In this document: positions 1 through 64,000 of the stretch, piece by piece
Position numbering within the stretch: the first letter of the stretch is position 1
How the letters are laid out: every line of letters starts with the position of its first letter
Made by a program: the position numbers and the translations under genes
Virus record (IMG/VR): IMGVR_UViG_3300035501_000350
Location: 32,001-96,000 of that record
Length of the DNA stretch: 64,000 nucleotides
Origin: a virus
Taxonomy: Duplodnaviria > Caudoviricetes
Strand: one strand, 5' to 3'
The notes under the pieces: model-generated
Seen by the model: the letters and a program-made list of their open reading frames with translations, nothing else
What the model was told of the DNA's origin: nothing
Databases searched by the model: none

Positions 1-2038
1 TTACAGTTCCATCAGGTTCATCACCAGAAGGAATTAGAGTCCACTGGTAAGTTCCATCTCCAGACTGTCCACAGATAAACACATCACCAATCTTAGCAGA
101 CTGACCACCATAAGTGCCAGCAGTAATAACCTTATAGGTATAGCCAAGCTGGTCTTTAGATGCAGCGGTAAGAGAACTAACAGTACCGTCAGTACCAAGA
201 GTACCCTTAAAGACCATAGAAGTAGATACAGTTGCTGCAAGATCATCTAATTCAGCCTTAGTAGCAAAAGTAGTTCCCTTAGTAAGAGTAACAGTATGGT
301 TAGACAGGCTAATATCTGTTACTGCATTACCACTACCTGTAGTTGTACCCTTAGAAAGAGTAGTCTCTGCAGGCAAAGTAATAGTCTTATCTGCCGCTGC
401 AGTAACTCTACCCTTTTCATCTACAGTAAGGTTAGGAATTACAACAGTACCACCATGAGTAGCAGTCTTGGTTTCTGTCTGGCCATAAGTACCAGCTGTA
501 ACACCAGACTTAGACAGTGTTACAGGAACACTCCAACCCTTCTTAGAGGAATCAGAAGTACCAGTAGCATCACCAGTAAGAACTACAGTGGTACTACTAC
601 TAAACTCTGTAGCAGATACGGCATTAGCATCAGATGCCAAAGCTCCTACATCGCTAGGAGTAAGAGTGATATCAGCGCTTAATGCTTTACCATTGACTGT
701 TCTCGCTGTTGGTACAGCACCAGCTTGAGCCGCTGTTACTTTATGGGGATTGCTAGTATTACCGATATGAGAAATCTCATCAGCAATAGCCTTCTGAATC
801 TTACCCATAGAAGTGGATAAAGTCTCACCACTAGTCAATGTAGCAAGAGTGCTAGCGGCAGTATATGTAGGAGTTTGGTTATTTGTAGTTACATTGGGTA
901 CATTACCTAAACCTACCTGAGATGCTGTAACCTTATGGGGATTAGAAGTATCACCAGTATGAGTATTAAGATTAGTCTGTACTGCTTGAGTATCTGCGCT
1001 TGCAGTAGAAGCTGCAGATTCAATAGCGTCAGAAAGAGCCTCATAATCAGTATCAATTCTAGCCTTAAGAGAATCCTTAGTGGTGCTATCAGACTTTGCT
1101 ACTCTAGCGCCCTCAACTTCAGTAGCCTCAGCAGCACCAATCTGAGTTGTAGTAACGCTATGAGGATTGTTAGTATCTCCAGTATGAGTATTAAGATTAG
1201 TCTGCACAGTCTGGGATTCATTATGAGCTGTAGTGGCATTACCACTAATAGTGTTAGCAAGTGCGTCATAGTCGGCATCAATTCTGTCTTTAAGAGAATC
1301 CTTAACCACACTATCAGACTTAGCAGTTCTTGCAGCTACCATCTCAGATGCTTCAGCAGCACCAATCTGAGTAGTTGTAACTCCATGAGGGTTAGATTTA
1401 TTAGAAGTATGAGAATCTAAGTTCTTCTGTACAGCCTCAGAACCAGCACTAGCTGCAGAGCTAGCGTTATTGATTTTGTTCTCAAGGGCAATATAATCTG
1501 CGCTGAGACGGTCAGAAAGAGTTGACTTAGTAATATCATCAGACTTTGCTACTCTAGCGCCCTCAACCTCCGATGCTTCAGCAGCACCAATTTGAGTAGT
1601 TGTAACTCCATGAGGGTTATTAGTATTATTGGTATGAGTATTAAGATTAGTCTGTACTGCTTGAGACTCATTATGAGCTGTAGTAGCATTACCACTAATG
1701 GTATTGGTAAGAGCGCTATAATCAGCATTGATTCTATCATTAAGAGAACTCTTAGTTTCTCCATCCGATTTAGCTGTTCTAGCCCCTTCTACTTCAGCAG
1801 CCTCAGCAGCGCCAATCTGGGTTGTAGTAACCTTATGAGGGTTATTAGTATCTTTAGTATGAGTTCCTATAGTACCCTCAACATTACTGATACCGCCAGA
1901 TATATCTTCATCAATTTGCTGTAATTTCTTTTCTACGGTGCTACCATCATAGGACACCATATCAGAAGATGTTTTTGGGTATATAAAATGCATAATACCA
2001 TCTATATTTTTAGATAGCGTGGCTTTCTCAATAGCCAT
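1..2038 (-). CDS. Long tail-fibre-like protein (3' end runs off window)
   Basis: Not in the ORF track. AGGAGG RBS, ATG at 2038 (MAIEKATLSKNIDGIMHFIYPKTSSDMV); the same frame reads ...LIPSGDEPDGTV at the window edge. Tandem H-x5-NPHxVTxxQ(I/V)G repeats typical of phage fibres. Confidence 0.8.
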   Translation of the reverse strand, partial: MAIEKATLSKNIDGIMHFIYPKTSSDMVSYDGSTVEKKLQQIDEDISGGISNVEGTIGTHTKDTNNPHKVTTTQIGAAEAAEVEGARTAKSDGETKSSLNDRINADYSALTNTISGNATTAHNESQAVQTNLNTHTNNTNNPHGVTTTQIGAAEASEVEGARVAKSDDITKSTLSDRLSADYIALENKINNASSAASAGSEAVQKNLDSHTSNKSNPHGVTTTQIGAAEASEMVAARTAKSDSVVKDSLKDRIDADYDALANTISGNATTAHNESQTVQTNLNTHTGDTNNPHSVTTTQIGAAEATEVEGARVAKSDSTTKDSLKARIDTDYEALSDAIESAASTASADTQAVQTNLNTHTGDTSNPHKVTASQVGLGNVPNVTTNNQTPTYTAASTLATLTSGETLSTSMGKIQKAIADEISHIGNTSNPHKVTAAQAGAVPTARTVNGKALSADITLTPSDVGALASDANAVSATEFSSSTTVVLTGDATGTSDSSKKGWSVPVTLSKSGVTAGTYGQTETKTATHGGTVVIPNLTVDEKGRVTAAADKTITLPAETTLSKGTTTGSGNAVTDISLSNHTVTLTKGTTFATKAELDDLAATVSTSMVFKGTLGTDGTVSSLTAASKDQLGYTYKVITAGTYGGQSAKIGDVFICGQSGDGTYQWTLIPSGDEPDGTV

Positions 2039-2078
2039 TTATAACACACCTCCTGTGCGGTTTAAAACCTATATATTT

Positions 2079-2876
2079 TTACTTAATAACTTCCCATGTA
2101 AATTCAACAGCGACAGTAGGTTTCTCTTCGGCATAGAACTTAATACCGCCATTTACTGTCTCTGAATAGTAATGAGTGTCCCATGCTTCCTGCTGAGCTT
2201 TGCCTGTATCTACATCTGTTGTACTAATAACAGGAGTAATATGTGCTCTTGTATTAGAATCAAAAGTATCAATAGATACAGTGCAAGTATACAACCCATT
2301 GGTAGTATTGCTACTCCAGCTGTCAGAAGACGGGACTGTTGCTTTATTTGAGGTTACTGTAGCCGCACCAATGAGAGTAGGGCTAATCTCATGCGGATTA
2401 GGGTTATTCTTTGTATCCATATGATTATTAAGAGCATCATTGGTATCGCTTACAGCTTCAATGATGGTCTTATGTTCATCATACATGATGGTTGTACCAG
2501 AATTTATATTAGTAATATCTGTATTTATGCCTTCGATTAATTCATCAATTTCTTTGATTTTTTCATTGATAGTAGTTTCGCCCTCGTAGACAATCTTATC
2601 GCCACTAGATGCAGCAACTGTATCCTGGATGACTGTAAGATCTGTAGAAACCTGAGCAAGATCAGCAAGTAATCTTTCATTAAGACTAGATCTTTCTTTG
2701 CCATCACATTTTGCTACTCTAGCTTCAGCTATTTCATCATTCGCTGAATTGATCTTATCTTCTACAGTATTGTCGGTATCAAATTCTACCATATCAGCTG
2801 TAGTTTTTGGGTAGATATACTCTACAACACCATCGACTTCTTTAGCCAATGTAGCCTTGTTAATAGCCAAAATCAT
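2079..2876 (-). CDS. Short fibre/virion protein with YPKTTAD module and one NPH repeat
   Basis: N-terminus paralogous to the adjacent fibre (IYPKTTADMV); HMDTKNNPNPHEI; AAGGAGG RBS. Confidence 0.65.
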   Translation of the reverse strand: MILAINKATLAKEVDGVVEYIYPKTTADMVEFDTDNTVEDKINSANDEIAEARVAKCDGKERSSLNERLLADLAQVSTDLTVIQDTVAASSGDKIVYEGETTINEKIKEIDELIEGINTDITNINSGTTIMYDEHKTIIEAVSDTNDALNNHMDTKNNPNPHEISPTLIGAATVTSNKATVPSSDSWSSNTTNGLYTCTVSIDTFDSNTRAHITPVISTTDVDTGKAQQEAWDTHYYSETVNGGIKFYAEEKPTVAVEFTWEVIK

Positions 2877-3024
2877 TGCCCTCCTTTATATAGTAATTTA
2901 CTATATTGTTCGATCTAAGAGGGTAGCCCTGTCCATGTAAAAAATGGTTAAATTGTCTTATTCCGTTGATTTAGTAAGGGTCTGAACATTAAAGTATAAA
3001 TACCCTTATAAGGAGTGATAGAAA

Positions 3025-3840
3025 TTGCGTTTACACATTGGTGAAGAATCCTATGCAGCAAAGAACATTTCCCAGTCTAAACCTGCCGGTACATGGGTTA
3101 AGCTTACCGTTATTGATTACGCTTCTATAGAGAATTTCCCTGAAGAGATTACTGGTGTTCTCTCTGTGCGGTCCGATAATGGATTTGAGCTTTGCACTAT
3201 TGATACTTCTAAATATGCTAGACATACCTTTGTTGGTGGCGTTCTTACATTTACTAACGAGCCTGAGCCTGTTGTTGTAGAGCCTGTGGTATATACGCCT
3301 ACTGTTGAAGAGGTTAGAGCTAATAAGATTAGCGAGATGTCTAGCGCATGTAATAGTACTATTGTTGCTGGTATTGATGTTAATGGTGAACACTTTGCTC
3401 TTACCGTAGAGGACCAGATTAATTTACTTACATTGCTTTATATGGCCGATAGTGGTCTTGAGACTATTCCTTATCATCGTGATGATGGTAGCTGTGAGTA
3501 TTACACAGCTGAGCAGTTTAAGACTATTGCTGAGGCTGCTACTAACTATAAGCTCTATCATGAGTCCTATTTCAACTCTCTTAAGGATTATATTAAGTCT
3601 CTTGAAGATATTGAAACAATTCAGTCTATCTATTATGGTATTGAGATTCCTGAGGAATACCAGTCTGTTGTTCTCAAGGATCTTATTGCAGCAATGCCTG
3701 TTACTGAAGAGCCTGAAACTGTTGATAGTTCCGAAGAAGAAACAGATATAGAAGATGCTGGTGAGGAAGAAACTGATGGTTCTGATGAAGATGCCACCGA
3801 AGAAACCGAAGAGCCTGCCGAGGATAATGCCGAAGAGTAA
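3025..3840 (+). CDS. DUF4376-like tail-fibre assembly/chaperone-type protein with acidic tail
   Basis: KISEMSSAC...HFALTVEDQINL...PYHRDDGSCEYY pattern; AGGAG RBS; promoter motif at 2985-2996. Confidence 0.55.
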   Translation: MRLHIGEESYAAKNISQSKPAGTWVKLTVIDYASIENFPEEITGVLSVRSDNGFELCTIDTSKYARHTFVGGVLTFTNEPEPVVVEPVVYTPTVEEVRANKISEMSSACNSTIVAGIDVNGEHFALTVEDQINLLTLLYMADSGLETIPYHRDDGSCEYYTAEQFKTIAEAATNYKLYHESYFNSLKDYIKSLEDIETIQSIYYGIEIPEEYQSVVLKDLIAAMPVTEEPETVDSSEEETDIEDAGEEETDGSDEDATEETEEPAEDNAEE

Positions 3841-3848
3841 TTTATATA

Positions 3849-3874
3849 ACCCACAGGGAGTAATCCCTGTGGGT
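3849..3874. terminator. Hairpin between convergent genes
   Basis: ACCCACAGGGA-GTAA-TCCCTGTGGGT. Confidence 0.7.
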
Positions 3875-3879
3875 ATTAT

Positions 3880-4401
3880 CTATTCAATTAATACGTAATA
3901 GTAGTATGCGCTGTCAATTTGCAATACATAATACCCGTCTTCTTCCGATCCCTCTATCAATGTTCCATTTTCCGGCAATCCTCCAGATTTAAATTTAAAA
4001 TTACCATATCTTGTATTGCTTCTATAGTATATTTTACCTGAATTAGCTGTAATATAAGCTATACAGTCCATATAGTATGAAGTCATTTTATTATATGTAA
4101 CAGTTTTATTTACAATTCCGACATATGTTTTATTAGTACTATCTGTATATATCATATACACAGTGTTACTTTGTATATATGTGCTAGATGGTGCTCTAAT
4201 TGTTGAATCCGTACAGTATCCTTTGTATTTATCAAAATAATAACTTTCACAGAATGTAGCACTTTGTGCTCCTGAGCTTACGGTTTTAGCGTATTCTGTT
4301 TGTTTATACACGGTTCCAGTTGTAACAATACAACTATATTTTGCCCATACTAAACCACTAGTACTGGTAATGCTATTTCCATAAGTGTATACTGTTCCCA
4401 T
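3880..4401 (-). CDS. Hypothetical Y/T/S-rich protein, paralogue of 4415-5035
   Basis: Starts MGTVY; C-terminus PENGTLIEGSEEDGYYVLQIDSAYYYY. Confidence 0.65.
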   Translation of the reverse strand: MGTVYTYGNSITSTSGLVWAKYSCIVTTGTVYKQTEYAKTVSSGAQSATFCESYYFDKYKGYCTDSTIRAPSSTYIQSNTVYMIYTDSTNKTYVGIVNKTVTYNKMTSYYMDCIAYITANSGKIYYRSNTRYGNFKFKSGGLPENGTLIEGSEEDGYYVLQIDSAYYYYVLIE

Positions 4402-4414
4402 ATCAAACACCAAC

Positions 4415-5035
4415 TTAAACTTGTTTTGTGTAACGATAATAAGCATTGTCTATCTGTAATACTAAATAATCTCCATCTAAAGAGCCATCAACTAAAGTTC
4501 CTTCTTCAGGGTAGCATCCTTCATCTGCGTATACATATTCAACGCCGCCATAGCTAAATGGTTCTGGATATGTAATAGTTGTAACTCCTGCCTCAGCTAC
4601 AGCTAACATAGTTGAAGTGTTAAGATATATAGAACCATAACTTACAAAATACCAGTCAAGTGTAGATTGTATTTGATATAGTAATTGGGTTTTACCATCA
4701 TCTACATAATACTTACCTAAAATATTTTGAATTGTATCACTATAAACTGGATTTGTAACGGTAAACCCATTATCAGAATCGAATGTATATGAATCCCCGG
4801 TAGTGATATAAGATTTTGCCGCTTGTATATCTTCCAACTCTGCATCATTCGCAAGATTGCCCTGGCAGCAAACAACCGACATATTTGATTTAGGTGTAGA
4901 ATCAGTTATTACATATGATGAATATTGTGTTTCCTTTGTTGCTGTGTGCTTTCTATACAATACAGTACTAGGATAATTATTACTTTTTGGCGGCGCAGCC
5001 ATACCACTAAATTGTTTTTTATACACTGTTCCCAT
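4415..5035 (-). CDS. Hypothetical Y/T/S-rich protein, paralogue of 3880-4401
   Basis: GGAGG RBS; starts MGTVY; C-terminus PEEGTLVDGSLDGDYLVLQIDNAYYRY. Confidence 0.7.
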   Translation of the reverse strand: MGTVYKKQFSGMAAPPKSNNYPSTVLYRKHTATKETQYSSYVITDSTPKSNMSVVCCQGNLANDAELEDIQAAKSYITTGDSYTFDSDNGFTVTNPVYSDTIQNILGKYYVDDGKTQLLYQIQSTLDWYFVSYGSIYLNTSTMLAVAEAGVTTITYPEPFSYGGVEYVYADEGCYPEEGTLVDGSLDGDYLVLQIDNAYYRYTKQV

Positions 5036-5048
5036 AGTGGGTACCTCC

Positions 5049-5421
5049 AAATAGTTAGAAAGTGAACTAGTTATTTGTTTGTATTTTGTTTTTCGGCAAC
5101 CTTAAGGGCTCATCTTTCAACTTTCTCTGCCGCCTCAGAAGGCCGGATTACCCCGTGTAATCCTTAAAAATTATAGTAAAAATGATTAATGTTTTCTGTG
5201 AAATTTAGCGGGACGATATCGTCATCATATCGTCAGCTCGCTTTTTACGTGAGTTCTAGAAAAGTTTCATTGTTCAAAGGCAACTACTCCTTTCAATAAG
5301 TAATTTACTATATTGTTCGGTGTATCACAGAGTACATGAAGAATTAAAGCAAAAAATATCACTCTGTGGAGCAATCCACAGAGATTTTTCAAAATTCATC
5401 TAGTTCACTTTCTAACTATTT
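5049..5421. repeat. Perfect 22-bp inverted repeat pair (5049-5070 and 5400-5421)
   Basis: AAATAGTTAGAAAGTGAACTAG and its exact reverse complement CTAGTTCACTTTCTAACTATTT. Confidence 0.9.
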
Positions 5422-5436
5422 ATAACGAGGTTTATA

Positions 5437-6231
5437 ATGGGAGAAATCTATGAAAGTGGCCATTTTATGGCCGGAAACCCTAATGCATCATCAAGTGGTA
5501 GTGCAAATTCTATACAATCTCTTAAATCTACTTTTTATAGAGGTGCTAATTTAGGCACTATCGCTTCCTCTACAATTGATTCATTTATTACTGAACATGG
5601 TATAGCAGCTGGAACATTTGATAATTTATTTATAGGAGATTTCTTTACTGCTACGTATAGTAATAACACTACTATTTTTAGAGTGATGGATATAGATCCA
5701 TATTATGATATATCCGATAGCGGCATTGCTGGAACTCATCATATATTAATAGTACCAGATACAGAGCTAACAACCGTAAGCAATACCAATAATAAGAGTA
5801 GTGATGGGTATACTAATTCTTATGTGCATAAAACAGCAATACCAACTATAAATACTAAGTTAAAAGCTATATTCGGATCTCATTATTTATCTTATAAAGA
5901 GAAACTATGTACAAGTTCTATGAATAGTACTTTTGCATTAGTATCTGTAAATAGTGTATCGATGGATGAGGTAGAGATATTTGGAAAAGCGGTTAATCAG
6001 AATACCGACTATGGATTATTACGGTACCAATTACCGGCATTTATGTACAACCGCGATCTAATAAAATCATATAGCTATACTACTCATAATGGAACTATGT
6101 ATTGGACAAGAGGCCGGTATTCTAGTAACTTTTGTGTTGTTTCAGCTGGTACAGCTGATAATGGATATAGTTATTATAGCACCACTTCAACTTATGATAT
6201 TGGCGTTCGTCCACGTTTCTTATTGGGTTAA
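5437..6231 (+). CDS. DUF6273-like (C-type-lectin-fold-like) protein
   Basis: IGDFFT...FRVMDID...HHILIVPD...YWTR...GVRPRFLLG; paralogue at 11878-12627. Confidence 0.55.
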   Translation: MGEIYESGHFMAGNPNASSSGSANSIQSLKSTFYRGANLGTIASSTIDSFITEHGIAAGTFDNLFIGDFFTATYSNNTTIFRVMDIDPYYDISDSGIAGTHHILIVPDTELTTVSNTNNKSSDGYTNSYVHKTAIPTINTKLKAIFGSHYLSYKEKLCTSSMNSTFALVSVNSVSMDEVEIFGKAVNQNTDYGLLRYQLPAFMYNRDLIKSYSYTTHNGTMYWTRGRYSSNFCVVSAGTADNGYSYYSTTSTYDIGVRPRFLLG

Positions 6232-6259
6232 TAAAGCAAAAAATAATGTAAATGTAAAA

Positions 6260-6291
6260 AATATACTGGACGGGAACCCGTCCAGTATATT
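6260..6291. terminator. Hairpin between convergent genes
   Basis: AATATACTGGACGGG-AA-CCCGTCCAGTATATT. Confidence 0.7.
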
Positions 6292-6310
6292 CAAATGCAT
6301 TATGTGTTTA

Positions 6311-6733
6311 TTATTTCATTACTAGCACCGTAGTATCATAAACATTGCACTTACGTATTGGGGTAATTCCTAAAGACTCTGATATAGAAGTATCTTTATC
6401 ATAAGCATTAGCCCCATATTGGTACTTAAACTCTTTGTACCCTTCAACATGGCGAACAGTTAACGCATATAATTTATCAATAGTATTATTGAAATCAATA
6501 TTACTATTAATTGCTTCATGCGTTATCTTCCCATTGGCAGTAGCGATATCAATGCATGTACTATTACCAGCTTTGATGGTAAAGTGATACACGCTGTTAC
6601 CAGACTCAGAGATTCTTACATAAGCATACTCTATACCATGGTTACGTAGAAATCCGATAAGCCTCTGATGTTCGCTAGTTGGCTTATCGGATTTCTTATG
6701 CTTGTGATGATTAGTCTTCCTATCTTCCATCAT
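6311..6733 (-). CDS. Hypothetical protein (possible distant member of tandem family)
   Basis: ORF overlapping the upstream gene's stop; FLRNHGIEY resembles the family N-terminus. Confidence 0.6.
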   Translation of the reverse strand: MMEDRKTNHHKHKKSDKPTSEHQRLIGFLRNHGIEYAYVRISESGNSVYHFTIKAGNSTCIDIATANGKITHEAINSNIDFNNTIDKLYALTVRHVEGYKEFKYQYGANAYDKDTSISESLGITPIRKCNVYDTTVLVMK

Positions 6734-7691
6734 CAGCACTTCCTACCATTAATATAGTTCTAAGCCGATTAAGCTTATCCTTTCCCTTAATAAAACTGAG
6801 GTACAACCAATTAATGATATCGGTATTCACTCCAAATTCTTTAGAGAGTTTTTTAAATTCCTCATCCAATTGGCCTGGAGCATAATCTACATATTTTTCT
6901 TCAGACTCCGCTCCTGTATTGTTCTCCTCTTTAGAATTATCAAGCGTTTGTCTTGATACTTCTTCATTAAACTCAGTACTCTTATTAGAGGATTTGAAGC
7001 ATAAATCAGCCACGAATGAGGCAATATCGTTTGCCATACCGGTTTTCATCTTTTCAAGGTCGCTAATTTCAGCTTTAATCTTTGCAAGATCTCCATTAGT
7101 TTCAGTAAGCTCGTGTTCAAGATCATCTTCAGATCTGGAACTGCCGATGCTAGAAGTATCATTGGATCCATCTTGTTTGTCATACATTTGAGCTAAAGTG
7201 TGAAACAAGAAATCCCTTGCCAAGCTGGTCTTATTAGTTTTACGTTTGTCTATCTCTGCTTTGGACTTAGCAATTTTTTGCTTAATGGCATCTGCTGTGT
7301 CCTGAAGAGCTTCAACAGACGTACCGCCAGAGGAATTATCATATTCAGATTTCACAACCTCATGGGTTGATTCATCACACTTGTGGTCATCGGAGTATTT
7401 GGTGTATTTAAACCATCTTACTCTTACATATTTATCTGTCATGATCATCATATGCAGAAACTTCTCGATCGCAGAGTCTAGGGATTCATCCTTAATTACA
7501 TCAGCAAAGTAAAACTCATAATCATGAGTCTCACTAAAAGGATTCATTGCAAAATACATTACAATGTATCCGTATTTAGTAGCAACGCAGATGCTCTCCA
7601 TTGCTGGTTCGGATTCAGTTGCTGTATAATTAATGATGTAATGGTCAATCCTATTCTTCTTTAGAAAACCGAGTACATTTTTGTTTGTCAT
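6720..7691 (-). CDS. Hypothetical protein, tandem paralogue family
   Basis: GGAGG RBS; FLKKNRIDHY...VATKYGYIVMYF. Confidence 0.75.
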   Translation of the reverse strand: MTNKNVLGFLKKNRIDHYIINYTATESEPAMESICVATKYGYIVMYFAMNPFSETHDYEFYFADVIKDESLDSAIEKFLHMMIMTDKYVRVRWFKYTKYSDDHKCDESTHEVVKSEYDNSSGGTSVEALQDTADAIKQKIAKSKAEIDKRKTNKTSLARDFLFHTLAQMYDKQDGSNDTSSIGSSRSEDDLEHELTETNGDLAKIKAEISDLEKMKTGMANDIASFVADLCFKSSNKSTEFNEEVSRQTLDNSKEENNTGAESEEKYVDYAPGQLDEEFKKLSKEFGVNTDIINWLYLSFIKGKDKLNRLRTILMVGSADDGR

Positions 7692-7751
7692 TTCTATTAC
7701 CTCCATCAATATATTATTAACCAGGGCTCCGAAAAGCCCTGGTTAATTTTA

Positions 7752-8441
7752 TCAAATTGTTAAGGCCGTTGATGCTGAGTAATCTTTCGTATCGGCCTTA
7801 TCTACGGATAAAATTTTTTGCGTACCATTTAATGTAGCGTGATCATCATAATTGTAGGTACGCCCATTACTATTTGGAGTTTCATTAGCCCCTCCAAATG
7901 CTTTATAAAATTGATCTTTAGATACAGAGCCAGCTTCAGCATCTTTATGCATACTGGATTCTGAATGCACATTTTTGTACTTTTCAGAACTATCTTTTAT
8001 CGCCTGTTCAGCGGCCGCCTTTAACGTATTAATCTGTTCATCACTAAGCTCCTTGATCGGCGTATTATTAATATCGACCTGTTTGGGATCATCTTCTTTA
8101 GCAGTATCAGTATCCTTGTGCTTTTTAGCGTTAGGCTTAGGAGGATCGGCGACATCATACTTGCCAACGTACAAGTACCAACTATTGTCTTTGCTAAACT
8201 TTCCATACTCTCCATCGTATAATAATGCTGCCGATATATGCTTTTTAATATAATCATCTAGAGTGCGCCCGCCATGTGCAACTGCATAATTTAAATACTT
8301 TTTGTAACCATCTGGTAGAAATCGTAACATAACAACTCCATATTTGGTTTGCACATACATATTGTCAACGCCATTTTCAGATGTTGTAAAGTAATTTAAT
8401 TCATTTTCCTTAATAATTTCAAGTACGCCATCATAATTCAT
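7752..8441 (-). CDS. Hypothetical protein, tandem paralogue family
   Basis: GGAGG RBS; YVQTKYGVVMLRF. Confidence 0.75.
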   Translation of the reverse strand: MNYDGVLEIIKENELNYFTTSENGVDNMYVQTKYGVVMLRFLPDGYKKYLNYAVAHGGRTLDDYIKKHISAALLYDGEYGKFSKDNSWYLYVGKYDVADPPKPNAKKHKDTDTAKEDDPKQVDINNTPIKELSDEQINTLKAAAEQAIKDSSEKYKNVHSESSMHKDAEAGSVSKDQFYKAFGGANETPNSNGRTYNYDDHATLNGTQKILSVDKADTKDYSASTALTI

Positions 8442-8522
8442 TTTTATTTCCTCCATTAATATATTATTAACCAGGGCTCCGAAAAGCCCTGGTTAATTTG
8501 TCTAAGCGACTAGAATAAGTTA

Positions 8523-9221
8523 TTATTCGTCAATCTCGTGCCCAAATAAAATAGCTTCCATATTCTTTAATGGATTTTCCATTTTATTGGTAATGGGATT
8601 AAACCTAGCAAATTTATGGCAATTCTTTATATACCATTCTTGTGCATATTTTTTAGCCAATTCACGATCTTCAGCAGTGCCATATTCTGGAGTCTTATTA
8701 TCAACAGTATCTTCTGGATTAGCATCGTGATCTTCGATGGAATGTTCATCGGTGCTATCCTTAGAATGATCATTAGATCCATTGGTATCTAAGGCACTAA
8801 CGTACTCTTCTTTATAATTGTCACTATTAATAGGATGGGTTTGATTGTGACAATATCCAAGAGGATCGAACGGATTTCTAGTTCCAATTGGATTGTGCTC
8901 ATACTTTGGGGTATCGTTATACTTAACGATCTTCATATCATACAGATCATTGGATCCAAGCTTGGTTTTTACCAGGTGATATACAAAGTTATTGATAAAT
9001 GTGTCAAAGCGAACATCATCAAATGGCCTTACATTGTACAACTCAAGCGTTTCATGATCTGTACCTTCATCGGCGCTTTTAAAGTACAGCCTAATATGGC
9101 CATATTTAGTAGCTACAATCACATGCTGCTTTACCTGATCACGCTTATTGAATGTCATCACGGCATGGTCAATTTTCTCCCTTTCCAAATACGCAATCAT
9201 CTCAATGTTAGTCAGTCTCAT
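8523..9221 (-). CDS. Hypothetical protein, tandem paralogue family
   Basis: GGAGG RBS; YLEREKIDH...VATKYGHIRLYF. Confidence 0.75.
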   Translation of the reverse strand: MRLTNIEMIAYLEREKIDHAVMTFNKRDQVKQHVIVATKYGHIRLYFKSADEGTDHETLELYNVRPFDDVRFDTFINNFVYHLVKTKLGSNDLYDMKIVKYNDTPKYEHNPIGTRNPFDPLGYCHNQTHPINSDNYKEEYVSALDTNGSNDHSKDSTDEHSIEDHDANPEDTVDNKTPEYGTAEDRELAKKYAQEWYIKNCHKFARFNPITNKMENPLKNMEAILFGHEIDE

Positions 9222-9274
9222 TTTTTATTTACCTCCATTAATATATTATTAACAATAGCCTCGAAAGGCTATAG

Positions 9275-9730
9275 TTAATCCTTTTTGAAACCCTCAGGGT
9301 TATCCTTCATCGCCATCTTAATCTTATACCAGGCATCTTCAACCTGATCAAGATCAGGTTCCTTAGTTGGCGTATTGTTGATACTATCCTGATTTGTTTC
9401 ACAAATCACCTCTGTAGGCTTTTCTTCCTCTTCGCTATAGATAGCACGAGAAATGCTATAATAGTTAGGCGGATAGTTAAGAATAGTCATCTGCGATACC
9501 CTACCGTTAAGCTCGTCCATGTAGCTTAAATTTGAATGTATGGCATCTTTAAACTCTATGTCTCTAGGGTTGGTACTATCTTTAACCTTCTTATAGAAGA
9601 ACAATGTGGCTGAACCATCTTTGTTCCGCATATAAATCTCTGCATCTCCATTGTTACACATAACAGTGAAGTGCTCAATTTTGCGATTGTGCAGATACGC
9701 TACGGTATCATAGAAATTAAGTACGCTCAT
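9275..9730 (-). CDS. Hypothetical protein, tandem paralogue family
   Basis: GGAGG RBS; YLHNRKIEHFTV...YMRNKDGSATLFF. Confidence 0.7.
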   Translation of the reverse strand: MSVLNFYDTVAYLHNRKIEHFTVMCNNGDAEIYMRNKDGSATLFFYKKVKDSTNPRDIEFKDAIHSNLSYMDELNGRVSQMTILNYPPNYYSISRAIYSEEEEKPTEVICETNQDSINNTPTKEPDLDQVEDAWYKIKMAMKDNPEGFKKD

Positions 9731-10037
9731 TTTTAGTACCTCCAAATACTACTTGCTCTACGTTACAGATATACGGGGCGTCATCATTATAAACGGATGT
9801 TAGAATCTCATCAACCTTTTGTTTATACCCATGATCAGATATATACGTAACAGATAAAAACTCCAATCTGTTGTATGTGGTATTTGCATCAAATTTATAC
9901 TTGAAGTACAAATACCCACTATCGGTATTTTTTACATACACATCCTTACTTCCATCGGTGTAATTTACAGTAAAATTGTCGGTACAATTCAACTGTAATA
10001 GTTCTTTAATTCTGTAATAGTCAAACATCTCAATCAT
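9717..10037 (-). CDS. Hypothetical protein, tandem paralogue family
   Basis: GAGGAGG RBS; TDNFTVNY...YVKNTDSGYLYFKY. Confidence 0.7.
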   Translation of the reverse strand: MIEMFDYYRIKELLQLNCTDNFTVNYTDGSKDVYVKNTDSGYLYFKYKFDANTTYNRLEFLSVTYISDHGYKQKVDEILTSVYNDDAPYICNVEQVVFGGTKNERT

Positions 10038-10377
10038 CTTTAATTTCCTCCTCTGTAATTTTAGCATCTCTAGCACTAAATGCTGCAATACGCATGCTTA
10101 CAATTGATCTGTTATTGAAATCGGCTTCAAACATTCGATTCAATAGCTCATTAAGCATATCGTCGTAGTTGTATTCAGTGTCAAGTACATGCTCTACGCT
10201 ATCAAGTATTATTCTATAATAAATATCACCTACTTTGCTATAGCAAACTAGTAAGTACCCGCCATCATTTTTCTTTATGAATAATTCTACCGTATTTTTG
10301 TAATTAACCTCAAAATAATCTGTACGTGTTCTGTACAGTTCATCTTTAGTCGCATGATAATCTTGTAAATTAACCAT
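10030..10377 (-). CDS. Hypothetical protein, tandem paralogue family
   Basis: GGAGG RBS; TDYFEVNY...FIKKNDGGYLLVCY. Confidence 0.7.
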   Translation of the reverse strand: MVNLQDYHATKDELYRTRTDYFEVNYKNTVELFIKKNDGGYLLVCYSKVGDIYYRIILDSVEHVLDTEYNYDDMLNELLNRMFEADFNNRSIVSMRIAAFSARDAKITEEEIKDD

Positions 10378-10518
10378 TTTATTTACCTCCATTTGTTTTT
10401 AATCAAGTACATACTTTCTTGTACTCGTTATTATATTATGCAACTATTCCCAATTTTAATATATGCGTTTTTTGCTTAATCTGACATCAATATAATTAAA
10501 TAAATGGAGGATCAGCGT

Positions 10519-11685
10519 ATGAAAGATACTACCGCTATATTAGATACAGCTTACCCTGAAGTAGAGAAACAGATTAAAGCAAATCTATCTGGGTATAAGA
10601 AATACATTTCTAAATTTATCAATTCAAGATCAGCACTATTATACTCCAATATGCCGTCTAAGCAGATATATTTTACTAATGATGATGCAAAAGAATTCTT
10701 TGCTTCAATTAAATTAGATCAGAAGATTATTAAGACAGCCATACAGCATACTTATTACGCCGATGTAGCAAAGTTCAATCCAAGATATGCTAAAGATGAA
10801 TGTACAGTGGCAATGTTATGCATAGTGAGATACTTTAAGCTTCATAATATGTCTAAAGAGCTTGAGCTGGCATTAATCAATATGGCATTTAGTGGTAAGT
10901 ATTACCCGTCTATATGGTATGGTTCATTTAGATTTCCTGTAAATGAATATATAATGGAATATGTTGTAGAACATGTACTGTCTAATAAGTTTGATATTGT
11001 CCGTGAGGGTAATGTAATTGGAGCTGTTAAATCTATTGCTAAAACATGGAGTACAACGTACAATCAGAAATTCAAGGATTTCCATGATGATGATTGTGTT
11101 TATCTAATTCAGCAGCTTCATAATAGACTTAGATCATTTATGTCTAATATTGCTAATGTATATTTTGATTATAATGAAAGAAAAGACGCTTATCTAACAT
11201 ATGATTCTGATGATGTTGGGGATACTAATTATAGATTAGCAGATTCTGATTCATTTATGCTTAACCGTACTGTAGAGAATACTATGACTTACATTAACTC
11301 TCATGGCATAGATACTAGAATATGTAAGATGGCAACAAATGATCTAATTAAGATGGATGAGCTTAAGAGCATCATAGAGAATATCTTAATGAATTCCGAT
11401 AATCTGCCATTGATTAAAGAGTTTGTTACGTTAATGATTGTTACATACTATAATCAATCAAAAAAGAAAGATGTTAGAGACTTAGACTTTATATCTTTCT
11501 CTATTAAAGCAAAGCCTAATAATAAAGATAAATACATCACCAGACAGAAAGAGTTGTTAAACCAAATCCTTATTAATAATTCAGAGCAGTTCTCTAGAAG
11601 ACGTAATAGAGCTGCAACTGAATCTGCTTATTATAGATCTATTAATGCATACTTTGCGTTAATAATTCAGCAAGCAAATAAATAA
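10519..11685 (+). CDS. Hypothetical helical protein
   Basis: Long ORF, GGAGG RBS, promoter motif GACA-TCAATA-TA at 10483-10494. Confidence 0.75.
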   Translation: MKDTTAILDTAYPEVEKQIKANLSGYKKYISKFINSRSALLYSNMPSKQIYFTNDDAKEFFASIKLDQKIIKTAIQHTYYADVAKFNPRYAKDECTVAMLCIVRYFKLHNMSKELELALINMAFSGKYYPSIWYGSFRFPVNEYIMEYVVEHVLSNKFDIVREGNVIGAVKSIAKTWSTTYNQKFKDFHDDDCVYLIQQLHNRLRSFMSNIANVYFDYNERKDAYLTYDSDDVGDTNYRLADSDSFMLNRTVENTMTYINSHGIDTRICKMATNDLIKMDELKSIIENILMNSDNLPLIKEFVTLMIVTYYNQSKKKDVRDLDFISFSIKAKPNNKDKYITRQKELLNQILINNSEQFSRRRNRAATESAYYRSINAYFALIIQQANK

Positions 11686-11695
11686 AGCGGACGAC

Positions 11696-11848
11696 TTATC
11701 CGTATGGGGAAACCCATACGGATAAATCTAATGTGTAAAACTGCAATCGGAAATGTATTGGAGGTCTTAATGTCACATAATCGACACCATACAAAAGCAA
11801 TCCAAGTTAGGTGGGGAGAGCAAGAATTAAACTCACTCGCTTGGATTT
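11696..11848 (-). ncRNA. Candidate small RNA, dispersed member of the 40-kb array family
   Basis: Promoter TACAA-N7-AACA-N6-TA; 5' stem AATCCAAG/CTTGGATT; CATTAAGACCTCC tract; terminal CCGTATGG-N6-CCATACGG hairpin. Confidence 0.55.
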
Positions 11849-11877
11849 ACATTTATGTTACATATATTGTAAAATAT

Positions 11878-12627
11878 TTAACCTATAATAAATCTAGGAC
11901 GAATACAGTATTTAGTATCTGCATGCTGTGCAATATTGCTTACGCCATAAAATACACAGAAGAATCTTGATGAGCCGCAACAATCACGTTCATACCATTC
12001 TTCAAGTTTTCCTCTATCATTATGTAATGTTTCTATACCATGAAGCATCCTAAATCCACTTATTCTGCGGGTTAATAATCCACTGATGTGGTCATGATCC
12101 TTAAAACCAAATATCTCTAGCTGGTTCATTAATATAGATTTAACAGATACTAATTCAGTACCATCTTTATTATCTGTAGATACTATCTCATTGTAAGATA
12201 ACAGATGTTTTCCAAATATAGCTTCTAGTTTCTTATCTATAGAAGGAATAACCTCATTAAACATATAAGAACCCTTATAACCTGTAAGGTTAATCGCTTC
12301 TGGATTCATCTTATCATATTCTAGTGGATTATCGGGTACTATTAACAAATGATGAGTATCAGCAATACCGCTTTCTTCTATACCCCAATATGGATCTACA
12401 TCCATAATTCTAAACTTGATGGTTGTATTACCGTAATCAGCAGTAAAAGTATCACCAACGTATAGATCATTAAATGCTCCATTAGATACATCGTGCAGCA
12501 GCATAAAGTTATCTATGTTTTTTATGCTTACAGAGCCTAGATCATTTTCTCTATAAGCACGTCTCTTAGCAGCAATATAGTCATCAACGTCTACTAGTAC
12601 TTTATTGCTCTTTCCTTTAGTTCCCAT
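11878..12627 (-). CDS. DUF6273-like protein, paralogue of 5437-6231
   Basis: VGDTFTADYGNTTIKFRIMDVDPYW...HHLLIVPD...CIRPRFIIG. Confidence 0.55.
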   Translation of the reverse strand: MGTKGKSNKVLVDVDDYIAAKRRAYRENDLGSVSIKNIDNFMLLHDVSNGAFNDLYVGDTFTADYGNTTIKFRIMDVDPYWGIEESGIADTHHLLIVPDNPLEYDKMNPEAINLTGYKGSYMFNEVIPSIDKKLEAIFGKHLLSYNEIVSTDNKDGTELVSVKSILMNQLEIFGFKDHDHISGLLTRRISGFRMLHGIETLHNDRGKLEEWYERDCCGSSRFFCVFYGVSNIAQHADTKYCIRPRFIIG

Positions 12628-12652
12628 AGTGTATCAATTCCCTTACAAAAAA

Positions 12653-13861
12653 TTATGTGGTTTTTCTACTATCACTTGTAAGTGTTACTGTGCTAGTAGA
12701 GCTAGAAGTTTTACTACTGGTGGTTGTTGTAGATGAAGCTTTAACGATAGTTCCATCTGCAGCAGAAATATATGTAGAATCTACGAATCCGTAAGTAGTA
12801 CCATTGATACAGATATAATACCATACATGATTAGAACTATCATAAACAGCGTCACAAACCTGTACTGTAGTACCATTAGTAATTGCAGGGATAGAAATAA
12901 GACGGCTATATTTAGTTCCTGCCCATGTACGTACGTTCAAAGAGTCTGCAGTAACAACACCAATAAACTTAGATGTTTTATTAAGATTAGAACCATTACC
13001 AACAGTAATTGTTGCAGTAGTATTAGTAACACTACTAGCAGGAATAAATCCATAGATCTTACTATTGATCAATACATAATACCAGTTAGCACCAGAGCTA
13101 TCAGCAATAGTATCGCATACACCAACAGAAGTTCCCTTAGTAATCTTGCTAATAGACTTTAAAGTACTATTAGTGGCTCCAGCCCAGCTTCTGGGGATTA
13201 CATCCTGATTAACACTACCAGTCCACTGAACTGTCTTAGAAATGCCTGTAGACGTAGTAGTAGTGGTCTTAGATGTCGTAGTACTAGAGCTGGTGGTAGT
13301 TGTTGTAGTGGAAGTTGATCCACTAGGATTAGTATCACCATCAAATGCGGGATAGCCATAGCCATAGATAGTAGAATTAGTTCTACGGTAAGTGCATCTA
13401 GACACTTGATCATTACTATTACCCTCAATAGTATATACGTAAGTATTATCATATTTAACAACCATGCCTGTATGGTAAAGATTGCTAGGGGCCGAACCAA
13501 AGAAAATCTGAGCTCCAAGCTTAGGAGTCTCACCAACACGACCTTTAGCTTTATAATAGCTATAACTATAGATGCACCCGGCGCCAGCACTCTTTAACGG
13601 CTGGCACGTAAGCTCAAGAGTTTTATCTAATCCAAATGCAGTTAACATACACCAATCATAGAAAAGATCGCACCATGCGTATCCATTCTTATTACCATTG
13701 TAAAATGTAGGATACTTGGAATAGATATCTCTAGCATACTTGGTGTAGTTGTTAGAGCCAGAGTTAGCAGTATTACTATCTAAGTTAGCATTACTTGCCT
13801 TCTCATGATAACCAACTTGTGATTCAGCTGTAGCAATTAAATCACTAGCATATGCTTTCAT
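12653..13861 (-). CDS. CHAP-domain cell-wall hydrolase (endolysin-like) with two SH3b domains
   Basis: AWCDLF (catalytic Cys), HTGMV (His), TIEGNS; Thr-rich linker; LNVRTWAG...WYYI...YGFV SH3b repeats. Confidence 0.85.
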   Translation of the reverse strand: MKAYASDLIATAESQVGYHEKASNANLDSNTANSGSNNYTKYARDIYSKYPTFYNGNKNGYAWCDLFYDWCMLTAFGLDKTLELTCQPLKSAGAGCIYSYSYYKAKGRVGETPKLGAQIFFGSAPSNLYHTGMVVKYDNTYVYTIEGNSNDQVSRCTYRRTNSTIYGYGYPAFDGDTNPSGSTSTTTTTTSSSTTTSKTTTTTSTGISKTVQWTGSVNQDVIPRSWAGATNSTLKSISKITKGTSVGVCDTIADSSGANWYYVLINSKIYGFIPASSVTNTTATITVGNGSNLNKTSKFIGVVTADSLNVRTWAGTKYSRLISIPAITNGTTVQVCDAVYDSSNHVWYYICINGTTYGFVDSTYISAADGTIVKASSTTTTSSKTSSSTSTVTLTSDSRKTT

Positions 13862-13916
13862 AATAATCGCTCCTTTCTAATTATTACTAAGATGTAATAA
13901 AAAGAAAGAAAAACAC

Positions 13917-14192
13917 TTACTCATCTTTAATATATTTACGCTTTAATTTCTTACTTGGGTTTTGGCGTTTATTCTTTCCTACCGCTATTCCGCTTCTTCC
14001 AGATTGGTCTCTAGATGTATGAGATGCTAATACATCGTCATCCAATTCAAATGTAGGAATCTGTTGCATCATAGACCTTAATTTTGCAGGAGTCCACGCT
14101 ATTCGTTTTCCTGTATTTTGTGATTTAGCATCTGAATATCTCTCTAGATTGGTCAAGAATATTTCTAAATCACTTGCTCTAATTATCTTCAT
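13917..14192 (-). CDS. Hypothetical basic protein
   Basis: 91-aa ORF with GAGGG RBS. Confidence 0.55.
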   Translation of the reverse strand: MKIIRASDLEIFLTNLERYSDAKSQNTGKRIAWTPAKLRSMMQQIPTFELDDDVLASHTSRDQSGRSGIAVGKNKRQNPSKKLKRKYIKDE

Positions 14193-14285
14193 TAGTTATG
14201 TCCCTCTCTATAAATGTACCAAAAAATATAGATACGGCGAATATAGTCGTAGATGGTTTTACCCACCTACGACTATATTATTGAT

Positions 14286-16646
14286 TTACTCTTTACGAAT
14301 TAGTTCTGCCTTGATAATTCCATCTTTACAAAGCTTTACTCCTGCACTAATAGATGAACCTACAGGGATATCGTTATCGTTAATCTCTATTACTTCATCT
14401 ACTCTTGTTACTTTGATAACAGAATTACCACTGCATGTGAATACATTCTTAATGTAATCTCCCTTTGTAAGTTTAATTACATTACTCCCCGATTTGTTTC
14501 TACCGCTAGATGGCAATACAGATGGAAGGATCTTATTGAATTTACCCTTAGCGGTTACAACAATAAGCTCTTTAGTATCTGTAGTGATAACAGAAATTCC
14601 ATCTATTGGATCTCTAGTCTTCATAGCCTGATTACCAAGAGTTGCTCTCTTAAGATAAGGAATCTCATTAATACTAAACCTAAGAGCTTTAGATTTGGTA
14701 TAAACTACAATATCAGATTTATGATTAGCAATAAGAATATCACAAATCTGATCTCCCTTATTGAGCTTAGAGTAAATGATACCGCTTGGAGTAGCATTGA
14801 TTACATCGTCTAGATCCATCTTCTTGATAAGACCATTCTTAGTCACTGTGACAATATAATACTTAGATTGCTTATTTGCCAGCATCTCAATTATAGGCAC
14901 ATACATTACCGATATGATATTGCTAGTGGCTTTCTTAATAAGCATTCTAATATCAATGCCAGGGCTATTCTTGTCCGTAAACGAAATCTTATTGACTGGT
15001 AGTCTAAATACTTTACCCTGCTGGTCAAACAGAAGAAGATCTTTAGCATTATCAGCAATAGTAATACATTTAGGTTGATCTCCACCTACGACTTTAATGG
15101 GATCGTTAATAGCCATCTTCTTAATGAAGTTCTGCTCTGTAAGAACAACCTTGAATTCACCCTCTGGAATATCAGAAGCTTCACTTTCAGAAATGATAAC
15201 ACTCTTTCTAGGTTTACCATATCTATCTTTGATATCAATAAGCTCAGCCTCAATCTCTTGGTCTATCATCTCTTCATGAGTGACCATGTTGATATATCCA
15301 GCAACCTCAGCGTTAAGTCTAGCCTGTTCTTCTTTATACTTATTGAGATGCCCCTTAGACAGACGACCAATCTCTGTATGAAGAACAAATTTAGCCTGTA
15401 AATCTGTAATCTTAAGCTTCTTCATCAACCATTCTATCAGATAATTCTCATCCATAGAATTCTGATTTCTAATCATATGGATAATATTCTCCACATCACC
15501 AGACTCCAGAATCTTAATATAAGTATCAATCTGATGCAATCTAGTTTCTGCTTTCTGAAGCTTAATGTTATAGAGTCTAAACTTACACTCTCTACGGAAC
15601 TCTAAGAAGTATGCGATATAAGCCTTATAACTCATACGTCTAATATTAGTTCCATCAATTACTTCCATATTGACTCTCTTTAAATCTTGCAAAGAAGTAT
15701 TCCTATACAAAGTTTGCTTTACATAGTTTGCATCAGAACCCTTCTTTAGGATCAAATGGATATCCAACTCGCTGTCAGTAGAATGATCTTGAATATCAGC
15801 AATCTGTACAAGCTTATTATTCTTGATAAGATTGTCAATACTCTCCATGATAGAGTTCGCTGTTACCATGTCAGGAACAGATCTAATTCTAAGAATCTGA
15901 GTTCCATTATTAAGAGTATCAGTCTCAATGATCCCTCTTTCTGTGAAATAACCAAATCCCATATTGGAAAGTTTTTTCCAATCTGCATTTACTATCTCAC
16001 ATTTCTGGCATGGGTCAGGAATCAATACTACTTTAGCATTGGGATTATGAAGTACTGCTATAGTGGCATCAATAACATCATTAAGACTATGCGGAGGAAC
16101 CTCAATTCTTCTACCAATAGCAATACCAAATACGCCATTAACCAACAGCAGAGGAACTTTAACAGGTAAACACTCTGGCTCTACTGTATGGTTATCAAAT
16201 GTCTTCTGCCAGTCTACAACATTCTTAGACACAGCCATATCTCCAAATAAACAATCAACAGAGAATTTACTAAGATAGGATTCTGTATATCGCATTGCTG
16301 CCTGAGGGCCACCCTGAATAGACCCAGAGTTTGAATCATAATTAATCAATGGTACTTTGATTTCCCATTCATTAGTCATGGGTTTCATTGATTCATAGAC
16401 AGATGCATCACCATGTCCATGATAGCTTGCGATTACTGCACCTACAGTATTAGCACTCTTACGTTTAGTTGCCGAGGAAACACATCCAATGTCATTCCAC
16501 ATTGCATACAGAACTCTTCTTTGTACTGGCTTTAAACCATCCCGAATATCAGGAACAAATCTATTATATAATACATAGATACTATATCTTGCCATATTAC
16601 TCATGTATTGATCATGAGCGTCTACTTTGACTATATTGTCTTTCAT
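14286..16646 (-). CDS. gyrA: Type IIA topoisomerase subunit A (GyrA/ParC-like)
   Basis: PDIRDGLKPVQRR, HGHGDASVY, AAMRYTE catalytic Tyr, C-terminal beta-pinwheel repeats. Confidence 0.95.
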   Translation of the reverse strand: MKDNIVKVDAHDQYMSNMARYSIYVLYNRFVPDIRDGLKPVQRRVLYAMWNDIGCVSSATKRKSANTVGAVIASYHGHGDASVYESMKPMTNEWEIKVPLINYDSNSGSIQGGPQAAMRYTESYLSKFSVDCLFGDMAVSKNVVDWQKTFDNHTVEPECLPVKVPLLLVNGVFGIAIGRRIEVPPHSLNDVIDATIAVLHNPNAKVVLIPDPCQKCEIVNADWKKLSNMGFGYFTERGIIETDTLNNGTQILRIRSVPDMVTANSIMESIDNLIKNNKLVQIADIQDHSTDSELDIHLILKKGSDANYVKQTLYRNTSLQDLKRVNMEVIDGTNIRRMSYKAYIAYFLEFRRECKFRLYNIKLQKAETRLHQIDTYIKILESGDVENIIHMIRNQNSMDENYLIEWLMKKLKITDLQAKFVLHTEIGRLSKGHLNKYKEEQARLNAEVAGYINMVTHEEMIDQEIEAELIDIKDRYGKPRKSVIISESEASDIPEGEFKVVLTEQNFIKKMAINDPIKVVGGDQPKCITIADNAKDLLLFDQQGKVFRLPVNKISFTDKNSPGIDIRMLIKKATSNIISVMYVPIIEMLANKQSKYYIVTVTKNGLIKKMDLDDVINATPSGIIYSKLNKGDQICDILIANHKSDIVVYTKSKALRFSINEIPYLKRATLGNQAMKTRDPIDGISVITTDTKELIVVTAKGKFNKILPSVLPSSGRNKSGSNVIKLTKGDYIKNVFTCSGNSVIKVTRVDEVIEINDNDIPVGSSISAGVKLCKDGIIKAELIRKE

Positions 16647-16785
16647 ATATTATAATACCTCCTTTGACTTCATTATTATAATATACATTCAAAATTAAAA
16701 TTGCACAAGAACAACTCGGTAGATCACTCTACCGAGCTATTCTTATGTTAATCGAAGGAGACTAACAGTTAGCTAGCATAATTAA

Positions 16786-17196
16786 TTACTCAGGCTGATC
16801 CTCAGCGGTGGTAAGAGCGTTCTCAATAACCATCTTAGTGATAGCACCAAACTTGCCATTATGCTCAGTATTGTAAGTAACAATAGTGGGCTGCTTGAAA
16901 GATGCTTTGACGGTATCGCAGAGCTTAGCGAAGAGGACTACAGTAAATACATTAGTCTCGTCGTTATAGTTTCTAATGTAACCAACAGTCACAAGGCGTG
17001 TGTCATCGCTAGCGACATTAGGATCAATAGAATGCCTATAAACGCTAATGGGGAAACTAATCTTATTAAAGGGAGTACTCTTCAGGACATCGAGAATCGC
17101 ATCTTGAATTTCCTCTTCCATCTCATCGTTGATAAAAAGAGGTACCTCAAGAACATTGGGTTTGCTTCTTCTCTTGTTGTCATAATTGTTCTTCAT
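16786..17196 (-). CDS. Hypothetical protein
   Basis: GGAGG RBS; promoter motif at 17232-17243. Confidence 0.7.
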   Translation of the reverse strand: MKNNYDNKRRSKPNVLEVPLFINDEMEEEIQDAILDVLKSTPFNKISFPISVYRHSIDPNVASDDTRLVTVGYIRNYNDETNVFTVVLFAKLCDTVKASFKQPTIVTYNTEHNGKFGAITKMVIENALTTAEDQPE

Positions 17197-17326
17197 TTCA
17201 CAGACCTCCATGGAGTGTAGATTTTATTTAGTACTTTAATGTACCATCTAATTAAATTATATGTATGACATTGTGTAAAATTTGACATTATAATAAATAA
17301 ATTTATCAATGCTAGGAGGTTACACA

Positions 17327-17836
17327 ATGGAACAATATAAGAGTAAATATAATAGAATATTGACAGACGAAGATCAAAACTCTGTTAACCGTAATATGGA
17401 ATATCATTTAACAGTAGAGCAGTATTACGATCTTCTTCATCACTCTCATAATGCATCTGATATTGTTGGCTCATCAACAAGCGGCGGTTCATCTGATGGA
17501 AGCAGCGCAGATGTTACTGAATTAACAGAATCTGTATCTCAGCTTAAGGATTCTGTAGCAGAGCTTAAAGCTTTAATAGAGCAGAACTATGCTAATGATA
17601 GTGAACATGCTGCTGCTTCTAATACATCTAATGATGAGATTAAGCAGAATATTGTTGAACTCACAGCGGCAGTAGCTGCAAATACAGAGAGTATTAATAA
17701 TATAGTTGCTGCTGTAAATAATAACACTACAGCTGTTACTGCTCAAGGACAGGCTATTGATGAACTTAAGGTTCAGGTTGATGCTTTGAATGTCTATGTA
17801 GATCAGGATATTCAGTACGGAGAAAAAGCAGAATAA
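17327..17836 (+). CDS. Coiled-coil virion fibre-like protein
   Basis: N-terminal module shared with the next gene; heptad repeats; promoter motif at 17284-17295. Confidence 0.65.
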   Translation: MEQYKSKYNRILTDEDQNSVNRNMEYHLTVEQYYDLLHHSHNASDIVGSSTSGGSSDGSSADVTELTESVSQLKDSVAELKALIEQNYANDSEHAAASNTSNDEIKQNIVELTAAVAANTESINNIVAAVNNNTTAVTAQGQAIDELKVQVDALNVYVDQDIQYGEKAE

Positions 17837-17922
17837 TAAAATACAATGCAAGCAGGTAACTCCTGCTTGCATTATTTATTTACATTCATATAAATAAATC
17901 CATAAGGGAGGAAGAATTTTTT

Positions 17923-19647
17923 ATGTCATCTTATTTTAGTAAGTATAAGCGTATCATTACTGATACCGATACTCAGACTGTAAATCCTACAATGAAGTTC
18001 AATATGACTGTAGAGCAGTATCAGGATCTCATGCACCATACGCATAGAGCTTCTGATATTCTTGCTGACGATGGAACTTCTGTTGGTGCTAGTATTCAAG
18101 AGATTACTAATTCTGTAGAGGATCTTAAGACTGCTATTGATGCTAATACAGAAGCAGATGAAACTAATGTAGATGCCATCAATGAGGCTCTTGATAATCT
18201 TAAGAATACTCTTAGCGAGCATAGCACTGAGTCCGATGAGCGTATTACTGCTGCATCTGATGCTATTGATGAGCTTAAGAAGCTCATTAGCTATAATTCC
18301 TCTGCGGATGAAACTAATGCTGCTGCTATGGAGGAAGCTCTGGCTGCCATTAAGGATCTGATCCAGGCTAATACTGATAATGATGCAGCTAATCTTGAAG
18401 CTACTACTAATTCCATTGCTACTCTTACAGCTCTTATTACTGAGAATAGTAATGCTGATGAGGAACAGGCTACATCTGTTGCTGCATCTCTGACAGAGCT
18501 TAATGGCCTTATTCAGGCTAATGCAAATAAGGCTACAGAGATCAATGGAGCTATTGAAGTTCTTGGCGTTAAGGTTCAGAAGAATGCTGATGATATTGCT
18601 GATACCGAAAAGGTAATTGTTGATATTACCGAGGAGAATGCTGTTCTTAAGTCAACCATCGCTAAGATTAAGGCTCAGCTTAGACAGATTATGGATAACA
18701 TTACAGAACCTAAGACTACTCTTCCTGCAGCAGATGCAAATGGAGTTATTACTCTTGATTGGGATTATGCTGCTCCTCTCACTGTTGCTGAGGGAGAGAC
18801 TGTTACTCTGGATCTGAATGGTTATAATCTTGATTGTGATACAGGATGTACTGTTATTAATAAGGGTAATCTTACCATTGTTGGTGAAGGTATTGTTTCT
18901 TGTGGAGCTAGTAACAGTGCTGCTATTGCTAATTTCCCTGGAGCTACATGTACTCTTGAGGGCGGCACCTTCCAGTCTTCTGCTTGGTATACCATTAAGA
19001 ACTGTGGTATTATGGTTATTGACGGTGATGTTACTATTACTACTAATAGTGATTCTAATGTCTCTAGCCTGATTGATAATGGTTGGTACGGTAGCACCGA
19101 TAAGGTTGCTGGTGAGTCTCTTCCTGCTCAGGCTAATGCTGCTTATCTTACCATTGAGAGTGGAGCATTTAACTGCACTGGTGGTCCTAAGAGTTGCTCT
19201 GTTGTTAAGAATGATGACTATGGCACTCTTGTTATTAATGGTGGTACATTTGATAGTACTGCTAATACTGGTACATCCGCTGCAGCAACCATTATGAACT
19301 GGAATATCTGTACTATTAACGACGGTACATTCATTGGTCAGTATCCTATCTCTAATGGTTACTGTGATGCCAATGCTGATATTGGTGAGTGCACTATCAA
19401 TGGCGGTACATTCATTGGTACCATGTCTACGTTTGGTCAGAATAGTGGTTCTACCGATGGATATGGTACTCTTACTATCAATGGTGGTACATTCGATGCT
19501 CCTATCGTTGGTAATAAGGCTCCTTATGCCATCGTTATCTGTGGTGGCACGTTCCCTGCTGATGTTGCAAGCATTGTTGATACTGAGAAGTATGATGTTA
19601 CTGCTAACTCCGACGGAACGTACACTGTTACCGCTAAGGTTGCTTAA
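17923..19647 (+). CDS. Fibre/spike-like protein: coiled coil plus C-terminal beta-helix-like domain
   Basis: HHTHRASDI, long coiled coil, VTLDLNGY and repeated (I/L)NGGTF motifs. Confidence 0.7.
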   Translation: MSSYFSKYKRIITDTDTQTVNPTMKFNMTVEQYQDLMHHTHRASDILADDGTSVGASIQEITNSVEDLKTAIDANTEADETNVDAINEALDNLKNTLSEHSTESDERITAASDAIDELKKLISYNSSADETNAAAMEEALAAIKDLIQANTDNDAANLEATTNSIATLTALITENSNADEEQATSVAASLTELNGLIQANANKATEINGAIEVLGVKVQKNADDIADTEKVIVDITEENAVLKSTIAKIKAQLRQIMDNITEPKTTLPAADANGVITLDWDYAAPLTVAEGETVTLDLNGYNLDCDTGCTVINKGNLTIVGEGIVSCGASNSAAIANFPGATCTLEGGTFQSSAWYTIKNCGIMVIDGDVTITTNSDSNVSSLIDNGWYGSTDKVAGESLPAQANAAYLTIESGAFNCTGGPKSCSVVKNDDYGTLVINGGTFDSTANTGTSAAATIMNWNICTINDGTFIGQYPISNGYCDANADIGECTINGGTFIGTMSTFGQNSGSTDGYGTLTINGGTFDAPIVGNKAPYAIVICGGTFPADVASIVDTEKYDVTANSDGTYTVTAKVA

Positions 19648-19698
19648 TTCAGTCAAAAAAATATACCCAGGGGAGCAATCCCCTGGGTATATCATTCC

Positions 19699-22002
19699 TT
19701 AGATGATATCTTCTTTCTTAACTGTGATGCCCTTGGTGAAAGCAGATTTATCATTCTGGAGTTCAGTGATGAGTTTAAGCTCCTTCTTAACATCTTGGAT
19801 TGTATACTGTTTAAGAGTTCTTCCTGTGTTAGGAATAACAGTACTTTCTCCAAGCATCTTAGGAGGCATCTCACCAAGTCCCTTATAACGAGTAAGATTC
19901 TTAGGCTCAAACGAATTAAACATGCCCATCAAACCATAAATGGTATACTTAACACCATTGATCATATAGTAGTCATCAGATCTATTAATCATATTGATAA
20001 TCTCAGCACAATCATTGAGCAATCTATTGTTTAAGAATATCGTCTGATAGTTAGATCCAACAAGACCACGAATGAGGATAGTATCCTTGGTTTGCTCTAC
20101 AGATAAGAACTTGTATTCTTTCTGTACGACTTGCTTTAACTTGCTAAAGCTAAGATTTCTGTTATAGAGAATGAACTCTAATAGATACGGATCAATAGCA
20201 TAGATGCCAGCAATATGGTTAACCATGCTTACATAATCCATATTATTATGAATGATTCTAATGATCTCCTTCTTAGGATATTCTTTACCCTTGAGATTAC
20301 AGATTTTATTATCCTTGCAGAGGATAGATTGCACATACTCTACATACTCCACATTATCTGCAAAGAACTTCATCTTATTCTTACCAAGACTAATTCCATA
20401 CAGAGGTGGATTAGCAACATAGAGCATACCATCTGTAATAACCCATGGTAGATATCTCAAGAACATACCAAACAGCAAGCACTCGATATGCTTTCCATCT
20501 GCATCAGCATCTGTAGCAATAACAATCTTGCTAGGTTTAAATTTAGCAGGATCGAATGTTTTAGAATATCCTTGATAGCCCATGATCTTGAATATTCCAG
20601 CAACCTCAGCATTCTCAAAATACTTCTTTGTAGGAGTAGTGAATGCATTAGAAATCTTACCCTTGATAGGCATTATTCCTTGAGTTTGCTTGTCTCTATT
20701 GTTCTCCATACCGGATGCAGCAGAGTCACCCTCGCAAATCCAAAGCTCAAATCCTTTACCTACATTGGACTTCTTATACTTAGCAGGATATCCAGTAATA
20801 ACAGATGCAGTATATTTATCTGTCATTTTTATTTTCTCATTATCTGACTTAGTACGAATTTCACATACAGACTTCAAATATTTAGAAACCTTCTGGAGAT
20901 CCCCAGGGTTGTTAGTCGCCCAATTCTGTAATGCTGCGATTGTTGCTTTAGACACGTAAGGTTTAATATCCTCTTTAGAGAAGATCTGCTTACTCTGTCC
21001 GGTAAACATAGCATGAAGATGGAATACAGATACAACAGCTCTTAGTCCTGTACGAATATCCTGAGCATTAACCTGAAGCTTCTTATTACCTGCTAGATAG
21101 ATCTTATTCATATAGTCTCTAAAGTACTTGACTAATCCATCTAAGAATCCATCTACATGAGTACCAGCTGTTGTAGGGCACATATTGGCGAAGCTAAGAA
21201 TATTAGGATCACCCATATCTGCTACATCATAGCTGAACAGAATCTCTACCTTCATGGTACCGTTATCTTCAGTGAAATAAATTGGATCGCAAACTCTAGA
21301 TTCGCAAATTGTATTGATAAGTTCTACAATACCATTTCTATTCTCTAAGACAACAGTTCTTTTCTGCCCCATGAGATTAATAGCATTGAAAGTAATCCTA
21401 GTGCCAATAGTGCATAAATGGCAGAGAAGCCATGTTAAATGCTCGATCTCCGTATCATCTACAGTAATCTCTCCCATCATTTCAGATGGAGCAAATGAAG
21501 TAATCAATCCATGTTTACCCTTAGGGCATTTAATAGATTGAGTTCCTTTCTTGGATAGACGGCCTTCATTGAACTCTACTTTAGCGGCTGTTCCATCCAT
21601 ACGATAAGACTCTACAACAAAGAACTTAGATAGAAAGTTTGTTATTGTAGCACCCATACCATTCTTACCAGAAGAATAATCTCCTGAGCCATCTTGTTTA
21701 TCATAGTTTGAAGATGAATGAAGCTCTGAGAATACTGGCGCAAGCATATCTAATTTAATGCCCTGGCCATTATCCTCGATAATGCATGTATGAGTTCTAG
21801 CATCGAAAGATACTATGATATTTTTGTCTAAAGTATTACCCTTGATAATTTCATCAAGGGAGTTCTGAAGAATCTCTCGATACATGTTTACAAATCCAGG
21901 ATTTCCTAAAGCTCCAATATATACATCTGGTAATTTCCTTACGGCTTCAACTTGATCTTTAATTAGTTTGATTTCTTTTTGCTGGTTAATTTCTGTCGCC
22001 AT
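19699..22002 (-). CDS. gyrB: Type IIA topoisomerase subunit B (GyrB/ParE-like)
   Basis: EILQNSLDE, EDNGQGI, GKNGMG (GHKL ATPase); CEGDSA, PIKGK, DADADG (TOPRIM); RYKGLGEM. Confidence 0.95.
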   Translation of the reverse strand: MATEINQQKEIKLIKDQVEAVRKLPDVYIGALGNPGFVNMYREILQNSLDEIIKGNTLDKNIIVSFDARTHTCIIEDNGQGIKLDMLAPVFSELHSSSNYDKQDGSGDYSSGKNGMGATITNFLSKFFVVESYRMDGTAAKVEFNEGRLSKKGTQSIKCPKGKHGLITSFAPSEMMGEITVDDTEIEHLTWLLCHLCTIGTRITFNAINLMGQKRTVVLENRNGIVELINTICESRVCDPIYFTEDNGTMKVEILFSYDVADMGDPNILSFANMCPTTAGTHVDGFLDGLVKYFRDYMNKIYLAGNKKLQVNAQDIRTGLRAVVSVFHLHAMFTGQSKQIFSKEDIKPYVSKATIAALQNWATNNPGDLQKVSKYLKSVCEIRTKSDNEKIKMTDKYTASVITGYPAKYKKSNVGKGFELWICEGDSAASGMENNRDKQTQGIMPIKGKISNAFTTPTKKYFENAEVAGIFKIMGYQGYSKTFDPAKFKPSKIVIATDADADGKHIECLLFGMFLRYLPWVITDGMLYVANPPLYGISLGKNKMKFFADNVEYVEYVQSILCKDNKICNLKGKEYPKKEIIRIIHNNMDYVSMVNHIAGIYAIDPYLLEFILYNRNLSFSKLKQVVQKEYKFLSVEQTKDTILIRGLVGSNYQTIFLNNRLLNDCAEIINMINRSDDYYMINGVKYTIYGLMGMFNSFEPKNLTRYKGLGEMPPKMLGESTVIPNTGRTLKQYTIQDVKKELKLITELQNDKSAFTKGITVKKEDII

Positions 22003-22138
22003 TGGTATCACCTCAAACTTAGTATTTACTTTTACGTTTGTGCGTGGTGTAAAAAACTATTTTAGATAGACAATAGATAGGGTTCGGGACGTTGCCCGAA
22101 CCCTATATTATTGTTATCTGAGATGAACTTAATTAGCC

Positions 22139-23164
22139 TTACAGATTAACCTTGTTCTCAGAGGTTGCAGTTCCATCGCCGTTGTTCTTCACTGCGGGAG
22201 GATCAATAGCGCTTGCTGCGGGCTGATAACCCTGAGGAGCTGCATTAACCGGAGCTGCAGGGGCATAAGTCGGCATTACAGTAGCCTGCTGTGCAGGTGC
22301 GGGCTGTGCTGCCTGAGTTGCCTGAGCCTGCTGCTGCTGATAAGCACCCTGAGGAGGTGCTACCATATTAGCTGTCTGCTGGACAAACTGCTGATTGGGG
22401 GCTGCATAGTTCACACCATAGGTAGCCTGCATGGGGTTGTTGTAAGGATTAGCCACGGGAGGCTGATAATATCCATTGTTCACAGCACCCTGCTGCTGGG
22501 GCTGGCCCTGATAATAATACCCGGCCTGTGTCTGCTGAGCTCCCTGGGGCTGATACTGATAAGTGGGATAAGCGGGCTGATAATACTTGTTTCCAAACAG
22601 GCTGTTATACTGTGCATAGATAGAAGCATCCTGAGCGTTAGCTACGTTATGCTGGTTGTAATACTTGTTAAAGTTATTCATCGCATACTCATAGATATCG
22701 GGATACTTCTCAAGCAGGGGAATCATGGTGAACAGCTCGCGAGTAAGCTCGACGGGCAAATCACCAAGCCACTTAGCATTCTGCATGCTGGAAACAAGAG
22801 CATTAACAAGCTCTGTTACCTGCTCCTTAGTAAAAGCTTCCTGGGACCAACGAGCACCACAAATCGGGCACCATACATCACCGGAGCCGTCGTTCAGAGG
22901 CTGAACGCGATCCTGACCATTCTGCTTATGTGTGCACATAGCACGAAGCACATCAGTCTGCTTAATGTTAAGGTCAATCTTGCTTGCGGGCTTATCGTTC
23001 ATCAGAGTACGAATCTCTTCATCGGTAAGAGCATTCATATTCTGAGGAACCTGGAAGTTTTGGGCGACTACAGGCTGATAGCCATACGGGGCATTGTAAT
23101 ACTGCTGTGTGTAGGGCTGCTGATAGCCTCCGTAGTAATACCCATTGTTCATCGTGTTATCCAT
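22139..23164 (-). CDS. Q/Y/P/A/N low-complexity protein with central zinc ribbon
   Basis: AGGAGG RBS; CTH...WCPICG; QY-rich termini. Confidence 0.75.
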   Translation of the reverse strand: MDNTMNNGYYYGGYQQPYTQQYYNAPYGYQPVVAQNFQVPQNMNALTDEEIRTLMNDKPASKIDLNIKQTDVLRAMCTHKQNGQDRVQPLNDGSGDVWCPICGARWSQEAFTKEQVTELVNALVSSMQNAKWLGDLPVELTRELFTMIPLLEKYPDIYEYAMNNFNKYYNQHNVANAQDASIYAQYNSLFGNKYYQPAYPTYQYQPQGAQQTQAGYYYQGQPQQQGAVNNGYYQPPVANPYNNPMQATYGVNYAAPNQQFVQQTANMVAPPQGAYQQQQAQATQAAQPAPAQQATVMPTYAPAAPVNAAPQGYQPAASAIDPPAVKNNGDGTATSENKVNL

Positions 23165-23269
23165 TTGTAAATCCTCCTTAAATTATATTGGGTGCTATGG
23201 ATAATATAGAGCGTATAGGTTTACACCTATACACCTCTATATTATACGATTATTATTAAGTTTACTCTG

Positions 23270-23866
23270 TTATAAATTACTACTTTCGTCGGCAGAGTTT
23301 TCCGATTCAGTAGATGCAGCTGCTTTCTTCTTAGCTTCAGCTTCTAAGATCTTAGCATTTCTATCTGCATATCTTCTAGTCTCCATAAACGATTCAGCGT
23401 ACTTGTTGTTGTAGTAATCATCCTTACTATTAGCTGCCTCCTCGCCAAGAAGCTTCTGGATTTCTGTGGGTGTAAGCTCATATCTAGAAGGATCGATAAG
23501 CTTGGTATACGTATTCTTGATAAGAGCTTTGTAAGCTGCACTCATAGTGCACCCTGCAGATTCAAGACCATCAAACAGATCATCTAATTCATCTACAGGA
23601 AGAACAACAAGTTCAAGACCCTGAATAATCTCATACTGGAATACAATAACAGAGATAGAATTACCAATGTTACTTGGAGTACGGCTACTCTGAGGGTCGG
23701 TAAGTCTAAACGAATATAACAGTTCATTCTCGTCATCCCACTTGGTAAATTGGAATCTGTTAGATTCATCAACGACAACGAAACTATTATCAATGAAAAC
23801 TCTTAAGGGAGCATTAATGCCATGCTTAAGAGCAGTTCTGGTCTTAATGAGCGTTTCTTTATCCAT
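23270..23866 (-). CDS. Hypothetical protein
   Basis: AAGGAG RBS; promoter motif at 23909-23920. Confidence 0.75.
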   Translation of the reverse strand: MDKETLIKTRTALKHGINAPLRVFIDNSFVVVDESNRFQFTKWDDENELLYSFRLTDPQSSRTPSNIGNSISVIVFQYEIIQGLELVVLPVDELDDLFDGLESAGCTMSAAYKALIKNTYTKLIDPSRYELTPTEIQKLLGEEAANSKDDYYNNKYAESFMETRRYADRNAKILEAEAKKKAAASTESENSADESSNL

Positions 23867-23946
23867 ATATCTATATCTCCTTTACGAATTAGTAAGTGAT
23901 TTAAGCTTTACTAAAATGTTTAAGGGGGAGTATCTAATGTGAACCA

Positions 23947-24408
23947 TCATAGATAGTTCACATTAAGATTCATGAGCTGGATGTTTTTCAATGTTGAAAT
24001 AACATCAGCGCCATTATAGATAGCATTAAACATCTGATACAACTGCAGCCAGTTATAACACCTGTCATTCTGCTTGGTTTGCTCGTTTGTTGCTAGTGCT
24101 CTCTCCTGGTTAATATCTGTTGTCCGGTACGGAACAAATCCAGATATCAAACCATCTTGGATATAGTAATTCAATGCGTTTACCAATACTGATGCAGTCT
24201 GGTATTGAACATAGCTTTCTGTTAAGCATGCAGACAGGACTTTCTCATTCGTAAAATACAAATAGTCTTGTTCGGCAATATTGTCAAACTTAATGTCTCT
24301 GATAATGCGCTTTACAGATTTTCTAATTTCATCAACAGACATGTTGTTGAAGAAGTTAGGATTGTTGTTAGCAGAGCGTTTCTCTGCAAAGAAACTTTGT
24401 CTTGCCAT
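23947..24408 (-). CDS. Hypothetical protein
   Basis: AAGGAGG RBS. Confidence 0.7.
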   Translation of the reverse strand: MARQSFFAEKRSANNNPNFFNNMSVDEIRKSVKRIIRDIKFDNIAEQDYLYFTNEKVLSACLTESYVQYQTASVLVNALNYYIQDGLISGFVPYRTTDINQERALATNEQTKQNDRCYNWLQLYQMFNAIYNGADVISTLKNIQLMNLNVNYL

Positions 24409-24440
24409 TTGCGTCGCCTCCTTGGGGTAGTACAAGTAAT

Positions 24441-24863
24441 TTACTCGTAATTAGGTGCCAGAATATCAGCACCACTAAGTCTCTCGCTTGAGGGTATATC
24501 AATAAGAGCATTGATCTCATTTACAGGGATAGAATCGTCCGTCTCTGTATTGGATGCGGAAATATGCTCATCGATATCAAAACTATCTTCCTGGTAGAAC
24601 TGTTTAGCATACTTCATGAAAGAATAAACAGACTTACGCTGAAGCAACGTACAAGATTCTACAAGAACGAATGACTCTTCAAGATCAATGTAATCTGCGA
24701 CTGTCTTGATAGTGTCATATACTTCACTTCTACCCTTGATGATTTCCCACCATGTATTATCGGAATCAGTTCCGACAAAACAGATGAGATATTCTTTATC
24801 CTCAGGGGTTTTTCTAGGAACAGAATTGTCCACAATTCTAACCATAGTTTTTTTCTCTGACAT
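24441..24863 (-). CDS. Hypothetical protein
   Basis: AAGGAGG RBS. Confidence 0.7.
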   Translation of the reverse strand: MSEKKTMVRIVDNSVPRKTPEDKEYLICFVGTDSDNTWWEIIKGRSEVYDTIKTVADYIDLEESFVLVESCTLLQRKSVYSFMKYAKQFYQEDSFDIDEHISASNTETDDSIPVNEINALIDIPSSERLSGADILAPNYE

Positions 24864-24924
24864 TTTTATTACCTCCTTTTCTATATAGTCACTATTATAG
24901 TATATCACTGAATAGTGATTTACT

Positions 24925-26136
24925 CTAGCTTGATTTTACATAGACCAACTGTTGGTCTGCTCTAGATGCTCCAACTAGATTTATACATGGCTGCATTGCT
25001 GGATTCATATGCTCCTCTATATATACAACTTTATGGAACTGAGACCCCTGAGCAATATGAGCTGTAATGCAATAGGCAAATTCAAACTTATTACCTACCT
25101 CGTATTTATTAGCTCTTATTTTAACTCTGGTATCATTCTCTGAAACCATATGAGCGTAATTACATCTAGAGTTTTTGAATATGGCATTTGGAGCCAGATC
25201 AGGAGCAAAGTTCATAGAGAATAGTTTACCATCAAAGCTAGATACATCTGGATTACTAACAACTGTACCAATAAGACCATTACATAGATTGATTACATAT
25301 CCATTAGATGCAGATACTCCTTCAATCCAGTTATTACTACGACATACTACTTTCTCTCCATACTGAGGTAGATCACCTTTGAAACCTTTGAGAGCTCGTA
25401 CACGTTTATTGATAGCATCTCTAGTCTTATTTTTACCACATATGATAGCATCTGCCCATAGAAGCATACCATCAGTAAGATCTTCTTTATTGATAACTAG
25501 GCTGTTACCATAATAGCCATTAAGCAATGGTTGACCATTACCAACCATGGTAGCAATGAAGTTTATATCTTCTCTTCCGGCTTGGCGCATACATTGTATT
25601 AGATGGTAAATCTTATTATCCCCGGTTAGAAATGCTGGTTCTTCTTTAACCGGAGGAAGCTGATGCTGATCTCCACACGCTATGATCTTTAGACCAAATT
25701 TCTCTATCGTAGGTCTTAGACTCTTAGGCATAGAGTAAGCCTCATCTATAGCTATAAGTCTAATCCTATCATCGAGATGATCTACAGGGATAAACCTAGG
25801 AACTCTTATAGGGCAATTCATAAGTTCATCCATAACTACATTGCCCTCTTTGTCTCTAAGAGGTTCAGATCTTATATTGTATATCCAGCTATGAGCTGTC
25901 TTTGCACTAATAAGACCTTTCATTCGCATCACAAGGCTAGCAGAACCAATGAAACTCATTGGAGCTACCTCTGTTAATGGGTCTAATCCTATACGACGGA
26001 TAATCTCATTTAGAACAACAGACTTTCCTGTACCGGGAGGGCCATCAATTTCAAATACTTGTGTAGTTCCATTGTAGTACCAATCCACGGCTTGTTCTAT
26101 AACGTACTGCTGTTCTTCGTTAAACTTAAACATCAA
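24925..26136 (-). CDS. SF1B helicase, Dda/RecD-like
   Basis: GPPGTGKS, IDEAYS, GDQHQLPPV, AYCITAHIAQGSQF. Confidence 0.9.
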   Translation of the reverse strand: MMFKFNEEQQYVIEQAVDWYYNGTTQVFEIDGPPGTGKSVVLNEIIRRIGLDPLTEVAPMSFIGSASLVMRMKGLISAKTAHSWIYNIRSEPLRDKEGNVVMDELMNCPIRVPRFIPVDHLDDRIRLIAIDEAYSMPKSLRPTIEKFGLKIIACGDQHQLPPVKEEPAFLTGDNKIYHLIQCMRQAGREDINFIATMVGNGQPLLNGYYGNSLVINKEDLTDGMLLWADAIICGKNKTRDAINKRVRALKGFKGDLPQYGEKVVCRSNNWIEGVSASNGYVINLCNGLIGTVVSNPDVSSFDGKLFSMNFAPDLAPNAIFKNSRCNYAHMVSENDTRVKIRANKYEVGNKFEFAYCITAHIAQGSQFHKVVYIEEHMNPAMQPCINLVGASRADQQLVYVKSS

Positions 26137-26139
26137 TCA

Positions 26140-26628
26140 TTACTTCTTTCTAGGAAGTGTAATATCAAAGATATCAAACTGATATAGATGGCTAGTCTTA
26201 TTCAGTTTGGTGATGAAGTTAAATACTCTAACAGACTCACTAATATATGGGTCTGATACCATACTCTTTGTTTCGCCATTGATATTGTAATACATCACAA
26301 ACATCCCCTTGTTAGCCCCAGGGATAGGAACCTGCGCAATGCTCTGGAATACAACTCCAATCCTATTGCAATAATTGCTAAGGAATGGGATTACTAGAGT
26401 TTCTGCTAGACGAGAGTTCTCTAAGAGATTCATCTCTATCTCGTCATGTTTCAAATACGGGTTATCAACCTCGCAATACTTAATATACTTTTCTTTGATT
26501 TGCAATACAGATTCGGTATTCATATCAAACAGGTATCCCTCATCTGTAAGATCAAATCCTAATTCACGCATCATTGCGTCATTAAATCTTAATCTAAGAT
26601 CTAGTGCTTGTGCTTTAGTTATCGCCAT
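26140..26628 (-). CDS. Hypothetical protein
   Basis: GGAGG RBS. Confidence 0.7.
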   Translation of the reverse strand: MAITKAQALDLRLRFNDAMMRELGFDLTDEGYLFDMNTESVLQIKEKYIKYCEVDNPYLKHDEIEMNLLENSRLAETLVIPFLSNYCNRIGVVFQSIAQVPIPGANKGMFVMYYNINGETKSMVSDPYISESVRVFNFITKLNKTSHLYQFDIFDITLPRKK

Positions 26629-26728
26629 GTTATTACCTCCAATAAATATATTTGGGTTCGACATAGTTATAATATACGTTTATATCATAATTTATACTGA
26701 TTACTACGAAGTTTGAGAGGGTTTAAAA

Positions 26729-27151
26729 ATGGACAATAATAACTACACTAGCTCTGAAGGATATACCCTTGAGTTTGCTATTCTTCAAGAGGATATTCCT
26801 GCAGATCAATCTACTACTGCTAATTTTAAGATCCCTACTTTAATCAATACAGGAACTGTAGCTAAAGTAAATACTAATACTTCAACTATAAGAAATAAAA
26901 CAACCACTAATCTTACTAGTGCTTCTATGAATATTAAAGATACAATCTCATTAAGAGTGCCAATGGAGTATACATATTACTGGGGTACTAGCAAAATAAT
27001 CCCTGCTGGAACTAGATTTATTGTAGCTTACATTGGTGGCAATGTTAATGAGATCGCTATTGTTGGACGATATGATCGTAGCGGTGCTGATGCTCCTGCA
27101 TGTGATAGATGTAGAGGCATCTGTGATCTTTGTCCTAGCTGCTGCGGATAA
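26729..27151 (+). CDS. Possible baseplate spike/hub OB-fold protein with Cys-rich C-terminus
   Basis: IPAGTRFIVAYIGGNVNEIAIVG resembles the gp5/gpV OB-fold pattern; ends CDRCRGICDLCPSCCG; next to a wedge-like gene. Confidence 0.4.
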   Translation: MDNNNYTSSEGYTLEFAILQEDIPADQSTTANFKIPTLINTGTVAKVNTNTSTIRNKTTTNLTSASMNIKDTISLRVPMEYTYYWGTSKIIPAGTRFIVAYIGGNVNEIAIVGRYDRSGADAPACDRCRGICDLCPSCCG

Positions 27152-27165
27152 GGAGTGATTAATCT

Positions 27166-27615
27166 TTGAGCGTTTATAGTTATCAGCAACCTCAATATAC
27201 ATATACTCTAGAGCAATTTGCTGCATGTACATCTACTGACACTATGAGTTATCATAATCTGTCGTTTGTTGATACCCATGATGGTATTAAGTTTGATACT
27301 TATAATGTAACAACAGACTACATTGATGAGATAAGAGATGAATACTGTGTTACTGTAAGTCTAACTGATAAAGAATTAGATAAATATAAATATAGACCTA
27401 AACTGTTATGCTATAAGATATATGGTAACGGCGAGTTGGCGTTTCTTATTCTCTTGATAAATGATATGTGCAGTGTTAAAGAGTTTACTAAGAAGAAATT
27501 ACTAATGCCTAAAAAGCAGACAATGAAGAATCTAGTAAAGTATTTATATAATGCTAATAGAGCAGCAATTCAAACCTATAATAATAAAGTAACATCCACT
27601 ATAGATGACGACTAA
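27166..27615 (+). CDS. Baseplate wedge protein (T4 gp53/LysM-like)
   Basis: YRPKLLCYKIYGNGELAFLILLIN motif. Confidence 0.6.
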   Translation: MSVYSYQQPQYTYTLEQFAACTSTDTMSYHNLSFVDTHDGIKFDTYNVTTDYIDEIRDEYCVTVSLTDKELDKYKYRPKLLCYKIYGNGELAFLILLINDMCSVKEFTKKKLLMPKKQTMKNLVKYLYNANRAAIQTYNNKVTSTIDDD

Positions 27616-27635
27616 AGAATCCAGGTAGCAATATG

Positions 27636-29432
27636 CTACCTGGAAACTTTATGGCACATTTCTTTCAATATACGAGGTTCAGTCGTAATATGTATTAAAG
27701 TTTTAGGAGGTGACTGGCTACAATAGCCGAAAGAACTGTGCTCTATGTTAAACGTGGCGATGCCGCTCGCGTTAGCAAACATATTCGATACGTCATTAGT
27801 GGGAAGTCTCACATCATTGAACTGAGTGAAATCCCTAACCTCATTAACTATACCCTGGCCTGTATTAATTCCTGTATTGAGGGCTACTTCCTCACGCATA
27901 GTAGTCTTATGCACTGGCACCGGAGAATAGATATCCTCAACAAACTTTATAGTATTGTTGATGTAAGGAATGTATACAGTATAGATATCGCCAGGGATAT
28001 AATACCTAGATTTTACTCTCTGCATTCCTAGATACTTATTACTATCCTTATCAAACTCAGGAGCTATAAGAGCAATCCAATCACTATTCTCAATAATAAG
28101 ATTAGATTCACCTACATTGCTTCTACCTATCAATCTAACCAAATCAGCTTTATTCTTAATTCTAGCTTCATCAATAGATGCTGTTGCTGTTCTGTTAAGC
28201 TGAGATGCTGTGATAACAGGGATATTCTTCAATGTAGCAAATACTTTAAACTCATTAATTACAGCTCCAAGTTGAAGTCTAAGATCTCCATTGTATGAAC
28301 CATCAACAGACTTAATTCTTTTTATATAATCTTGAATCATACAGATTACTTCATAACCTTCATCTTCAAGATCTTCACACAGAGTATACAGATAAGATGT
28401 ATCCTCTGATAGATTAGGTCTGAATTTTACTATGAGGTCTATTGGATCCCCATCTGATACATGTAATCCTCCCTGAGTCTTAAGAACATCCATGAACTCA
28501 TCTTCGCTATAATTAGTCATGTCTGCTCCTACACACATGCTAAAGATTCTCTGTACTGTTTCTTTAATGGAGTTCTCCATTACTAATAGAACTACGCATG
28601 GTCTTTTTGTAGGGTCTGCACACACATAGTTCTTATTATATCTTTTTAGTTCTATAGCCATATCAATCAATGTAGAAGATTTACCCTCTCCAGGAAGACC
28701 AAGCAATGTATAAACTCTAGTTGCTTCTACTCCACCACCAGTAAGAATATTTAAAGCTTGTGTTCCAAATATTAATCTATTGGATGGAGACGTAAGCTGT
28801 CTATATGTAGCTTGCATTGACTGAATATAATTCTCTCCAGTAAGAGAGAATGTAAGATCTTCTGAGTTGTTAGCTCTAGACCTTCTAAATTTTACTTGAA
28901 GCCTTGTAACCCAATCTTCTATTTGACTTACAATGATTCCTCTGTTAGCATAATCTGTTGCCTTGAATTTTTGCAATAGAGCTAAACCTTCATCCACATC
29001 ATTATAGATAACAGAGTACTTTAGGATTTCACTTACAGATGTATTTACCCATTCCACTTCAGAGTTATTTAATTCACGAAATGAATTTTGATTTCCAGAA
29101 CCAAATCCTCCATAGATATGATTGAAAATCATATCAGTAGTTGTTAAATTATAATCTAATCTTGCCTCTATACCTTTCGTGATGAACTCAATTCTTCCAA
29201 GACGTTCTTGGTCATTTCCATAGTTGCTAATATCCATAATGAGAAATAGATTTCTAAGATTAATGATATTTCCTCTACGGATAGAACGGTTCTCTGAAAG
29301 TATATATGAACACATCAAATCTAATTCAGTTATATCAAATTTGACGTCAATTTTTAAATTCTTATTTTTAACTGGAGATGCAGCCACACCCCCACTATAC
29401 TTCTGCCTTCTGTTGGATTCCATTAGTCCCAT
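27636..29432 (-). CDS. DnaB-like replicative helicase
   Basis: GLPGEGKS Walker A, MEN, QDYIKRI, TASQLNR. Confidence 0.9.
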   Translation of the reverse strand: MGLMESNRRQKYSGGVAASPVKNKNLKIDVKFDITELDLMCSYILSENRSIRRGNIINLRNLFLIMDISNYGNDQERLGRIEFITKGIEARLDYNLTTTDMIFNHIYGGFGSGNQNSFRELNNSEVEWVNTSVSEILKYSVIYNDVDEGLALLQKFKATDYANRGIIVSQIEDWVTRLQVKFRRSRANNSEDLTFSLTGENYIQSMQATYRQLTSPSNRLIFGTQALNILTGGGVEATRVYTLLGLPGEGKSSTLIDMAIELKRYNKNYVCADPTKRPCVVLLVMENSIKETVQRIFSMCVGADMTNYSEDEFMDVLKTQGGLHVSDGDPIDLIVKFRPNLSEDTSYLYTLCEDLEDEGYEVICMIQDYIKRIKSVDGSYNGDLRLQLGAVINEFKVFATLKNIPVITASQLNRTATASIDEARIKNKADLVRLIGRSNVGESNLIIENSDWIALIAPEFDKDSNKYLGMQRVKSRYYIPGDIYTVYIPYINNTIKFVEDIYSPVPVHKTTMREEVALNTGINTGQGIVNEVRDFTQFNDVRLPTNDVSNMFANASGIATFNIEHSSFGYCSQSPPKTLIHITTEPRILKEMCHKVSR

Positions 29433-29489
29433 CAGCTCCAGTCTGGACGCATATAATACTATGATGTGGTTAGCATTATATTTTATATA

Positions 29490-29891
29490 TCACTTACCAG
29501 AAACACCAATCCCCATATAGTTTTTAGCCATTTTTTCATCTACCATCTTGCGTTCCCATTCTTCCATTCTATTGTATTCATCACAGTGTTCAAGAATCTT
29601 CCGTTGTAGTGTTTCTTTGAACCTATCAATCTGTGCAAAATAGCTAGCCCTAATATAACAAGAGCAAACAAGCTCAAATACTATGATTGCTGTAAGAATT
29701 AAGATGCTTCTAGGCGGTATGGTACGTAGTATTGATAGTACGATTACTACAATGTATGCGATAGTGTTAAGGACTACCATAAGATTGCATAAAGTGCTAT
29801 AAAGCATAAAAATGACGGACGACAGCACAGTTATAGTAATGGCTTGATTACCGCCAACCTCATAGCATTCATCTACAGTTCTAAATACCAT
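29490..29891 (-). CDS. Membrane protein
   Basis: Two or three hydrophobic segments; AAGGAG RBS. Confidence 0.65.
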   Translation of the reverse strand: MVFRTVDECYEVGGNQAITITVLSSVIFMLYSTLCNLMVVLNTIAYIVVIVLSILRTIPPRSILILTAIIVFELVCSCYIRASYFAQIDRFKETLQRKILEHCDEYNRMEEWERKMVDEKMAKNYMGIGVSGK

Positions 29892-29894
29892 GTA

Positions 29895-31019
29895 TTACTC
29901 TCCTTCCAATAACTTAATTAATTCATCTGAAGTTATAAACTCATAGCCCTCATTCTGATTAATATACATGATGAATTTATCATAGTCACTAATCTCTGGG
30001 TCTATGATATATGAATATTGCTTATTAGCTTCAAGAACTTCTTGATCTATCTGCTGCATCTGTTTCTCTTTAGCATCAATCTCTTGAAGTTTCACATCCT
30101 GGGAAGTTCTAAAATAGTTCCTTACTATATTCATATTCTCTCCAGGATTATTAAACTGAACTCTAATAAAATCAATACCCTGTTGCTGTTTAGTCTGTTT
30201 AATCCAGTCTATGATTGCTTTAGGATCTTCATTCAACAGATGGTCAATATTAATTGTAGCATATATATGAGACTTTATAGGAATCAATTCAGTATAATGC
30301 ATCCTAGTATTAGCATTGTACAGAGTAACAAGAAATCCCTTTTCTTCTTCCTCTCCAAACTTAAACCTAAATGCAGACCCATTATAGTAAGCATATTCAT
30401 CATATACGCTTGGGATATGATAATGCCCCATTATAATTGGCCCAGCGCAATTACAGAAATGCTTAATGCTAAATATTGGAGCATGGGCTGTATTTAGAGT
30501 AGATATTTCTGTTCCATGGAATGAGCCATTGTATGTACCATGTAATAAACACATATCATATCTACCAGATTCATATAAGACTTTAGTATATTCTTCTTCT
30601 GGAATACCATACAGTTCAGGAATACAAAGAATCCTTAGTCCTTTAACCATCTCAAACTGGATATTCTCTACGATCCTGAAGTCTAAACCTGGTTGATTCA
30701 TGTAATGGTAGAATAGAGATAATTGTCCTGCATCGTGGCTTTGAGTTCCGGCTATGATAATTAGAGTAGCATTCTTCATTCTGCATAGAGCGCTCAAGTC
30801 ATCAATGAATTGAATCGCATATGTAATAGCTTGATTACCACTAAACATTCTTGAATGAAAAATATCTCCAACTACAGCAACAGCATCAAAGTCTAAAACA
30901 CTAATCCTGGAAATGAATTGAATCTTTAATTGCTCATACATATACTTTGGATCTTCTGGGCAACCAAAGTGTATATCTGCTATAGTTACAAGTTTGAATA
31001 CGTTGTTTGTGTAAGACAT
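29895..31019 (-). CDS. Mre11/SbcD-like metallophosphoesterase nuclease
   Basis: IADIHFG, VGDIFH, GTQSHD, LHG, GHYH. Confidence 0.88.
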   Translation of the reverse strand: MSYTNNVFKLVTIADIHFGCPEDPKYMYEQLKIQFISRISVLDFDAVAVVGDIFHSRMFSGNQAITYAIQFIDDLSALCRMKNATLIIIAGTQSHDAGQLSLFYHYMNQPGLDFRIVENIQFEMVKGLRILCIPELYGIPEEEYTKVLYESGRYDMCLLHGTYNGSFHGTEISTLNTAHAPIFSIKHFCNCAGPIIMGHYHIPSVYDEYAYYNGSAFRFKFGEEEEKGFLVTLYNANTRMHYTELIPIKSHIYATINIDHLLNEDPKAIIDWIKQTKQQQGIDFIRVQFNNPGENMNIVRNYFRTSQDVKLQEIDAKEKQMQQIDQEVLEANKQYSYIIDPEISDYDKFIMYINQNEGYEFITSDELIKLLEGE

Positions 31020-31711
31020 TGGTCCACCGCCTCACTGGAGTCTATCTCTTTAATGTCGTTCTGACGGTAACTCTTGATATATTCATCTGTTATTGCTCTG
31101 CATTGATTATAAACTAAAACCATATCTTGTTCAGCATCAACTTCATAGCCATGTTTAGCCAGTCCAAGCTTCTTATACATGGTATGGCAATATCTATAAC
31201 CTTCATTGATATTAGTATGGTAAACTAAACCCTTACGATCAAGCAGGTTAGTTTCTCTATTATTTTCTTTGATTCTCTTTAACCCTGTTTCTGCACTGAT
31301 ATTTAAGGTTATCTGTATATGAGGCCATATTGCTACTAACCGCTGGATAGCCATTACATCATCAACAGATATATCACCATTACCAAGAACACTTTGATAG
31401 ACAATACTTGAAGTTACATATCTATCACAGATAACTATCTCTCCATTTTCAAGTTTAGGCATGATTATTTGTTTTGTATTTATATTTCTTGAAGCAGAGA
31501 ATAATAGTAATTGAGTTAAAGAATCTAGATCTTCGTTAGTTACTATATCTCTAATCATATTGCCTACTTTGCTGGCTCCTGGCTCTTTGGTATAAGAGCA
31601 CATATAGTCATGAGCTGTATAGTAATCTACTAAGCTCTTAGCTATAGTAGTCTTACCTGAACCTTCACCTCCTTCGAGAACTATAAATATTCCTCCATTG
31701 ATAGTTTTCAT
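30986..31711 (-). CDS. tmk: Thymidylate (dTMP/dUMP) kinase
   Basis: LEGGEGSGKTT, KEPG, ICDRY, SSIVYQ. Confidence 0.92.
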   Translation of the reverse strand: MKTINGGIFIVLEGGEGSGKTTIAKSLVDYYTAHDYMCSYTKEPGASKVGNMIRDIVTNEDLDSLTQLLLFSASRNINTKQIIMPKLENGEIVICDRYVTSSIVYQSVLGNGDISVDDVMAIQRLVAIWPHIQITLNISAETGLKRIKENNRETNLLDRKGLVYHTNINEGYRYCHTMYKKLGLAKHGYEVDAEQDMVLVYNQCRAITDEYIKSYRQNDIKEIDSSEAVDQCLTQTTYSNL

Positions 31712-31723
31712 CTAATACACCTC

Positions 31724-32224
31724 TTATAGTTTCTTATTCTTGTAGTAGTGTATAATTAGTTCTTGTACTCCATGCATCAGACAAGATATGATAAATAGCA
31801 TCTTTTCTTGATCGTATTCATCTTTAAATTCGTATTCTCCATCATAGAATTGAATTCTCTCTACATCTTTTCTATTTTGAGCATTGCGAATGATTTCAAT
31901 ATTAATTTGCTTTCCTTCGCCGGTCTTCATAAGAACGTACGTGATGGAGAATCCATTCTCTCTATAGATCATTGCTGCTGTTCTTCTTGGATCGCATCCC
32001 TTGGGGATAGTTCCAATGAACAGATGGAACTTATCATTGTTGTCATACATGTAGATATCTCTTAAGAGTATCAAGAATTCATGCATTTCAACCATCATAT
32101 CAAACGATGGGCTGGTCTTATCAATGCTCTTCGTAAGCTTGCGCATTTTACGCCATGCTTTAAAATCATGCTTTTTCTTTTTAGCCATTATAGGCTCAAT
32201 ATACATATTAATTTTAGTTTCCAT
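31724..32224 (-). CDS. Hypothetical protein
   Basis: AGGAG RBS; part of an operon-like run. Confidence 0.7.
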   Translation of the reverse strand: METKINMYIEPIMAKKKKHDFKAWRKMRKLTKSIDKTSPSFDMMVEMHEFLILLRDIYMYDNNDKFHLFIGTIPKGCDPRRTAAMIYRENGFSITYVLMKTGEGKQINIEIIRNAQNRKDVERIQFYDGEYEFKDEYDQEKMLFIISCLMHGVQELIIHYYKNKKL

Positions 32225-32235
32225 AAGTAGTACTC

Positions 32236-32697
32236 CTATACTTTCCAACTAAGTACACAATTATCTATGCACCTAGTTATTTCAAAGGCATACATTGTCA
32301 CTATATGGTCTGATAATGGTTTCCATAGCTCATTAATTTTTCTTGGTAATTCTTTATCTTTCATGACTTCATATTCGATATTGTGGTTATTATCAACTAC
32401 AGAGTATCTATTAGACCACATAGAGAATTTTACTTCTATATCTTTAGCATCCATACGAACTTTGAAGGATACAATACCATCTGATATCTTGAATTCATCA
32501 CTGCTATAATACGAAGAGCAAGCATTGAGTAATGAGAATAATCGTTCTCCTAGATAGAATGGATCACACTCGTAAAACTCACGCCTCTTCTTAGTAATCT
32601 TTTTATAAATTCTATGGAATTTAATGAAATTATACTTATGCAATTTATTAAGCTCAGTATAGTATTCAAATAATTCCATAAATGAATCAGTGTTCAT
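32236..32697 (-). CDS. Hypothetical protein
   Basis: GGGAG RBS; part of an operon-like run. Confidence 0.7.
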   Translation of the reverse strand: MNTDSFMELFEYYTELNKLHKYNFIKFHRIYKKITKKRREFYECDPFYLGERLFSLLNACSSYYSSDEFKISDGIVSFKVRMDAKDIEVKFSMWSNRYSVVDNNHNIEYEVMKDKELPRKINELWKPLSDHIVTMYAFEITRCIDNCVLSWKV

Positions 32698-32698
32698 T

Positions 32699-33424
32699 TT
32701 AAGTCTCCCCTAGATGAAGATTGTTATAAGCATTATCTACGATATTAATATTGTAGAATGCATATACTAGAGATAAGAATGCTCTCTCACATGTATTGAT
32801 AAATGCTAAATGCTCTGGATTAGTAAAATCCAATACGAATTCATTATAAGAAACACTGTTCTTATCAAGCTGGAGTATAATACATCCATCAATATTAATA
32901 CCGAGTTCTGTCCTGAGCATATATCTATATGCAGAGAGCTGAAGAAAATGCTTGTAAGTGATATGGTTAGTTGTCTTATAGTCTATGAGATAAATCATTC
33001 CATTTATCTCATATAGACCATCTAATGTACCGCCAAAATATGGGCAAGTAATAGTCTTCTCATGGCAGATAACTCTTACGTTAGCATATTGAGTTATATT
33101 ATCATACCATTTACGAAATGAGTTATAAGCGTTAGCCGATTGATATTCCATATTCTCTGGAGCCGTATATGAATTATCTGTAAGATAACCATCAATGCTC
33201 TCGTGGCATTGAGTTCCAATATTCGCAGCTTCATCAAGAGTTTTAGAATAAGACTTATGCTTAAACCCTAGACTATTAGCCCAATACATTAGCCCATCAT
33301 TATGGATGCACTTAGATAAGATAGATGTAACTCTAGGAACTTGAATACCATTATGGGTATAGGTTTTCTCTATAGGCCCTAGAGAAGGTTTAATCTCATC
33401 TAATAGCCTAACCATCTCAACCAT
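32699..33424 (-). CDS. PD-(D/E)XK exonuclease (Cas4/RecB-like phage family)
   Basis: PRVTSIL, GTQCH, HEK, GGTLDG, IDYKT, QLSAY. Confidence 0.85.
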   Translation of the reverse strand: MVEMVRLLDEIKPSLGPIEKTYTHNGIQVPRVTSILSKCIHNDGLMYWANSLGFKHKSYSKTLDEAANIGTQCHESIDGYLTDNSYTAPENMEYQSANAYNSFRKWYDNITQYANVRVICHEKTITCPYFGGTLDGLYEINGMIYLIDYKTTNHITYKHFLQLSAYRYMLRTELGINIDGCIILQLDKNSVSYNEFVLDFTNPEHLAFINTCERAFLSLVYAFYNINIVDNAYNNLHLGET

Positions 33425-34367
33425 TGAGCTTATCCTCTACGATATCTCCAGTCTCTTGCTCATACTGCTTTACAGCACTATTAACAATCTCATCCATAGA
33501 CACATATGGCACAAACCAGATGTAATCAAATACTGCACTAATACGATCAACGTAATCCTGAGGGAAACTATTGAGCAAATTAAGTCTATGGCAAAACTTA
33601 TGTAAGAATGCTTTAAATGTATCATAATACGTTGGTACATTTAAAACCTCAATGAGTTTATTAGTCTTAATCTTTACAGTATCAAAAGGAATTACTCCTG
33701 CAGTAACAGCAGGGGTTAGCATTCCGTTAATAACTGTGATCAATTCCATAACATGTCTAGCCTCAAAGAACAGAAGCGTATCTTCATTAAGATCATCCAT
33801 AACAGCTTTAGGTTTAAGAATTTCTCTAATCTCATCAGAAGTCTTAGTCATGAGATACAAACCCAGTACAAACTTAGGATCTGTAGTTTCAATATTTAAT
33901 TTAGCCACAGGGCTAGTACTCTTAAATGAATTAAAGAGATTCTTATAATACTCAGGAATATCCTTGTCGAGATCTGTTGCACCGATAGTTTTGTTAGTTG
34001 TATCCATTGTTGTACCTCCATTAATAATAGATTTTATTTCTTCAAATTGAACTTTCTTAGAAGACTGAGTGTCTTCTGCTATCCAGACAATCTTGGCCGG
34101 ATATCTTATATTGAAGATGTATTTATACACGAATGAGCCATATTCGTAATGGGTAGTAATGTCTTGTGAAGATTCATGATCCGATAGGTATTTATCAAGC
34201 AAAATTAAATCATATGTATTTATTGTATTGATAGTTTCTCTGATGGCATTCAGCACTCCCTCTAGGCTACGTCTGCCATCTATTACAGTTCCTGGAATTA
34301 ACGAATTAATATAAGCTGCATAAGTATTGCATTTCTTCATTGATCCCTCGGCAATTAAAATCTTCAC
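33417..34367 (-). CDS. Protein with N-terminal receiver(REC)-like domain; internal start at 34007
   Basis: MKILIAE...YDLILLD; internal GGAGG-N7-ATG in frame at residue 121. Confidence 0.55.
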   Translation of the reverse strand: MKILIAEGSMKKCNTYAAYINSLIPGTVIDGRRSLEGVLNAIRETINTINTYDLILLDKYLSDHESSQDITTHYEYGSFVYKYIFNIRYPAKIVWIAEDTQSSKKVQFEEIKSIINGGTTMDTTNKTIGATDLDKDIPEYYKNLFNSFKSTSPVAKLNIETTDPKFVLGLYLMTKTSDEIREILKPKAVMDDLNEDTLLFFEARHVMELITVINGMLTPAVTAGVIPFDTVKIKTNKLIEVLNVPTYYDTFKAFLHKFCHRLNLLNSFPQDYVDRISAVFDYIWFVPYVSMDEIVNSAVKQYEQETGDIVEDKLNG

Positions 34368-34499
34368 ATGTATTTCCCTCCATTACATATTGTTATACTC
34401 CTCCGTGCTGTACCTAGATGTCTCGGCTATTTTAAAGTCGTATAAATTGCTATCCCCGAAACATTATGATAATAAATCCAATAGGAGGTGTTCTTAATC

Positions 34500-35447
34500 A
34501 TGCCTAAAACATATGCTGATACTTACCTATATAAGACATACTCTGGGTATGAGAAGAAGATGTTCGAGTTCATCATGAATGCTGAACGAATCGACACATC
34601 GTCTGCTGAATTTGAAGATGTATTGTATGATTTTAAACGTAGAGCTGTAAGCGATAAGCTTGTTAAGATTTTGAGATCTAATAATGTTATTCTTGGTATT
34701 AATAAGGGTAAGCCTTTGCCTAAAGCATTTAAAGCATTTGTAGCTAAAGATGTAAAGACAGATAAATCCGGTAAAAATAGAAAAGTATTTATTGATGTAA
34801 CCGATTGTGTTGTTAAGAGTGGATCTACCTATAAGTGCGATCACTTGGATTGGCTTACGGCTTACTTGATTAATGGTATGACGGCTTACATCTATGCTAT
34901 GCAAGAGCATAGACTTACAGGAAACGCATCTGTTCTCACAGATGGTGGTACTGCATTTACTAAATGCTTTTCCTATGTAATTGATCGTCTATATAAAATC
35001 TCTTCTGTACAATCTCTGAGAAAGAAAGTAGAGTACGTTATAGCAATGTACTACCAAATTAATTTGATGGGAAGAGACAAAGATAAGCAGTATGATTCCA
35101 TTAAAGCTAATGCTATTAAAATCTCAGGAGTAGAGCAAAATGATGCTAGATATCTTGACGTTATGATCGCTGAGCATGACTTTGATAATCTTGATACATT
35201 CGTTAAAGCTCTTGGTAGATTATTTAGCTTAAAAGATATAAAGACCTCTATTGTTGTAAGCATGTGGATGCAGTCATTTGGTACTGGAACAGTATTTGCT
35301 ATGGAGTTCTTACCTGCATTTGCCGCTATGCTTACGAATACATACGTTGGAGGTTATATTGACCAGCAGATGACTATCGAAAAGGTCGCAGGAACATCTA
35401 TGGTTACATTCAGCAAAACTATTCTTCAGATTGGAGCGTCTGTATGA
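34500..35447 (+). CDS. Hypothetical protein, probably virion-associated
   Basis: AGGAGG RBS; promoter motif at 34460-34471; overlaps the start of the next gene. Confidence 0.7.
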   Translation: MPKTYADTYLYKTYSGYEKKMFEFIMNAERIDTSSAEFEDVLYDFKRRAVSDKLVKILRSNNVILGINKGKPLPKAFKAFVAKDVKTDKSGKNRKVFIDVTDCVVKSGSTYKCDHLDWLTAYLINGMTAYIYAMQEHRLTGNASVLTDGGTAFTKCFSYVIDRLYKISSVQSLRKKVEYVIAMYYQINLMGRDKDKQYDSIKANAIKISGVEQNDARYLDVMIAEHDFDNLDTFVKALGRLFSLKDIKTSIVVSMWMQSFGTGTVFAMEFLPAFAAMLTNTYVGGYIDQQMTIEKVAGTSMVTFSKTILQIGASV

Positions 35448-38400
35448 TTACTTTAGAGCAAAAGCAAAAAGTTTTAACCGCTCTAAAGTCACATACTGTT
35501 ACCTCTGTAAGGGCTAATCAAAAATATAAGATCCCTGTAATAATTGATGGAGAAGAAAGACTCCTTACAGGTATTGATATTGTTGATGAGGCTGATGGAT
35601 ATTACGCTATTATTCCTAAAGATGGTATTATCCCTAGAGCAATAGAGCATGAGCATTCATATACTACGCTTAAAGAGCTTGAGGAGAATAATATAATCTG
35701 GGGAGGAATTATTCTAAATAACTCTAAAGATCAAAATGTATATGATCATAAGTCTGCCGATGGGGTAGAGGTATCTCAAAGAGAAAGTATTGTCACATTT
35801 GGAAATAAGAAAGTTAGATTCTTTAATCAGAAGTTTTTCCATTATGATGATACTTGGTACGAGTATAAATACTCTGCCGATGAACCTCAATATACATACG
35901 GAATTATTAGAGTAGAGAATATGCCTTTCAATCCATTTGAAGGCAAGCGCAATATGAAGTCTTTTATCTGTAGTTTAAACAATCTATTCTATCAAAGATA
36001 TTGTGAGCCATTCATGTTGTTTATAAACAAGAAGTTTGTAAGCTGGAATGACATTATGGTTGTCTTTGATTGTGGAACCACGTATCTTCTCTTATATGGA
36101 GAGAAGTATAACTATTTTGATCTTAGAGATGCTGAGATACATATGGTTATATTGCCCTTCAAGGTTGATTATATTGGGGAAGAATCTGATGATAGATTCA
36201 ACATGATGTATGAAATCACTAGAGAATACATTCAGGAATCTATGGTTATAAATGATGATGGTTCTTTTACAATAACATCTCCTGGAATAGATGAAATCTA
36301 CAGATACAGAGGAATGGTTTACAACGTAGGAGCATGGTTATATCAGCAGCTTAAGTATAATGCATTAGGAAAACTATCATTACAAAGAAAAGAAAAGCTT
36401 AGAAGATTTGATGTAATAAAGAGAGAGTATGATCTCGCTGGCAATATAATCAATACTGTCTATACTAAGTTTAATGCTCTAGATAAGGATTCTTATGATA
36501 CCGCCCTATACAATCAGGTTACAGAGGGAAGAACTCTATTTGAATTCCAGGATAGAGCAATATTTAAATTTGATAGTGATGGTTTATTAGATTATAGCAG
36601 TGGAGTTAATACTATAGCTCTATTTGACGACATTACATATTTCAGGCGTCATTATTCAAATAACACCACCGCAGTGGTTCAAGATACTCACGTAAGGAAT
36701 ATTCTATTTAGAGAAAACTTTGTAGTTTTTAGAAATGGTTTATTTGATCCTACATGTGAGATGGATATATCTGTACATAATGTATGCACTATAGATAATC
36801 CTAAAAAGGATAATCTTGATATTCTAGTATTCTATCATCTTCCTATAGAGCGTATTGTTACTCTTTTAGATAAGTTTGATTGGGATTACATCTATGAAGT
36901 CTCTAAGAATATAATAGAGAAGAATCTGGATGTAAAGAATGGCGTTAGCGCATATGTATACGATGAGAATGGAGAAGTAGTAAATCAATTCGATCAGATT
37001 GATGCCATCTTCTCTAAATCTAAATTTAAGTTTACTCCTAAGATGACTAGCAATGTGGTATTTTTAAATGCTAATGACTATGAGCGTCAGATCTATTTAC
37101 AGATGATGGCATATTATCTTGATTATCAGTACACAGATGATAGACTGTATGAAGAGAATTATAATGAAGCAATGAACACAGTAATGGCTTTTGATCCATT
37201 GCTGTTTAGTAATCTCTATCATACTAATATTGATTCTAAAACATACTATGGATATGAGGCTAATGAATCTCTTCTTGGCGTAATTGATTATGAGAATCGT
37301 AAAGGATTAAAGATCCCACGGAATAAATACGAAAAGCATGAATCTTATGTATTAGTATTTGAAAATGGAGAGCTAATAGAAGAGTATTCACAGATGTGTG
37401 TATATCCAAACTTCTTCTTTATCCCAATGGATAGAGAGTTCGCATCTCAAAGCCGCATAGAGATTCTCTATTTCAATTATATTGATAATAATGAGATTGG
37501 ATTCTATCTTACAGATTATATGGTAGAACATATGCAGGAGGCTCAATCTGGAGATACTAAATGGTATGGTACTGATATATTCAATCAGTTCATTAATCCT
37601 AAAGATCTAAAGATCTTCTGTAAATACCCTGAAAATATCATAGTATATAACTCTCTGGTAAAAGAGTCTAGTGATATTGCATTTAATGTATCTTATAGAG
37701 ATACAGAGGGTGATCTATACCTCATAGGCGATGTTGTCGATGAATGCTTAAATAATACAGAAGATAAGTGCAAACTCACAGCTGTATCTAAGCGTAAATT
37801 TATCTACCAGAGGTTGTGTGTAGAGAACAAATCATATCGTATAATTCTTGGATCTAGATTTAGATATTGCGATAACCCCAGACAGTATATGCTGTTTATT
37901 AATGGTCGTCGTATTAGTGAGGAGTATTATTATATTACTATACCGAAATACACTAGACCATTCTGGGGTATGTATCTATATACTTCTAGATTTGTTGGCC
38001 CTGAAGATAGAATTGAATTGTTCTATTTACCAGAAGAATTCCCCAATATAAATGATAAGCTTAATCTACAGATCACCAAGTCTGGCTATATACAGACTAG
38101 AAAAGAGAATCTTGAAGTTCCATTAGACGGTAGATATTATATGATCTTCGCTAATGGTAAGAAGATTCCTGCAGATGATATTGTTCCTATAGATAGCCAT
38201 ACTATCCGTCTTTCTAAAGACCAACAGACAATGAAGAATATTGTAGTCAATCGTATCTACACTGACACTATGGATGAGTTCTCTGATTACTTTAAGGATG
38301 AATCTCTTAGTGCTTATGATACTATGACTGATTACATTATAAATTGTCTACAGCTTGGAACTACAGAATTAGATAAGCTCTTCCAGGTTTATGAGAAAAT

Positions 38401-39757
38401 GTCTGATACTGAAGTTGATATGAATAGACGGAATGTAAATAGAATTGCTATTATCAATGAGATAGTAAGAGATTTCTGGGTTACATCCGGATATGATTAT
38501 AATACTCAACCATTTGTGTATGACTTCATATCTGATGATCTAATTATTAAAGATGAGAATGGTAATTTGATTATTCCTGCACTGGATGCAAATCAGTATA
38601 TCAATATCATTAAGAATGATACTCATCTTATCTACTATTATCATAATCCTAATGGGAACTGGTTTGAGAATGGTAGAGTAATAAATGCTCTTACATTCTT
38701 CTGGGAGTATTCTACTAATCTATATGGTAATAAGACTATATATGAACAGATGATGGCGTATTCTTCAGATGACGATCCATCTAATCTTACTAAGATAGAT
38801 CTTGGTACCGATACTAGAGAATGGGCCTATAATACCTCTATCTCTAGTGATATGACTTTCCATTTCATTGGTAAGACTACATCTCAAATTGTAGATAGAG
38901 TAAGCCATATTAAGTTTGCTGACTGTGTTTACGTTGGAACTATAGATGAAGATCTCTTGCAAGATTATAGCAAGGATTGGACAGGTGTATCTGCATTTAT
39001 TCATAATGATTCCGGAGGATTAGATAGAGTCATCAATAAGATAGATGTGATTACTTCTAATGAAGAATTTAAGTTTACTCCTAAGATGACTGAAAGTGTA
39101 GTCTTCTTGAACTATGATGAATTACAAAATATGCTCTATACTTTCAAAGACCTGTGTCAGCCCTCGCCAGAAGTCACTTTAGAAGGCTGTACTATCGGAA
39201 ATAACAATTATTTTGTATATGCGTGTCCTAAGAGTTACGCCTATGATGGAGACGACTGTTTGATAGAATTTATATTCCCAGATTTAAATTCTCCAGATAT
39301 AATGAATCATCTTACAGTTGGTACTACTCCTGTATATACATCTGGTATTTATAGTCTTAGTACTAATAATAGACTAGAATCTTTAGATCGTATGGAAATG
39401 ATCTTGTTAGATGAGATATCTTATACTAATAAATATGGCCATGAAGAAACCTATTGTGTATGGAGAACTAATGGCTTCTTTACTAGATTAGATGATGATT
39501 GTAAGTTTGATATTACTATAAGATTTAAAGATCATACTAAGTCTTATTCGTTTGATTATGACGAAACTATCAGAGCAATTGAGGTGAATGAAAACATGGA
39601 TACTGAAATCATTGATATGGATATTGACGAACTGTTTGGTTCTTCTAGCAGTGATTCTACTGTAACTCCTGTAGACGAGAATGTTACCCCTAAGCCCTCC
39701 AAGGCTAGAAGTAATAATGTGGTTATGATTGATGATATTAAAATATTAAACACGTAA
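35444..39757 (+). CDS. Large virion structural protein (baseplate/tail-associated)
   Basis: 1437 aa; repeated (L/V/I)F(I/R/E/A)NG beta motifs; internal repeat FKFTPKMTxxVVFLN. Confidence 0.65.
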   Translation: MITLEQKQKVLTALKSHTVTSVRANQKYKIPVIIDGEERLLTGIDIVDEADGYYAIIPKDGIIPRAIEHEHSYTTLKELEENNIIWGGIILNNSKDQNVYDHKSADGVEVSQRESIVTFGNKKVRFFNQKFFHYDDTWYEYKYSADEPQYTYGIIRVENMPFNPFEGKRNMKSFICSLNNLFYQRYCEPFMLFINKKFVSWNDIMVVFDCGTTYLLLYGEKYNYFDLRDAEIHMVILPFKVDYIGEESDDRFNMMYEITREYIQESMVINDDGSFTITSPGIDEIYRYRGMVYNVGAWLYQQLKYNALGKLSLQRKEKLRRFDVIKREYDLAGNIINTVYTKFNALDKDSYDTALYNQVTEGRTLFEFQDRAIFKFDSDGLLDYSSGVNTIALFDDITYFRRHYSNNTTAVVQDTHVRNILFRENFVVFRNGLFDPTCEMDISVHNVCTIDNPKKDNLDILVFYHLPIERIVTLLDKFDWDYIYEVSKNIIEKNLDVKNGVSAYVYDENGEVVNQFDQIDAIFSKSKFKFTPKMTSNVVFLNANDYERQIYLQMMAYYLDYQYTDDRLYEENYNEAMNTVMAFDPLLFSNLYHTNIDSKTYYGYEANESLLGVIDYENRKGLKIPRNKYEKHESYVLVFENGELIEEYSQMCVYPNFFFIPMDREFASQSRIEILYFNYIDNNEIGFYLTDYMVEHMQEAQSGDTKWYGTDIFNQFINPKDLKIFCKYPENIIVYNSLVKESSDIAFNVSYRDTEGDLYLIGDVVDECLNNTEDKCKLTAVSKRKFIYQRLCVENKSYRIILGSRFRYCDNPRQYMLFINGRRISEEYYYITIPKYTRPFWGMYLYTSRFVGPEDRIELFYLPEEFPNINDKLNLQITKSGYIQTRKENLEVPLDGRYYMIFANGKKIPADDIVPIDSHTIRLSKDQQTMKNIVVNRIYTDTMDEFSDYFKDESLSAYDTMTDYIINCLQLGTTELDKLFQVYEKMSDTEVDMNRRNVNRIAIINEIVRDFWVTSGYDYNTQPFVYDFISDDLIIKDENGNLIIPALDANQYINIIKNDTHLIYYYHNPNGNWFENGRVINALTFFWEYSTNLYGNKTIYEQMMAYSSDDDPSNLTKIDLGTDTREWAYNTSISSDMTFHFIGKTTSQIVDRVSHIKFADCVYVGTIDEDLLQDYSKDWTGVSAFIHNDSGGLDRVINKIDVITSNEEFKFTPKMTESVVFLNYDELQNMLYTFKDLCQPSPEVTLEGCTIGNNNYFVYACPKSYAYDGDDCLIEFIFPDLNSPDIMNHLTVGTTPVYTSGIYSLSTNNRLESLDRMEMILLDEISYTNKYGHEETYCVWRTNGFFTRLDDDCKFDITIRFKDHTKSYSFDYDETIRAIEVNENMDTEIIDMDIDELFGSSSSDSTVTPVDENVTPKPSKARSNNVVMIDDIKILNT

Positions 39758-39786
39758 CATGAATATAGCAGTTGTGACATATTTAT

Positions 39787-39980
39787 ACTGCTATCCGTAG
39801 TTGGGCCGCGATTAGTTAGGTACCGATAGCCCTCACTCCAAGTGTAAGAATTTACACAAATTCCTACATGTATATGATAGTTATGATTGCACCTTAACTA
39901 TCATGGGCATAAGAGTTGGTCCTCGCAGCCCCAGTATCAATCCGCCGCGTAGCCCTGTTTGGCCGCGCGGCGGGTTTCTT
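39787..39980 (+). ncRNA. Candidate structured ncRNA (about 190 nt)
   Basis: Promoter GACA-TATTTA-TA; several stems; GC-rich terminal hairpin followed by TTTCTT; no ORF in the track. Confidence 0.5.
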
Positions 39981-40013
39981 ATTATTAAAAATTAATATAA
40001 CGTACATATTAAT

Positions 40014-40119
40014 GACAGGTGCGTCCCTGTCTCCTTTCTGACCGGACACTGCGTATAATTTTGTTGCTAAAGCTTTTCACAGACGTTTCCCGTATGGTTA
40101 ATTCCATACGGGGAATGTT
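40014..40119 (+). ncRNA. Array RNA unit 1 (predicted)
   Basis: 5' stem GACAGG/CCTGTC, CTCCTTTCT tract, terminal hairpin. Confidence 0.55.
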
Positions 40120-40154
40120 CTTGTATAAAAATACAATACGATATACATATTAGT

Positions 40155-40268
40155 GGTGGGTTTGGTCGCCCATCTCTTTCCTGGTTTGAGCCTTTGAACT
40201 CCTATACCAGAGGCTCAGCATTTAGGTTTCCTTAGAGAATCCCCGTATGGTTAATTCCATACGGGGAT
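40155..40268 (+). ncRNA. Array RNA unit 2 (predicted)
   Basis: 5' stem GGTGGG/CCCATC, second stem TGAGCCTTTG/CAGAGGCTCA, terminal hairpin. Confidence 0.55.
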
Positions 40269-40307
40269 ACCTAGTGTAAAAATATACAATATGCTATACA
40301 TATTAGT

Positions 40308-40411
40308 GACGGGTCTTCCCGTGTGCCCATCCCTTCCGTACGGGTTTGATGCAGCCCGATTTTCAACTTATTGGCTTGGGGATTCCCCGTATGGTTAATT
40401 CCATACGGGGA
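40308..40411 (+). ncRNA. Array RNA unit 3 (predicted)
   Basis: 5' stem ACGGG/CCCGT, CCCTTCC tract, stem CGGGTT/AGCCCG, terminal hairpin. Confidence 0.55.
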
Positions 40412-40455
40412 TACCTCTATTGTGTAAAAATATACAACACGGTATACATATTAGT

Positions 40456-40590
40456 GATGGGATTGCTCAACTACCCATCTTTATGAATGGCCACTAGTAT
40501 ACTTCGGCGGTGGCACTAGTGGTTGTTTCATAGTATAGTGTCCTTAATGGGATATTCCCCGTATGGTTAATTCCATACGGGGGATGTTCC
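40456..40590 (+). ncRNA. Array RNA unit 4 (predicted)
   Basis: 5' stem GATGGG/CCCATC, stem CCACTAGT/ACTAGTGG, terminal hairpin. Confidence 0.55.
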
Positions 40591-40624
40591 GCGTAAGAAA
40601 ATACAACACATCATACATATTAGT

Positions 40625-40765
40625 GATGGATATAGTTACACGTGTTCATCATTCTTTCCAGTGTTGAGTTAGTAAGCCCTTGCCTGAAAACTCAGCGTTT
40701 TTACTCTTGTAGACATGTTAGACAAGGATATTCCCCGTATGGTTAATTCCATACGGGGGATGTTC
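40625..40765 (+). ncRNA. Array RNA unit 5 (predicted)
   Basis: 5' stem GATGGATAT/GTGTTCATC, TTCTTTCC tract, stem GTTGAGTT/AACTCAGC, terminal hairpin. Confidence 0.55.
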
Positions 40766-40838
40766 TGCTTTAAATTATAAATATATATTTATATTTACAT
40801 AAAGTTAATTTATTTACAATAATTGGAGGTTTAGAGAA

Positions 40839-41723
40839 ATGATGCTGCAGGAAGAATTTAATAAGATTACTACTGCCTATGAGAATTATATCAAGAACGG
40901 CGGGCCTAAGAGCAGTTCTGATAGAATGAACTACATTAATACTGTATTCAATAGTGTTAATATGGTAATCAAACTACTGTGTATTAGCGTTAATGGTGTT
41001 GATGTTGATTCTGCTGTGCTCACTGAGGCACAGTATAATAAGCGCAGTGCCATGGGTAATAAGCTGTTTGGCTCTCAGACAGCTAATGCAGAAGAAATTA
41101 CTAAACCTTCTGAGGATATTACTGAAGAAGAGTCTGTTGTTATTAATTCTGTATCTGTAGAGGATATTCCCTCTGCAGAGGAACAGTCTGAAGATACTAC
41201 TATTATTACTGAGGAGGATACCGATATGCCTGCAAAGGAAACCAAGACTAAGAAAAAGACTAGTACTAAAAAGAAGGCTGTTGAAGAGCCTTCCGAGGAA
41301 ACTAAGAAGACTACCACTAAAAAGAGGTCTACCAAGAAGACTAAGAAAGAGCCTATCGAAGCAGAAGTTAAGATGAAGGAAATCGAGGATTTCGTTGCCG
41401 GTAAGACTGCTGTTGATATTATCGGAGAAGAGCTTACCGCATGGGGTATTTCTTCTGATTCCTTTGTTTATAAGGCTCTTGTTAGACTTCCTGAACTTAC
41501 TAAGCATGCTGTTAAGTATGCTGAGGTTGTTGATCTTATTGCTGCTGATACTGGTAAACCTAAGGGAGTTATTTCCTCTGCTTTCACTAACATGGTTAAG
41601 AAAGCAGATTTCTCTAAGACCATCTACTTACCTAACTTCCTTAAGCTTACTGAAGAAGAGCTTCGTAGCAATAGAGACTTTGTAATCGAGCAGCTTGCCG
41701 AATATTGCGAGCCTGACGAGTAA
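40839..41723 (+). CDS. Protein with acidic and Lys/Thr-rich linker and C-terminal Spo0A-effector-like domain
   Basis: GGAGG RBS; the C-terminal ~100 aa align by eye with the Spo0A DNA-binding domain. Confidence 0.5.
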   Translation: MMLQEEFNKITTAYENYIKNGGPKSSSDRMNYINTVFNSVNMVIKLLCISVNGVDVDSAVLTEAQYNKRSAMGNKLFGSQTANAEEITKPSEDITEEESVVINSVSVEDIPSAEEQSEDTTIITEEDTDMPAKETKTKKKTSTKKKAVEEPSEETKKTTTKKRSTKKTKKEPIEAEVKMKEIEDFVAGKTAVDIIGEELTAWGISSDSFVYKALVRLPELTKHAVKYAEVVDLIAADTGKPKGVISSAFTNMVKKADFSKTIYLPNFLKLTEEELRSNRDFVIEQLAEYCEPDE

Positions 41724-41866
41724 TTTTGCCAACTTCCTTATCCTTTTTATTCTAATAAGAAAATACTGGGTCAAGGCGAGAGCCTTACCCAGTATTTTCT
41801 ACATTTTAATAATAGAAAAGTAATATACTTTTTCTACTATTATTATTGAGAGGATGTGAATTAATA

Positions 41867-42463
41867 ATGGGTAAACCTAGAAGAAAGTACGGTGAATCTA
41901 AAGAGGATTATATAAAGAGAGCCGCACTTGAGATGTACTCAGAAGGATACCATATTAGCGAGATCGCACCAAAACTCAATACTACGCAATTTAAGGTGTA
42001 TAACGCTGTAATGGTTAGTAGTAGCAGGACTACTACAGAAGAAGAACGTGAAGAAATGATTTACTTAAGATCTAAAGGGATGCCATATAGGGACATTGCT
42101 GCTATTGTAGGTCGTAGTGAATCATGTGTACGTTTAAGAGTTAAGACTCCAGCTAAGTTTAATTCTCGTGGCGGGCATCATATGTCAGATAAAGACCTTA
42201 ATAAGATGAAGGAATGGTACTCTGAGGGAAAGACCATTACCTGGATCGCTAAAAAGCTTGGAGTTAATAGAGATAATGTAATTCATAGAATCAGAAAGTC
42301 TGATTTATATGAGCCTAATAAATCTAAGATTACTCCTCTTACTATAGCAGAGAAGCGTAAGATAGATTTAATGAAGTCTAAGCGTATGATGCTTGATGAA
42401 ATGGTTGAAGAGACTGGTAGAGATCATAACCTGATCATCAAGTATATTAATAGAGGGAAGTAA
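41867..42463 (+). CDS. Multi-HTH DNA-binding protein
   Basis: Four HTH-like units (GYHISEIAPKL, GMPYRDIAAIVGRS, GKTITWIAKKLGVN, MMLDEMVEETGRD). Confidence 0.75.
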   Translation: MGKPRRKYGESKEDYIKRAALEMYSEGYHISEIAPKLNTTQFKVYNAVMVSSSRTTTEEEREEMIYLRSKGMPYRDIAAIVGRSESCVRLRVKTPAKFNSRGGHHMSDKDLNKMKEWYSEGKTITWIAKKLGVNRDNVIHRIRKSDLYEPNKSKITPLTIAEKRKIDLMKSKRMMLDEMVEETGRDHNLIIKYINRGK

Positions 42464-42486
42464 TATACTTCCTATAAATGGTAATT

Positions 42487-43503
42487 TTAATAGATGTATT
42501 TATTATGCGCTGCCTTAACAGCGTCATAAGATGTCTTTGCATAGATCATGGTAGTTTCAATATTAGCATGCCCAAGAAGCATTGAGATTTCATTAATGCT
42601 CATTCCATTATGCAGTGCGATAGTTGCTGTGGTGTGTCTAATAACATGGGGAGTTACTTTCTTATTTAAACCTACAGCTCTATCAGAGATAGTACCAACT
42701 ATCTTTTCTATAGCCTCTTTCTTTAGAGGATTGTATGGTTTTCTTTCAGATACAAATATGAATTCTGAATCGCCATTACGCTCTTTATCAATATATGTCT
42801 CTAGAGCTACCCTAGCTCTAGCATTCAGGAAGGATATTCTATGCTTAGATCCCTTACCGAAGATATGCACTGTATTTGCCCTCCAATCAATATCTTCAAA
42901 TTTTAAAATTGCTAACTCTGATACTCTACATGCTGTAGAGTATAGTGTTTCTATAATCGCATTATCCCTTGCAGATTGGCAAGCATTTCTTAATAATTCT
43001 AGCTCATATGGTGTTAGAGCTTGTCTAGGGGGAGTCTCATAATGTATTGGCTTGCATGGATACCCAGGGTTCTTTAAGATATATCCCATCTCGTGGCACC
43101 ATGTAAAGAATCTAACAATATACTCTCTGTATTTGTCTAGAGTTCTATTGCCAATATCATGGCTTAATTGATATCTAGTTAGATAATCTCTAATATCATC
43201 AGCTTCAATTTCATTTAAATCTTTTTGGCAATCTTTGAAGAATAACTCTAGAACTAATCTATACCCATAGCATGTCTCTGGAGTCAATCCTTCAGATTGT
43301 TTACATTCGATATATTTATATACTAATTTTGGAACTCCATTATTTCCTCTGGCGAAATATTGATTAGTAGTTTTCTCATAAAAATTAAAATTAACAGCGG
43401 CTTTATCCATGGAGCTAAGAATTTTGCTAATTTGATCTCCATTTAGATTTAAGCCGCATGATGCAAAGTTAGATACAACAGCGTTTTTATAGAAATTATA
43501 CAT
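42487..43503 (-). CDS. Tyrosine recombinase (XerC/XerD-like)
   Basis: ACRVSEL (R), GKGSKHR (K), HVIRH, LGH, TTMIY catalytic Tyr; N-terminal SAM-like domain. Confidence 0.93.
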   Translation of the reverse strand: MYNFYKNAVVSNFASCGLNLNGDQISKILSSMDKAAVNFNFYEKTTNQYFARGNNGVPKLVYKYIECKQSEGLTPETCYGYRLVLELFFKDCQKDLNEIEADDIRDYLTRYQLSHDIGNRTLDKYREYIVRFFTWCHEMGYILKNPGYPCKPIHYETPPRQALTPYELELLRNACQSARDNAIIETLYSTACRVSELAILKFEDIDWRANTVHIFGKGSKHRISFLNARARVALETYIDKERNGDSEFIFVSERKPYNPLKKEAIEKIVGTISDRAVGLNKKVTPHVIRHTTATIALHNGMSINEISMLLGHANIETTMIYAKTSYDAVKAAHNKYIY

Positions 43504-43686
43504 TAGAACCTCCATTATGGTGTGCTAGCGTAGTTTATAATACGTTATTACTCTTTACACTAATGTATTTCTTATTGTATAATTCTACTTTAACATGTTA
43601 AAGACAGTACCAATCCCAGGTGGAGCGCTCCACCTGGGACTAATCTGGGCTATATGCTAAATTTAACATATAAATCTCATTGGGCA

Positions 43687-43965
43687 TTAAGTACCAGTAC
43701 TTTCTTCATTACCAATCAAAGAAGCAACGGCTACTAGGTTATTACCTTCACCATCGTTCAGTAATGTTTCTCCATCTTCATCTAAAATGTAAAGCGAATC
43801 GATAGATAACAATTTCTCTAATCTTCTAATCTCAAGTATCAGAGCGTCTACTACTTCCTTAGTTGTGGTGTCTGAGTCATACATGACATTATCAGCGGAA
43901 GTTTGTGGGTAAATAGTCTGGACTGTATTTCCTTTGAGATTTTTTAGCTGAACTTTCTTAGCCAT
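43687..43965 (-). CDS. Small virion protein with YPxTSAD module
   Basis: IYPQTSADNVMYD. Confidence 0.6.
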   Translation of the reverse strand: MAKKVQLKNLKGNTVQTIYPQTSADNVMYDSDTTTKEVVDALILEIRRLEKLLSIDSLYILDEDGETLLNDGEGNNLVAVASLIGNEESTGT

Positions 43966-44072
43966 CGGTTTGACTCACCAGCCTATTACTTATTTGACAG
44001 CATTAGGCCGGGGGAGGCAAATGCCGCCCCCAGCCGTTATGCCCGTCGGATTATAATGTTATGCAGCTAGAC

Positions 44073-44744
44073 TCAGGAAGCGGACTCGTCAGCAACCTCA
44101 ACGATGTAGAGAACACCATCATCGGTAACATCGGTATCAGCTTCAACAACCTGGATGTACTCCTTGATGGTAGCCTTCTCTTCAGCGGTTACGAAATTGT
44201 GGTCGTCATCCTCAGTGACCTTGGTAGCTGCAACGGCGGAATCGTCATAAACAGTTACCTCAGTGCCGTTGATCTTGATGTTACCATTGGTTGCGGAAGC
44301 CTCAACCTTAGTAGCACCAACAGCCTGCAGAGCAGCAACGTCCTTAACGAGGCCAGAGTTAGAATCGCCGACAGCAGTCTTCAGGGCATTGACATCCTTA
44401 ACCAGACCAGAGTCGGCATCACCAACAACAGCAGCGAGATCGCTAATCAGAGTGGAGACGTCATCATTCTCATCCAGCCAAGCAGCAACTTCCTTCAGAG
44501 TATCATAAGCGTCATTGATAGTCTTATCGGCATCAGTGAAGCCCATGATCTTATTGTACAGCTCAGTCAGCTTATCATCAGCCTCAGACTTGGTGTACAC
44601 GTCACCAACGCCAGTGGCCAGAGATGCAAGCTTAGCAGCAACGGTAGAGCCATCATACTCAATCATGTCAGCAGAGGACCGAGGATAGATGTCATATACA
44701 GTGCCAGCAATCTTTTTCTTCAGGTATACATTCTTAATAGCCAT
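44073..44744 (-). CDS. Fibre-like virion protein with YPxSSAD module
   Basis: IYPRSSADMIEYD; AYDTLKEVAAW; VGDxxSGLVKDV repeat; AAGGAGG RBS. Confidence 0.65.
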   Translation of the reverse strand: MAIKNVYLKKKIAGTVYDIYPRSSADMIEYDGSTVAAKLASLATGVGDVYTKSEADDKLTELYNKIMGFTDADKTINDAYDTLKEVAAWLDENDDVSTLISDLAAVVGDADSGLVKDVNALKTAVGDSNSGLVKDVAALQAVGATKVEASATNGNIKINGTEVTVYDDSAVAATKVTEDDDHNFVTAEEKATIKEYIQVVEADTDVTDDGVLYIVEVADESAS

Positions 44745-44839
44745 AAATATATCCTCCTTTTTAAGAATATAGAAATGTGATGCATATGCATTAAATTAAT
44801 GTTTAATCTCTTAGGAGGTTGGCTTAATCCAGAAATTGG

Positions 44840-45412
44840 TTATTCTGTTTCATAATGAACGACTTTATACCTTGTATATCCATTCTCATTACTAACAGTT
44901 TTCAATGTTTCCTGTACATCTATAATTCTCTGATTAGTACTTCCTGCCCACTTGTAGTTATTATCAAACTTGCTTTGCTCAAACTTACCATCTACTAAGA
45001 CATCTGTATTCTTCAGGATAGTTCTTAGATATGTAGCATCTGGGTATAACTCTCCGCCAGTATAATTACTGATTATAACCATGAGCTCATCAAATGTATA
45101 TCCAGTATAAATCCATATTGTCTTGCTTGGATATAATGACTTAAGCAATGAAGTTAATATAGATATCTGAGGAAGATTAACAGGATTAAGAGGATCACCA
45201 CCAGAGAAAGTAACTCCAGATGCGTAATCATTATTTAAATAATTTAAAAGCTCTAACAAAGCATCATAATCAAATATCTTACCAGATGTAGGACTCCATG
45301 TTTGAGGATTCTGACAGCCCTTACAATGATGCCCACAGCCAGAAACAAATAATACTGCTCTTAACCCTTCCCCATTTAACTGATCATCATAACTGATTTT
45401 GTGATAATTCAT
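44840..45412 (-). CDS. nrdG: Anaerobic ribonucleotide reductase activase
   Basis: NGEGLR, CGHHCKGC radical-SAM motif, SGGDPL, VLVDG, GSTNQRI. Confidence 0.93.
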   Translation of the reverse strand: MNYHKISYDDQLNGEGLRAVLFVSGCGHHCKGCQNPQTWSPTSGKIFDYDALLELLNYLNNDYASGVTFSGGDPLNPVNLPQISILTSLLKSLYPSKTIWIYTGYTFDELMVIISNYTGGELYPDATYLRTILKNTDVLVDGKFEQSKFDNNYKWAGSTNQRIIDVQETLKTVSNENGYTRYKVVHYETE

Positions 45413-45432
45413 ATCTCTTTTCACCCCTGACT

Positions 45433-47586
45433 CTACATAGACACTCTATCTGCAATCTCTGCTCTCTTAGCGTCGTTATATCTACTCTTACCTTTAACTT
45501 TATTGAAACCTAAATAGCCATTCATTCTCTGTACTTCAGTGATATTCTCAGACCCACACTTCGGGCATTTATGCATATTCAATTCCTCATGGCCACAATC
45601 TTCACAATATGCAAGATCAAGATTAATACCCTCATACAATCCAAGCTTCATTGCTCTTCTTACAAGATCCTTCATGGCTTTAGTATTATAATTAATGGGG
45701 CACTTACAATACTGAATCTTGCCACCGTTAAACAAATTCCAGAATCTATTCTCAGAATCCTGCTTCTCTATAGGAGTAATATCTTCAGTTACATGGCAAT
45801 GGAAAGAGTTAGATACATAAGCCTTATCAGATACATTTTCTATAATACCATACTTCTTTCTAAACTGCTCTACTTGAAGACCGCAGAGACTCTCTGCCGG
45901 GGTTCCATATATAGCGTACAGGATTCCATCTTCCTTCTTATATACATTTACTTTATCGTTGATATAATGCATTACTTCAAGAGGGAATTCTCCATCTTCA
46001 TAGATAGACTTACCATTATAAAGACGATTGAGCTCATTCAACGCTATAATACCAAAACTTACAGTCATCGGAGGAAGTAGTTTAGCGATCTTATCATCAG
46101 CCCCAAGAGTGCCACCTAAGCAACCACCTTGCATAAACATCATAGGATTAGTGCTAGCCTTCTTCTCTCCAAAGAAAGCAATAGTCTTCTTATGAAGATT
46201 TCTGATCATTTCGAGATAATAGTCAAGAACTTCATAGAAATCTCTATTCTCTTGACGAGCCTTAGCTAAGATCATCGGTAAATGTAAGCTGACAGCGCCT
46301 AAATTAAAACGACCCTCAAAGATTACGGTATCATTTTCATCCGCAGGATTCATTCCTCCACGCTCATACCATGGAGACAGAGATGCTCTACACCCCATAA
46401 GACTAAGAGGCTTACCATACTTCTTATACATAGAGGGAATATACCCTTCACCAGACATAGACAGATAGTCAGGATACATACTCTTTTTGCTACACTCTAT
46501 AGCCTCATTAAAGATATACTCATAGGGTTTACCAGGGCCATGTAATTCTTCATCATACAAGAACGTGAGCTTGGGGAACAACACAGTCTTTTTATAACCT
46601 GCCTTGCCCTGGCCTCCGGCTCTTACTCTAAGAATAGCAGTGTTAAGCAAGCACCCCCATCTGGATGTATTTAAACCAAAAGATACTGCAATAAATGGAT
46701 AATCTCCTCTAGAGCTTCCTACAGTATTAAATCTATATTCCCAAGACTGGAACAGCTGTTCCATATCTCTATATACTTTCTTCTCTGCTTTCTTATCAGC
46801 CTTAGCAAGAATAACATCATCAATATCAAGACCATTGTTTTCAGCATCTTCAATATACTCATTATAATACAGATCATAGCTCTTCTGAGCATATTTATCT
46901 AAGATGAAATCAACCTGGGGGATAGTGAATCCGCCATACTGTTGTGATGCTGCACTGATAGTGGTATCAGAGATTACATCTCCAGCAACGTCTAATGTTT
47001 TAGGCTCATTATACCACTGGTTGCCCATCTCAAATCCACCATCTAATACATTCTTCATATCAAACAGACAGCAGTTCAATCCATCAAGACGATCCTTCAT
47101 ATCATGAATATAGATATATCCATCTCTAGCAGCTTGAAGCTCTTCTTTGTTTAAGAAGAACTTTTGATATAATTCCTTATTGAGCTGGCCATAGATCAAT
47201 GATCTCTGTGTAGAAACCATAGCAGAATCTGTATTAGCATTAGATACATCCCCAATATATCTAATAGCCTGGGACTTCTTATACACATTATCAAGAATAT
47301 TACAGAATTCTACTTTATAATTTCTATAATCACGATAGCTCTTGGCAATCATAGGATCAATCTCTTCAAGAGCATTCTCTGCAAATGTGTGCATGGCACT
47401 AATGGGAATCTTACCATTATGCTCACTAGCATAATTTGCAGCCATTGCTATAACAATATTACTAATCTTTTCAATCTCATCATCAGTGTAAGTATGTAAA
47501 CACCGTTCGGCAGATTTAGATACCGCACTGATTACCTTCTCAATATTGAACTCCTGTTCAGTTCCATCTTTCTTAATAACAATCAT
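45433..47586 (-). CDS. nrdD: Anaerobic (class III) ribonucleotide reductase
   Basis: ATP cone (VIKKDG), YIHD, NCCL, MGCR, TPAES, CxxC...CxxC, RMNGYLG glycyl-radical motif. Confidence 0.95.
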   Translation of the reverse strand: MIVIKKDGTEQEFNIEKVISAVSKSAERCLHTYTDDEIEKISNIVIAMAANYASEHNGKIPISAMHTFAENALEEIDPMIAKSYRDYRNYKVEFCNILDNVYKKSQAIRYIGDVSNANTDSAMVSTQRSLIYGQLNKELYQKFFLNKEELQAARDGYIYIHDMKDRLDGLNCCLFDMKNVLDGGFEMGNQWYNEPKTLDVAGDVISDTTISAASQQYGGFTIPQVDFILDKYAQKSYDLYYNEYIEDAENNGLDIDDVILAKADKKAEKKVYRDMEQLFQSWEYRFNTVGSSRGDYPFIAVSFGLNTSRWGCLLNTAILRVRAGGQGKAGYKKTVLFPKLTFLYDEELHGPGKPYEYIFNEAIECSKKSMYPDYLSMSGEGYIPSMYKKYGKPLSLMGCRASLSPWYERGGMNPADENDTVIFEGRFNLGAVSLHLPMILAKARQENRDFYEVLDYYLEMIRNLHKKTIAFFGEKKASTNPMMFMQGGCLGGTLGADDKIAKLLPPMTVSFGIIALNELNRLYNGKSIYEDGEFPLEVMHYINDKVNVYKKEDGILYAIYGTPAESLCGLQVEQFRKKYGIIENVSDKAYVSNSFHCHVTEDITPIEKQDSENRFWNLFNGGKIQYCKCPINYNTKAMKDLVRRAMKLGLYEGINLDLAYCEDCGHEELNMHKCPKCGSENITEVQRMNGYLGFNKVKGKSRYNDAKRAEIADRVSM

Positions 47587-47819
47587 CTTTTATACAAACC
47601 TCCTGTAAAGAGTAAAATATATTTTATTCCACATCCCTCTCTAATAGTGTGGATTAATATATTGTCGTCAGTAATGCTAAATCCAAATAATAAAGTACTC
47701 CGTTTGTGATTATATAAAATTACTGCTTATATAAAGCAAAATAATCTAATACAACACTCAATAATAGGATTTTTAACGGCTAGACATTTTATTAATTACC
47801 AATATAGGGAGGAATAATA

Positions 47820-49046
47820 ATGGCCACAAAGAGAAAGCCTAAGCACATTACTAAAGAGGCAGATTTAAATGATATAATTAATCTTACTCATGAAGAAGCC
47901 GCTCGTAAGGCTACAATCATGAATTGGTTTGGGACGTTTGCAGATGCTCCTAGATTTAATACATATGATACTGTAGAGATACCCGCTGGTAAATATGGCA
48001 TAGATAAGCATAAGAACAAAAAGCCATTTACCACCACTGTAGGATTATGGGTATTTAACAAAGCATTTATAGAACCAGTATCAAATGTTTTAGGATACAT
48101 TAATGAGACTGTAAATGGGGATAAGTATGATGATATTAACCAAACTTTATCATACGCTCTTCTTGAAGATAAAATTACTGTAGATCAATTAAAAGACTTT
48201 ATAATGCAAACACAGATTCTTATGGGCTGTGCTAGCGCTATATGTCCCTCACATGATATGGATATATTACTATTAACCAATCAGGCTGAGATTAAGAAGA
48301 AAGAGTTAGAGAAGAAATATGCAGATAGAATTGCTCAAGGCGATATTGTTGCTATGAAGGCAGTAGAGGATGAGCTTACCGCATGGGCAAAGCAACAGCT
48401 TAAGGATTCAGAGTCTGCTGATATGTATAACTCTGGTGCTCGTAGTTCCTGGGGTAATAACTTCAAGAATATGTATTTAATGAGAGGCCCGCTTAAGGGC
48501 ACCGATGGAAATTACACATATACAAGCAGCTCGTATATGTCTGGAATGAAGAAGGATGAATACTCAGCTGTAAACGACTCTGCTGTTGGAGGGCCTTATT
48601 CCAGATCTAGAAAGACTCAAATGGGAGGGTACTTGGAAAAGCAATTTACTAATGCTACACAGCATATTAAAGTATTACCGGCTGGCAGTGACTGTGGGTC
48701 TACAGGTACTATTACTATCACCTTAACTAACAAGAATCTTAGTATGTGGCTGTACAGCTTTATAGTTGGTAATAATGGATCTTTAACTGAATTAACTATG
48801 GAGAATAAAGACAAATACATAGGCAAAACTGTTAAATTTAGATATTCAGGATTATGTAAATCTAAAAATGGATGTATATGCGAAAAGTGTGCAGGTACCA
48901 TGTATAGACGCATAGGTATAGAGAATATCGGCCTAGGCACAATGATTATGATGAGTTCACTTAAGAATGCATCCATGAAGCGGTTCCATTCAAATACTCT
49001 TAACCTAGCTGAACTTAGTCCTGATGAGTGTTTTGGAACTCTATAA
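47820..49046 (+). CDS. Phage multisubunit RNA polymerase beta' subunit, C-terminal part
   Basis: TTVGLWVFN, SGARSS, GGYLEKQF, DCGS, CxxxxGxICxxC zinc site, ENIG...MKRFH, matching RpoC conserved regions. Confidence 0.88.
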   Translation: MATKRKPKHITKEADLNDIINLTHEEAARKATIMNWFGTFADAPRFNTYDTVEIPAGKYGIDKHKNKKPFTTTVGLWVFNKAFIEPVSNVLGYINETVNGDKYDDINQTLSYALLEDKITVDQLKDFIMQTQILMGCASAICPSHDMDILLLTNQAEIKKKELEKKYADRIAQGDIVAMKAVEDELTAWAKQQLKDSESADMYNSGARSSWGNNFKNMYLMRGPLKGTDGNYTYTSSSYMSGMKKDEYSAVNDSAVGGPYSRSRKTQMGGYLEKQFTNATQHIKVLPAGSDCGSTGTITITLTNKNLSMWLYSFIVGNNGSLTELTMENKDKYIGKTVKFRYSGLCKSKNGCICEKCAGTMYRRIGIENIGLGTMIMMSSLKNASMKRFHSNTLNLAELSPDECFGTL

Positions 49047-49146
49047 AAATAATATTTGATTCCCTTTACGGCATTAAATAAATATATTCCTAACAATATA
49101 AGTAATCCATATTGCGGATTAATACTTATACAAGGAGATATTATTT

Positions 49147-50274
49147 ATGCCTATTGGTAAACGAATTGAAATTGATTATGACAGGGTATACCATTCTAGG
49201 ACCGGCGATTTTAAGATAGTAAAAGAATTGCCATCTGTTGCTATGGGAACTACAGGAAAAGCCATAAGACGCATGGTTGAAGTGGAATTCATAGAGACTG
49301 GAACTAGAAAGCAAACCCAACTTCAAACAGCTTTAGCTGGTAAAGTATTAGACCCATATTATAAAACGGCTGGAGGAGTTGGGTATTTAGGAGATATTTC
49401 CAACTTACAGTATACCAAAAATGAATATGACATTTGGAGGCATATGATACTTAGATGCTATGACCCAAACGATAATGCTTATTATAACTATGGCGCCATA
49501 GGAATTAAAGTAGATGAAAGATGGCATTGCTTTGCAAATTTTGTAAGGGATCTTCCGCTCATATATGGGTATGCTGATTATTATAACAGCAAAGATAAGT
49601 CTAAGTTTGCTTTAGATAAAGATATACTTCAACGTAATATTCCGAGAGAGCAAAGAATATATAGCGTCAATACATGCGTTTTTGCTAAATCATGCGATAA
49701 TTCACGGATGTCTAGAGTTACAGATAAAAGTAAAACCTCTAGTAACTATTATGGGGTATATAGAAATAAAAATGGCTCATACCAATCGTCTATTAATGTA
49801 GATAAGAAGAAATATTTTCTTGGTACATATGATGATGAAGTTGCCGCTGCAACTGTGTACAATTACGTTATATCTAGATGCTCTTATGCTCCAACACTGA
49901 ATACAGATTTGCCTACTATGGATATTAATGAAGCATTAAGTCATCGTTTAAGTAATGTACCATTAGTTCTTCCTCCTAATATAGACACAGCTGGTCTTAA
50001 TCTAAATCCAAACAATGGTAATAAATATATAGGAGTAGCACAGTCATCGTATAATTCATATGCCGCTAGTTATAGTCTTAATAATAGATCTATACATATT
50101 GGTGTATTTGATAGCCCTATAGCGGCAGCTAATGCCCACAACTGGTGCAGCGGTTTTTATGCTAATGGCAATGGGTATATTAATGATGTACCTTATATGC
50201 CCCCTACAGAATGGTTGCACCATAAGAAGTATAGAACCCCTCCAGTAGAAATGTGTAAGATAGTTAATAAGTAA
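49147..50274 (+). CDS. HNH-like homing endonuclease with two AP2 domains
   Basis: WRHMILRCY...YGAIGIKVDERW...LDKD; AP2 motifs YYGV...FLGTYDDEVAAA and YIGV...HIGVFDSPIAAA. Confidence 0.8.
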   Translation: MPIGKRIEIDYDRVYHSRTGDFKIVKELPSVAMGTTGKAIRRMVEVEFIETGTRKQTQLQTALAGKVLDPYYKTAGGVGYLGDISNLQYTKNEYDIWRHMILRCYDPNDNAYYNYGAIGIKVDERWHCFANFVRDLPLIYGYADYYNSKDKSKFALDKDILQRNIPREQRIYSVNTCVFAKSCDNSRMSRVTDKSKTSSNYYGVYRNKNGSYQSSINVDKKKYFLGTYDDEVAAATVYNYVISRCSYAPTLNTDLPTMDINEALSHRLSNVPLVLPPNIDTAGLNLNPNNGNKYIGVAQSSYNSYAASYSLNNRSIHIGVFDSPIAAANAHNWCSGFYANGNGYINDVPYMPPTEWLHHKKYRTPPVEMCKIVNK

Positions 50275-50407
50275 AATAAATGCCCTCTGTGGTTTTCCAC
50301 AGAGGGTGTTTTAATCTAATCTAAAGAATAATGATATGTTATAACAGAGTATGTAAGCAAATATAACAAGGATTACATACAAATAACTCTAATGGGAGGT
50401 ATATATT

Positions 50408-51910
50408 ATGGCAGATCAGATGTCTATTAATTTGCAATATCCGTATGATGGCAAATACGATTATTTCACTGAGATTAAAAGAATTAATCTAGACAAGCAA
50501 CGTGATGAGGATATTAAATCTGGAGTTGGTTTTCTCATTACAGAGCCCAAGGGTATTAAGAAAGATGTAAAGCTCCAGAATGGTATTTTCTCCAGTAGAT
50601 ATGGATCTAATTCTATTTCAGATACAGATTCATTCTCTGGGAGATATCGTTGTAAGTGCGGATTAAAGAGAGGTTCCATTAACAATGGTGAATATTGTGA
50701 TGTATGTGGAACCAGAGTAACATATGTAGATGATGATGTATCTATTACTGGATACTTGAAATTGAAAGATCGGTATTGGATTATTCATCCTAACCTGTAT
50801 TATACTATAGAGCAGTTCATTGGCTCTGGTAGATTACAGAGGATTATTGAACCTGACGTTCAAGTGGATTGTAATGGTAATGAGATTCCCATTATTTCCG
50901 TGAAGAAAGATGAACCCTTTAAGGGTATTGGTCTATTGGAATTTCATGAGAGATTTGATGAAATAATGAGCTTCTATCTTGCTAAGTATCCTACAAAGAA
51001 GCTCTATTATGACAACATCATGCAAGAGAGAGAAAACGTATGGACTCATACTATTAGTATTTATTCTAGCCTGTTGCGTCCTAGCTCTCTAGATAATGGT
51101 TCTCTTAAATACGAGGACTGTAATGACCAGTTTAATATGCTTGCTAGCCTGGTGTATAAATGTAATGATGATGCTCTTGAGATTGATAGAAAGATCAAAG
51201 AGCGTTTAAATCTGTTGTATGACATTCAGGTCTGTGTTAACACAGTATACACAAAGATCAAAGAAATCCTAGCAAAGAAGAAGGGCGATATTAGAACTGC
51301 TATTGGTGGTAGATATTGCTTTAGCTCTAGAAGCGTTATTAAACAAGATCCTACGCTGAGATCTGATGAAGTAAGATTACCATTCGCTGGTTTATGCGAG
51401 ATGCTTCAACAGGTTATCATAAACATTCTTGTACGTTCTTATAGCTTCAACTATTCTGATGCGTATAAGAGATGGTACAAAGCTCAAGTAATTGGATTTG
51501 ATCAAGCAATCTATGATATTATTGATGGTCTTATCAAAGATAAGAATGGATTGCCTGTACTGATCAATCGTAATCCTACAATATCTTATGGAGGCATCTT
51601 AGCATGCCGCTGTATTGGTATTAATAGAGATTATACCATGTCCATCAGTCTGTTGGTGCTTAAAGCTCTTGCAGCAGATTTCGATGGTGACACACTTAAT
51701 ATCCTCTATCTATACAATAAGGATTTCATTAGACTTGCAGAAAGAATAATCAATCCGAAATATATGTATATAGATAGAAACACTGGAACCTGCAATGCAG
51801 ATTTCATCCACAGCAGAGATACGATTATTAATGCCAATAGTCTTAAGAGCCTCTATCACTACAGTCCTGAACAGATAGAACGTATTAGAGCTCTTCAGGC
51901 TATGGATTAA
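50408..51910 (+). CDS. Phage multisubunit RNA polymerase beta' subunit, N-terminal/catalytic part
   Basis: CKCG...CDVC zinc site, LLRP, KKGDIR...SRSVI, LINRNPT, AADFDGD. Confidence 0.92.
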   Translation: MADQMSINLQYPYDGKYDYFTEIKRINLDKQRDEDIKSGVGFLITEPKGIKKDVKLQNGIFSSRYGSNSISDTDSFSGRYRCKCGLKRGSINNGEYCDVCGTRVTYVDDDVSITGYLKLKDRYWIIHPNLYYTIEQFIGSGRLQRIIEPDVQVDCNGNEIPIISVKKDEPFKGIGLLEFHERFDEIMSFYLAKYPTKKLYYDNIMQERENVWTHTISIYSSLLRPSSLDNGSLKYEDCNDQFNMLASLVYKCNDDALEIDRKIKERLNLLYDIQVCVNTVYTKIKEILAKKKGDIRTAIGGRYCFSSRSVIKQDPTLRSDEVRLPFAGLCEMLQQVIINILVRSYSFNYSDAYKRWYKAQVIGFDQAIYDIIDGLIKDKNGLPVLINRNPTISYGGILACRCIGINRDYTMSISLLVLKALAADFDGDTLNILYLYNKDFIRLAERIINPKYMYIDRNTGTCNADFIHSRDTIINANSLKSLYHYSPEQIERIRALQAMD

Positions 51911-51938
51911 TATATAAAATTTACGGAGGTATAGTAAA

Positions 51939-52580
51939 ATGAAACAAGCAAAGAAAGCACCCAAAATTTTCACAGTACCGGCAGGTCAGTTTGACTGTGG
52001 GTATGTGGATCCTGTAACTGGAGACGTGTTATTGCGTTGCAGTGATATCGATATGGATAAGTTTAAAGATCCTGAACTCTGTGCAGCTATAGAGGATATT
52101 GAGTATACGCCGCCTGAAGGCGATTATGGTCCTGCCACTATAGTGTATGAGACATACGATAACAATGGTAATCTTGTCGATCCTCTTGCCGAGATGGATC
52201 CGAGTTACAAAAAGGCAATCGATGTCGAGCGCAAGAATAATGTGTTTATCGCTTCTGCTATCGCTAGCCTTCAGGAAGAGCGTGATGCAAAGAAAGCAAA
52301 AATCGATAAGGAGTGCCGTTCGGCTATCAGCGATGCTATTATTGATTGCTTGAGCAATACTAAGCTGCTCCATCAATCTAAGGATAACACCTATGACAGA
52401 GATGCTCTTGTCTATGTAGCTGATGGTCTTGAGATGATCTACAGTGCTGCGGATAAGGCCAAGGCTAAGGTCGATCAGAAGTATAATACTGCGATCAATG
52501 AGACTATGCTTGAGTACGTGACTCAGGCCAACATCCATAGAGATGCAGTAGTTATGTGTACTCTTGTAGAGAAGAAGTAA
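51939..52580 (+). CDS. Hypothetical protein
   Basis: GGAGG RBS. Confidence 0.7.
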   Translation: MKQAKKAPKIFTVPAGQFDCGYVDPVTGDVLLRCSDIDMDKFKDPELCAAIEDIEYTPPEGDYGPATIVYETYDNNGNLVDPLAEMDPSYKKAIDVERKNNVFIASAIASLQEERDAKKAKIDKECRSAISDAIIDCLSNTKLLHQSKDNTYDRDALVYVADGLEMIYSAADKAKAKVDQKYNTAINETMLEYVTQANIHRDAVVMCTLVEKK

Positions 52581-52655
52581 TATTCATATTAAATGCGTAT
52601 TTGGGCTCTGAGGATTACCTCAGAGCCTTTAATACGTTCATTTAGGAGGATCAAT

Positions 52656-52910
52656 ATGAACGATGAAGTAGTTTACATGCCTGGAGATATAGTATCAATA
52701 CTTGATAACATTGATCTAGAATCAAAAACTGTTGCTACTATTAAAGCAATAGAACCTGACAATGATATTGATGGATTAGTGTGGCTATATCTTGCAAATA
52801 ATAGAGACATATTTAACGATAAGGTTCATCCAGTATATGGTTTCTATTATTGGGATATGATTGAGGCAGGAAATCCAAGAATTGAATTACTCTCTAGAGC
52901 AGTAGAATAA
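52656..52910 (+). CDS. Small SH3-like beta-barrel hypothetical protein
   Basis: AGGAGG RBS; YMPGDIV...ATIKAI. Confidence 0.55.
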   Translation: MNDEVVYMPGDIVSILDNIDLESKTVATIKAIEPDNDIDGLVWLYLANNRDIFNDKVHPVYGFYYWDMIEAGNPRIELLSRAVE

Positions 52911-52990
52911 GATAGAAGCCTAGGATAGCCCCTAGGCTTTTATTTTTTGGCCTATTAGGACATCATATTAATTCAAGGAGGTGTTCTTTT

Positions 52991-54319
52991 TTGAAATACG
53001 GATTTGAACCTGTAGGGGATAAGCGGGGATTAAGAAAACTTAATCCTGCAGATATAAGACGTTCTAAAACTCCTAAACTTATGAGAACAAGTGTTACATT
53101 GCCATCTCAATATCAAGCATATGCCGTATGCGTTGAGTTTGCTAAATCATGGTTTCTTGAGAAGTTTAAATCTAATTACTTTAACTCTGTCTATGTAGAT
53201 GGAACGCATAGCTTTGATGAATTTAGAAAGTTCTCTACAATAGACCAACAGATGAAGAGAGCTAATCCATTACTTGCTATAGTACCAACTATAGATATGA
53301 CTCACAATAGACAATGGATTGATTCTGCTCCAGAGATTCCTCTATTACTACGTAAAACTAGTATAGAAGATTCTTTCTTTAATGATAGAGAAAGAGGTTT
53401 ATATATTCAGCTTATATTTAAGACCATATTAATGAATTTCGTGTTTAGAGTTCGTGTAGATACTAGAGCAGAAGAATTAGATATGGTTGAATATATTAAA
53501 CTTCATCATAGAGCCGGATGGACAGAGAGCAGAGAGATAGCAATAGACATCCATGTTCCTAAACAGATTATCCTCCAGGTTGCTTTTGATAATGGATTTA
53601 AGATTACAGAGAATGGAGAAATAGAAGAACCAATTAAGTTATTGGAATATCTAAATTCACATTCTTATGTGCCGTTCCTCTATAAACTTCGTTGCTCTAC
53701 TGGCAATAAAGAGTTCTTTATTAGAGTACCAAATTGTATGGCTCACATCAAAGCAGAATTACCCACATTCGATGAGGGTGAACGTCAAGATATGACAGTA
53801 ATGAACTATATCGTAGAGTTCCAAGTTGAAATAGAAATGACTGCTCCATATTGTTATACGTATTATTCTCAGCATGATATGCCATATATCTTAAATGCTC
53901 CCACGTATAAGAACTATGATAAGATCGCTGTCATGGCAGCAAAGACTACTAATATTCCTGCATTGGATGATCATGGTTGGGATCATTTTACTACAACAGA
54001 ATACTCTGTTGATGATGAAGATCTTGATACTTGTATTGATATTCCATTTGCTGAATTCTTTGAAGGGCATGAGCTACAGAGATTGATTAATTACAATAAA
54101 CAGATTCATGTATCTCCATTTATATTTATGAACTTCATTATGTTTAATGGTGGAGATAGAGTAGAATATGATATGGATTGGGATACTATGATCTGTCATA
54201 TTAAAACTCCAATAACCGATAACAATACAGTAATAGCAATATATTGTGACCGTAAATATATCAATGAAACTATAGTCTATTTGGATGAATTAGATAAGAA
54301 AACCGCTAGGGTCGAATGA
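52991..54319 (+). CDS. Hypothetical protein, probably virion structural
   Basis: AAGGAGG RBS, TTG start, promoter motif at 52959-52970. Confidence 0.65.
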   Translation: MKYGFEPVGDKRGLRKLNPADIRRSKTPKLMRTSVTLPSQYQAYAVCVEFAKSWFLEKFKSNYFNSVYVDGTHSFDEFRKFSTIDQQMKRANPLLAIVPTIDMTHNRQWIDSAPEIPLLLRKTSIEDSFFNDRERGLYIQLIFKTILMNFVFRVRVDTRAEELDMVEYIKLHHRAGWTESREIAIDIHVPKQIILQVAFDNGFKITENGEIEEPIKLLEYLNSHSYVPFLYKLRCSTGNKEFFIRVPNCMAHIKAELPTFDEGERQDMTVMNYIVEFQVEIEMTAPYCYTYYSQHDMPYILNAPTYKNYDKIAVMAAKTTNIPALDDHGWDHFTTTEYSVDDEDLDTCIDIPFAEFFEGHELQRLINYNKQIHVSPFIFMNFIMFNGGDRVEYDMDWDTMICHIKTPITDNNTVIAIYCDRKYINETIVYLDELDKKTARVE

Positions 54320-54343
54320 CCCTAGCGTATTTCTTTTTTTTTT

Positions 54344-55579
54344 TTAGTAAGTAAGATTATTACTAATGAGATTATTGTTATAATATACTTGAGGAATGTA
54401 TGTAGATATAAATCTATTACCGGTAATGATACTATTAACAAACGCCCCATCAATTCTAAATCTACAAGCATCTAATACACAATCTCTCATAGTAGACTCT
54501 GTAGCAATCTTAAAATAGATATCACAATCAACAAACTGCACATTATCTAATACACAATTAGATCCAATATATATAGAGGCATGTTTGATGGTTAAATCTC
54601 GTAATTCTACGCCCTTATCAAGCTTAATAGAATTAGCTTCAAATACGGTATTTACAATACCAGATCCACGAATGATTATTCTTCTATTAGTTCCAGTCTT
54701 TATATCAAAGTCTTCAAAAGTATAAATGCCAGATTTAAAAGAATACAATCCACGTCTATTATTATTGATAGTATCAATTATAACTTTGGTGTTTGTCTCA
54801 TACTCTGAGCTTACTACAGCATCACATGCAATTTCAGGGTATTTTTCTCCATAGCAACCAAAGATGTATTCCTCTAATTGATGATTGGCAATATCCTCTA
54901 CTTTGCATCCTCCTATAGTAGCAGCATTACCACCATCTGCAGGAAGCTTAGAGGGTTTATTTTTTATGGCATTAATTGAACCATCTTCTGCGTTCCAGTC
55001 GAATCCTCCAAGGGTAATAATCTTTACCAGTTGGTTCAATGCATTACGATCAGCATTAGTAAGATGAACAGAATCTTCAATATGGTCTTTAAGTTCTTCT
55101 TCTGTAGCCTTGGAAGCAAGAGCATTTGTAAGGCTTGCTAGGGAATCGTCTTCCTTAATAAGATAGCTCATATCTTTAAGCTTTGTTAACGCATTAGAAT
55201 CATTTAAGATACGAGAGAACTGATCCGCATAATAGGTCTTAAGCTCTGTACGCAGTGCAGATATAGCAGTAACCAAATCAAGCTTAGATGCTTTAGCCTT
55301 GAAGATATCAATCTGTGCATCAGATAAAGTTCTATGATTAAAGTCTTCTTCTGTTGTAGAATCAGTAGTCTCTACAGAGAATTTTTCTGTAGTGACATTT
55401 CTATCATAATCTACTTGAGAATATACTTGACCAGATGTATATGCTAAAAATGCAGTGAAGTCTTCAAGCTGTTTAATAACAGATTCTACATATGCTACAG
55501 ATGGGATTTTATAGTTGTTGTCTTTAGCGTCAAATTCTGTTTCTATAAGATTTTTATCTAATTCAAAAACATTAGCCAT
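54344..55579 (-). CDS. Tail fibre/spike-like protein with C-terminal beta-helix
   Basis: DHIEDSVH, DWNA...IKNKP, LPADGGNA, parallel beta-helix pattern. Confidence 0.65.
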   Translation of the reverse strand: MANVFELDKNLIETEFDAKDNNYKIPSVAYVESVIKQLEDFTAFLAYTSGQVYSQVDYDRNVTTEKFSVETTDSTTEEDFNHRTLSDAQIDIFKAKASKLDLVTAISALRTELKTYYADQFSRILNDSNALTKLKDMSYLIKEDDSLASLTNALASKATEEELKDHIEDSVHLTNADRNALNQLVKIITLGGFDWNAEDGSINAIKNKPSKLPADGGNAATIGGCKVEDIANHQLEEYIFGCYGEKYPEIACDAVVSSEYETNTKVIIDTINNNRRGLYSFKSGIYTFEDFDIKTGTNRRIIIRGSGIVNTVFEANSIKLDKGVELRDLTIKHASIYIGSNCVLDNVQFVDCDIYFKIATESTMRDCVLDACRFRIDGAFVNSIITGNRFISTYIPQVYYNNNLISNNLTY

Positions 55580-55704
55580 TAGTTGCTCCTCCTAAAAGTA
55601 ATTTAACTAAATGTCATAAATTGCGTACAAAGATATCTCTAGGGAATAGCCCTAGAGATACCAATGTATTTACAAAGTTAATAGCCATGCTTATAATAAT
55701 TAAG

Positions 55705-56181
55705 CTAAGGATTAATATTAGGATCTTCATTAGGAAGACTTCTTAAATCTTCCATAAACCCTGCGATAAAGGAGTTACCTCCTTCATCTTTATAATGCTC
55801 ATACCGTCGCTCACAGCATTCTAATGAATACGTGTCTATCCATTTCTGCTTGCAAAATTGATGATGCACTGATACAATGTATGCTTTTATATCATCCTTA
55901 TCAGATCTTATTAGTAAGTCAATATTATCATTCATCTTATTAAGCATATCAAGATATGCTTTCTGCTGACTTTCAAGAGCTTCTATCCTCTTTTCTGTAT
56001 CTTGGAGCTTCTTACCCACATCGTCCATTATTGATTGATCAGCAGTATCTTTTTGGTACCATTTTCGTGTTCTTTCTTTGATCCAGTCCATAAACTCGAT
56101 CAACCCTTTAACTGCAATAGCGAATAGGACGATGCATAGGAAGATATCTCTCAGAGAGTATGTTGATAGCAAATCTACCAT
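55705..56181 (-). CDS. Holin-like/lysis-module membrane protein
   Basis: N-terminal TM segment, coiled coil, YEHYKDEGGNS motif typical of Firmicutes phage lysis modules. Confidence 0.55.
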   Translation of the reverse strand: MVDLLSTYSLRDIFLCIVLFAIAVKGLIEFMDWIKERTRKWYQKDTADQSIMDDVGKKLQDTEKRIEALESQQKAYLDMLNKMNDNIDLLIRSDKDDIKAYIVSVHHQFCKQKWIDTYSLECCERRYEHYKDEGGNSFIAGFMEDLRSLPNEDPNINP

Positions 56182-56340
56182 GATTATAGCCTCCGTCTTA
56201 CATCGATAAAAAAATATGCTATTGTCTTTGCTGGAAAGTATTTGCAAAACTAATAAGCGGACTATTACTTTTGTAAAGCGTGGCCGAGCGCTTTCGCACT
56301 TTAATCAAATGTTACACTAAATGATAAAACAATATGCCAT

Positions 56341-57879
56341 TTATAGATTTACTTCAACACCCTCGATGATGATATTATCCTTAGATAGAGTAATTATATC
56401 TTTAGACTCTTCAGATTGTTCTGCCGCCGTAGGCATTATTCCATTCTTAGGCTTAATAGCAATTAACCCTAAACCATTAGCAGTAGTATCTATATCATCT
56501 ACAGATAGATCATCCCATTCTCTACCCTTATAGAAATAAGAGATATCATATAATGCATTTAGTTTAACAAACGTCTTTGGATAGTATGTTTTAGCATGGT
56601 ATTCATCTATCAGTACAGTACGATACCGATATGTAAGTAAAGCATATTCTACAACTACAGGATGTTCTGTCTTTAATTGCTCTAATAGAAGATTAGCAAA
56701 CCATTTTAGTTTATCTTCAGCTTCATCTGGGAAGAATTCCTTCTCTATTTTGATATAGAATCCTCTACCATATTCAGCTGTATTACCAGAGCACATTCCA
56801 CAAACATCTTTATCTGTATTGAGGATGGCACTAGATCTATCTATCTCAAAATGAGAACACATGATATTAGTTTTAGAGTTATTCTCTTTTAGATTTGGTT
56901 CAGGAGTAAATAACACATAGCAATTATCATTACAGTACTCACTACAAATAGACCATGATTCATTACCTGTAAAAACTCTTCTACCAACTCTATAGATTAG
57001 ATGGTGTCTTTGTTGTTCTGCATTGAGAATGAATGTATCTTTAGTTCCATCAGGTAGAGCTTTAAGATTATTCTTTAACAGAATCTCAAGATAGTTTAAT
57101 CCATCTAATAGAGCTATGCCACTCCATACGATATTATCTTCCTCTATTTCATCAATGCTCTTAGATCCAGTAGATTGATATGTTGAAGATGGTATTACGC
57201 CATCTTTAGGAATAATAGCTAAATACTCTAACTGTTTTTCTTTACTGGTAGATATTCCTATAGTGGATACAGATTGAACTACGTAAGGCATATCATCTGT
57301 ATTGAATTCATCATCTAGAGTTACAGCATCTGATAATGATAAATTACGATATACTGTATTATCCTCACGGAGATCCATTAAAGATCCTTCCCATTCTTCT
57401 TGCTCATCATCACTTGGAATTACACCATCTAATGGTACAGCAGCATATGTGCTAGAGAAGTCTGTATGGGAAGCCGTATAAACACTAGTCTTACCATCTA
57501 CAATAATCATATCCAGATTATCATTTACAGTACCCGGTAGAGTAAATTCAACCAATCCAGATCTAAGTATTACAGATTGCTTATACAGGTTTATCATATA
57601 TCTAGAATTGTTTATAATAGCATATGCTAAGTGTGGGCTAATTATATATAGAGTATCTGTAGAAGATACCTCCATATATAGATCAAAGTAATATCTTTCA
57701 TCATTTATATCAACAGCGTATATCCCTGGCTTCAATCCAGAGAATGTATTATTACCATCTATAATTTTTAATCTTGCAGTAATAGATTGGCCTAAAGAAT
57801 GCTTCTTATTTACTGCACATATTCTTCTATATTGCGTGTGGTTAGTATCATGAATAACGTGAGTTAATAAAGCACTCAT
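56341..57879 (-). CDS. Virion structural protein sharing a motif with the 1437-aa protein
   Basis: YLAIIPKDGVIP...EEDNIVWSGIAL. Confidence 0.6.
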   Translation of the reverse strand: MSALLTHVIHDTNHTQYRRICAVNKKHSLGQSITARLKIIDGNNTFSGLKPGIYAVDINDERYYFDLYMEVSSTDTLYIISPHLAYAIINNSRYMINLYKQSVILRSGLVEFTLPGTVNDNLDMIIVDGKTSVYTASHTDFSSTYAAVPLDGVIPSDDEQEEWEGSLMDLREDNTVYRNLSLSDAVTLDDEFNTDDMPYVVQSVSTIGISTSKEKQLEYLAIIPKDGVIPSSTYQSTGSKSIDEIEEDNIVWSGIALLDGLNYLEILLKNNLKALPDGTKDTFILNAEQQRHHLIYRVGRRVFTGNESWSICSEYCNDNCYVLFTPEPNLKENNSKTNIMCSHFEIDRSSAILNTDKDVCGMCSGNTAEYGRGFYIKIEKEFFPDEAEDKLKWFANLLLEQLKTEHPVVVEYALLTYRYRTVLIDEYHAKTYYPKTFVKLNALYDISYFYKGREWDDLSVDDIDTTANGLGLIAIKPKNGIMPTAAEQSEESKDIITLSKDNIIIEGVEVNL

Positions 57880-58406
57880 TGTGTAATTACAGTCCTATTC
57901 CAAATAAATTTATCATCTCCAGTGATAGATCCATATACGAAAGTATATAGATAGTATTGATTAGCGCTTCTTGTTACATAGAAGAAATCAATACTATATT
58001 CACTGTTATCCGGCAATGTCAATTCTTCCGTACTTAAAACCACACCGCAGCATCCATTATATATATTATTGATATTTAGAGTCGTTACCCCACCTTCAGG
58101 GATAGTAATCTTATCTGTTTCAGAAAAATCCCATTGACCATCTGTGACTTCTATAAAACCATAATACTGGTCTGCTGTTTCACCCTTCTCACCACGCTCA
58201 ACAATACATTGCCAATATAGCTCTGAATCATCTTGCCCTACAGGTAAAACTCCAATAACATCAGCATTATCATCTAAAGTATCTTGATTAATTAGAAGAT
58301 ATGATCCTCCATTATATGCTACCAGGTCTAAAAACCGATATGAAGTAGCGGGGTTGTAATTGCCACATGGTCTAACTCTAAAAGGCCCAAGACCATAATC
58401 AGCCAT
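57876..58406 (-). CDS. Virion protein with CBM5/12-like N-terminus
   Basis: YNPATSYRFLDLVAYNGGSY...YWQ. Confidence 0.55.
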   Translation of the reverse strand: MADYGLGPFRVRPCGNYNPATSYRFLDLVAYNGGSYLLINQDTLDDNADVIGVLPVGQDDSELYWQCIVERGEKGETADQYYGFIEVTDGQWDFSETDKITIPEGGVTTLNINNIYNGCCGVVLSTEELTLPDNSEYSIDFFYVTRSANQYYLYTFVYGSITGDDKFIWNRTVITQ

Positions 58407-58476
58407 TTTAACGACCTCCTTTGAAAATCAATTTATAAGAATGTTGAGGCGGGGAAAAATCCCCGCCTCTACTATC

Positions 58477-58878
58477 TTACTGCGTTGTAGTGGAATTAAT
58501 TGTATCAGAGCTTACAACAATGGTGCTGGGAGTTGTTGCCGCAGCCTCTCCATTCTTCATACTGTCATATGATTTCTGAGCGATAGCTTGAATCTCTGTT
58601 TCTGTCATATCAATACCATATCTCTCAGCAATAATAGATAGCTGCTCAACTACCTCTTCCATTTTTTCTTTGCCGGTTTTATCCTGCATGAACTGTCTAG
58701 CCCATGCGACAAACATATCAGCATATTTAACAATGAAATCCATTTTAGAGATAGCATCAGCAATGGTTTCAGTAACCTCAGTAACAACAGTATTATTACT
58801 TCCAAGATACTTACCAAACAGGAAACAGCATACCATAAATAAAACTTCAGCTAATAATTTAACAATATCAGTAGCCAT
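58477..58878 (-). CDS. LL-H-family-like holin
   Basis: N-terminal TM; VAWARQ...TGKEKMEEV...ETEIQAIAQKSY. Confidence 0.65.
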   Translation of the reverse strand: MATDIVKLLAEVLFMVCCFLFGKYLGSNNTVVTEVTETIADAISKMDFIVKYADMFVAWARQFMQDKTGKEKMEEVVEQLSIIAERYGIDMTETEIQAIAQKSYDSMKNGEAAATTPSTIVVSSDTINSTTTQ

Positions 58879-58904
58879 TCTATAACTCTCCTTAAACATT
58901 TTAT

Positions 58905-59420
58905 TTACCCTACAGAACCGGCATCATCATTACTATTGAGAGTTTCCAGTTTAGGATCCTCTACAACAATAGAAGTAGACCCAGATGTAGTGGTAGTTGT
59001 TGTAGTGACGGTAGTTCCACTACCATCATTACCGCTAAGAACAGAACCAATTTTAGAACTAATATGCTGGTTTAATAAATCACTTGTTTCTTTTGATATG
59101 CTTCCAGAAGTATTATTGCCATTGCCATACTCTGCTTTGGAATCGAAGTATGCTCTAATCATATATACTAATGCTGTACCAATAATGGTAACGCATACTT
59201 GCTTAGATAGATCCTCTGCTATCTGTATTTTATCTAAGAATGCGAGTACATAACTAAGCTGGAGATCTATAAGCGCTGTAACTACAATGAGAGCAACAAG
59301 AGCCTTGGTAAATGTATCTACTTTGATGCTTTTAATCTGTTCACGAAATGTACGACGTTCAATCGCATTTTTAAGACGTCTTTCATAGCGAGCTTTCTTA
59401 GCTTCTTCTGGAAGTCTCAT
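58905..59420 (-). CDS. Two-TM membrane protein (lysis module)
   Basis: Two hydrophobic helices; GAGG RBS; promoter motif at 59451-59462. Confidence 0.6.
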   Translation of the reverse strand: MRLPEEAKKARYERRLKNAIERRTFREQIKSIKVDTFTKALVALIVVTALIDLQLSYVLAFLDKIQIAEDLSKQVCVTIIGTALVYMIRAYFDSKAEYGNGNNTSGSISKETSDLLNQHISSKIGSVLSGNDGSGTTVTTTTTTTSGSTSIVVEDPKLETLNSNDDAGSVG

Positions 59421-59513
59421 GGTAAATACACCTCTCTTTTTAATAGATTTTACTATCGTGTTCGATATTCTCCAGGCTGAACATTTTGGTAAAATACTCA
59501 AGGAGGGTTACAA

Positions 59514-61052
59514 ATGGCTACAAACAATTATAACGACCAATTTGAGCTTGGTCGTATTCCTCTTAAGCCTTTAGCATATAGTAGTAAGAATCTTGCTAGT
59601 ACTAATGAACTCATAGTAGATTACTCTGGAGATAATCCTACATACAGAATATATATCTCTGATAAAGATGATGTAAGTAAACTCCATGATCTTACATATG
59701 AGATTGCTCAGGATATTATTAATTCTGATATATCTGCTGATCCTAGCAAATTGAAGATTGATCTTGAGGGTGTAGATGAGCCTGAGGATCTTAAGTTTCT
59801 TATGAATTTCATTTATAAGAGGTTAATATATGCTGAAAATGCTAATGGATTTAGATACGATAGAGATATAACTAAAGTATTAGATGAGACATCAAAGAAT
59901 ACATTACTTACCAATACAGATGGAACTATTATATTACCTGTAACAACAACAGATAATGTTCTAGATAAGTCTGGGCAGACTATATCTGATCGTCTTGCTA
60001 ATATGGTTAGCACTGGCATTAACCATTATACTATTACACCAGAAGTAGATTCTCAAGCAGAGTTTGATATTACTCTACCATATTCTAACTATGATGGATA
60101 TCTTGAAATTTATGTGGATGGATTATTAATTCCTGAAGATGATTATACATCTACTGTAGATGAAGATGATAATGAGATTCTTGTAGTATCGTTAACTAAT
60201 AATGATCTTATCAATAGTATTACTACAGAATCTAAGATTCATGTTGTATTCATCTACAATACTCTTATGACTGGAACTGGAAGATATGAAAAGCTTAATG
60301 GCGCTAGTATATCTAATAACTCTATTAGCACTAGAAAACTTGCGAGAGTATCTGACTCTTATACCTTTAACAATAAGAATACTGTTGCTACGTCTGCGGC
60401 TGTGTACAATCTCTATACTTATGTGGCTGATAAATTAGATGGTTCTGCAGACAATATGATTTATGCATTAGACTCCTCTACTGATAATGGCACTATTATT
60501 ATATCTACATCTAAGGATTTTGTTAATGATACTGAGCCATTTATTGTTGAGGTTGCTCTGCATAGCAATAAACTATCTGAAGTAGTATTAATGATTCAAT
60601 CTACAACCACTGTTACTACAGAATCTAATACAGAAGAAACTACAGATGAAGGAGATGCTGCTGTTATTAGTGATGATTCTGATACATCTGAAGTTGCAAC
60701 AACCAATGTATATGATTTAGTATATCCAGATGGAACCAGATTAACCAGAGGATTGTCTGCAAATAGAGTAATGAAGCTCATGATTCTTAATGAATATAAT
60801 GAAGCAGTAATTATCTCTTCTGGTATGAATGCTCCTAAGAGCACTAGGTATATTTATACATGCGCTGATAGAGAAACAGATATTCCTTATTCGGCATTAG
60901 ATCATAATACAGATGATCTTATCAATGTATATCGTAATGGAGTTAGATTATTTGAAGATTTGGATTATTACATTGATACGGTTAATGAATTCATAACTCT
61001 ATTTGAACGTACAGAAAAAGATGAGAAGATTATATTTGAAGCATTGAGCTGA
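59514..61052 (+). CDS. Virion structural protein
   Basis: ILPVTTTDNV, IYVDGLLI and VYRNGVRL beta repeats; promoter motif at 59480-59491. Confidence 0.6.
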   Translation: MATNNYNDQFELGRIPLKPLAYSSKNLASTNELIVDYSGDNPTYRIYISDKDDVSKLHDLTYEIAQDIINSDISADPSKLKIDLEGVDEPEDLKFLMNFIYKRLIYAENANGFRYDRDITKVLDETSKNTLLTNTDGTIILPVTTTDNVLDKSGQTISDRLANMVSTGINHYTITPEVDSQAEFDITLPYSNYDGYLEIYVDGLLIPEDDYTSTVDEDDNEILVVSLTNNDLINSITTESKIHVVFIYNTLMTGTGRYEKLNGASISNNSISTRKLARVSDSYTFNNKNTVATSAAVYNLYTYVADKLDGSADNMIYALDSSTDNGTIIISTSKDFVNDTEPFIVEVALHSNKLSEVVLMIQSTTTVTTESNTEETTDEGDAAVISDDSDTSEVATTNVYDLVYPDGTRLTRGLSANRVMKLMILNEYNEAVIISSGMNAPKSTRYIYTCADRETDIPYSALDHNTDDLINVYRNGVRLFEDLDYYIDTVNEFITLFERTEKDEKIIFEALS

Positions 61053-61099
61053 CTACAATTACCCCAGGTGGATTTAACCACCTGGGGATTGTGTTTCGC

Positions 61100-62056
61100 T
61101 TAGAAGTACAGAGTATAGAGTAAGCTTACACTCTTAGATGTAGTACTGAGAATCTCGTTAGGGATATTGACTAAACTAAATGGTCTAATATCTTGGAAAT
61201 CCTCAATCTCATAAGTACTCATACTACCAGTTCTATTAAGCTTAGTAACTTCAGTAGTCTTAGTCCATGCTGTTACTAAAGAGATCTGATTGATCTTAGC
61301 ATTCTCAAGACCTTTATGAGTAATAAAATAATCACGGCAATCATCTTTAGTAATCTTCAAGTGAAGCTCTACATAAGACTGTGCTTTATCTGCAGATGCA
61401 GTATTAGAGTATACAGTCTCTGGAGTAACAGTATCAGAAAAGCTACCAATAGAGGTAACAAAGTTCTGTACTAAGTTAGGAGTATTAGAAAACCCCTTAA
61501 AGTAATATGCTACTCTGTTCTGCCCATTAGATAAAGTGAGACTCTTCTTACCGTGGTACACGTCTTCAGGAACATCATCTGCGCTAGCAAGAGGATATCT
61601 AAAGGGCACCAGATTATCAGGAGTGATCCACTCGCAATAATTAACAGAGAATACATCAGAAGGATCTAATCCAGCCCCTCCCTGTCCAACACAGAAGCCA
61701 ATAATCTTACGCTGAGATTCATCAGGAATAGAACCAATGGTATTACCATCATTATCCTTGATGATTGCTGTGGGATATGTAGTACCACTAGCAGCATTAT
61801 CTAAGCTAAGAATGCTATCATATGTTGGTGTGGCATCAAGACAGTTACGATCAAGATCAAATGCTTTCATAGCCATGAATGCAGATCCAGCAATAACAGT
61901 CTTATTATGCAGAGGGCCAAAGATCAACTCTCCAGCATCATTATAAACTTCAATCTTGCTATTAACACGCTGAACACTATGATCTATAGGATTAGTATTA
62001 AGATTTACGTTATCGTTAGGTCTATAATATTCAGGTATATGCATTATCTTATCCAT
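61100..62056 (-). CDS. Baseplate/tail structural protein (putative)
   Basis: HNKTV...FCVGQGG...INQISL pattern; downstream of a large baseplate-like gene. Confidence 0.5.
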   Translation of the reverse strand: MDKIMHIPEYYRPNDNVNLNTNPIDHSVQRVNSKIEVYNDAGELIFGPLHNKTVIAGSAFMAMKAFDLDRNCLDATPTYDSILSLDNAASGTTYPTAIIKDNDGNTIGSIPDESQRKIIGFCVGQGGAGLDPSDVFSVNYCEWITPDNLVPFRYPLASADDVPEDVYHGKKSLTLSNGQNRVAYYFKGFSNTPNLVQNFVTSIGSFSDTVTPETVYSNTASADKAQSYVELHLKITKDDCRDYFITHKGLENAKINQISLVTAWTKTTEVTKLNRTGSMSTYEIEDFQDIRPFSLVNIPNEILSTTSKSVSLLYTLYF

Positions 62057-64000
62057 CTAACAAATCCCTCCATTCTATATAATCGCCTGTAAGATGATTA
62101 ATCTCATCTATAACCTGCGCAGGATAAACAGATTGGTCATCTTCATCTGTGGTTATAATCATATCATTACCATTCTCATATCTAAATCCAGCATTAGACG
62201 ACGAGATAGTAAGTATATTATCATCTGTATTAACAATGATTCCATCATCATCAAATATAAGATGAAGCATGGTGTTATTATCAGTGTACTCAATTCTGCT
62301 TCCAGATCTAGAAATGATTCTTATTCTATCCCTTGGAGCTAAATGCTCATTTGCTTCCATTACAGGATCGCATAGATCATATAGATCAGTATACTTTGTC
62401 CCTGATACATTAGTACCATCCAATGGATTTACTTTAACTGTATCATGGATATAAGCATTACCCTTAAGAAAATCAATTCTTATCTTAGGATCTTTAGTCT
62501 CTAAAGCCCTAACAGTATTCTCAAATCCATCTCCAAGCTTATATACAGTGTTGATACCAAGTAAGTGAACCTTCCAAGATTTAAACCAGTTTATAAGCTT
62601 AGTGATATACTGCTGAATGTAGTTAGCACTCACTGCAGGGAAGTAGGAATATAAGAATCCATATGAGTATGTATCAATGTAAGTATCAAGAGCATAAGTA
62701 ACTTCAATGATCTCATTTGCTATCTCTGAGTGCATCGCATCTGGATCAAGAGTTTTAAATCTACTAAGACGTGCATAGAGAACAGCATCGCGATTCTCTA
62801 GAAATTCAGTATACGTTTTAGCATATGTATCTTCTCCAATTTTAAATGCTTCCTTATTGTATTTAGAGGTCATAAGAGAATCATACAGCTTCTTGTATAT
62901 CTGGTACTTTCTATAATCGCTTTCATTAGCCATCAATTCGCAAAGATATTTATAGATGGCTTCATTGGTATTATACAATCTCATGAGAGTATCATAAGAA
63001 GTAATATCTTGAGCAATGAAATTATCAGAGTAAGCCTTTACGAATTTGATATTACTTACGATTACCATATCACCAACACTAATTGGGAAATTATCAAAAT
63101 CGTAAATAATAAATCTTATTTCAGGATGCTCTATTTCATTAGCCACAAACACATGGGATACATAGAACTTCTCTCCTCTAGAGACTTCATAGATTCTATC
63201 ATTAATAGAACTAACAGAATCATCTGCTGTATTATAGATTTGAATCTTACCAGTGAAGTTCGTCTCTACATAGAAAGACATGTAATATTTATTACCCTTC
63301 TCTAGAGCCACATCTCCAATGTAAGCAGATGATTCCATATAGAATCCAGAGCCTACAGGATCAGATTCTTTCTCTTCTGTTTCAGCAGATACGCTTCCGG
63401 GTTTATGATAGTACCAAGTGTTCTCTCCAGACATAGCGCTATATTCTTCATCTACATCTCCAGGAGGATAATAGAACCAGTCATTCTCATCCCATACATT
63501 GTCTGTTACTTCAGGGTTATACTTACCAATTTCATATAGCTCATTAGCATCAGAAGAAGTAATGGCTCTATTAAATACAACAACCATCATCTGAGTTTCA
63601 GCATATGTTGCATTATTCAGTAAGGCAGTGACATACTCAGGATCACTATTATAAACAAATCTCTTTACAGGATCTTCTGTTATAATATATTCATAACCCC
63701 GAAGTTCTAATACATCGTAATCATTATCGCCACGGAGGATCAATACTTTAGTTGCGCCTTTGGTGGAAGAATACATGAGATAAGAAGCAAAGTTCTTTAC
63801 CACAAGAGCATATACTCCATCAGAGTTCATATAGTAACAGTTGTTAGGAGACAGCAATTCATCTTCAGGAATATAGGTCTTAGTAGCAGGGTCATAAATA
63901 TACAACTCGCTAGAGATATTCCACTTATTCTCTTGGTATACGTCATTAAGTTTTCTAAAATAACGAACCTCACCATCAAGAGTAGTATCAGATATTTCTG
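62049..64000 (-). CDS. Large baseplate-like protein (5' end outside window)
   Basis: Frame stays open from 63905 to the window edge; LINWFKSWKVH motif. Confidence 0.55.
   Translation of the reverse strand, partial: EISDTTLDGEVRYFRKLNDVYQENKWNISSELYIYDPATKTYIPEDELLSPNNCYYMNSDGVYALVVKNFASYLMYSSTKGATKVLILRGDNDYDVLELRGYEYIITEDPVKRFVYNSDPEYVTALLNNATYAETQMMVVVFNRAITSSDANELYEIGKYNPEVTDNVWDENDWFYYPPGDVDEEYSAMSGENTWYYHKPGSVSAETEEKESDPVGSGFYMESSAYIGDVALEKGNKYYMSFYVETNFTGKIQIYNTADDSVSSINDRIYEVSRGEKFYVSHVFVANEIEHPEIRFIIYDFDNFPISVGDMVIVSNIKFVKAYSDNFIAQDITSYDTLMRLYNTNEAIYKYLCELMANESDYRKYQIYKKLYDSLMTSKYNKEAFKIGEDTYAKTYTEFLENRDAVLYARLSRFKTLDPDAMHSEIANEIIEVTYALDTYIDTYSYGFLYSYFPAVSANYIQQYITKLINWFKSWKVHLLGINTVYKLGDGFENTVRALETKDPKIRIDFLKGNAYIHDTVKVNPLDGTNVSGTKYTDLYDLCDPVMEANEHLAPRDRIRIISRSGSRIEYTDNNTMLHLIFDDDGIIVNTDDNILTISSSNAGFRYENGNDMIITTDEDDQSVYPAQVIDEINHLTGDYIEWRDLLDG

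What the first reader, a model, noticed from the sequence alone, without database searches (positions are those of the whole stretch)
11696..11871. Dispersed sixth member of the RNA family, 28 kb from the array
Seen on the minus strand: TACAA-TATATGT-AACA-TAAATG-TA, with the same TACAA-N7-NACA-N6-TR spacing as the array. It is followed by a 5' stem AATCCAAG/CTTGGATT, a small stem, the tract CATTAAGACCTCCA, and TTATCCGTATGG-N6-CCATACGGATAA, which shares the CCGTATGG/CCATACGG arms. The tract can pair at 14 of 15 positions (one G-U) with the recombinase RBS and start (TGGAGGTTCTAATGT, about 43499-43513) and over 11 contiguous positions with the RBS of 40839. It is also exactly antisense to a GGAGG-N5-ATG that opens a hydrophobic 66-aa ORF (11770-11970), which resembles a type I toxin-antitoxin layout. 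These targets are inference, since SD-containing matches arise easily by chance.
Basis: partly seen in the sequence, partly recalled or inferred. Interest (0 to 1): 0.7.

Follow-up and report, generated by a model that had tools for sequence, protein, structure and literature searches.

The report
Probable late small RNA gene, phage
A 190-base gap between two facing genes of a giant gut phage most likely holds a small non-coding RNA gene with its own phage late promoter, but it resembles the phage's small-RNA array only in design, not by descent, and no transcript has been seen yet.

Summary
The two links to the array at 40 kb are weak. The shared 8-bp hairpin arms are no rarer than sharing among other unrelated terminator hairpins in this genome, and an orthologous hairpin closes the 393-aa gene in relatives. 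The array's 36-nt promoter block is not matched (rank about 130 of 240,000).

The NACA-N6-TA part of the motif is a good match to this phage's own AR9-type late promoter. It scores 13.8 bits and ranks 21 of 239,768 positions. All sites scoring 12 bits or more are intergenic, and about 0.006 such sites are expected in this gap by chance. It predicts +1 at 11848 on the minus strand. No ORF follows. An 8-bp stem starts at +2, and the hairpin lies about 125 nt downstream.

Relatives carry late-promoter matches at the same position (L081 18.2, L021 14.4, L001 13.4 bits; combined p 2e-4). Many also have 5' stems and unpaired CCUCC-like motifs. The body aligns significantly only with the L001 unit.

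The plus-strand 66-aa ORF has no homologues, non-coding codon usage and no promoter, and it is frame-broken in L001.

Verdict: a probable (about 55%) stand-alone late sRNA of about 160 nt that shares a bidirectional terminator. It may act against ribosome-binding sites. It is unproven: the one RNA library available did not cover the region.

The scan had already described the array and the late-promoter type on this same genome.

The parts
11848..11871 (-). Putative AR9-type late promoter. Upstream element TACAAT at 11871-11866, AACA at 11859-11856 (-11 to -8), T(-1) at 11849, predicted +1 = A at 11848.
   Evidence: PWM built from 27 gene-proximal sites without this one gives 13.8 bits, rank 21 of 239,768. 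All sites of 12 bits or more are intergenic. Chance expectation is 0.42 for all intergenic DNA and 0.006 for this gap. It is 11/12 identical to the promoter of the phage's tRNA gene. Consensus from PMC7598289.
11799..11847 (-). 5'-terminal stem-loop. An 8-bp stem (RNA +2 to +9 pairs with +43 to +50) encloses a 7-bp inner hairpin and an unpaired C-rich loop, CUCUCCCCACC.
   Evidence: z -2.5 on the minus strand; P unpaired 0.76-0.90 for CUCCC/UCCCC.
11759..11773 (-). Anti-RBS tract ACAUUAAGACCUCCA (CAU-N5-CCUCC; CCUCC at 11764-11760). It is the complement of the plus-strand GGAGG-N5-ATG.
   Evidence: P unpaired 0.48. Conserved as CAU-N5-CCUUC in L001 and CAU-N7-CCUCC in L087/88.
11696..11725 (.). 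Bidirectional terminator hairpin with a 13-bp stem and 4-nt loop, starting 10 nt after the stop of the 393-aa gene. It is the probable 3' end of the small RNA. Its 8-bp core CCGTATGG/CCATACGG is shared with the array hairpins.
   Evidence: A hairpin of 9 bp or more lies at the same position in 40 of 63 sequences examined, the window included. L004 has CCCCGTAGG there.
11674..11695 (-). Tail after the hairpin on the minus strand (GUCGUCCG, then CUUUAUUUAUUU). The U-rich part is the complement of the last codons and stop of the 393-aa gene.
   Evidence: terminator-like site on the minus strand.
11770..11970 (+). 66-aa ORF behind GGAGG-N5-ATG (88 aa from 11704). Judged not to be a gene.
   Evidence: No homologue among 1.84 billion representatives except itself and a repeat artefact. 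Its codon score of -0.035 is below 99% of real-gene windows. No plus-strand promoter (best 2.4 bits). It overlaps the 249-aa gene by 93 nt. Indels break the frame in L001.
10504..11685 (+). Flanking gene of 393 aa (phrog_2921, unknown function), conserved across the 200-310 kb (mostly 200-290 kb) relatives. Its 3' hairpin is the one above.
   Evidence: Late promoter with +1 at 10494.
11878..12627 (-). Flanking convergent gene of 249 aa, one of 7 paralogues in the genome. Its mRNA would run through the small-RNA region to the same hairpin.

Best explanation
The 192-nt gap between the convergent 393-aa (+) and 249-aa (-) genes holds a stand-alone small non-coding RNA gene on the minus strand.

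Proposed mechanism:
- The phage's own multisubunit RNA polymerase starts at an AR9-type late promoter (AACA-N6-T-A, +1 = A at 11848). This step is inferred.
- The RNA opens with a stem-loop at +2. This would protect the 5' end.
- It exposes a C-rich loop and a CAU-N5-CCUCC tract.
- It ends about 160 nt downstream at the 13-bp hairpin 11725-11696 plus a U-rich tail. That hairpin also terminates the 393-aa gene coming from the other side.

The most likely action is base pairing of the CCUCC/CAU tract with Shine-Dalgarno and start regions of target mRNAs, which would block translation late in infection. Which mRNAs are targeted is unknown.

The unit resembles the array units in design: late promoter, stem at +1, C/U-rich single strand and closing hairpin. 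It is not a detectable homologue of them. Its only detectable homologue is the syntenic unit of the closest relative (L001).
For: Promoter:
- The phage has a clear NACA-N6-TA motif 13-45 nt before start codons (40 found against 15 expected).
- A PWM trained without the candidate scores it 13.8 bits, rank 21 of 239,768. That is above 74% of leave-one-out training scores.
- There are no hits of 12 bits or more in coding DNA.
- The phage encodes a split beta'-like RNAP subunit (PF00623).
- The AR9 late consensus is A(-11)ACA-(6N)-U-A/G(+1) (PMC7598289).
- The tRNA-Met(CAT) gene of this genome has TACATAAATGTA 14 nt upstream, 11/12 identical to the candidate.

No coding use:
- No SD-led ORF follows on the minus strand.
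- The gap is 192 nt, against a median of about 45 nt for the 20 convergent gaps.

Comparative evidence:
- Minus-strand late-promoter matches in the same gap are L081 18.2, L021 14.4 and L001 13.4 bits. Four of 33 gaps have p<0.01, and the Fisher combined p is 1.9e-4 without the window.
- Five-prime stems of 7 bp or more at +1 to +3 occur in 5 of 7 syntenic units, against 12% at random positions and 2 of 27 mRNA promoters.
- Unpaired CCUCC/CCUUC-type pentamers occur in all nine predicted RNAs.
- The body aligns to the L001 unit (score 36, null 18-21, p<0.002) with 1-, 2- and 3-nt indels that break the plus-strand frame.
Against: - No transcript has been seen. The one RNA library that holds this phage had no contig over 10670-12070, which is uninformative.
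- Without the terminal hairpin the body folds no better than shuffles (z -0.8).
- The 5' stem folds slightly better on the plus strand.
- GC is only 38% against an intergenic mean of 32%.
- Promoter scores in L003, L004, L048 and L087 are weak (6-9 bits).
- The motif set for the anti-SD pentamers was chosen after looking.
- Closer relatives (60-65% identity) have short gaps with only the hairpin.
- Target prediction is no better than for control antisense RNAs.
Confidence: 0.55

Rival explanations
1. There is nothing more than a bidirectional terminator and a long 3' untranslated region. The hairpin ends the 393-aa gene and the endolysin/249-aa operon. The 150 nt between them is lineage-specific filler left by gene insertion, and the promoter-like motif is a chance match.
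For: - A hairpin sits at the same place in 40 of 63 sequences examined, the window included, whatever lies downstream.
- Synteny breaks right after it.
- The filler has no similarity to most relatives.
- The body is not unusually structured.
- About 0.4 chance promoter matches are expected across the intergenic DNA.
- Shared stem 8-mers are common among hairpins.
Against: - The promoter match has p about 0.003-0.006 for this gap.
- Independent strong matches occur in the same gap of L001, L021 and L081.
- There is significant similarity to the L001 unit.
- The gap is four times the usual convergent gap.
- A stem starts exactly at the predicted +1.
Confidence: 0.27
2. The promoter is real, but the RNA acts only in cis. 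Convergent late transcription into the shared hairpin would form a duplex with the 3' end, or with read-through, of the 393-aa mRNA. This would set its 3' end or stability, or insulate the lysis/adhesin operon from antisense read-through. No trans targets would be involved.
For: - The unit is always tied to the 3' end of the 393-aa gene, not to the downstream gene, in the window, L001, L003, L004, L021 and L081.
- The plus-strand side of the hairpin lacks a U-tract in many relatives, so read-through is likely.
- Trans targets are not better than chance.
Against: - Conserved exposed CCUCC-like motifs and the CAU spacing are not needed for a pure cis role.
- Many relatives manage with the hairpin alone.
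Confidence: 0.1
3. The coding feature is on the plus strand: a small protein (66 aa, possibly a type I-like toxin) is translated from GGAGG-N5-ATG at 11770, and the minus-strand RNA is its antitoxin.
For: - A strong SD with 5-nt spacing and an open frame of 66 codons in AT-rich DNA.
- An SD-like site plus ATG is also present in L001 (GAAGG-N5-ATG) and L087/88 (GGAGG-N8-ATG).
Against: - No homologue in 1.84 billion representatives.
- Codon score typical of non-coding frames.
- No plus-strand promoter, and the ORF lies behind a terminator hairpin.
- It overlaps the convergent gene by 93 nt.
- The frames differ in relatives: the ORFs are 19 aa in L001 and 9 aa in L087/88, with frame-breaking indels.
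- It is not clearly hydrophobic.
Confidence: 0.05

Closest known systems
Late transcription units of Bacillus jumbo phage AR9 (non-virion RNA polymerase; promoter A(-11)ACA-(6N)-U-A/G(+1); PMC7598289, PMC9209446)
   Same: The same short bipartite motif and spacing, with +1 on the A/G. The phage encodes a split beta'-like RNAP subunit. The motif sits 13-45 nt before many genes of this genome.
   Different: AR9 recognition needs uracil in the template DNA, and whether this phage has such DNA is unknown. Position -11 is free here (T/A/G/C). An extra upstream TA(T/C)AAY element is seen at about -23. The unit drives a non-coding RNA rather than an mRNA. Nothing has been tested biochemically.
The tandem small-RNA array of the same phage (window 39876-40762)
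   Same: A late-type promoter, a stem starting at +1 to +3, C/U-rich single-stranded stretches, and a closing hairpin with the CCGTATGG/CCATACGG core.
   Different: - No body similarity.
- The array's conserved 36-nt promoter block is not matched.
- +1 is A rather than G.
- The hairpin loop is 4 nt (UUUC) rather than the invariant 6-nt UUAAUU, and the outer stem differs.
- The hairpin doubles as the terminator of a conserved protein gene.
- The unit is syntenic in relatives that lack an array at the corresponding place.
C-rich anti-Shine-Dalgarno sRNAs of Firmicutes (RsaE/RoxS; PMC6158497, PMC8216469, PMC5419742)
   Same: Unpaired C-rich/CCUCC motifs between stem-loops and a terminator hairpin. 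The proposed action is occlusion of ribosome-binding sites.
   Different: No sequence or Rfam match. It is phage-encoded and would be transcribed by a phage polymerase. The targets and any chaperone are unknown. This is a functional analogy only.
Small RNAs predicted in virulent phages (e.g. phiKZ dRNA-seq, PMC8244752; ONT-cappable-seq of Pseudomonas phages, PMC10914365)
   Same: A short non-coding unit in a lytic (jumbo) phage, expected to be expressed late.
   Different: Those were found from transcript data. Here there is only sequence and comparative evidence. No homology.

Membership tests
Small-RNA array family of this phage (40 kb) | Conserved 36-nt promoter block (GTGTAAAAATATACAAYAY..ATACATATTAGTG) | tested here: not met
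   PWM from the array gives members 30-48 bits (leave-one-out 10-43) and the candidate -2.2 bits, rank about 130 of 239,764. Only TACAAT and ACAT are shared.
Small-RNA array family of this phage (40 kb) | Near-invariant closing hairpin CCCCGTATGG-TTAATT-CCATACGGGG | tested here: inconclusive
   The 8-bp core is identical, but the loop length, loop sequence and outer stem differ. Stem 8-9-mers are shared by about 7 unrelated hairpin pairs in the genome.
Small-RNA array family of this phage (40 kb) | Match to a covariance model of the five units beyond the hairpin | tested here: not met
   R1 gives members 86-114 bits and the candidate 19.9 bits, of which the hairpin alone gives 16.4. The unrelated hairpin at 61062 scores 20.2.
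Small-RNA array family of this phage (40 kb) | General design: late-type promoter, stem at the 5' end, no ORF, closing hairpin 75-125 nt downstream | tested here: met
AR9-type late transcription unit | NACA at -11 to -8, six bases, then T(-1) and A/G(+1) | tested here: met
   AACA-TAAATG-T-A, 13.8 bits on the genome's own PWM. Consensus from PMC7598289.
AR9-type late transcription unit | Phage-encoded multisubunit RNA polymerase | tested here: inconclusive
   One split beta'-like gene was found (50408-51910, PF00623, E 7e-10). The other subunits were not searched for, and only 120 kb of a roughly 230-260 kb genome is held.
AR9-type late transcription unit | Transcript 5' end at the predicted +1 | not testable with these tools
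   The only RNA run found is kept as contigs and does not cover the region.
Type I toxin-antitoxin | A small, usually hydrophobic toxin ORF with its own promoter | tested here: not met
   No plus-strand promoter, non-coding codon usage, no homologues, and the frame is not conserved in L001 or L087.
Type I toxin-antitoxin | Antisense RNA covering the toxin's ribosome-binding site | tested here: inconclusive
   The geometry is present by construction, but transcription of either strand is unproven.
Intrinsic bidirectional terminator | A stable hairpin directly after the stops of convergent genes, conserved in position | tested here: met
   13-bp stem, 10 nt after the plus-gene stop. A counterpart is present in 40 of 63 sequences examined, the window included. 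The U-rich tail on the minus side starts 8-10 nt after the stem, and the plus side lacks one.
Rfam families | Score at or above the gathering threshold | tested here: not met
   No match at gathering thresholds. Only chance-level hits with E between 0.35 and 4.6.

The most novel reading that the evidence does not exclude
Tubulin-encoding gut jumbo phages with their own RNA polymerase may carry a fast-evolving but positionally conserved class of late small RNAs. Each would have a 5' stem, an exposed anti-ribosome-binding-site seed (CAU-N5-7-CCUCC) and a terminator shared with a conserved gene. Together with the tandem array these would form a battery that shuts off translation of chosen mRNAs late in infection. 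In this phage the dispersed RNA would silence the tyrosine recombinase (14 of 15 pairing across its SD and start), which other notes link to a possible adhesin-cassette switch.
Probability: 0.15. Interest if true: 0.7.

Novelty: new member of a known kind. Interest (0 to 1): 0.42.

Why it matters
Small RNAs of virulent phages are known from only a handful of transcriptome studies. None has been tied to the AR9-type late promoters of jumbo phages that carry their own RNA polymerase.

If this unit is transcribed, it and its syntenic counterparts give a sequence rule for finding such genes in uncultured jumbo phages: late promoter, stem at +1, no ORF, closing hairpin. They also give a small set of natural variants in which to test whether an exposed anti-Shine-Dalgarno seed is the working part.

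The hairpin that suggested a 'sixth array member' is an ordinary, positionally conserved terminator, so shared hairpin arms should not be used to count members of the array family.

Tried and rejected
- RNA evidence: one metatranscriptome run (X1, contigs) held 7% of the words. Laid on 6000-20000, it covered 6330-10408 and 14529-16655 but nothing between 10670 and 12070. This is no evidence either way.
- Close DNA relatives: the 'phages' collection gave no useful match for the region or the array.
- Exact-pattern scans of IMG/VR for both hairpins gave nothing.
- Single-protein scans of IMG/VR failed. An alignment query worked.
- The pattern TTGTATGGT..CATWAAKACCTYC found three IMG/VR stretches. 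All are coding DNA of unrelated phages with no 393-aa homologue, so they are chance matches.
- Loci L006-L008 are identical to the window, so they give no variation.
- The array has no counterpart next to the homologous flanking genes in five relatives of 60-65% identity.
- blastn and tblastx of the gap against all relatives' loci gave nothing significant. Only a Smith-Waterman test against L001 did.
- P0126, the only other hit of the plus-strand ORF, is a tandem-repeat artefact.
- RNAduplex target ranking: the recombinase is not among the top 12, and 78% of control antisense RNAs find a target that is as good or better.
- Rfam gave no match. ARAGORN found no tRNA in the window.
The Logan/ENA contigs are not held for whole-record searches.
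The closest relatives (P0002, P0006, P0010, P0018 and others at 72-76% identity) could therefore not be fetched, and no covariation analysis of the unit was possible.

Full report
**Context.** The window is bases 32001-96000 of a single 119,917-bp virus contig with 35.6% G+C. The flanking 393-aa protein (10504-11685, phrog_2921, unknown function) has hundreds of relatives on contigs of roughly 200-310 kb, mostly 200-290 kb. These contigs also carry tubulin and gyrase genes, so this is a fragment of a gut jumbo phage. The finding lies in the 192-nt gap between that gene and the convergent 249-aa gene (11878-12627, minus strand). The 249-aa gene is one of seven paralogues in the genome.

**Observation.**
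- The hairpin is more exactly a 13-bp stem with a 4-nt loop at 11696-11725, starting 10 nt after the stop of the 393-aa gene.
- The stated pairings were checked by hand: 13 Watson-Crick pairs, one G-U and one mismatch over 15 positions with the recombinase leader, and 11 contiguous pairs with the 40839 leader.
- The recombinase's real start is probably its second ATG (43503). Only that one has a Shine-Dalgarno sequence.

**The link to the array is weak.**
- CCGTATGG-N6-CCATACGG does occur only six times in the whole genome.
- When I catalogued all perfect hairpins (about 55, nearly all intergenic), 8-9-nt identity between stems of otherwise unrelated terminators turned out to be common: CCCAGGTGG, CCCAGATGG, CTCTGTGG, CCCAGGTG and ATATACCC are each shared. 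An 8-mer shared with one other hairpin family is therefore not exceptional.
- The hairpin also has positional counterparts. In 40 of 63 sequences examined, the window included, a perfect stem of 9 bp or more follows the stop of the 393-aa homologue within a few tens of bases, whatever gene comes next. This holds for nearly all relatives above 50% identity.
- L004/L005 have TTCCCCGTAGGA-TTTC-TCCTACGGGGAA there. This resembles both the window's hairpin and the array's.
- The hairpin is therefore first of all the terminator of the 393-aa gene.
- A PWM of the array's 36-nt promoter block scores the candidate -2.2 bits, against 30-48 for members. About 130 places in the genome score as well or better.
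- The body shows no similarity to any array unit (p 0.07-0.9).
- A covariance model of the five units gives the candidate 19.9 bits, of which the hairpin alone gives 16.4. An unrelated hairpin at 61062 scores 20.2, and members score 86-114.

**The promoter matches the phage's own late type.** The published consensus is A(-11)ACA-(6N)-U-A/G(+1) (PMC7598289).
- In this genome NACA-N6-TA lies 13-45 nt upstream of many start codons: 40 in upstream windows against 15 expected.
- A PWM from 27 such sites, built without the candidate or the array, puts the candidate (AACA-TAAATG-T-A, +1 = A at 11848, minus strand) at 13.8 bits, rank 21 of 239,768 positions.
- Every site of 12 bits or more is intergenic, although 88% of the genome is coding. 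The three other untrained sites at that level are a site just before the 393-aa gene, the promoter segment at 5306 noted by others, and a site at the contig edge that probably precedes a gene beyond the record.
- The candidate beats 74% of leave-one-out training scores.
- A first-order Markov model of the intergenic DNA gives 0.42 such hits for all intergenic sequence and 0.006 for this gap.
- The phage encodes a split beta'-like RNA polymerase subunit (50408-51910, PF00623).
- The genome's tRNA-Met(CAT) gene (outside the window) is preceded at 14 nt by TACATAAATGTA, 11 of 12 identical to the candidate. It is closed by a hairpin with the same TTAATT loop as the array. Late-type promoters thus do drive RNA genes here.
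- Among all late-promoter matches of 9 bits or more outside coding DNA, most are followed by a Shine-Dalgarno-led ORF. Of those without one, only the array units, this candidate and four weaker sites (-10707, -5271, 40531 on the array's minus strand, and 43567) also have a closing hairpin.

**What lies downstream of the predicted start.**
- No ORF with a start codon and ribosome-binding site lies on the minus strand.
- An 8-bp stem begins at +2. Such stems are present at 5% of random positions for 8 bp or more, and at 2 of 27 mRNA promoters for 7 bp or more.
- The stem's loop holds an unpaired CUCUCCCCACC.
- A largely unstructured middle contains CAU-N5-CCUCC.
- The hairpin lies about 125 nt downstream and is followed, after 8-10 nt, by a U-rich tail.
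- Without the hairpin the body is not more stable than shuffles (z -0.8), and the two strands cannot be told apart by folding energy.
- The gap is about four times the usual convergent gap: median about 45 nt, with only two of 20 longer.

**Comparative evidence.** The gap sequence has no BLAST-level similarity to relatives, and synteny breaks after the hairpin.
- The same gap in the closest relatives is also long (110-178 nt) and carries a minus-strand late-promoter match: L081 18.2 bits, L001 13.4, L003 9.3, L004 7.3. More distant relatives show L021 14.4, L089/90 12.3 and L048 7.7.
- With per-gap shuffles, 4 of 33 distinct convergent gaps reach p<0.01 against 0.33 expected. Fisher's combined p without the window is 1.9e-4.
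- Five of seven syntenic units start with a stem of 7 bp or more, although one (L009) is low-complexity AT only.
- All nine predicted RNAs carry a CCUCC/CCUUC/CUCCC-type pentamer in a predicted unpaired stretch. That motif set was chosen after looking.
- A Smith-Waterman test aligns the window's body with the L001 unit over about 60 nt, including the seed: score 36, null 18-21, p<0.002.
- The alignment has 1-, 2- and 3-nt indels just after the plus-strand ATG. CAU-N5-CCUCC becomes CAU-N5-CCUUC in L001, and L087/88 have CAU-N7-CCUCC opposite a 9-codon ORF.
- Relatives at 60-65% identity mostly have short gaps with the hairpin only, so the unit is not universal.

**The plus-strand ORF.**
- It has no homologue among 1.84 billion representatives apart from itself and a tandem-repeat artefact.
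- Its codon-usage score is lower than 99% of real-gene windows and typical of stop-free wrong frames.
- There is no plus-strand promoter between the terminator and the ORF (best 2.4 bits).
- It overlaps the convergent gene by 93 nt.
- Its frame and length are not kept in relatives: 19 aa in L001, 9 aa in L087/88.
- The type I toxin-antitoxin reading is therefore unlikely.

**Targets.**
- Only four GGAGG-N5-ATG sites exist in the genome. The recombinase leader matches the plus strand of the tract at 13 of 15 positions. With eight positions fixed by definition this is p about 0.03 per comparison.
- A duplex-energy ranking of all leaders does not single the recombinase out, and 78% of control antisense RNAs find a non-self target that is as good or better.

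**Verdict.** The most likely reading (about 55%) is a stand-alone, late-transcribed small RNA of about 160 nt that shares the bidirectional terminator of the 393-aa gene and may act through an exposed anti-ribosome-binding-site seed.
- What is shown: the sequence features, the promoter-model score and its specificity, the recurrence in relatives, and the lack of coding signal.
- What is inferred: transcription itself, the 3' end and the mode of action.
- The main rival (about 27%) is a plain terminator plus 3' untranslated filler with a chance promoter match.
- 'Sixth member of the array family' holds only as a likeness of design.
- No transcript evidence could be obtained.

Noticed in passing
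outside the window: genome 26608-26685 (-), i.e. window -5392 to -5315; locus L109:609-686: A tRNA-Met(CAT) gene with a late-type motif TACATAAATGTA 14 nt upstream. About 45 nt downstream is a closing hairpin TCCCAGATGG-TTAATT-CCATCTGGGA, whose loop and upper stem equal those of the array hairpins. RNA genes of this phage seem to share a promoter type and a hairpin type.
   Followed up: partly
window 43556-43639: The recombinase late promoter (TACATTAGTGTA, +1 at 43556 on the minus strand) is nearly palindromic. Its reverse reading (TACACTAATGTA, +1 at 43567 on the plus strand, 10.5 bits) points at a hairpin at 43614-43639 with no ORF between. This may be a divergent tiny RNA of about 70 nt.
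   Followed up: no
window 43499-43515 (-): The recombinase ORF as listed starts at 43515 without a ribosome-binding site. The second ATG (43503) has GGAGG-N5-ATG and is probably the real start.
   Followed up: partly
window 10494-10519: A late promoter with +1 at 10494 (14.0 bits) lies 10 nt before the listed start of the 393-aa ORF and 25 nt before the start used by gene callers (388 aa). The shorter form is probably right.
   Followed up: no
whole genome, e.g. window -7888, -5454, -3535, 43614, 61062, 40089-40758: Many terminator hairpins belong to one loose type, CCC-NNN-TGG / loop / CCA-NNN-GGG (CCCAGATGG, CCCAGGTGG, CCCGTATGG), often with a TTAATT-like 6-nt loop. In relatives L096/L098 the terminator of the 393-aa gene and a second hairpin in the same gap also share CCCTCTAG. 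Hairpins seem to evolve in concert within a genome.
   Followed up: partly
window 50408-51910 (+): A 500-aa protein with an RNA polymerase Rpb1 domain 2 (PF00623, E 7e-10). This is a split beta'-like subunit of a phage multisubunit RNA polymerase.
   Followed up: no
genome 21393-38228 and window 11878-12627: Seven paralogues (39-55% identity) of the 249-aa protein, all ending in RPRF(L/I)(L/I)G. The copy next to the finding sits alone behind the endolysin gene, away from the cassette region described in earlier notes.
   Followed up: partly
window 6330-10408 and 14529-16655: Contigs of an animal-gut metatranscriptome (run X1) match these stretches at 95-100% identity, some with many differences. 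This suggests a related strain is present in that RNA library.
   Followed up: no
L094, L095, L096, L098 (gaps of 220-317 nt after the 393-aa homologue): These relatives have two or three hairpins and late-promoter-like sites in the same gap. They may hold two small RNA units in tandem.
   Followed up: no

Follow-up and report, generated by a model that had tools for sequence, protein, structure and literature searches.

A candidate tandem array of small non-coding RNA genes in the largest gene-free gap of a phage genome record

The largest gene-free gap of the 119,917-base IMG/VR virus record analysed here, which derives from an uncultured giant gut phage, appears to hold a series of tandemly arranged genes for small non-coding RNAs; these would be read by the phage's own polymerase and would have been built by copying one terminator-promoter junction, a reading to which we assign a probability of about 0.55. 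The window, i.e. the whole stretch of 64,000 nucleotides under analysis, corresponds to bases 32001-96000 of that record, whose completeness is 38% according to CheckV; the whole phage genome is probably about 300 kb long. The gap (39758-40838, about 1.1 kb) is without any ORF of at least 60 aa, and its G+C content is 40%, versus 33% in other gene-free DNA. Beyond the 294-aa gene bordering the gap there are a gene for an HTH protein and then one for a tyrosine recombinase, and the record also codes for a DnaB-like helicase, topoisomerase II, anaerobic ribonucleotide reductase and a subunit of a split RNA polymerase with 31-33% identity to those of the Yersinia phage phiR1-37 and the Bacillus phages AR9 and PBS1. 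The 294-aa protein itself (40839-41723) matches no Pfam or PHROG family; its Atlas model, of low confidence, bears a weak likeness to the C-terminal DNA-binding domain of Spo0A (TM 0.31/0.44) which, if real, hints at a spore-forming Firmicute as host. Further downstream, two long ORFs overlap on opposite strands (44061-44780 on the plus and 44073-44744 on the minus strand), the minus-strand ORF (223 aa) being the one chosen by the public gene call in a sister contig.

In the mechanism that we propose, the gap would be occupied by a row of seven short non-coding units, each running from a promoter to a hairpin and five of them sharing an identical end hairpin, which the AR9-type non-virion RNA polymerase (nvRNAP) of the phage would read in the middle or late phase. 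Each RNA, of about 95-140 nt, would open with a stem at +1 that probably protects the 5' end, followed in most cases by a pyrimidine-rich stretch, a unit-specific body and an ordinary gene-end hairpin. In the order of the units, the predicted lengths are about 95 and 106 nt (or about 215 nt for these first two together), then 105, 116, 107, 132 and 139 nt. The row may have grown by repeated copying or recombination of the junction that precedes the 294-aa gene in relatives, with unrelated inserts lying between the copies. Each unit would yield its own stable RNA, and these RNAs could regulate either by base pairing or by protein binding through the constant hairpin; their role is probably a regulatory one. 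What the DNA demonstrates, at the level of sequence, are the signals, their match to the signals used by the phage genome-wide, the 5' stems and the homology of the junctions.

The original prediction described five units with an identical 25-nt core, and this layout was recovered in full: the core CCCGTATGGTTAATTCCATACGGGG stands at 40089, 40242, 40386, 40558 and 40734, with periods of 153, 144, 172 and 176 nt, and a search allowing up to 3 mismatches found these 5 copies, all in the gap, and no other in the 119,917-base record, the backwards control returning 0. The start motif, TACATATTA(A/G)TG (TACATATTARTG), has 5 matches in the window, all of them in the array, versus 0.08 expected from shuffles. 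The element TACAA was also found where it had been placed, 7 nt upstream of the start motif in units 2-5, and a pyrimidine tract is present in four of the five units. Ahead of the array lie two more units that are built alike (Table 1), which probably brings the five candidate small-RNA mini-genes of the gap to seven. The claim that the array lacks ORFs holds for 39758-40838 at the length cutoff of 60 aa; moreover, no coding frame is common to the units on either strand and the gap shows no consistent ORFs. Micro-ORFs were rejected as candidates, the ATG inside the hairpin being paired and without a ribosome-binding site. A minus-strand frame of 38 codons (39894-40049; 51 codons if counted from the GTG at 40049) runs through the GC-rich terminator, with AGAAAGGAGA placed 25 nt before its ATG and the unit 1 stem in between, within the stretch covered by the RNA-library contigs described below; this frame is probably due to chance.

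Table 1. Units of the gap and neighbouring features (positions in the window)
Feature	Position	Strand	Elements
Extra unit 0a	39756..39864	+	Promoter-like AACATGAATATA, +1 = 39767, matrix rank 91 of 239,770; +1 stem AGCAGT/ACTGCT, body of ~95 nt, end hairpin weak and AT-rich; fold z -1.1, not significant
Extra unit 0b	39865..39985	+	Promoter-like TACATGTATATG, +1 = 39876, rank 47; 8-bp stem at +1; GC-rich hairpin 39939-39976 and a T-run after it, together a classical terminator (39939-39985); z -4.4
Unit 1	40003..40118	+	Promoter TACATATTAATG, +1 = 40014, stem GACAGG/CCTGTC 40014-40031; tract TCCTTTCT; constant hairpin core 40089-40113
Unit 2	40144..40270	+	Promoter TACATATTAGTG, +1 = 40155, rank 28; stem GGTGGGT/GCCCATC; strong 11-bp body stem (body z -2.2); constant hairpin 40239-40268
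Unit 3	40297..40414	+	Promoter TACATATTAGTG, +1 = 40308, rank 37; 5' stem; constant hairpin 40384-40411
Unit 4	40445..40587	+	Promoter TACATATTAGTG, +1 = 40456, rank 25; stem GATGGG/CCCATC; long 18-bp body hairpin (body z -4.0); constant hairpin 40557-40582
Unit 5	40614..40763	+	Promoter TACATATTAGTG, +1 = 40625, rank 12; 9-bp stem with G-U pairs; constant hairpin 40733-40758
294-aa gene with promoter TACATAAAGTTA	40796..41723	+	Promoter rank 17
Flanks of the gap			1437-aa protein on one side, 294-aa protein on the other, both without family
Tyrosine recombinase (Phage_integrase family)	42487-43515	-	1.7 kb from the array
RNA polymerase beta subunit (phrog_2987)	50408-51910		Piece of a split multisubunit polymerase

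Judged from its distribution in the record, the start motif of the array would be a real promoter type of this phage, as originally proposed. The form WACA-N6-T is found 15-60 nt ahead of 31 gene starts, and the consensus for the phage can be written as WACAT-N5-TA, lying 18-55 nt ahead of about 30 genes; a stricter form reaches, in gene-free DNA, about three times the density that it has in coding DNA (1.88 versus 0.67 per kb). When 239,770 positions were ranked with a matrix trained on pre-gene sites, the array being excluded from the training, units 2-5 took ranks between 12 and 37 and all seven sites of the gap fell in the top 258. Sites resembling sigma-70 promoters do not exceed their frequency in shuffles, and not one of them coincides with a unit start. 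One core promoter match on the minus strand, with its +1 at 40054, has flanks unlike those of the other promoters. The promoter rule of the AR9 non-virion polymerase is AACA-N6-TA, read on the non-template strand, the last base being +1, where T is accepted besides A (PMC9209446); this sets the starts of the units exactly where they had been predicted. The resemblance to the AR9 nvRNAP late promoters (PMC9209446) extends to the -11 ACA -8 element, the spacing, the T at -1 and transcription starting at the next base, and the split multisubunit polymerase to be expected for promoters of this type, a relative of that of AR9, is encoded in the record. Position -11, which is A or T here, and the start itself depart from the rule, since the array reads TACA-N6-T-G and begins with G whereas AR9 nvRNAP promoters begin with A.

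The stem that had been predicted to open each unit at +1, with its pairing kept, is confirmed. When the five stems are aligned, 29 of 30 cells are paired and three of the six pairs are changed on both sides, i.e. compensated; partners slid out of place give 36-60% pairing, and only 11 of 500 shuffles reach the observed values. The free energy of the first 30 nucleotides (+1 to +30) ranges from -7.8 to -10.0 in the units, as compared with a mean of -1.9 and a best value of -4.5 at 16 mRNA promoters, from which such a stem is absent. Among 424 loose motif sites in the record, 19 carry a stem at +1 or +2 with a dG of -7 or lower, and seven of these 19 follow one another, all on the plus strand, in the 1.08-kb gap; it is this run of seven consecutive sites that adds the two extra units ahead of the array.

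The interior of the units is less uniform than the original prediction of a variable structured RNA implied. Whole units fold at z -3.2 to -6.6, to which the constant hairpin contributes much; once this hairpin is left out, the bodies of units 1-5 have z values of +0.25, -2.2, -0.5, -4.0 and -0.8, respectively, so that variability holds throughout, while structure beyond that of shuffles is restricted to units 2 and 4 and the other three bodies are at shuffle level. Beyond nucleotide 25 the bodies are mutually unrelated, their pairwise identity being 0.50 against 0.49 in shuffles.

Comparison with related phages bears on how such a row could arise. Only three homologues of the 294-aa protein are found among 5.8 billion proteins. 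In one of these loci (L009) about 150 nt separate the two flanking genes, and this interval contains a single hairpin, different in sequence, followed by the promoter; the junction before the 294-aa gene has the same make-up in the other two (L010 and L011). Aligned with these three, the array junctions have in common the hairpin, GTAtAAAAATACA, seven bases and TACAT-N5-T, from which it follows that the repeated block would be a copied terminator-promoter junction; its apparent parent, on this alignment, is the junction standing before that gene in relatives. For the 1437-aa gene upstream, about 95 relatives are known from contigs of gut phages that reach 314 kb in length, and in the seven loci compared the upstream synteny is kept and the downstream side is different each time. 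None of the eleven relative loci examined has the array; where the flanking genes are shared, its site is either empty of units or occupied by a single unrelated one, and the expectation that unit number and order could be compared across related phages came down to one other strain, a second assembly of the phage (L006), in which the array has the same number of units and is identical except for a T-to-C change at 39871. A single non-coding promoter-to-hairpin unit of about 125 nt (fold z -4.0), built on the same plan, follows the large gene in a 207-kb ENA contig (L012:8835-8975), with no sequence likeness to the units of the gap, 0a and 0b included. Searches of the gap with blastn against 50,697 phage records, of the exact hairpin in IMG/VR, of the promoter pattern of the 294-aa gene in IMG/VR and in JGI metagenomes, and protein-guided locus searches with the 294-aa protein gave no match. 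As regards the upstream side, a thymidylate kinase gene, five small genes, a 312-aa virion protein and a 1275-1494-aa protein (34488-39757 in the window) are syntenic in all relatives examined (L012-L019); these relatives come mostly from animal gut samples, and all the DNA downstream of their large gene differs from phage to phage.

By these comparisons the array site would be a plastic spot that recalls the PeSL cassettes of T4-type phages. The gap could then also be taken for the debris of regulatory cassettes, in which recombination-prone hairpin-promoter junctions like PeSLs are separated by functionless leftovers and any RNAs are by-products. PeSLs are composite promoter and stem-loop motifs which shuffle modules and form mini-circles (PMC2839356), and the conserved junctions next to bodies of shuffle-level identity, the homology with the corresponding single junction of relatives, ahead of the 294-aa gene, the hypervariability of the site among the relatives known for the upstream gene and the three bodies without significant folding are what would be left behind by such events. 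We nonetheless consider debris rather unlikely, since PeSLs flank ORFs and the units here have none, a stem with compensatory changes sits exactly at +1 in every unit, the G+C content of the bodies is above that of other gene-free DNA, units 2 and 4 have very stable specific stems, and the 25-nt hairpin, loop included, is completely conserved next to a diverged spacer.

The constant hairpin, which had been predicted to act as a 3' handle or terminator, would belong to the ordinary gene-end style of this phage: the record has about 45 perfectly paired, GC-rich hairpins that look alike (CCCC..TGG loop CCA..GGGG), almost only between genes. The tails are T-poor in both, with 5.3 +/- 1.6 T in 10 positions in the gene-end class and 3-5 in the array, whose hairpins, like that class, are without a clear U-run. 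Across the five copies identity amounts to 100% in the 25-nt hairpin, 97% in the 12-nt promoter and 67% in the spacer between them. Between phages the two arms of the junction hairpin have changed together and remain paired, which indicates that a terminator needs the pairing only; the identity of the five copies down to the loop, while the spacer has drifted, thus points to a reader of the sequence or to gene conversion, and we infer that either a specific reader of the hairpin or ongoing gene conversion keeps the copies alike. It is tempting to speculate that the 25-nt hairpin is a handle for a dedicated phage or host protein and the bodies exchangeable payloads, the whole being a modular and fast-evolving battery of late small RNAs which would silence or titrate host or phage functions in AR9-like jumbo phages. 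This extension is doubtful, and no description of such a battery was met with in the literature searched. Copied gene-end blocks and shared hairpins are also seen away from the array. The hairpin CTCTGTGGA-gcaa-TCCACAGAG at 5362-5383, before the gene at 5437, is the one that stands at the 294-aa-gene junction of another phage (L011:82-104), i.e. identical hairpin sequences occur at differing places in related phages. Identical 32-nt hairpins, ATTAACCAGGGCT-ccgaaa-AGCCCTGGTTAAT, with the same 8 nt ahead, follow two neighbouring minus-strand genes (7716-7747 and 8466-8497) and represent another copied gene-end block. Finally, upstream of the window (about 22760-29320 of the record), a control block made of TACACCCATATA about 10 nt before TACAAAT/TACAAAA and of hairpins CAGATGCC...GGCATCTG flanked by aattaatt is repeated before three genes, in both orientations.

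The constancy of the hairpin also invites explanations at the DNA level. With 10-bp arms around an asymmetric 6-bp centre (TTAATT, the loop of the hairpin) and five identical direct copies, the palindromes have the geometry of crossover sites for a tyrosine recombinase, and genes for a Phage_integrase-family protein and an HTH protein lie close by, so that the units could be pictured as excisable, integron-like cassettes. This we judge very unlikely, however, as the hairpin is one of a gene-end class of some 45 members with many sequences, and a crossover site has no need of a conserved promoter and +1 stem. Moreover, L010 keeps the HTH gene and the recombinase and yet its junction hairpin has another sequence; L009 keeps the HTH gene (the contig ends before the recombinase position) and its only junction hairpin is again of another sequence; and the other strain available has the same number of units. 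A constant, palindromic and individually promoted hairpin could, on the other hand, copy a host CRISPR repeat and soak up the host nuclease, as an RNA anti-CRISPR or another kind of defence decoy. Its flanks, TTCCCCG...CGGGGAT, are in our assumption similar to some type I CRISPR repeats; however, a search for both arms with any loop of 4-8 nt in 185,579 species genomes gave 59 loci, none of them a repeat array and all with the look of ordinary terminator hairpins. Fifty-eight of these loci are single-copy, the two-copy locus has differing loops and the loop TTAATT occurs in none, which leaves mimicry extremely improbable. Four AT-rich Clostridia genomes with the same hairpin arms were set aside as bacteria, and not related phages.

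RNA data provide no more than a weak hint of transcription in the gap. Of the six runs matching the stretch, five are gut metatranscriptomes, available as contigs, and four were examined. In three runs a contig extends from 39778/39781 to 40042-40045 at a depth of 5.7-8.2, versus 2-4 for pieces of neighbouring genes, and in one run a contig covers 40320-40604; the RNA-library contigs carry the T-to-C change at 39871 seen in the second assembly. These contigs are strandless and may include DNA, the runs were found using this same stretch, and parts of the gap without contigs count as evidence neither way. The contigs run across the predicted borders between units 0b and 1 and between units 3 and 4, which implies that termination is leaky or that DNA is present, and the separate transcription of each unit foreseen by the original prediction is a conjecture. 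The first contig ends about 12 nt beyond the unit 1 stem and its pyrimidine tract, and in a simple scan two of the stems, those of units 1 and 2, were flagged together with their T-rich tails as resembling terminators.

These features could also suit tandem promoters followed by a long structured leader, with the hairpins as poor terminators, the seven promoters adding up for the 294-aa gene or attenuating it, and the 5' stem with its tract serving as a promoter-proximal terminator. The crossing of unit borders, the common end of the contigs in three runs, the flagged stems and the few T after the array hairpins all favour such a leader, and most small RNAs of phage 201phi2-1 derive from early termination in 5' leaders (PMC11512511). 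Against it, a high-scoring promoter belonging to the 294-aa gene itself is placed 31 nt ahead of the gene start and downstream of the last hairpin, the same style of hairpin ends ordinary genes, convergent pairs included, and relatives express the 294-aa gene from a single junction; we therefore take the leader to be unlikely.

If the units are small-RNA genes, as we favour, their targets are not apparent in the 120-kb record. The Rfam search of the whole window at gathering scores gave no match, and at E values up to 10 the region 39400-41000 had chance-level partial matches only, far below thresholds, which sides with the original interpretation; ARAGORN found no tRNA or tmRNA, and there was no CRISPR-like match. 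No complementary target of at least 14 nt was found in the 120 kb (38% of the genome), where blastn-short of the seven bodies against the rest of the record returned at best 12-13 nt exact and 16-17 nt with mismatches (E at least 0.14). Duplexes formed by the entire bodies with start regions did not exceed shuffle level, apart from unit 3 with 44027-44075, a candidate that was rejected because this is not a real start region, the gene there being called on the other strand. Pyrimidine tracts pair with the 117 start regions better than with gene interiors with duplex energies equal to those of their own shuffles, so that the idea of an anti-Shine-Dalgarno function draws no support beyond what composition explains. 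The helicase start region ranks high as a partner for the CU tracts in three units (1, 2 and 5) but was not counted, since the pairing depends on the shared CCCATC and on a short GGAG. A guide or decoy role, as suggested originally, thus found no backing in the empty target search and the shuffle-level pairing of the tracts. Taken as a whole, the original interpretation stands as regards the promoter, the +1, the gene-end style of the hairpin and the lack of a known family; separate transcription, a guide or decoy role and conservation are the parts that found no support.

Two known kinds of array can be set apart from this one, in keeping with the first assessment. CRISPR arrays have repeats of 25-40 nt and spacers of 30-40 nt, and the intervals here are 144-176 nt with a promoter for each unit. 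The RNAs of type III toxin-antitoxin systems consist of repeats of about 34-45 nt that are joined head to tail, share a single promoter and stand beside an endoribonuclease toxin gene; the period of the array is far from this, its bodies are unrelated, and its neighbours (the familyless 294-aa protein, the HTH protein and the recombinase) include no such gene. The comparison is less clear-cut for integron-like arrays, which carry a recombinase-specific site at each cassette border and vary in content between strains; the palindrome geometry would fit, but the hairpin is of a generic gene-end type and the one other strain is identical. To our knowledge, maps of the small RNAs that giant phages make are restricted to a few Pseudomonas phages, and the roles of these RNAs are almost wholly unexplored.

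Closer parallels are found among cassettes that shuffle and among known small RNAs. The PeSL cassettes of T4-type phages (PMC2839356, PMC4122927) resemble the array in their repeated stem-loop and promoter motif, in lying in a hypervariable region and in repeats that are far more alike than the DNA between them, and PeSL-like repeated junctions thus offer a way for such a row to grow. They differ in using early promoters of the host sigma-70 type and in flanking small ORFs, whereas the array has promoters of the phage-polymerase type and non-coding inserts that open with a +1 stem. The jumbo phages 201phi2-1 and phiKZ make small RNAs, as revealed by ONT-cappable-seq (PMC11512511); they too are giant phages with their own multisubunit polymerases, and their small RNAs come from gene-free gaps and, by early termination, from 5' leaders, although these are single loci, with no tandem array reported in PMC11512511, in another clade and unrelated in sequence. 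The multicopy sibling sRNAs of Firmicutes, such as LhrC1-5 of Listeria monocytogenes (PMC4132741), share with the array the layout of several RNA genes of about 100 nt, each with a promoter and a terminator (here as sequence signals), and the CU-rich single-stranded stretches, of the kind that binds Shine-Dalgarno sequences in low-GC bacteria. LhrC copies are, however, homologous over their full length, whereas what the units have in common is limited to their promoter, their initial 6 nt and the hairpin at the end; Rfam gave neither LhrC nor any other match, and the promoter is of the phage-polymerase type. By its organization, the array would thus be closest in kind to LhrC1-5 and to the mapped jumbo-phage small RNAs, while lacking the homology that defines a sibling family. 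If the favoured reading of a polymerase-read row of RNA genes is true, giant phages are able to assemble and rearrange such genes by copying a single terminator-promoter junction, and the array offers seven exactly predicted 5' ends.

What the first reader, a model, noticed from the sequence alone, without database searches (positions are those of the whole stretch)
40031..40660. Variable segments carry anti-Shine-Dalgarno and anti-AUG geometry
Seen: unit 1 CTCCTTTCT (complement AGAAAGGAG); unit 2 CCCATCTCTTTCCT (AGGA-N5-ATG) and GCATTTAGGTTTCCTT (AAGGA-N7-ATG); unit 3 CCCATCCCTTCC; unit 4 TTTCATAGTATAGTGTCCTT (AAGGA-N10-ATGAAA); unit 5 TTCATCATTCTTTCC. Established: Firmicutes sRNAs often use C/U-rich single-stranded seeds to block ribosome-binding sites. 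Inference: the array may be a panel of translational silencers, each aimed at a different host (for example defence) or phage mRNA.
Basis: partly seen in the sequence, partly recalled or inferred. Interest (0 to 1): 0.75.

Follow-up and report, generated by a model that had tools for sequence, protein, structure and literature searches.

The report
Jumbo-phage tandem small-RNA gene array
A large gut phage carries five back-to-back protein-free mini-genes for small RNAs; the "anti-start-codon" strings are just one arm of a conserved hairpin, and the C/U-rich "anti-ribosome-binding-site" strings are a shared repeat element next to it that may equally be a terminator tail, so a panel of differently aimed translation silencers is not shown.

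Summary
All the quoted strings are present at the stated places. They lie in a 1.08-kb ORF-free gap (39758-40838) of a jumbo-phage fragment. The gap holds five paralogous cassettes. Each has an invariant box (TACATATTAGTG), a covarying 5' hairpin (GAUGGG/CCCAUC), a pyrimidine tract, a variable body and a hairpin with a UUAAUU loop.

- **CAU triplets:** in u2, u4 and u5 the "anti-AUG" CAU is the 3' arm of the 5' hairpin, or lies in the middle stem. Predicted P(unpaired) is 0.00-0.19 there and 0.39 in u3.
- **C/U tract:** it sits at one fixed position in four of five units, so it belongs to the repeat and is not a unit-specific seed. Unit 4 has UUUAU there instead.
- **Statistics:** anti-SD words are not enriched over dinucleotide shuffles (P 0.1-0.3). 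Accessibility-corrected pairing to 119 phage start regions is no better than shuffles. The host could not be tested.
- **Cassette parts elsewhere:** the same box and hairpin type flank a phage tRNA-Met. UUAAUU-loop hairpins are the usual gene-end hairpin across this phage family.
- **RNA evidence:** contigs from four gut metatranscriptomes stop 11-14 nt after unit 1's hairpin and C/U tract. This is a weak hint that the module forms RNA 3' ends.

This scan has noted similar tandem small-RNA arrays in other large gut and rumen phages.

The parts
39778..40045 (+). 'Head' RNA. A discrete stretch of about 265 nt recovered as one contig from RNA libraries. It starts at the C of a box-like GACATATTT. 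It contains a GC-rich hairpin with T run (39939-39985), the unit-1 box, the unit-1 5' hairpin and the CTCCTTTCT tract.
   Evidence: contigs 39778/81 to 40042/45 in 4 metatranscriptome runs, depth 5.7-9.1 against 2-4 for other phage contigs, with no loose ends. DNA assembly L059 continues identically. Fold z = -4.8. The strand is inferred from the box at the 5' end.
40003..40119 (+). Unit 1: box 40003-40014 (TACATATTAATG), 5' hairpin 40014-40031 (GACAGG/CCTGTC), pyrimidine tract 40030-40039, body, UUAAUU-loop hairpin 40082-40119.
40144..40268 (+). Unit 2: box 40144-40155, 5' hairpin 40155-40174 (GGTGGGT/GCCCATC), pyrimidine tract 40173-40182, middle hairpin about 40186-40218, second tract 40227-40233, UUAAUU-loop hairpin 40239-40268.
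   Evidence: (z = -5.6).
40297..40411 (+). Unit 3: box 40297-40308, 5' hairpin (two alternative folds; CCCATC at 40326-40331), pyrimidine tract 40330-40337, body, UUAAUU-loop hairpin 40384-40411.
   Evidence: RNA-library contig 40320-40604 in run X1.
40445..40591 (+). Unit 4: box 40445-40456, 5' hairpin 40456-40479 (GATGGG/CCCATC), U-rich TTTAT at 40480-40484 (no C/U tract), long middle hairpin 40481-40533, small hairpin 40538-40555, UUAAUU-loop hairpin 40548-40591.
   Evidence: (z = -6.2).
40614..40766 (+). Unit 5: box 40614-40625, 5' hairpin 40623-40652, pyrimidine tract 40652-40659, middle hairpin 40663-40696, UUAAUU-loop hairpin 40725-40766. This is the only array hairpin followed by a T-rich tail.
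40794..40838 (+). Promoter-like TTTACA..AATAAT and GGAGG ribosome-binding site of the next gene (294 aa, 40839-41723), which closes the ORF-free gap.

Best explanation
The finding lies in five tandem paralogous small-RNA genes of a jumbo phage whose strong GGAGG ribosome-binding sites suggest a Firmicute-like host. Each unit has:
- a phage promoter/initiator box (..ATACATATTAGTG; the RNA 5' end is probably the C of TACAT);
- a covarying 5' hairpin;
- a short pyrimidine-rich tract;
- a variable body, usually holding one more hairpin;
- a hairpin with a UUAAUU loop, the family's usual RNA 3'-end hairpin.

The 'anti-AUG' CAU triplets are structural: they are the 3' arm of the 5' hairpin or lie inside the middle stem. 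The 'anti-SD' tract is a conserved part of the repeat, placed immediately 3' of that hairpin.

My best reading is that hairpin plus U/C-rich tail is first of all an RNA-end module. It acts as a terminator-like 3' end for the RNA coming from upstream and as a protective 5' hairpin for the RNA starting at its own box. The RNAs themselves are trans-acting or protein-binding small RNAs whose specificity, if any, lies in the variable bodies. Pairing of the exposed tract with Shine-Dalgarno sequences stays possible as a shared, non-specific contact.

Shown: the anatomy, covariation among paralogs, reuse of the cassette for a tRNA, family-wide hairpins and presence in RNA libraries. Inferred: promoter activity, RNA ends and any function.
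For: - **ORF-free gap:** five direct repeats, with an invariant hairpin and box.
- **Structure:** every unit folds better than shuffles, z = -3.1 to -6.2, with the same layout.
- **5' stem:** compensatory changes between u1 and u4 (GACAGG/CCUGUC against GAUGGG/CCCAUC), read.
- **Pairing of the CAU strings:** P(unpaired) 0.00-0.04 in the 5' stems of u2, u4 and u5.
- **tRNA cassette:** the same design (box CATACATAAATG, RNA, hairpin CCCAGATGG-TTAATT-CCATCTGGG) carries a tRNA-Met at genome 26540-26700, minus strand.
- **Large ncRNA region:** a like box heads an ORF-free structured region of about 550 nt.
- **Family hairpins:** TTAATT is the commonest 6-nt loop in hairpins with stems of 8 bp or more in four family genomes (27/58, 6/42, 10/47, 7/26). 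The hairpins are oriented with the upstream gene 34:4.
- **Box position:** TACAT-type boxes cluster 30-45 nt before start codons (13 of 35).
- **RNA libraries:** the head contig starts at the C of GACAT and ends 11-14 nt after the u1 hairpin and tract in four runs, while DNA assemblies continue. Contig 40320-40604 covers units 3-4.
- **Terminator scan:** the u1 and u2 hairpin-plus-tract modules score as terminator-like.
- **Unit 4:** it keeps a U-rich tail, not a C/U one, at that position.
Against: - No transcript ends are mapped. Contigs cannot show strand or true ends, and the four runs may come from one campaign.
- A terminator 30-40 nt after its own start site would also stop that unit's RNA.
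- The contig end lies 3-6 nt beyond the usual 7-9 nt release point.
- The head RNA would have to read through a textbook GC-rich terminator at 39939-39985.
- The 5' hairpins are weak for terminators (-7.8 to -10.1 kcal/mol).
- Exposed C/U tracts in u1 and u5 (P unpaired 0.70 and 0.91) and the 9-nt identity of u1 to the 16S tail fit a seed equally well.
- No homologous array exists in relatives to test conservation.
Confidence: 0.45

Rival explanations
1. Sibling sRNAs with a shared anti-Shine-Dalgarno seed. The exposed C/U tract pairs with GGAGG-type ribosome-binding sites of host or phage mRNAs and blocks initiation, as in LhrC1-5, csRNAs or RsaE. The variable bodies add target preference.
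For: - C/U tract at the same single-stranded position in 4 of 5 units, with P(unpaired) 0.70 in u1 and 0.91 in u5, and 0.89 for u2's second tract.
- u1's CUCCUUUCU is identical to the last 9 nt of the B. subtilis 16S tail (PMC5732282).
- Phage genes have strong SDs, with median aSD pairing of -9.2 kcal/mol.
- Known Firmicute precedents exist (PMC4132741, PMC3091779).
- 16S-tail 5-mers occur 3.6 times more often than the genome rate.
Against: - Not enriched over dinucleotide shuffles (P 0.10-0.33).
- Best energies on 119 phage start regions are no better than shuffles, with 17-94 of 100 as good.
- u4 lacks the tract. The u2 first tract, u3 and u4 tracts are predicted to be largely paired.
- The anti-AUG half of the geometry is inside stems.
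- The core aSD CCUCC is absent from all units.
Confidence: 0.25
2. One long precursor. The array is transcribed from the head promoter (or as read-through of the upstream 1437-aa gene) and cut at the hairpins into stable pieces. The boxes would then be RNA motifs, not promoters.
For: - Array hairpins 1-4 lack T runs.
- RNA-library contigs bridge the unit-1 box (39778-40045) and the unit-3 hairpin into unit 4 (40320-40604).
- The extended 16-19 bp stems of the u1, u4 and u5 hairpins approach RNase III substrate length.
- The tRNA cassette needs processing in any case.
Against: - The 12-nt box is the best-conserved part of the repeat.
- Its core recurs 30-45 nt before protein genes, before a tRNA and before a large ncRNA region.
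- The head contig's 5' end falls exactly on a box-like motif.
- Contig bridging can also come from DNA carry-over or from overlapping RNAs.
Confidence: 0.15
3. DNA-level element. The 11-6-11 hairpins are recombination sites for the nearby tyrosine recombinase (integron- or Xer-like cassettes), or they are replication-origin iterons.
For: - Perfect 11-6-11 inverted repeat in five direct copies.
- A tyrosine recombinase gene lies at 42487-43515.
- The module is absent at the syntenic place in relatives L007 and L009.
Against: - Hairpins with the same TTAATT loop but quite different, covarying stems occur 6-27 times per genome after genes throughout four family genomes.
- They are oriented with transcription 34:4 and mostly have T-rich tails, including relatives where no recombinase is adjacent (L016).
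- The cassettes hold no ORFs.
- Five further assemblies of this phage are 99.9-100% identical over the parts of the gap they cover, and the one that spans the whole array (L059) has the same unit content.
Confidence: 0.03

Closest known systems
LhrC1-5 of Listeria monocytogenes (multicopy sRNA family; PMC4132741)
   Same: - Five homologous small RNAs in a low-GC, SD-using setting, each with its own promoter and terminator.
- C/U-rich motifs in loops and single-stranded linkers that bind purine-rich sequence just upstream of start codons.
   Different: - LhrC motifs are UCCC, occur three per RNA, and were shown by probing and compensatory mutation.
- Here the tract is UCUUUCC-like, mostly one per RNA, absent in unit 4 and untested.
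- The bodies here are unrelated in sequence, and the genes are on a phage.
- There is no sequence or Rfam match.
csRNAs of streptococci (CiaRH regulon; PMC3091779)
   Different: - In csRNAs both anti-SD and CAU are in the unpaired linker.
- Here the CAU is inside the 5' or middle stem.
- There is no CiaR-type promoter and no Rfam csRNA match.
Small stable RNAs in phage tRNA regions (T4 RNAs C and D; own knowledge, not checked in a paper here)
   Same: Phage-encoded, abundant, structured small RNAs of unknown function that share expression signals with phage tRNA genes.
   Different: - T4 RNAs are co-transcribed with and processed alongside tRNAs in one cluster.
- Here the array is 45 kb from the tRNA and each unit carries its own box.
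- There are five paralogs with a common 5' module.
Intrinsic (rho-independent) terminators and promoter-proximal terminated RNAs such as lambda 6S RNA (own knowledge)
   Same: A GC-closed hairpin directly followed by a U-rich tract, and a discrete abundant RNA ending just after it (head contig). The scan tool scores u1 and u2 as terminator-like.
   Different: - The tails are C/U mixed (3-5 U in 8).
- The stems are weak (-8 to -10 kcal/mol).
- The element sits only about 10-40 nt after a presumed start site.
- No antiterminator has been identified.

Membership tests
csRNA-type anti-TIR sRNA | [quoted passage not shown] | tested here: not met
   The CAU strings have predicted P(unpaired) of 0.00-0.04 in u2, u4 and u5, 0.19 for u4 TTTCATAG and 0.39 in u3. 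Only the C/U part is exposed, in u1, u5 and u2's second tract.
csRNA-type anti-TIR sRNA | Match to the curated RNA family model | tested here: not met
   There were no Rfam hits at gathering score in the window. Only chance-level hits appeared at E up to 10 in 39650-40900.
LhrC-like C/U-rich-seed sibling sRNAs | Several paralogous sRNA genes, each with its own promoter and terminator | tested here: inconclusive
   There are five units with an invariant box and end hairpin. Promoter activity is inferred from reuse of the box and from one RNA-contig 5' end. It has not been measured.
LhrC-like C/U-rich-seed sibling sRNAs | Accessible UCCC/CU-rich motifs that pair with the SD region of targets better than chance | tested here: not met
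   The tracts are accessible in only some units. Energies against 119 phage start regions are no better than 100 shuffles per unit. Host targets are not testable with these tools.
Intrinsic terminator | Stable GC-containing hairpin followed within 0-2 nt by a U-rich tract | tested here: inconclusive
   u1 and u2 pass the scan. Tails have 3-5 U in 8, and stems are -7.8 to -10.1 kcal/mol.
Intrinsic terminator | RNA 3' ends mapped in or just after the tract | tested here: inconclusive
   Contigs from four RNA libraries stop at 40042-40045, 11-14 nt after the u1 stem, while DNA goes on. Contigs are only a weak hint of an end.
Integron attC / Xer-type recombination sites | Sites confined to the cassette array or recombinase neighbourhood, with cassettes carrying genes | tested here: not met
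   The same loop-type hairpin is dispersed after genes genome-wide in four family genomes and is oriented with transcription 34:4. The cassettes are ORF-free.
CRISPR array / CRISPR-repeat mimic | Short identical repeats with regular spacing, and a match to CRISPR repeat models | tested here: not met
   The repeat unit is about 75 nt including the box. Spacing is 144-176 nt and irregular. There was no Rfam CRISPR-DR hit and TRF found no array.
tRNA or tmRNA | Cloverleaf detected by ARAGORN or Rfam | tested here: not met
   There are no tRNA or tmRNA genes in the window. The only tRNA of the contig is elsewhere.

The most novel reading that the evidence does not exclude
The array makes a battery of stable phage RNAs that each display, next to a hairpin, a free pyrimidine tail copying the 3' tail of Firmicute 16S rRNA (u1: CUCCUUUCU, 9 of 9). 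These ribosome-tail mimics would occupy Shine-Dalgarno sites of host mRNAs in bulk during infection. The same hairpin-tail module would double as terminator for one RNA and as 5' cap-hairpin for the next, giving an overlapping gene design not described for sRNA loci.
Probability: 0.1. Interest if true: 0.75.

Novelty: new variant of a known kind. Interest (0 to 1): 0.4.

Why it matters
Small RNAs encoded by phages are poorly charted, above all in jumbo phages of gut anaerobes that bring their own RNA polymerases. This locus offers a compact, testable case:
- five paralogous RNA genes with a defined box;
- a shared hairpin-tail module;
- an end hairpin whose UUAAUU loop is conserved across a whole phage family.

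If the boxes are promoters of a phage polymerase and the UUAAUU hairpins its stop or stability signals, they give handles for annotating transcription units in these uncultured phages.

For the specific claim, a panel of RBS blockers, the value of this follow-up is mainly negative. The anti-AUG geometry is a by-product of a stem, and the anti-SD tract is one shared element with an equally good terminator reading.

Tried and rejected
- **Relatives by DNA:** no hit in the phage collection. Exact hairpin searches in viral and metagenome contigs found nothing. The box-gap-loop pattern found nothing in viral contigs and one unrelated eukaryote-like contig in metagenomes.
- **Relatives by protein:** single-protein scans found nothing. 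The homologue search and profile scan found many 33-50% identical phages. The array is absent after the homologous gene in L007 and L009.
- **Variable segments:** none has a BLAST match in three complete relatives or in the other loci.
- **Other assemblies of the same phage:** 99.9-100% identical, so there is no covariation to use.
- **Relatives' records:** ENA loci could not be used as handles.
- **Rfam:** nothing for the array or head RNA, nor for the other ORF-free regions.
- **Neighbouring proteins:** PADLOC and Pfam give no defence, toxin or RNA-binding family. The 294-aa protein has no Pfam match, including Spo0A_C.
- **Interaction scripts:** the first script timed out and a background job was killed. 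It was re-run successfully.
- **RNA-library gaps:** parts of the array without contig cover in runs X1-X4 are not evidence of silence.
- **Host identity:** not determined, so no host start regions were tested.

Full report
**Setting**

The window is bases 32001-96000 of a 119.9-kb virus record that CheckV rates 38% complete. The genes include:
- topoisomerase II subunits;
- a divergent DnaB;
- NrdD;
- a PhiKZ-vertex-like virion protein;
- a tyrosine recombinase.

Homologues of the 1437-aa protein upstream of the finding sit on 207-313 kb phage contigs. One relative encodes an RNA-polymerase beta'-like protein, judged by eye from the translated sequence and not run against any family library. 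Start codons are preceded by strong GGAGG sites, with median pairing to a Firmicute anti-SD of -9.2 kcal/mol. This suggests an SD-using, probably Firmicute host. The runs that hold the sequence are animal-gut metatranscriptomes.

**What is at 40031-40660**

The finding lies in a 1081-nt ORF-free gap (39758-40838) between two plus-strand genes. The gap holds five direct repeats. Each unit has, in order:
- an invariant box ATACATATTAGTG (TACATATTAATG in unit 1);
- a 5' hairpin whose 5' arm (GATGGG) is the end of the box and whose 3' arm is CCCATC;
- a pyrimidine tract;
- a body of 40-70 nt unrelated between units, usually with one more hairpin;
- the identical hairpin CCCCGTATGG-TTAATT-CCATACGGGG.

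All five units fold better than shuffles (z = -3.1 to -6.2) and share this layout. Between u1 and u4 the 5' stem shows two compensatory changes, GACAGG/CCUGUC against GAUGGG/CCCAUC. There is no tRNA, no Rfam family and no convincing ORF.

**Check of the observation**

Every quoted string is present. Two points change their meaning.

First, the 'anti-AUG' CAU triplets of u2, u3, u4 and u5 belong to the 3' arm of the 5' hairpin. In u4's TTTCATAG they belong to the base of the middle hairpin. Their predicted P(unpaired) is 0.02, 0.39, 0.00/0.19 and 0.04. They exist because the conserved 5' end contains AUG (GUGAUGG) and the stem must pair with it.

Second, the C/U tract sits at one fixed place, right after that hairpin, in four of five units: TCTCCTTTCT, TCTCTTTCCT, TCCCTTCC and TTCTTTCC. 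It is therefore part of the repeat. Unit 4 has TTTATGAA there.

Statistics against dinucleotide shuffles of the bodies:

| Measure | Result |
|---|---|
| 16S-tail 4-, 5-, 6-mers | P = 0.33, 0.10, 0.11 |
| Pyrimidine runs | P = 0.19-0.27 |
| CAT-N4-10-antiSD geometry | 4 observed vs 0.98 expected, P = 0.014 |

The geometry definition was chosen after the fact, and two of the four cases are the homologous 5' module. Accessibility of the tracts is mixed: u1 0.70, u5 0.91, u2 0.28 and 0.89, u3 0.40, u4 0.30.

I built a simplified IntaRNA-like score: ViennaRNA duplex energies plus opening energies of both partners. I ran each unit, plus a candidate sixth unit u0 (39885-39985) inside the head RNA, against 119 phage start regions (-24 to +9), with 100 dinucleotide shuffles of each body. 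The best energies were -4.2 to -9.3 kcal/mol, and 17-94 of 100 shuffles did as well or better. Counts of sites at -8 or below were also no higher than in shuffles. Only 38% of the phage genome and no host sequence could be tested, so this is absence of support, not refutation.

**What the conserved parts are**

The same cassette design carries a tRNA-Met(CAU) on the minus strand at genome 26540-26700. It reads box CATACATAAATG, tRNA, 35-nt trailer, then hairpin CCCAGATGG-TTAATT-CCATCTGGG, which has the same loop and a covarying stem. A like box (TATACATTTTTAGTAAG) heads an ORF-free, GC-rich region of about 550 nt at genome 20130-19570, minus strand. TACAT-type motifs cluster 30-45 nt before start codons, 13 of 35 occurrences within 120 nt.

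Hairpins with a TTAATT loop are the commonest six-base-loop hairpins in four genomes of the family: 27/58, 6/42, 10/47 and 7/26. Their stems are unrelated and covary. They sit after genes, are oriented with the upstream gene 34:4, and mostly have T-rich tails. The 'invariant hairpin' is therefore the family's generic RNA 3'-end hairpin. That argues against a recombination-site reading.

A single similar cassette exists in relative G002: box ACACATTAGTGA, a 55-nt RNA, then CCCCTATGGG-TTAATT-CCCATAGGGG. No relative has an array.

**RNA evidence**

Four animal-gut metatranscriptome runs each contain a 262-268-nt contig covering 39778/81 to 40042/45 at depth 5.7-9.1. Other phage contigs in these runs have depth 2-4. 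There are no loose ends, and all four share a T>C at 39871 that is also seen in DNA assembly L059, which continues identically on both sides.

The 5' end falls on the C of a box-like GACATATTT. This suggests plus-strand transcription starting inside the box. The 3' end falls 11-14 nt after the unit-1 5' hairpin and its CTCCTTTCT tract, not at the GC-rich terminator at 39939-39985 and not at the unit-1 UUAAUU hairpin. Run X1 also has a contig at 40320-40604 across units 3-4.

Contigs cannot prove ends or strand, so this is a weak hint. It is nonetheless the only direct data, and it points to the hairpin-plus-tract module as an RNA 3'-end former. The consensus scan independently scores the u1 and u2 modules as terminator-like. 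Array hairpins 1-4 lack T runs, whereas the last one has a T-rich tail.

This allows an overlapping-unit model. RNA n would run from box n through its UUAAUU hairpin to the hairpin-tail of unit n+1. That module would also form the 5' end of RNA n+1.

**Conclusion**

The array of small-RNA genes is real and unusual. The finding as worded is only partly right:
- The anti-AUG half is a structural by-product of the 5' stem.
- The anti-SD half is one shared module, not a set of different seeds.
- Its statistics do not exceed composition.
- No phage target stands out.

A shared C/U seed like those of LhrC (PMC4132741) or the csRNAs (PMC3091779) remains possible. The 9-nt identity of u1 to the B. subtilis 16S tail GAUCACCUCCUUUCU (PMC5732282) is worth noting. 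A terminator-tail role explains unit 4 and the RNA contig ends at least as well.

Earlier notes of this scan describe comparable tandem small-RNA cassettes in other large gut and rumen phages. I did not test those.

Noticed in passing
Whole phage family: G000 (own genome), G002 = L020-L033, G003 = L034-L045, G005 = L046-L058; e.g. L016:21857-21884: Gene-end hairpins across this jumbo-phage family share the hexaloop TTAATT on covarying 9-17 bp stems. There are 6-27 per genome, it is the commonest 6-nt loop, and the hairpins are oriented with the upstream gene 34:4. A conserved terminator loop suggests recognition by a phage factor or polymerase.
   Followed up: partly
Own genome G000:C1:26540-26700, minus strand (L067:6540-6700), outside the window: A tRNA-Met(CAU) with encoded CCA is expressed from the same box/hairpin cassette as the array units. 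The box lies in the loop of an ATCATCT/AGATGAT inverted repeat.
   Followed up: partly
Own genome G000:C1:19570-20130, minus strand (L066:19570-20000 and L067:1-130): An ORF-free, GC-rich structured region of about 550 nt sits behind a TATACATTTTTAGTAAG box. It has two copies of an approximately 37-nt segment (AAAACTAYTTCCGGAGCCTTTGGGCGGAGGAA). No Rfam family matches. It is a candidate large phage ncRNA.
   Followed up: partly
L037:3100-4140 (G003:63100-64140): A relative carries a GC-rich ORF-free structured stretch of about 750 nt between a weak tRNA-like hit (L037:3180-3250, 29.2 bits) and a tRNA-Lys, followed by a TTAATT hairpin. No other Rfam family matches. It may be a large ncRNA next to tRNAs, in the manner of GOLLD or ROOL loci.
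   Followed up: partly
window 39758-43515: The array, a 294-aa protein with an acidic then K/T-rich middle and no Pfam match, a 205-aa multi-HTH protein and a convergent tyrosine recombinase are absent from the syntenic place in relatives L007 and L009. There a 387-411-aa SH3-like protein follows the large virion gene directly. This looks like a lineage-specific insertion.
   Followed up: partly
window 39997/39998, 40269, 40736: Independent DNA assemblies of the same phage break inside the array: L063 and L064 end at 39997/8, L062 ends at 40269 and L060/L061 start at 40736. Short-read assemblers therefore fragment this locus, and such arrays may be under-represented in contig collections.
   Followed up: no
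window 11700-11721: The terminator hairpin CCGTATGG-GGAAAC-CCATACGG after the gene at 10504-11685 shares the stem of the array hairpin but has a different loop.
   Followed up: no
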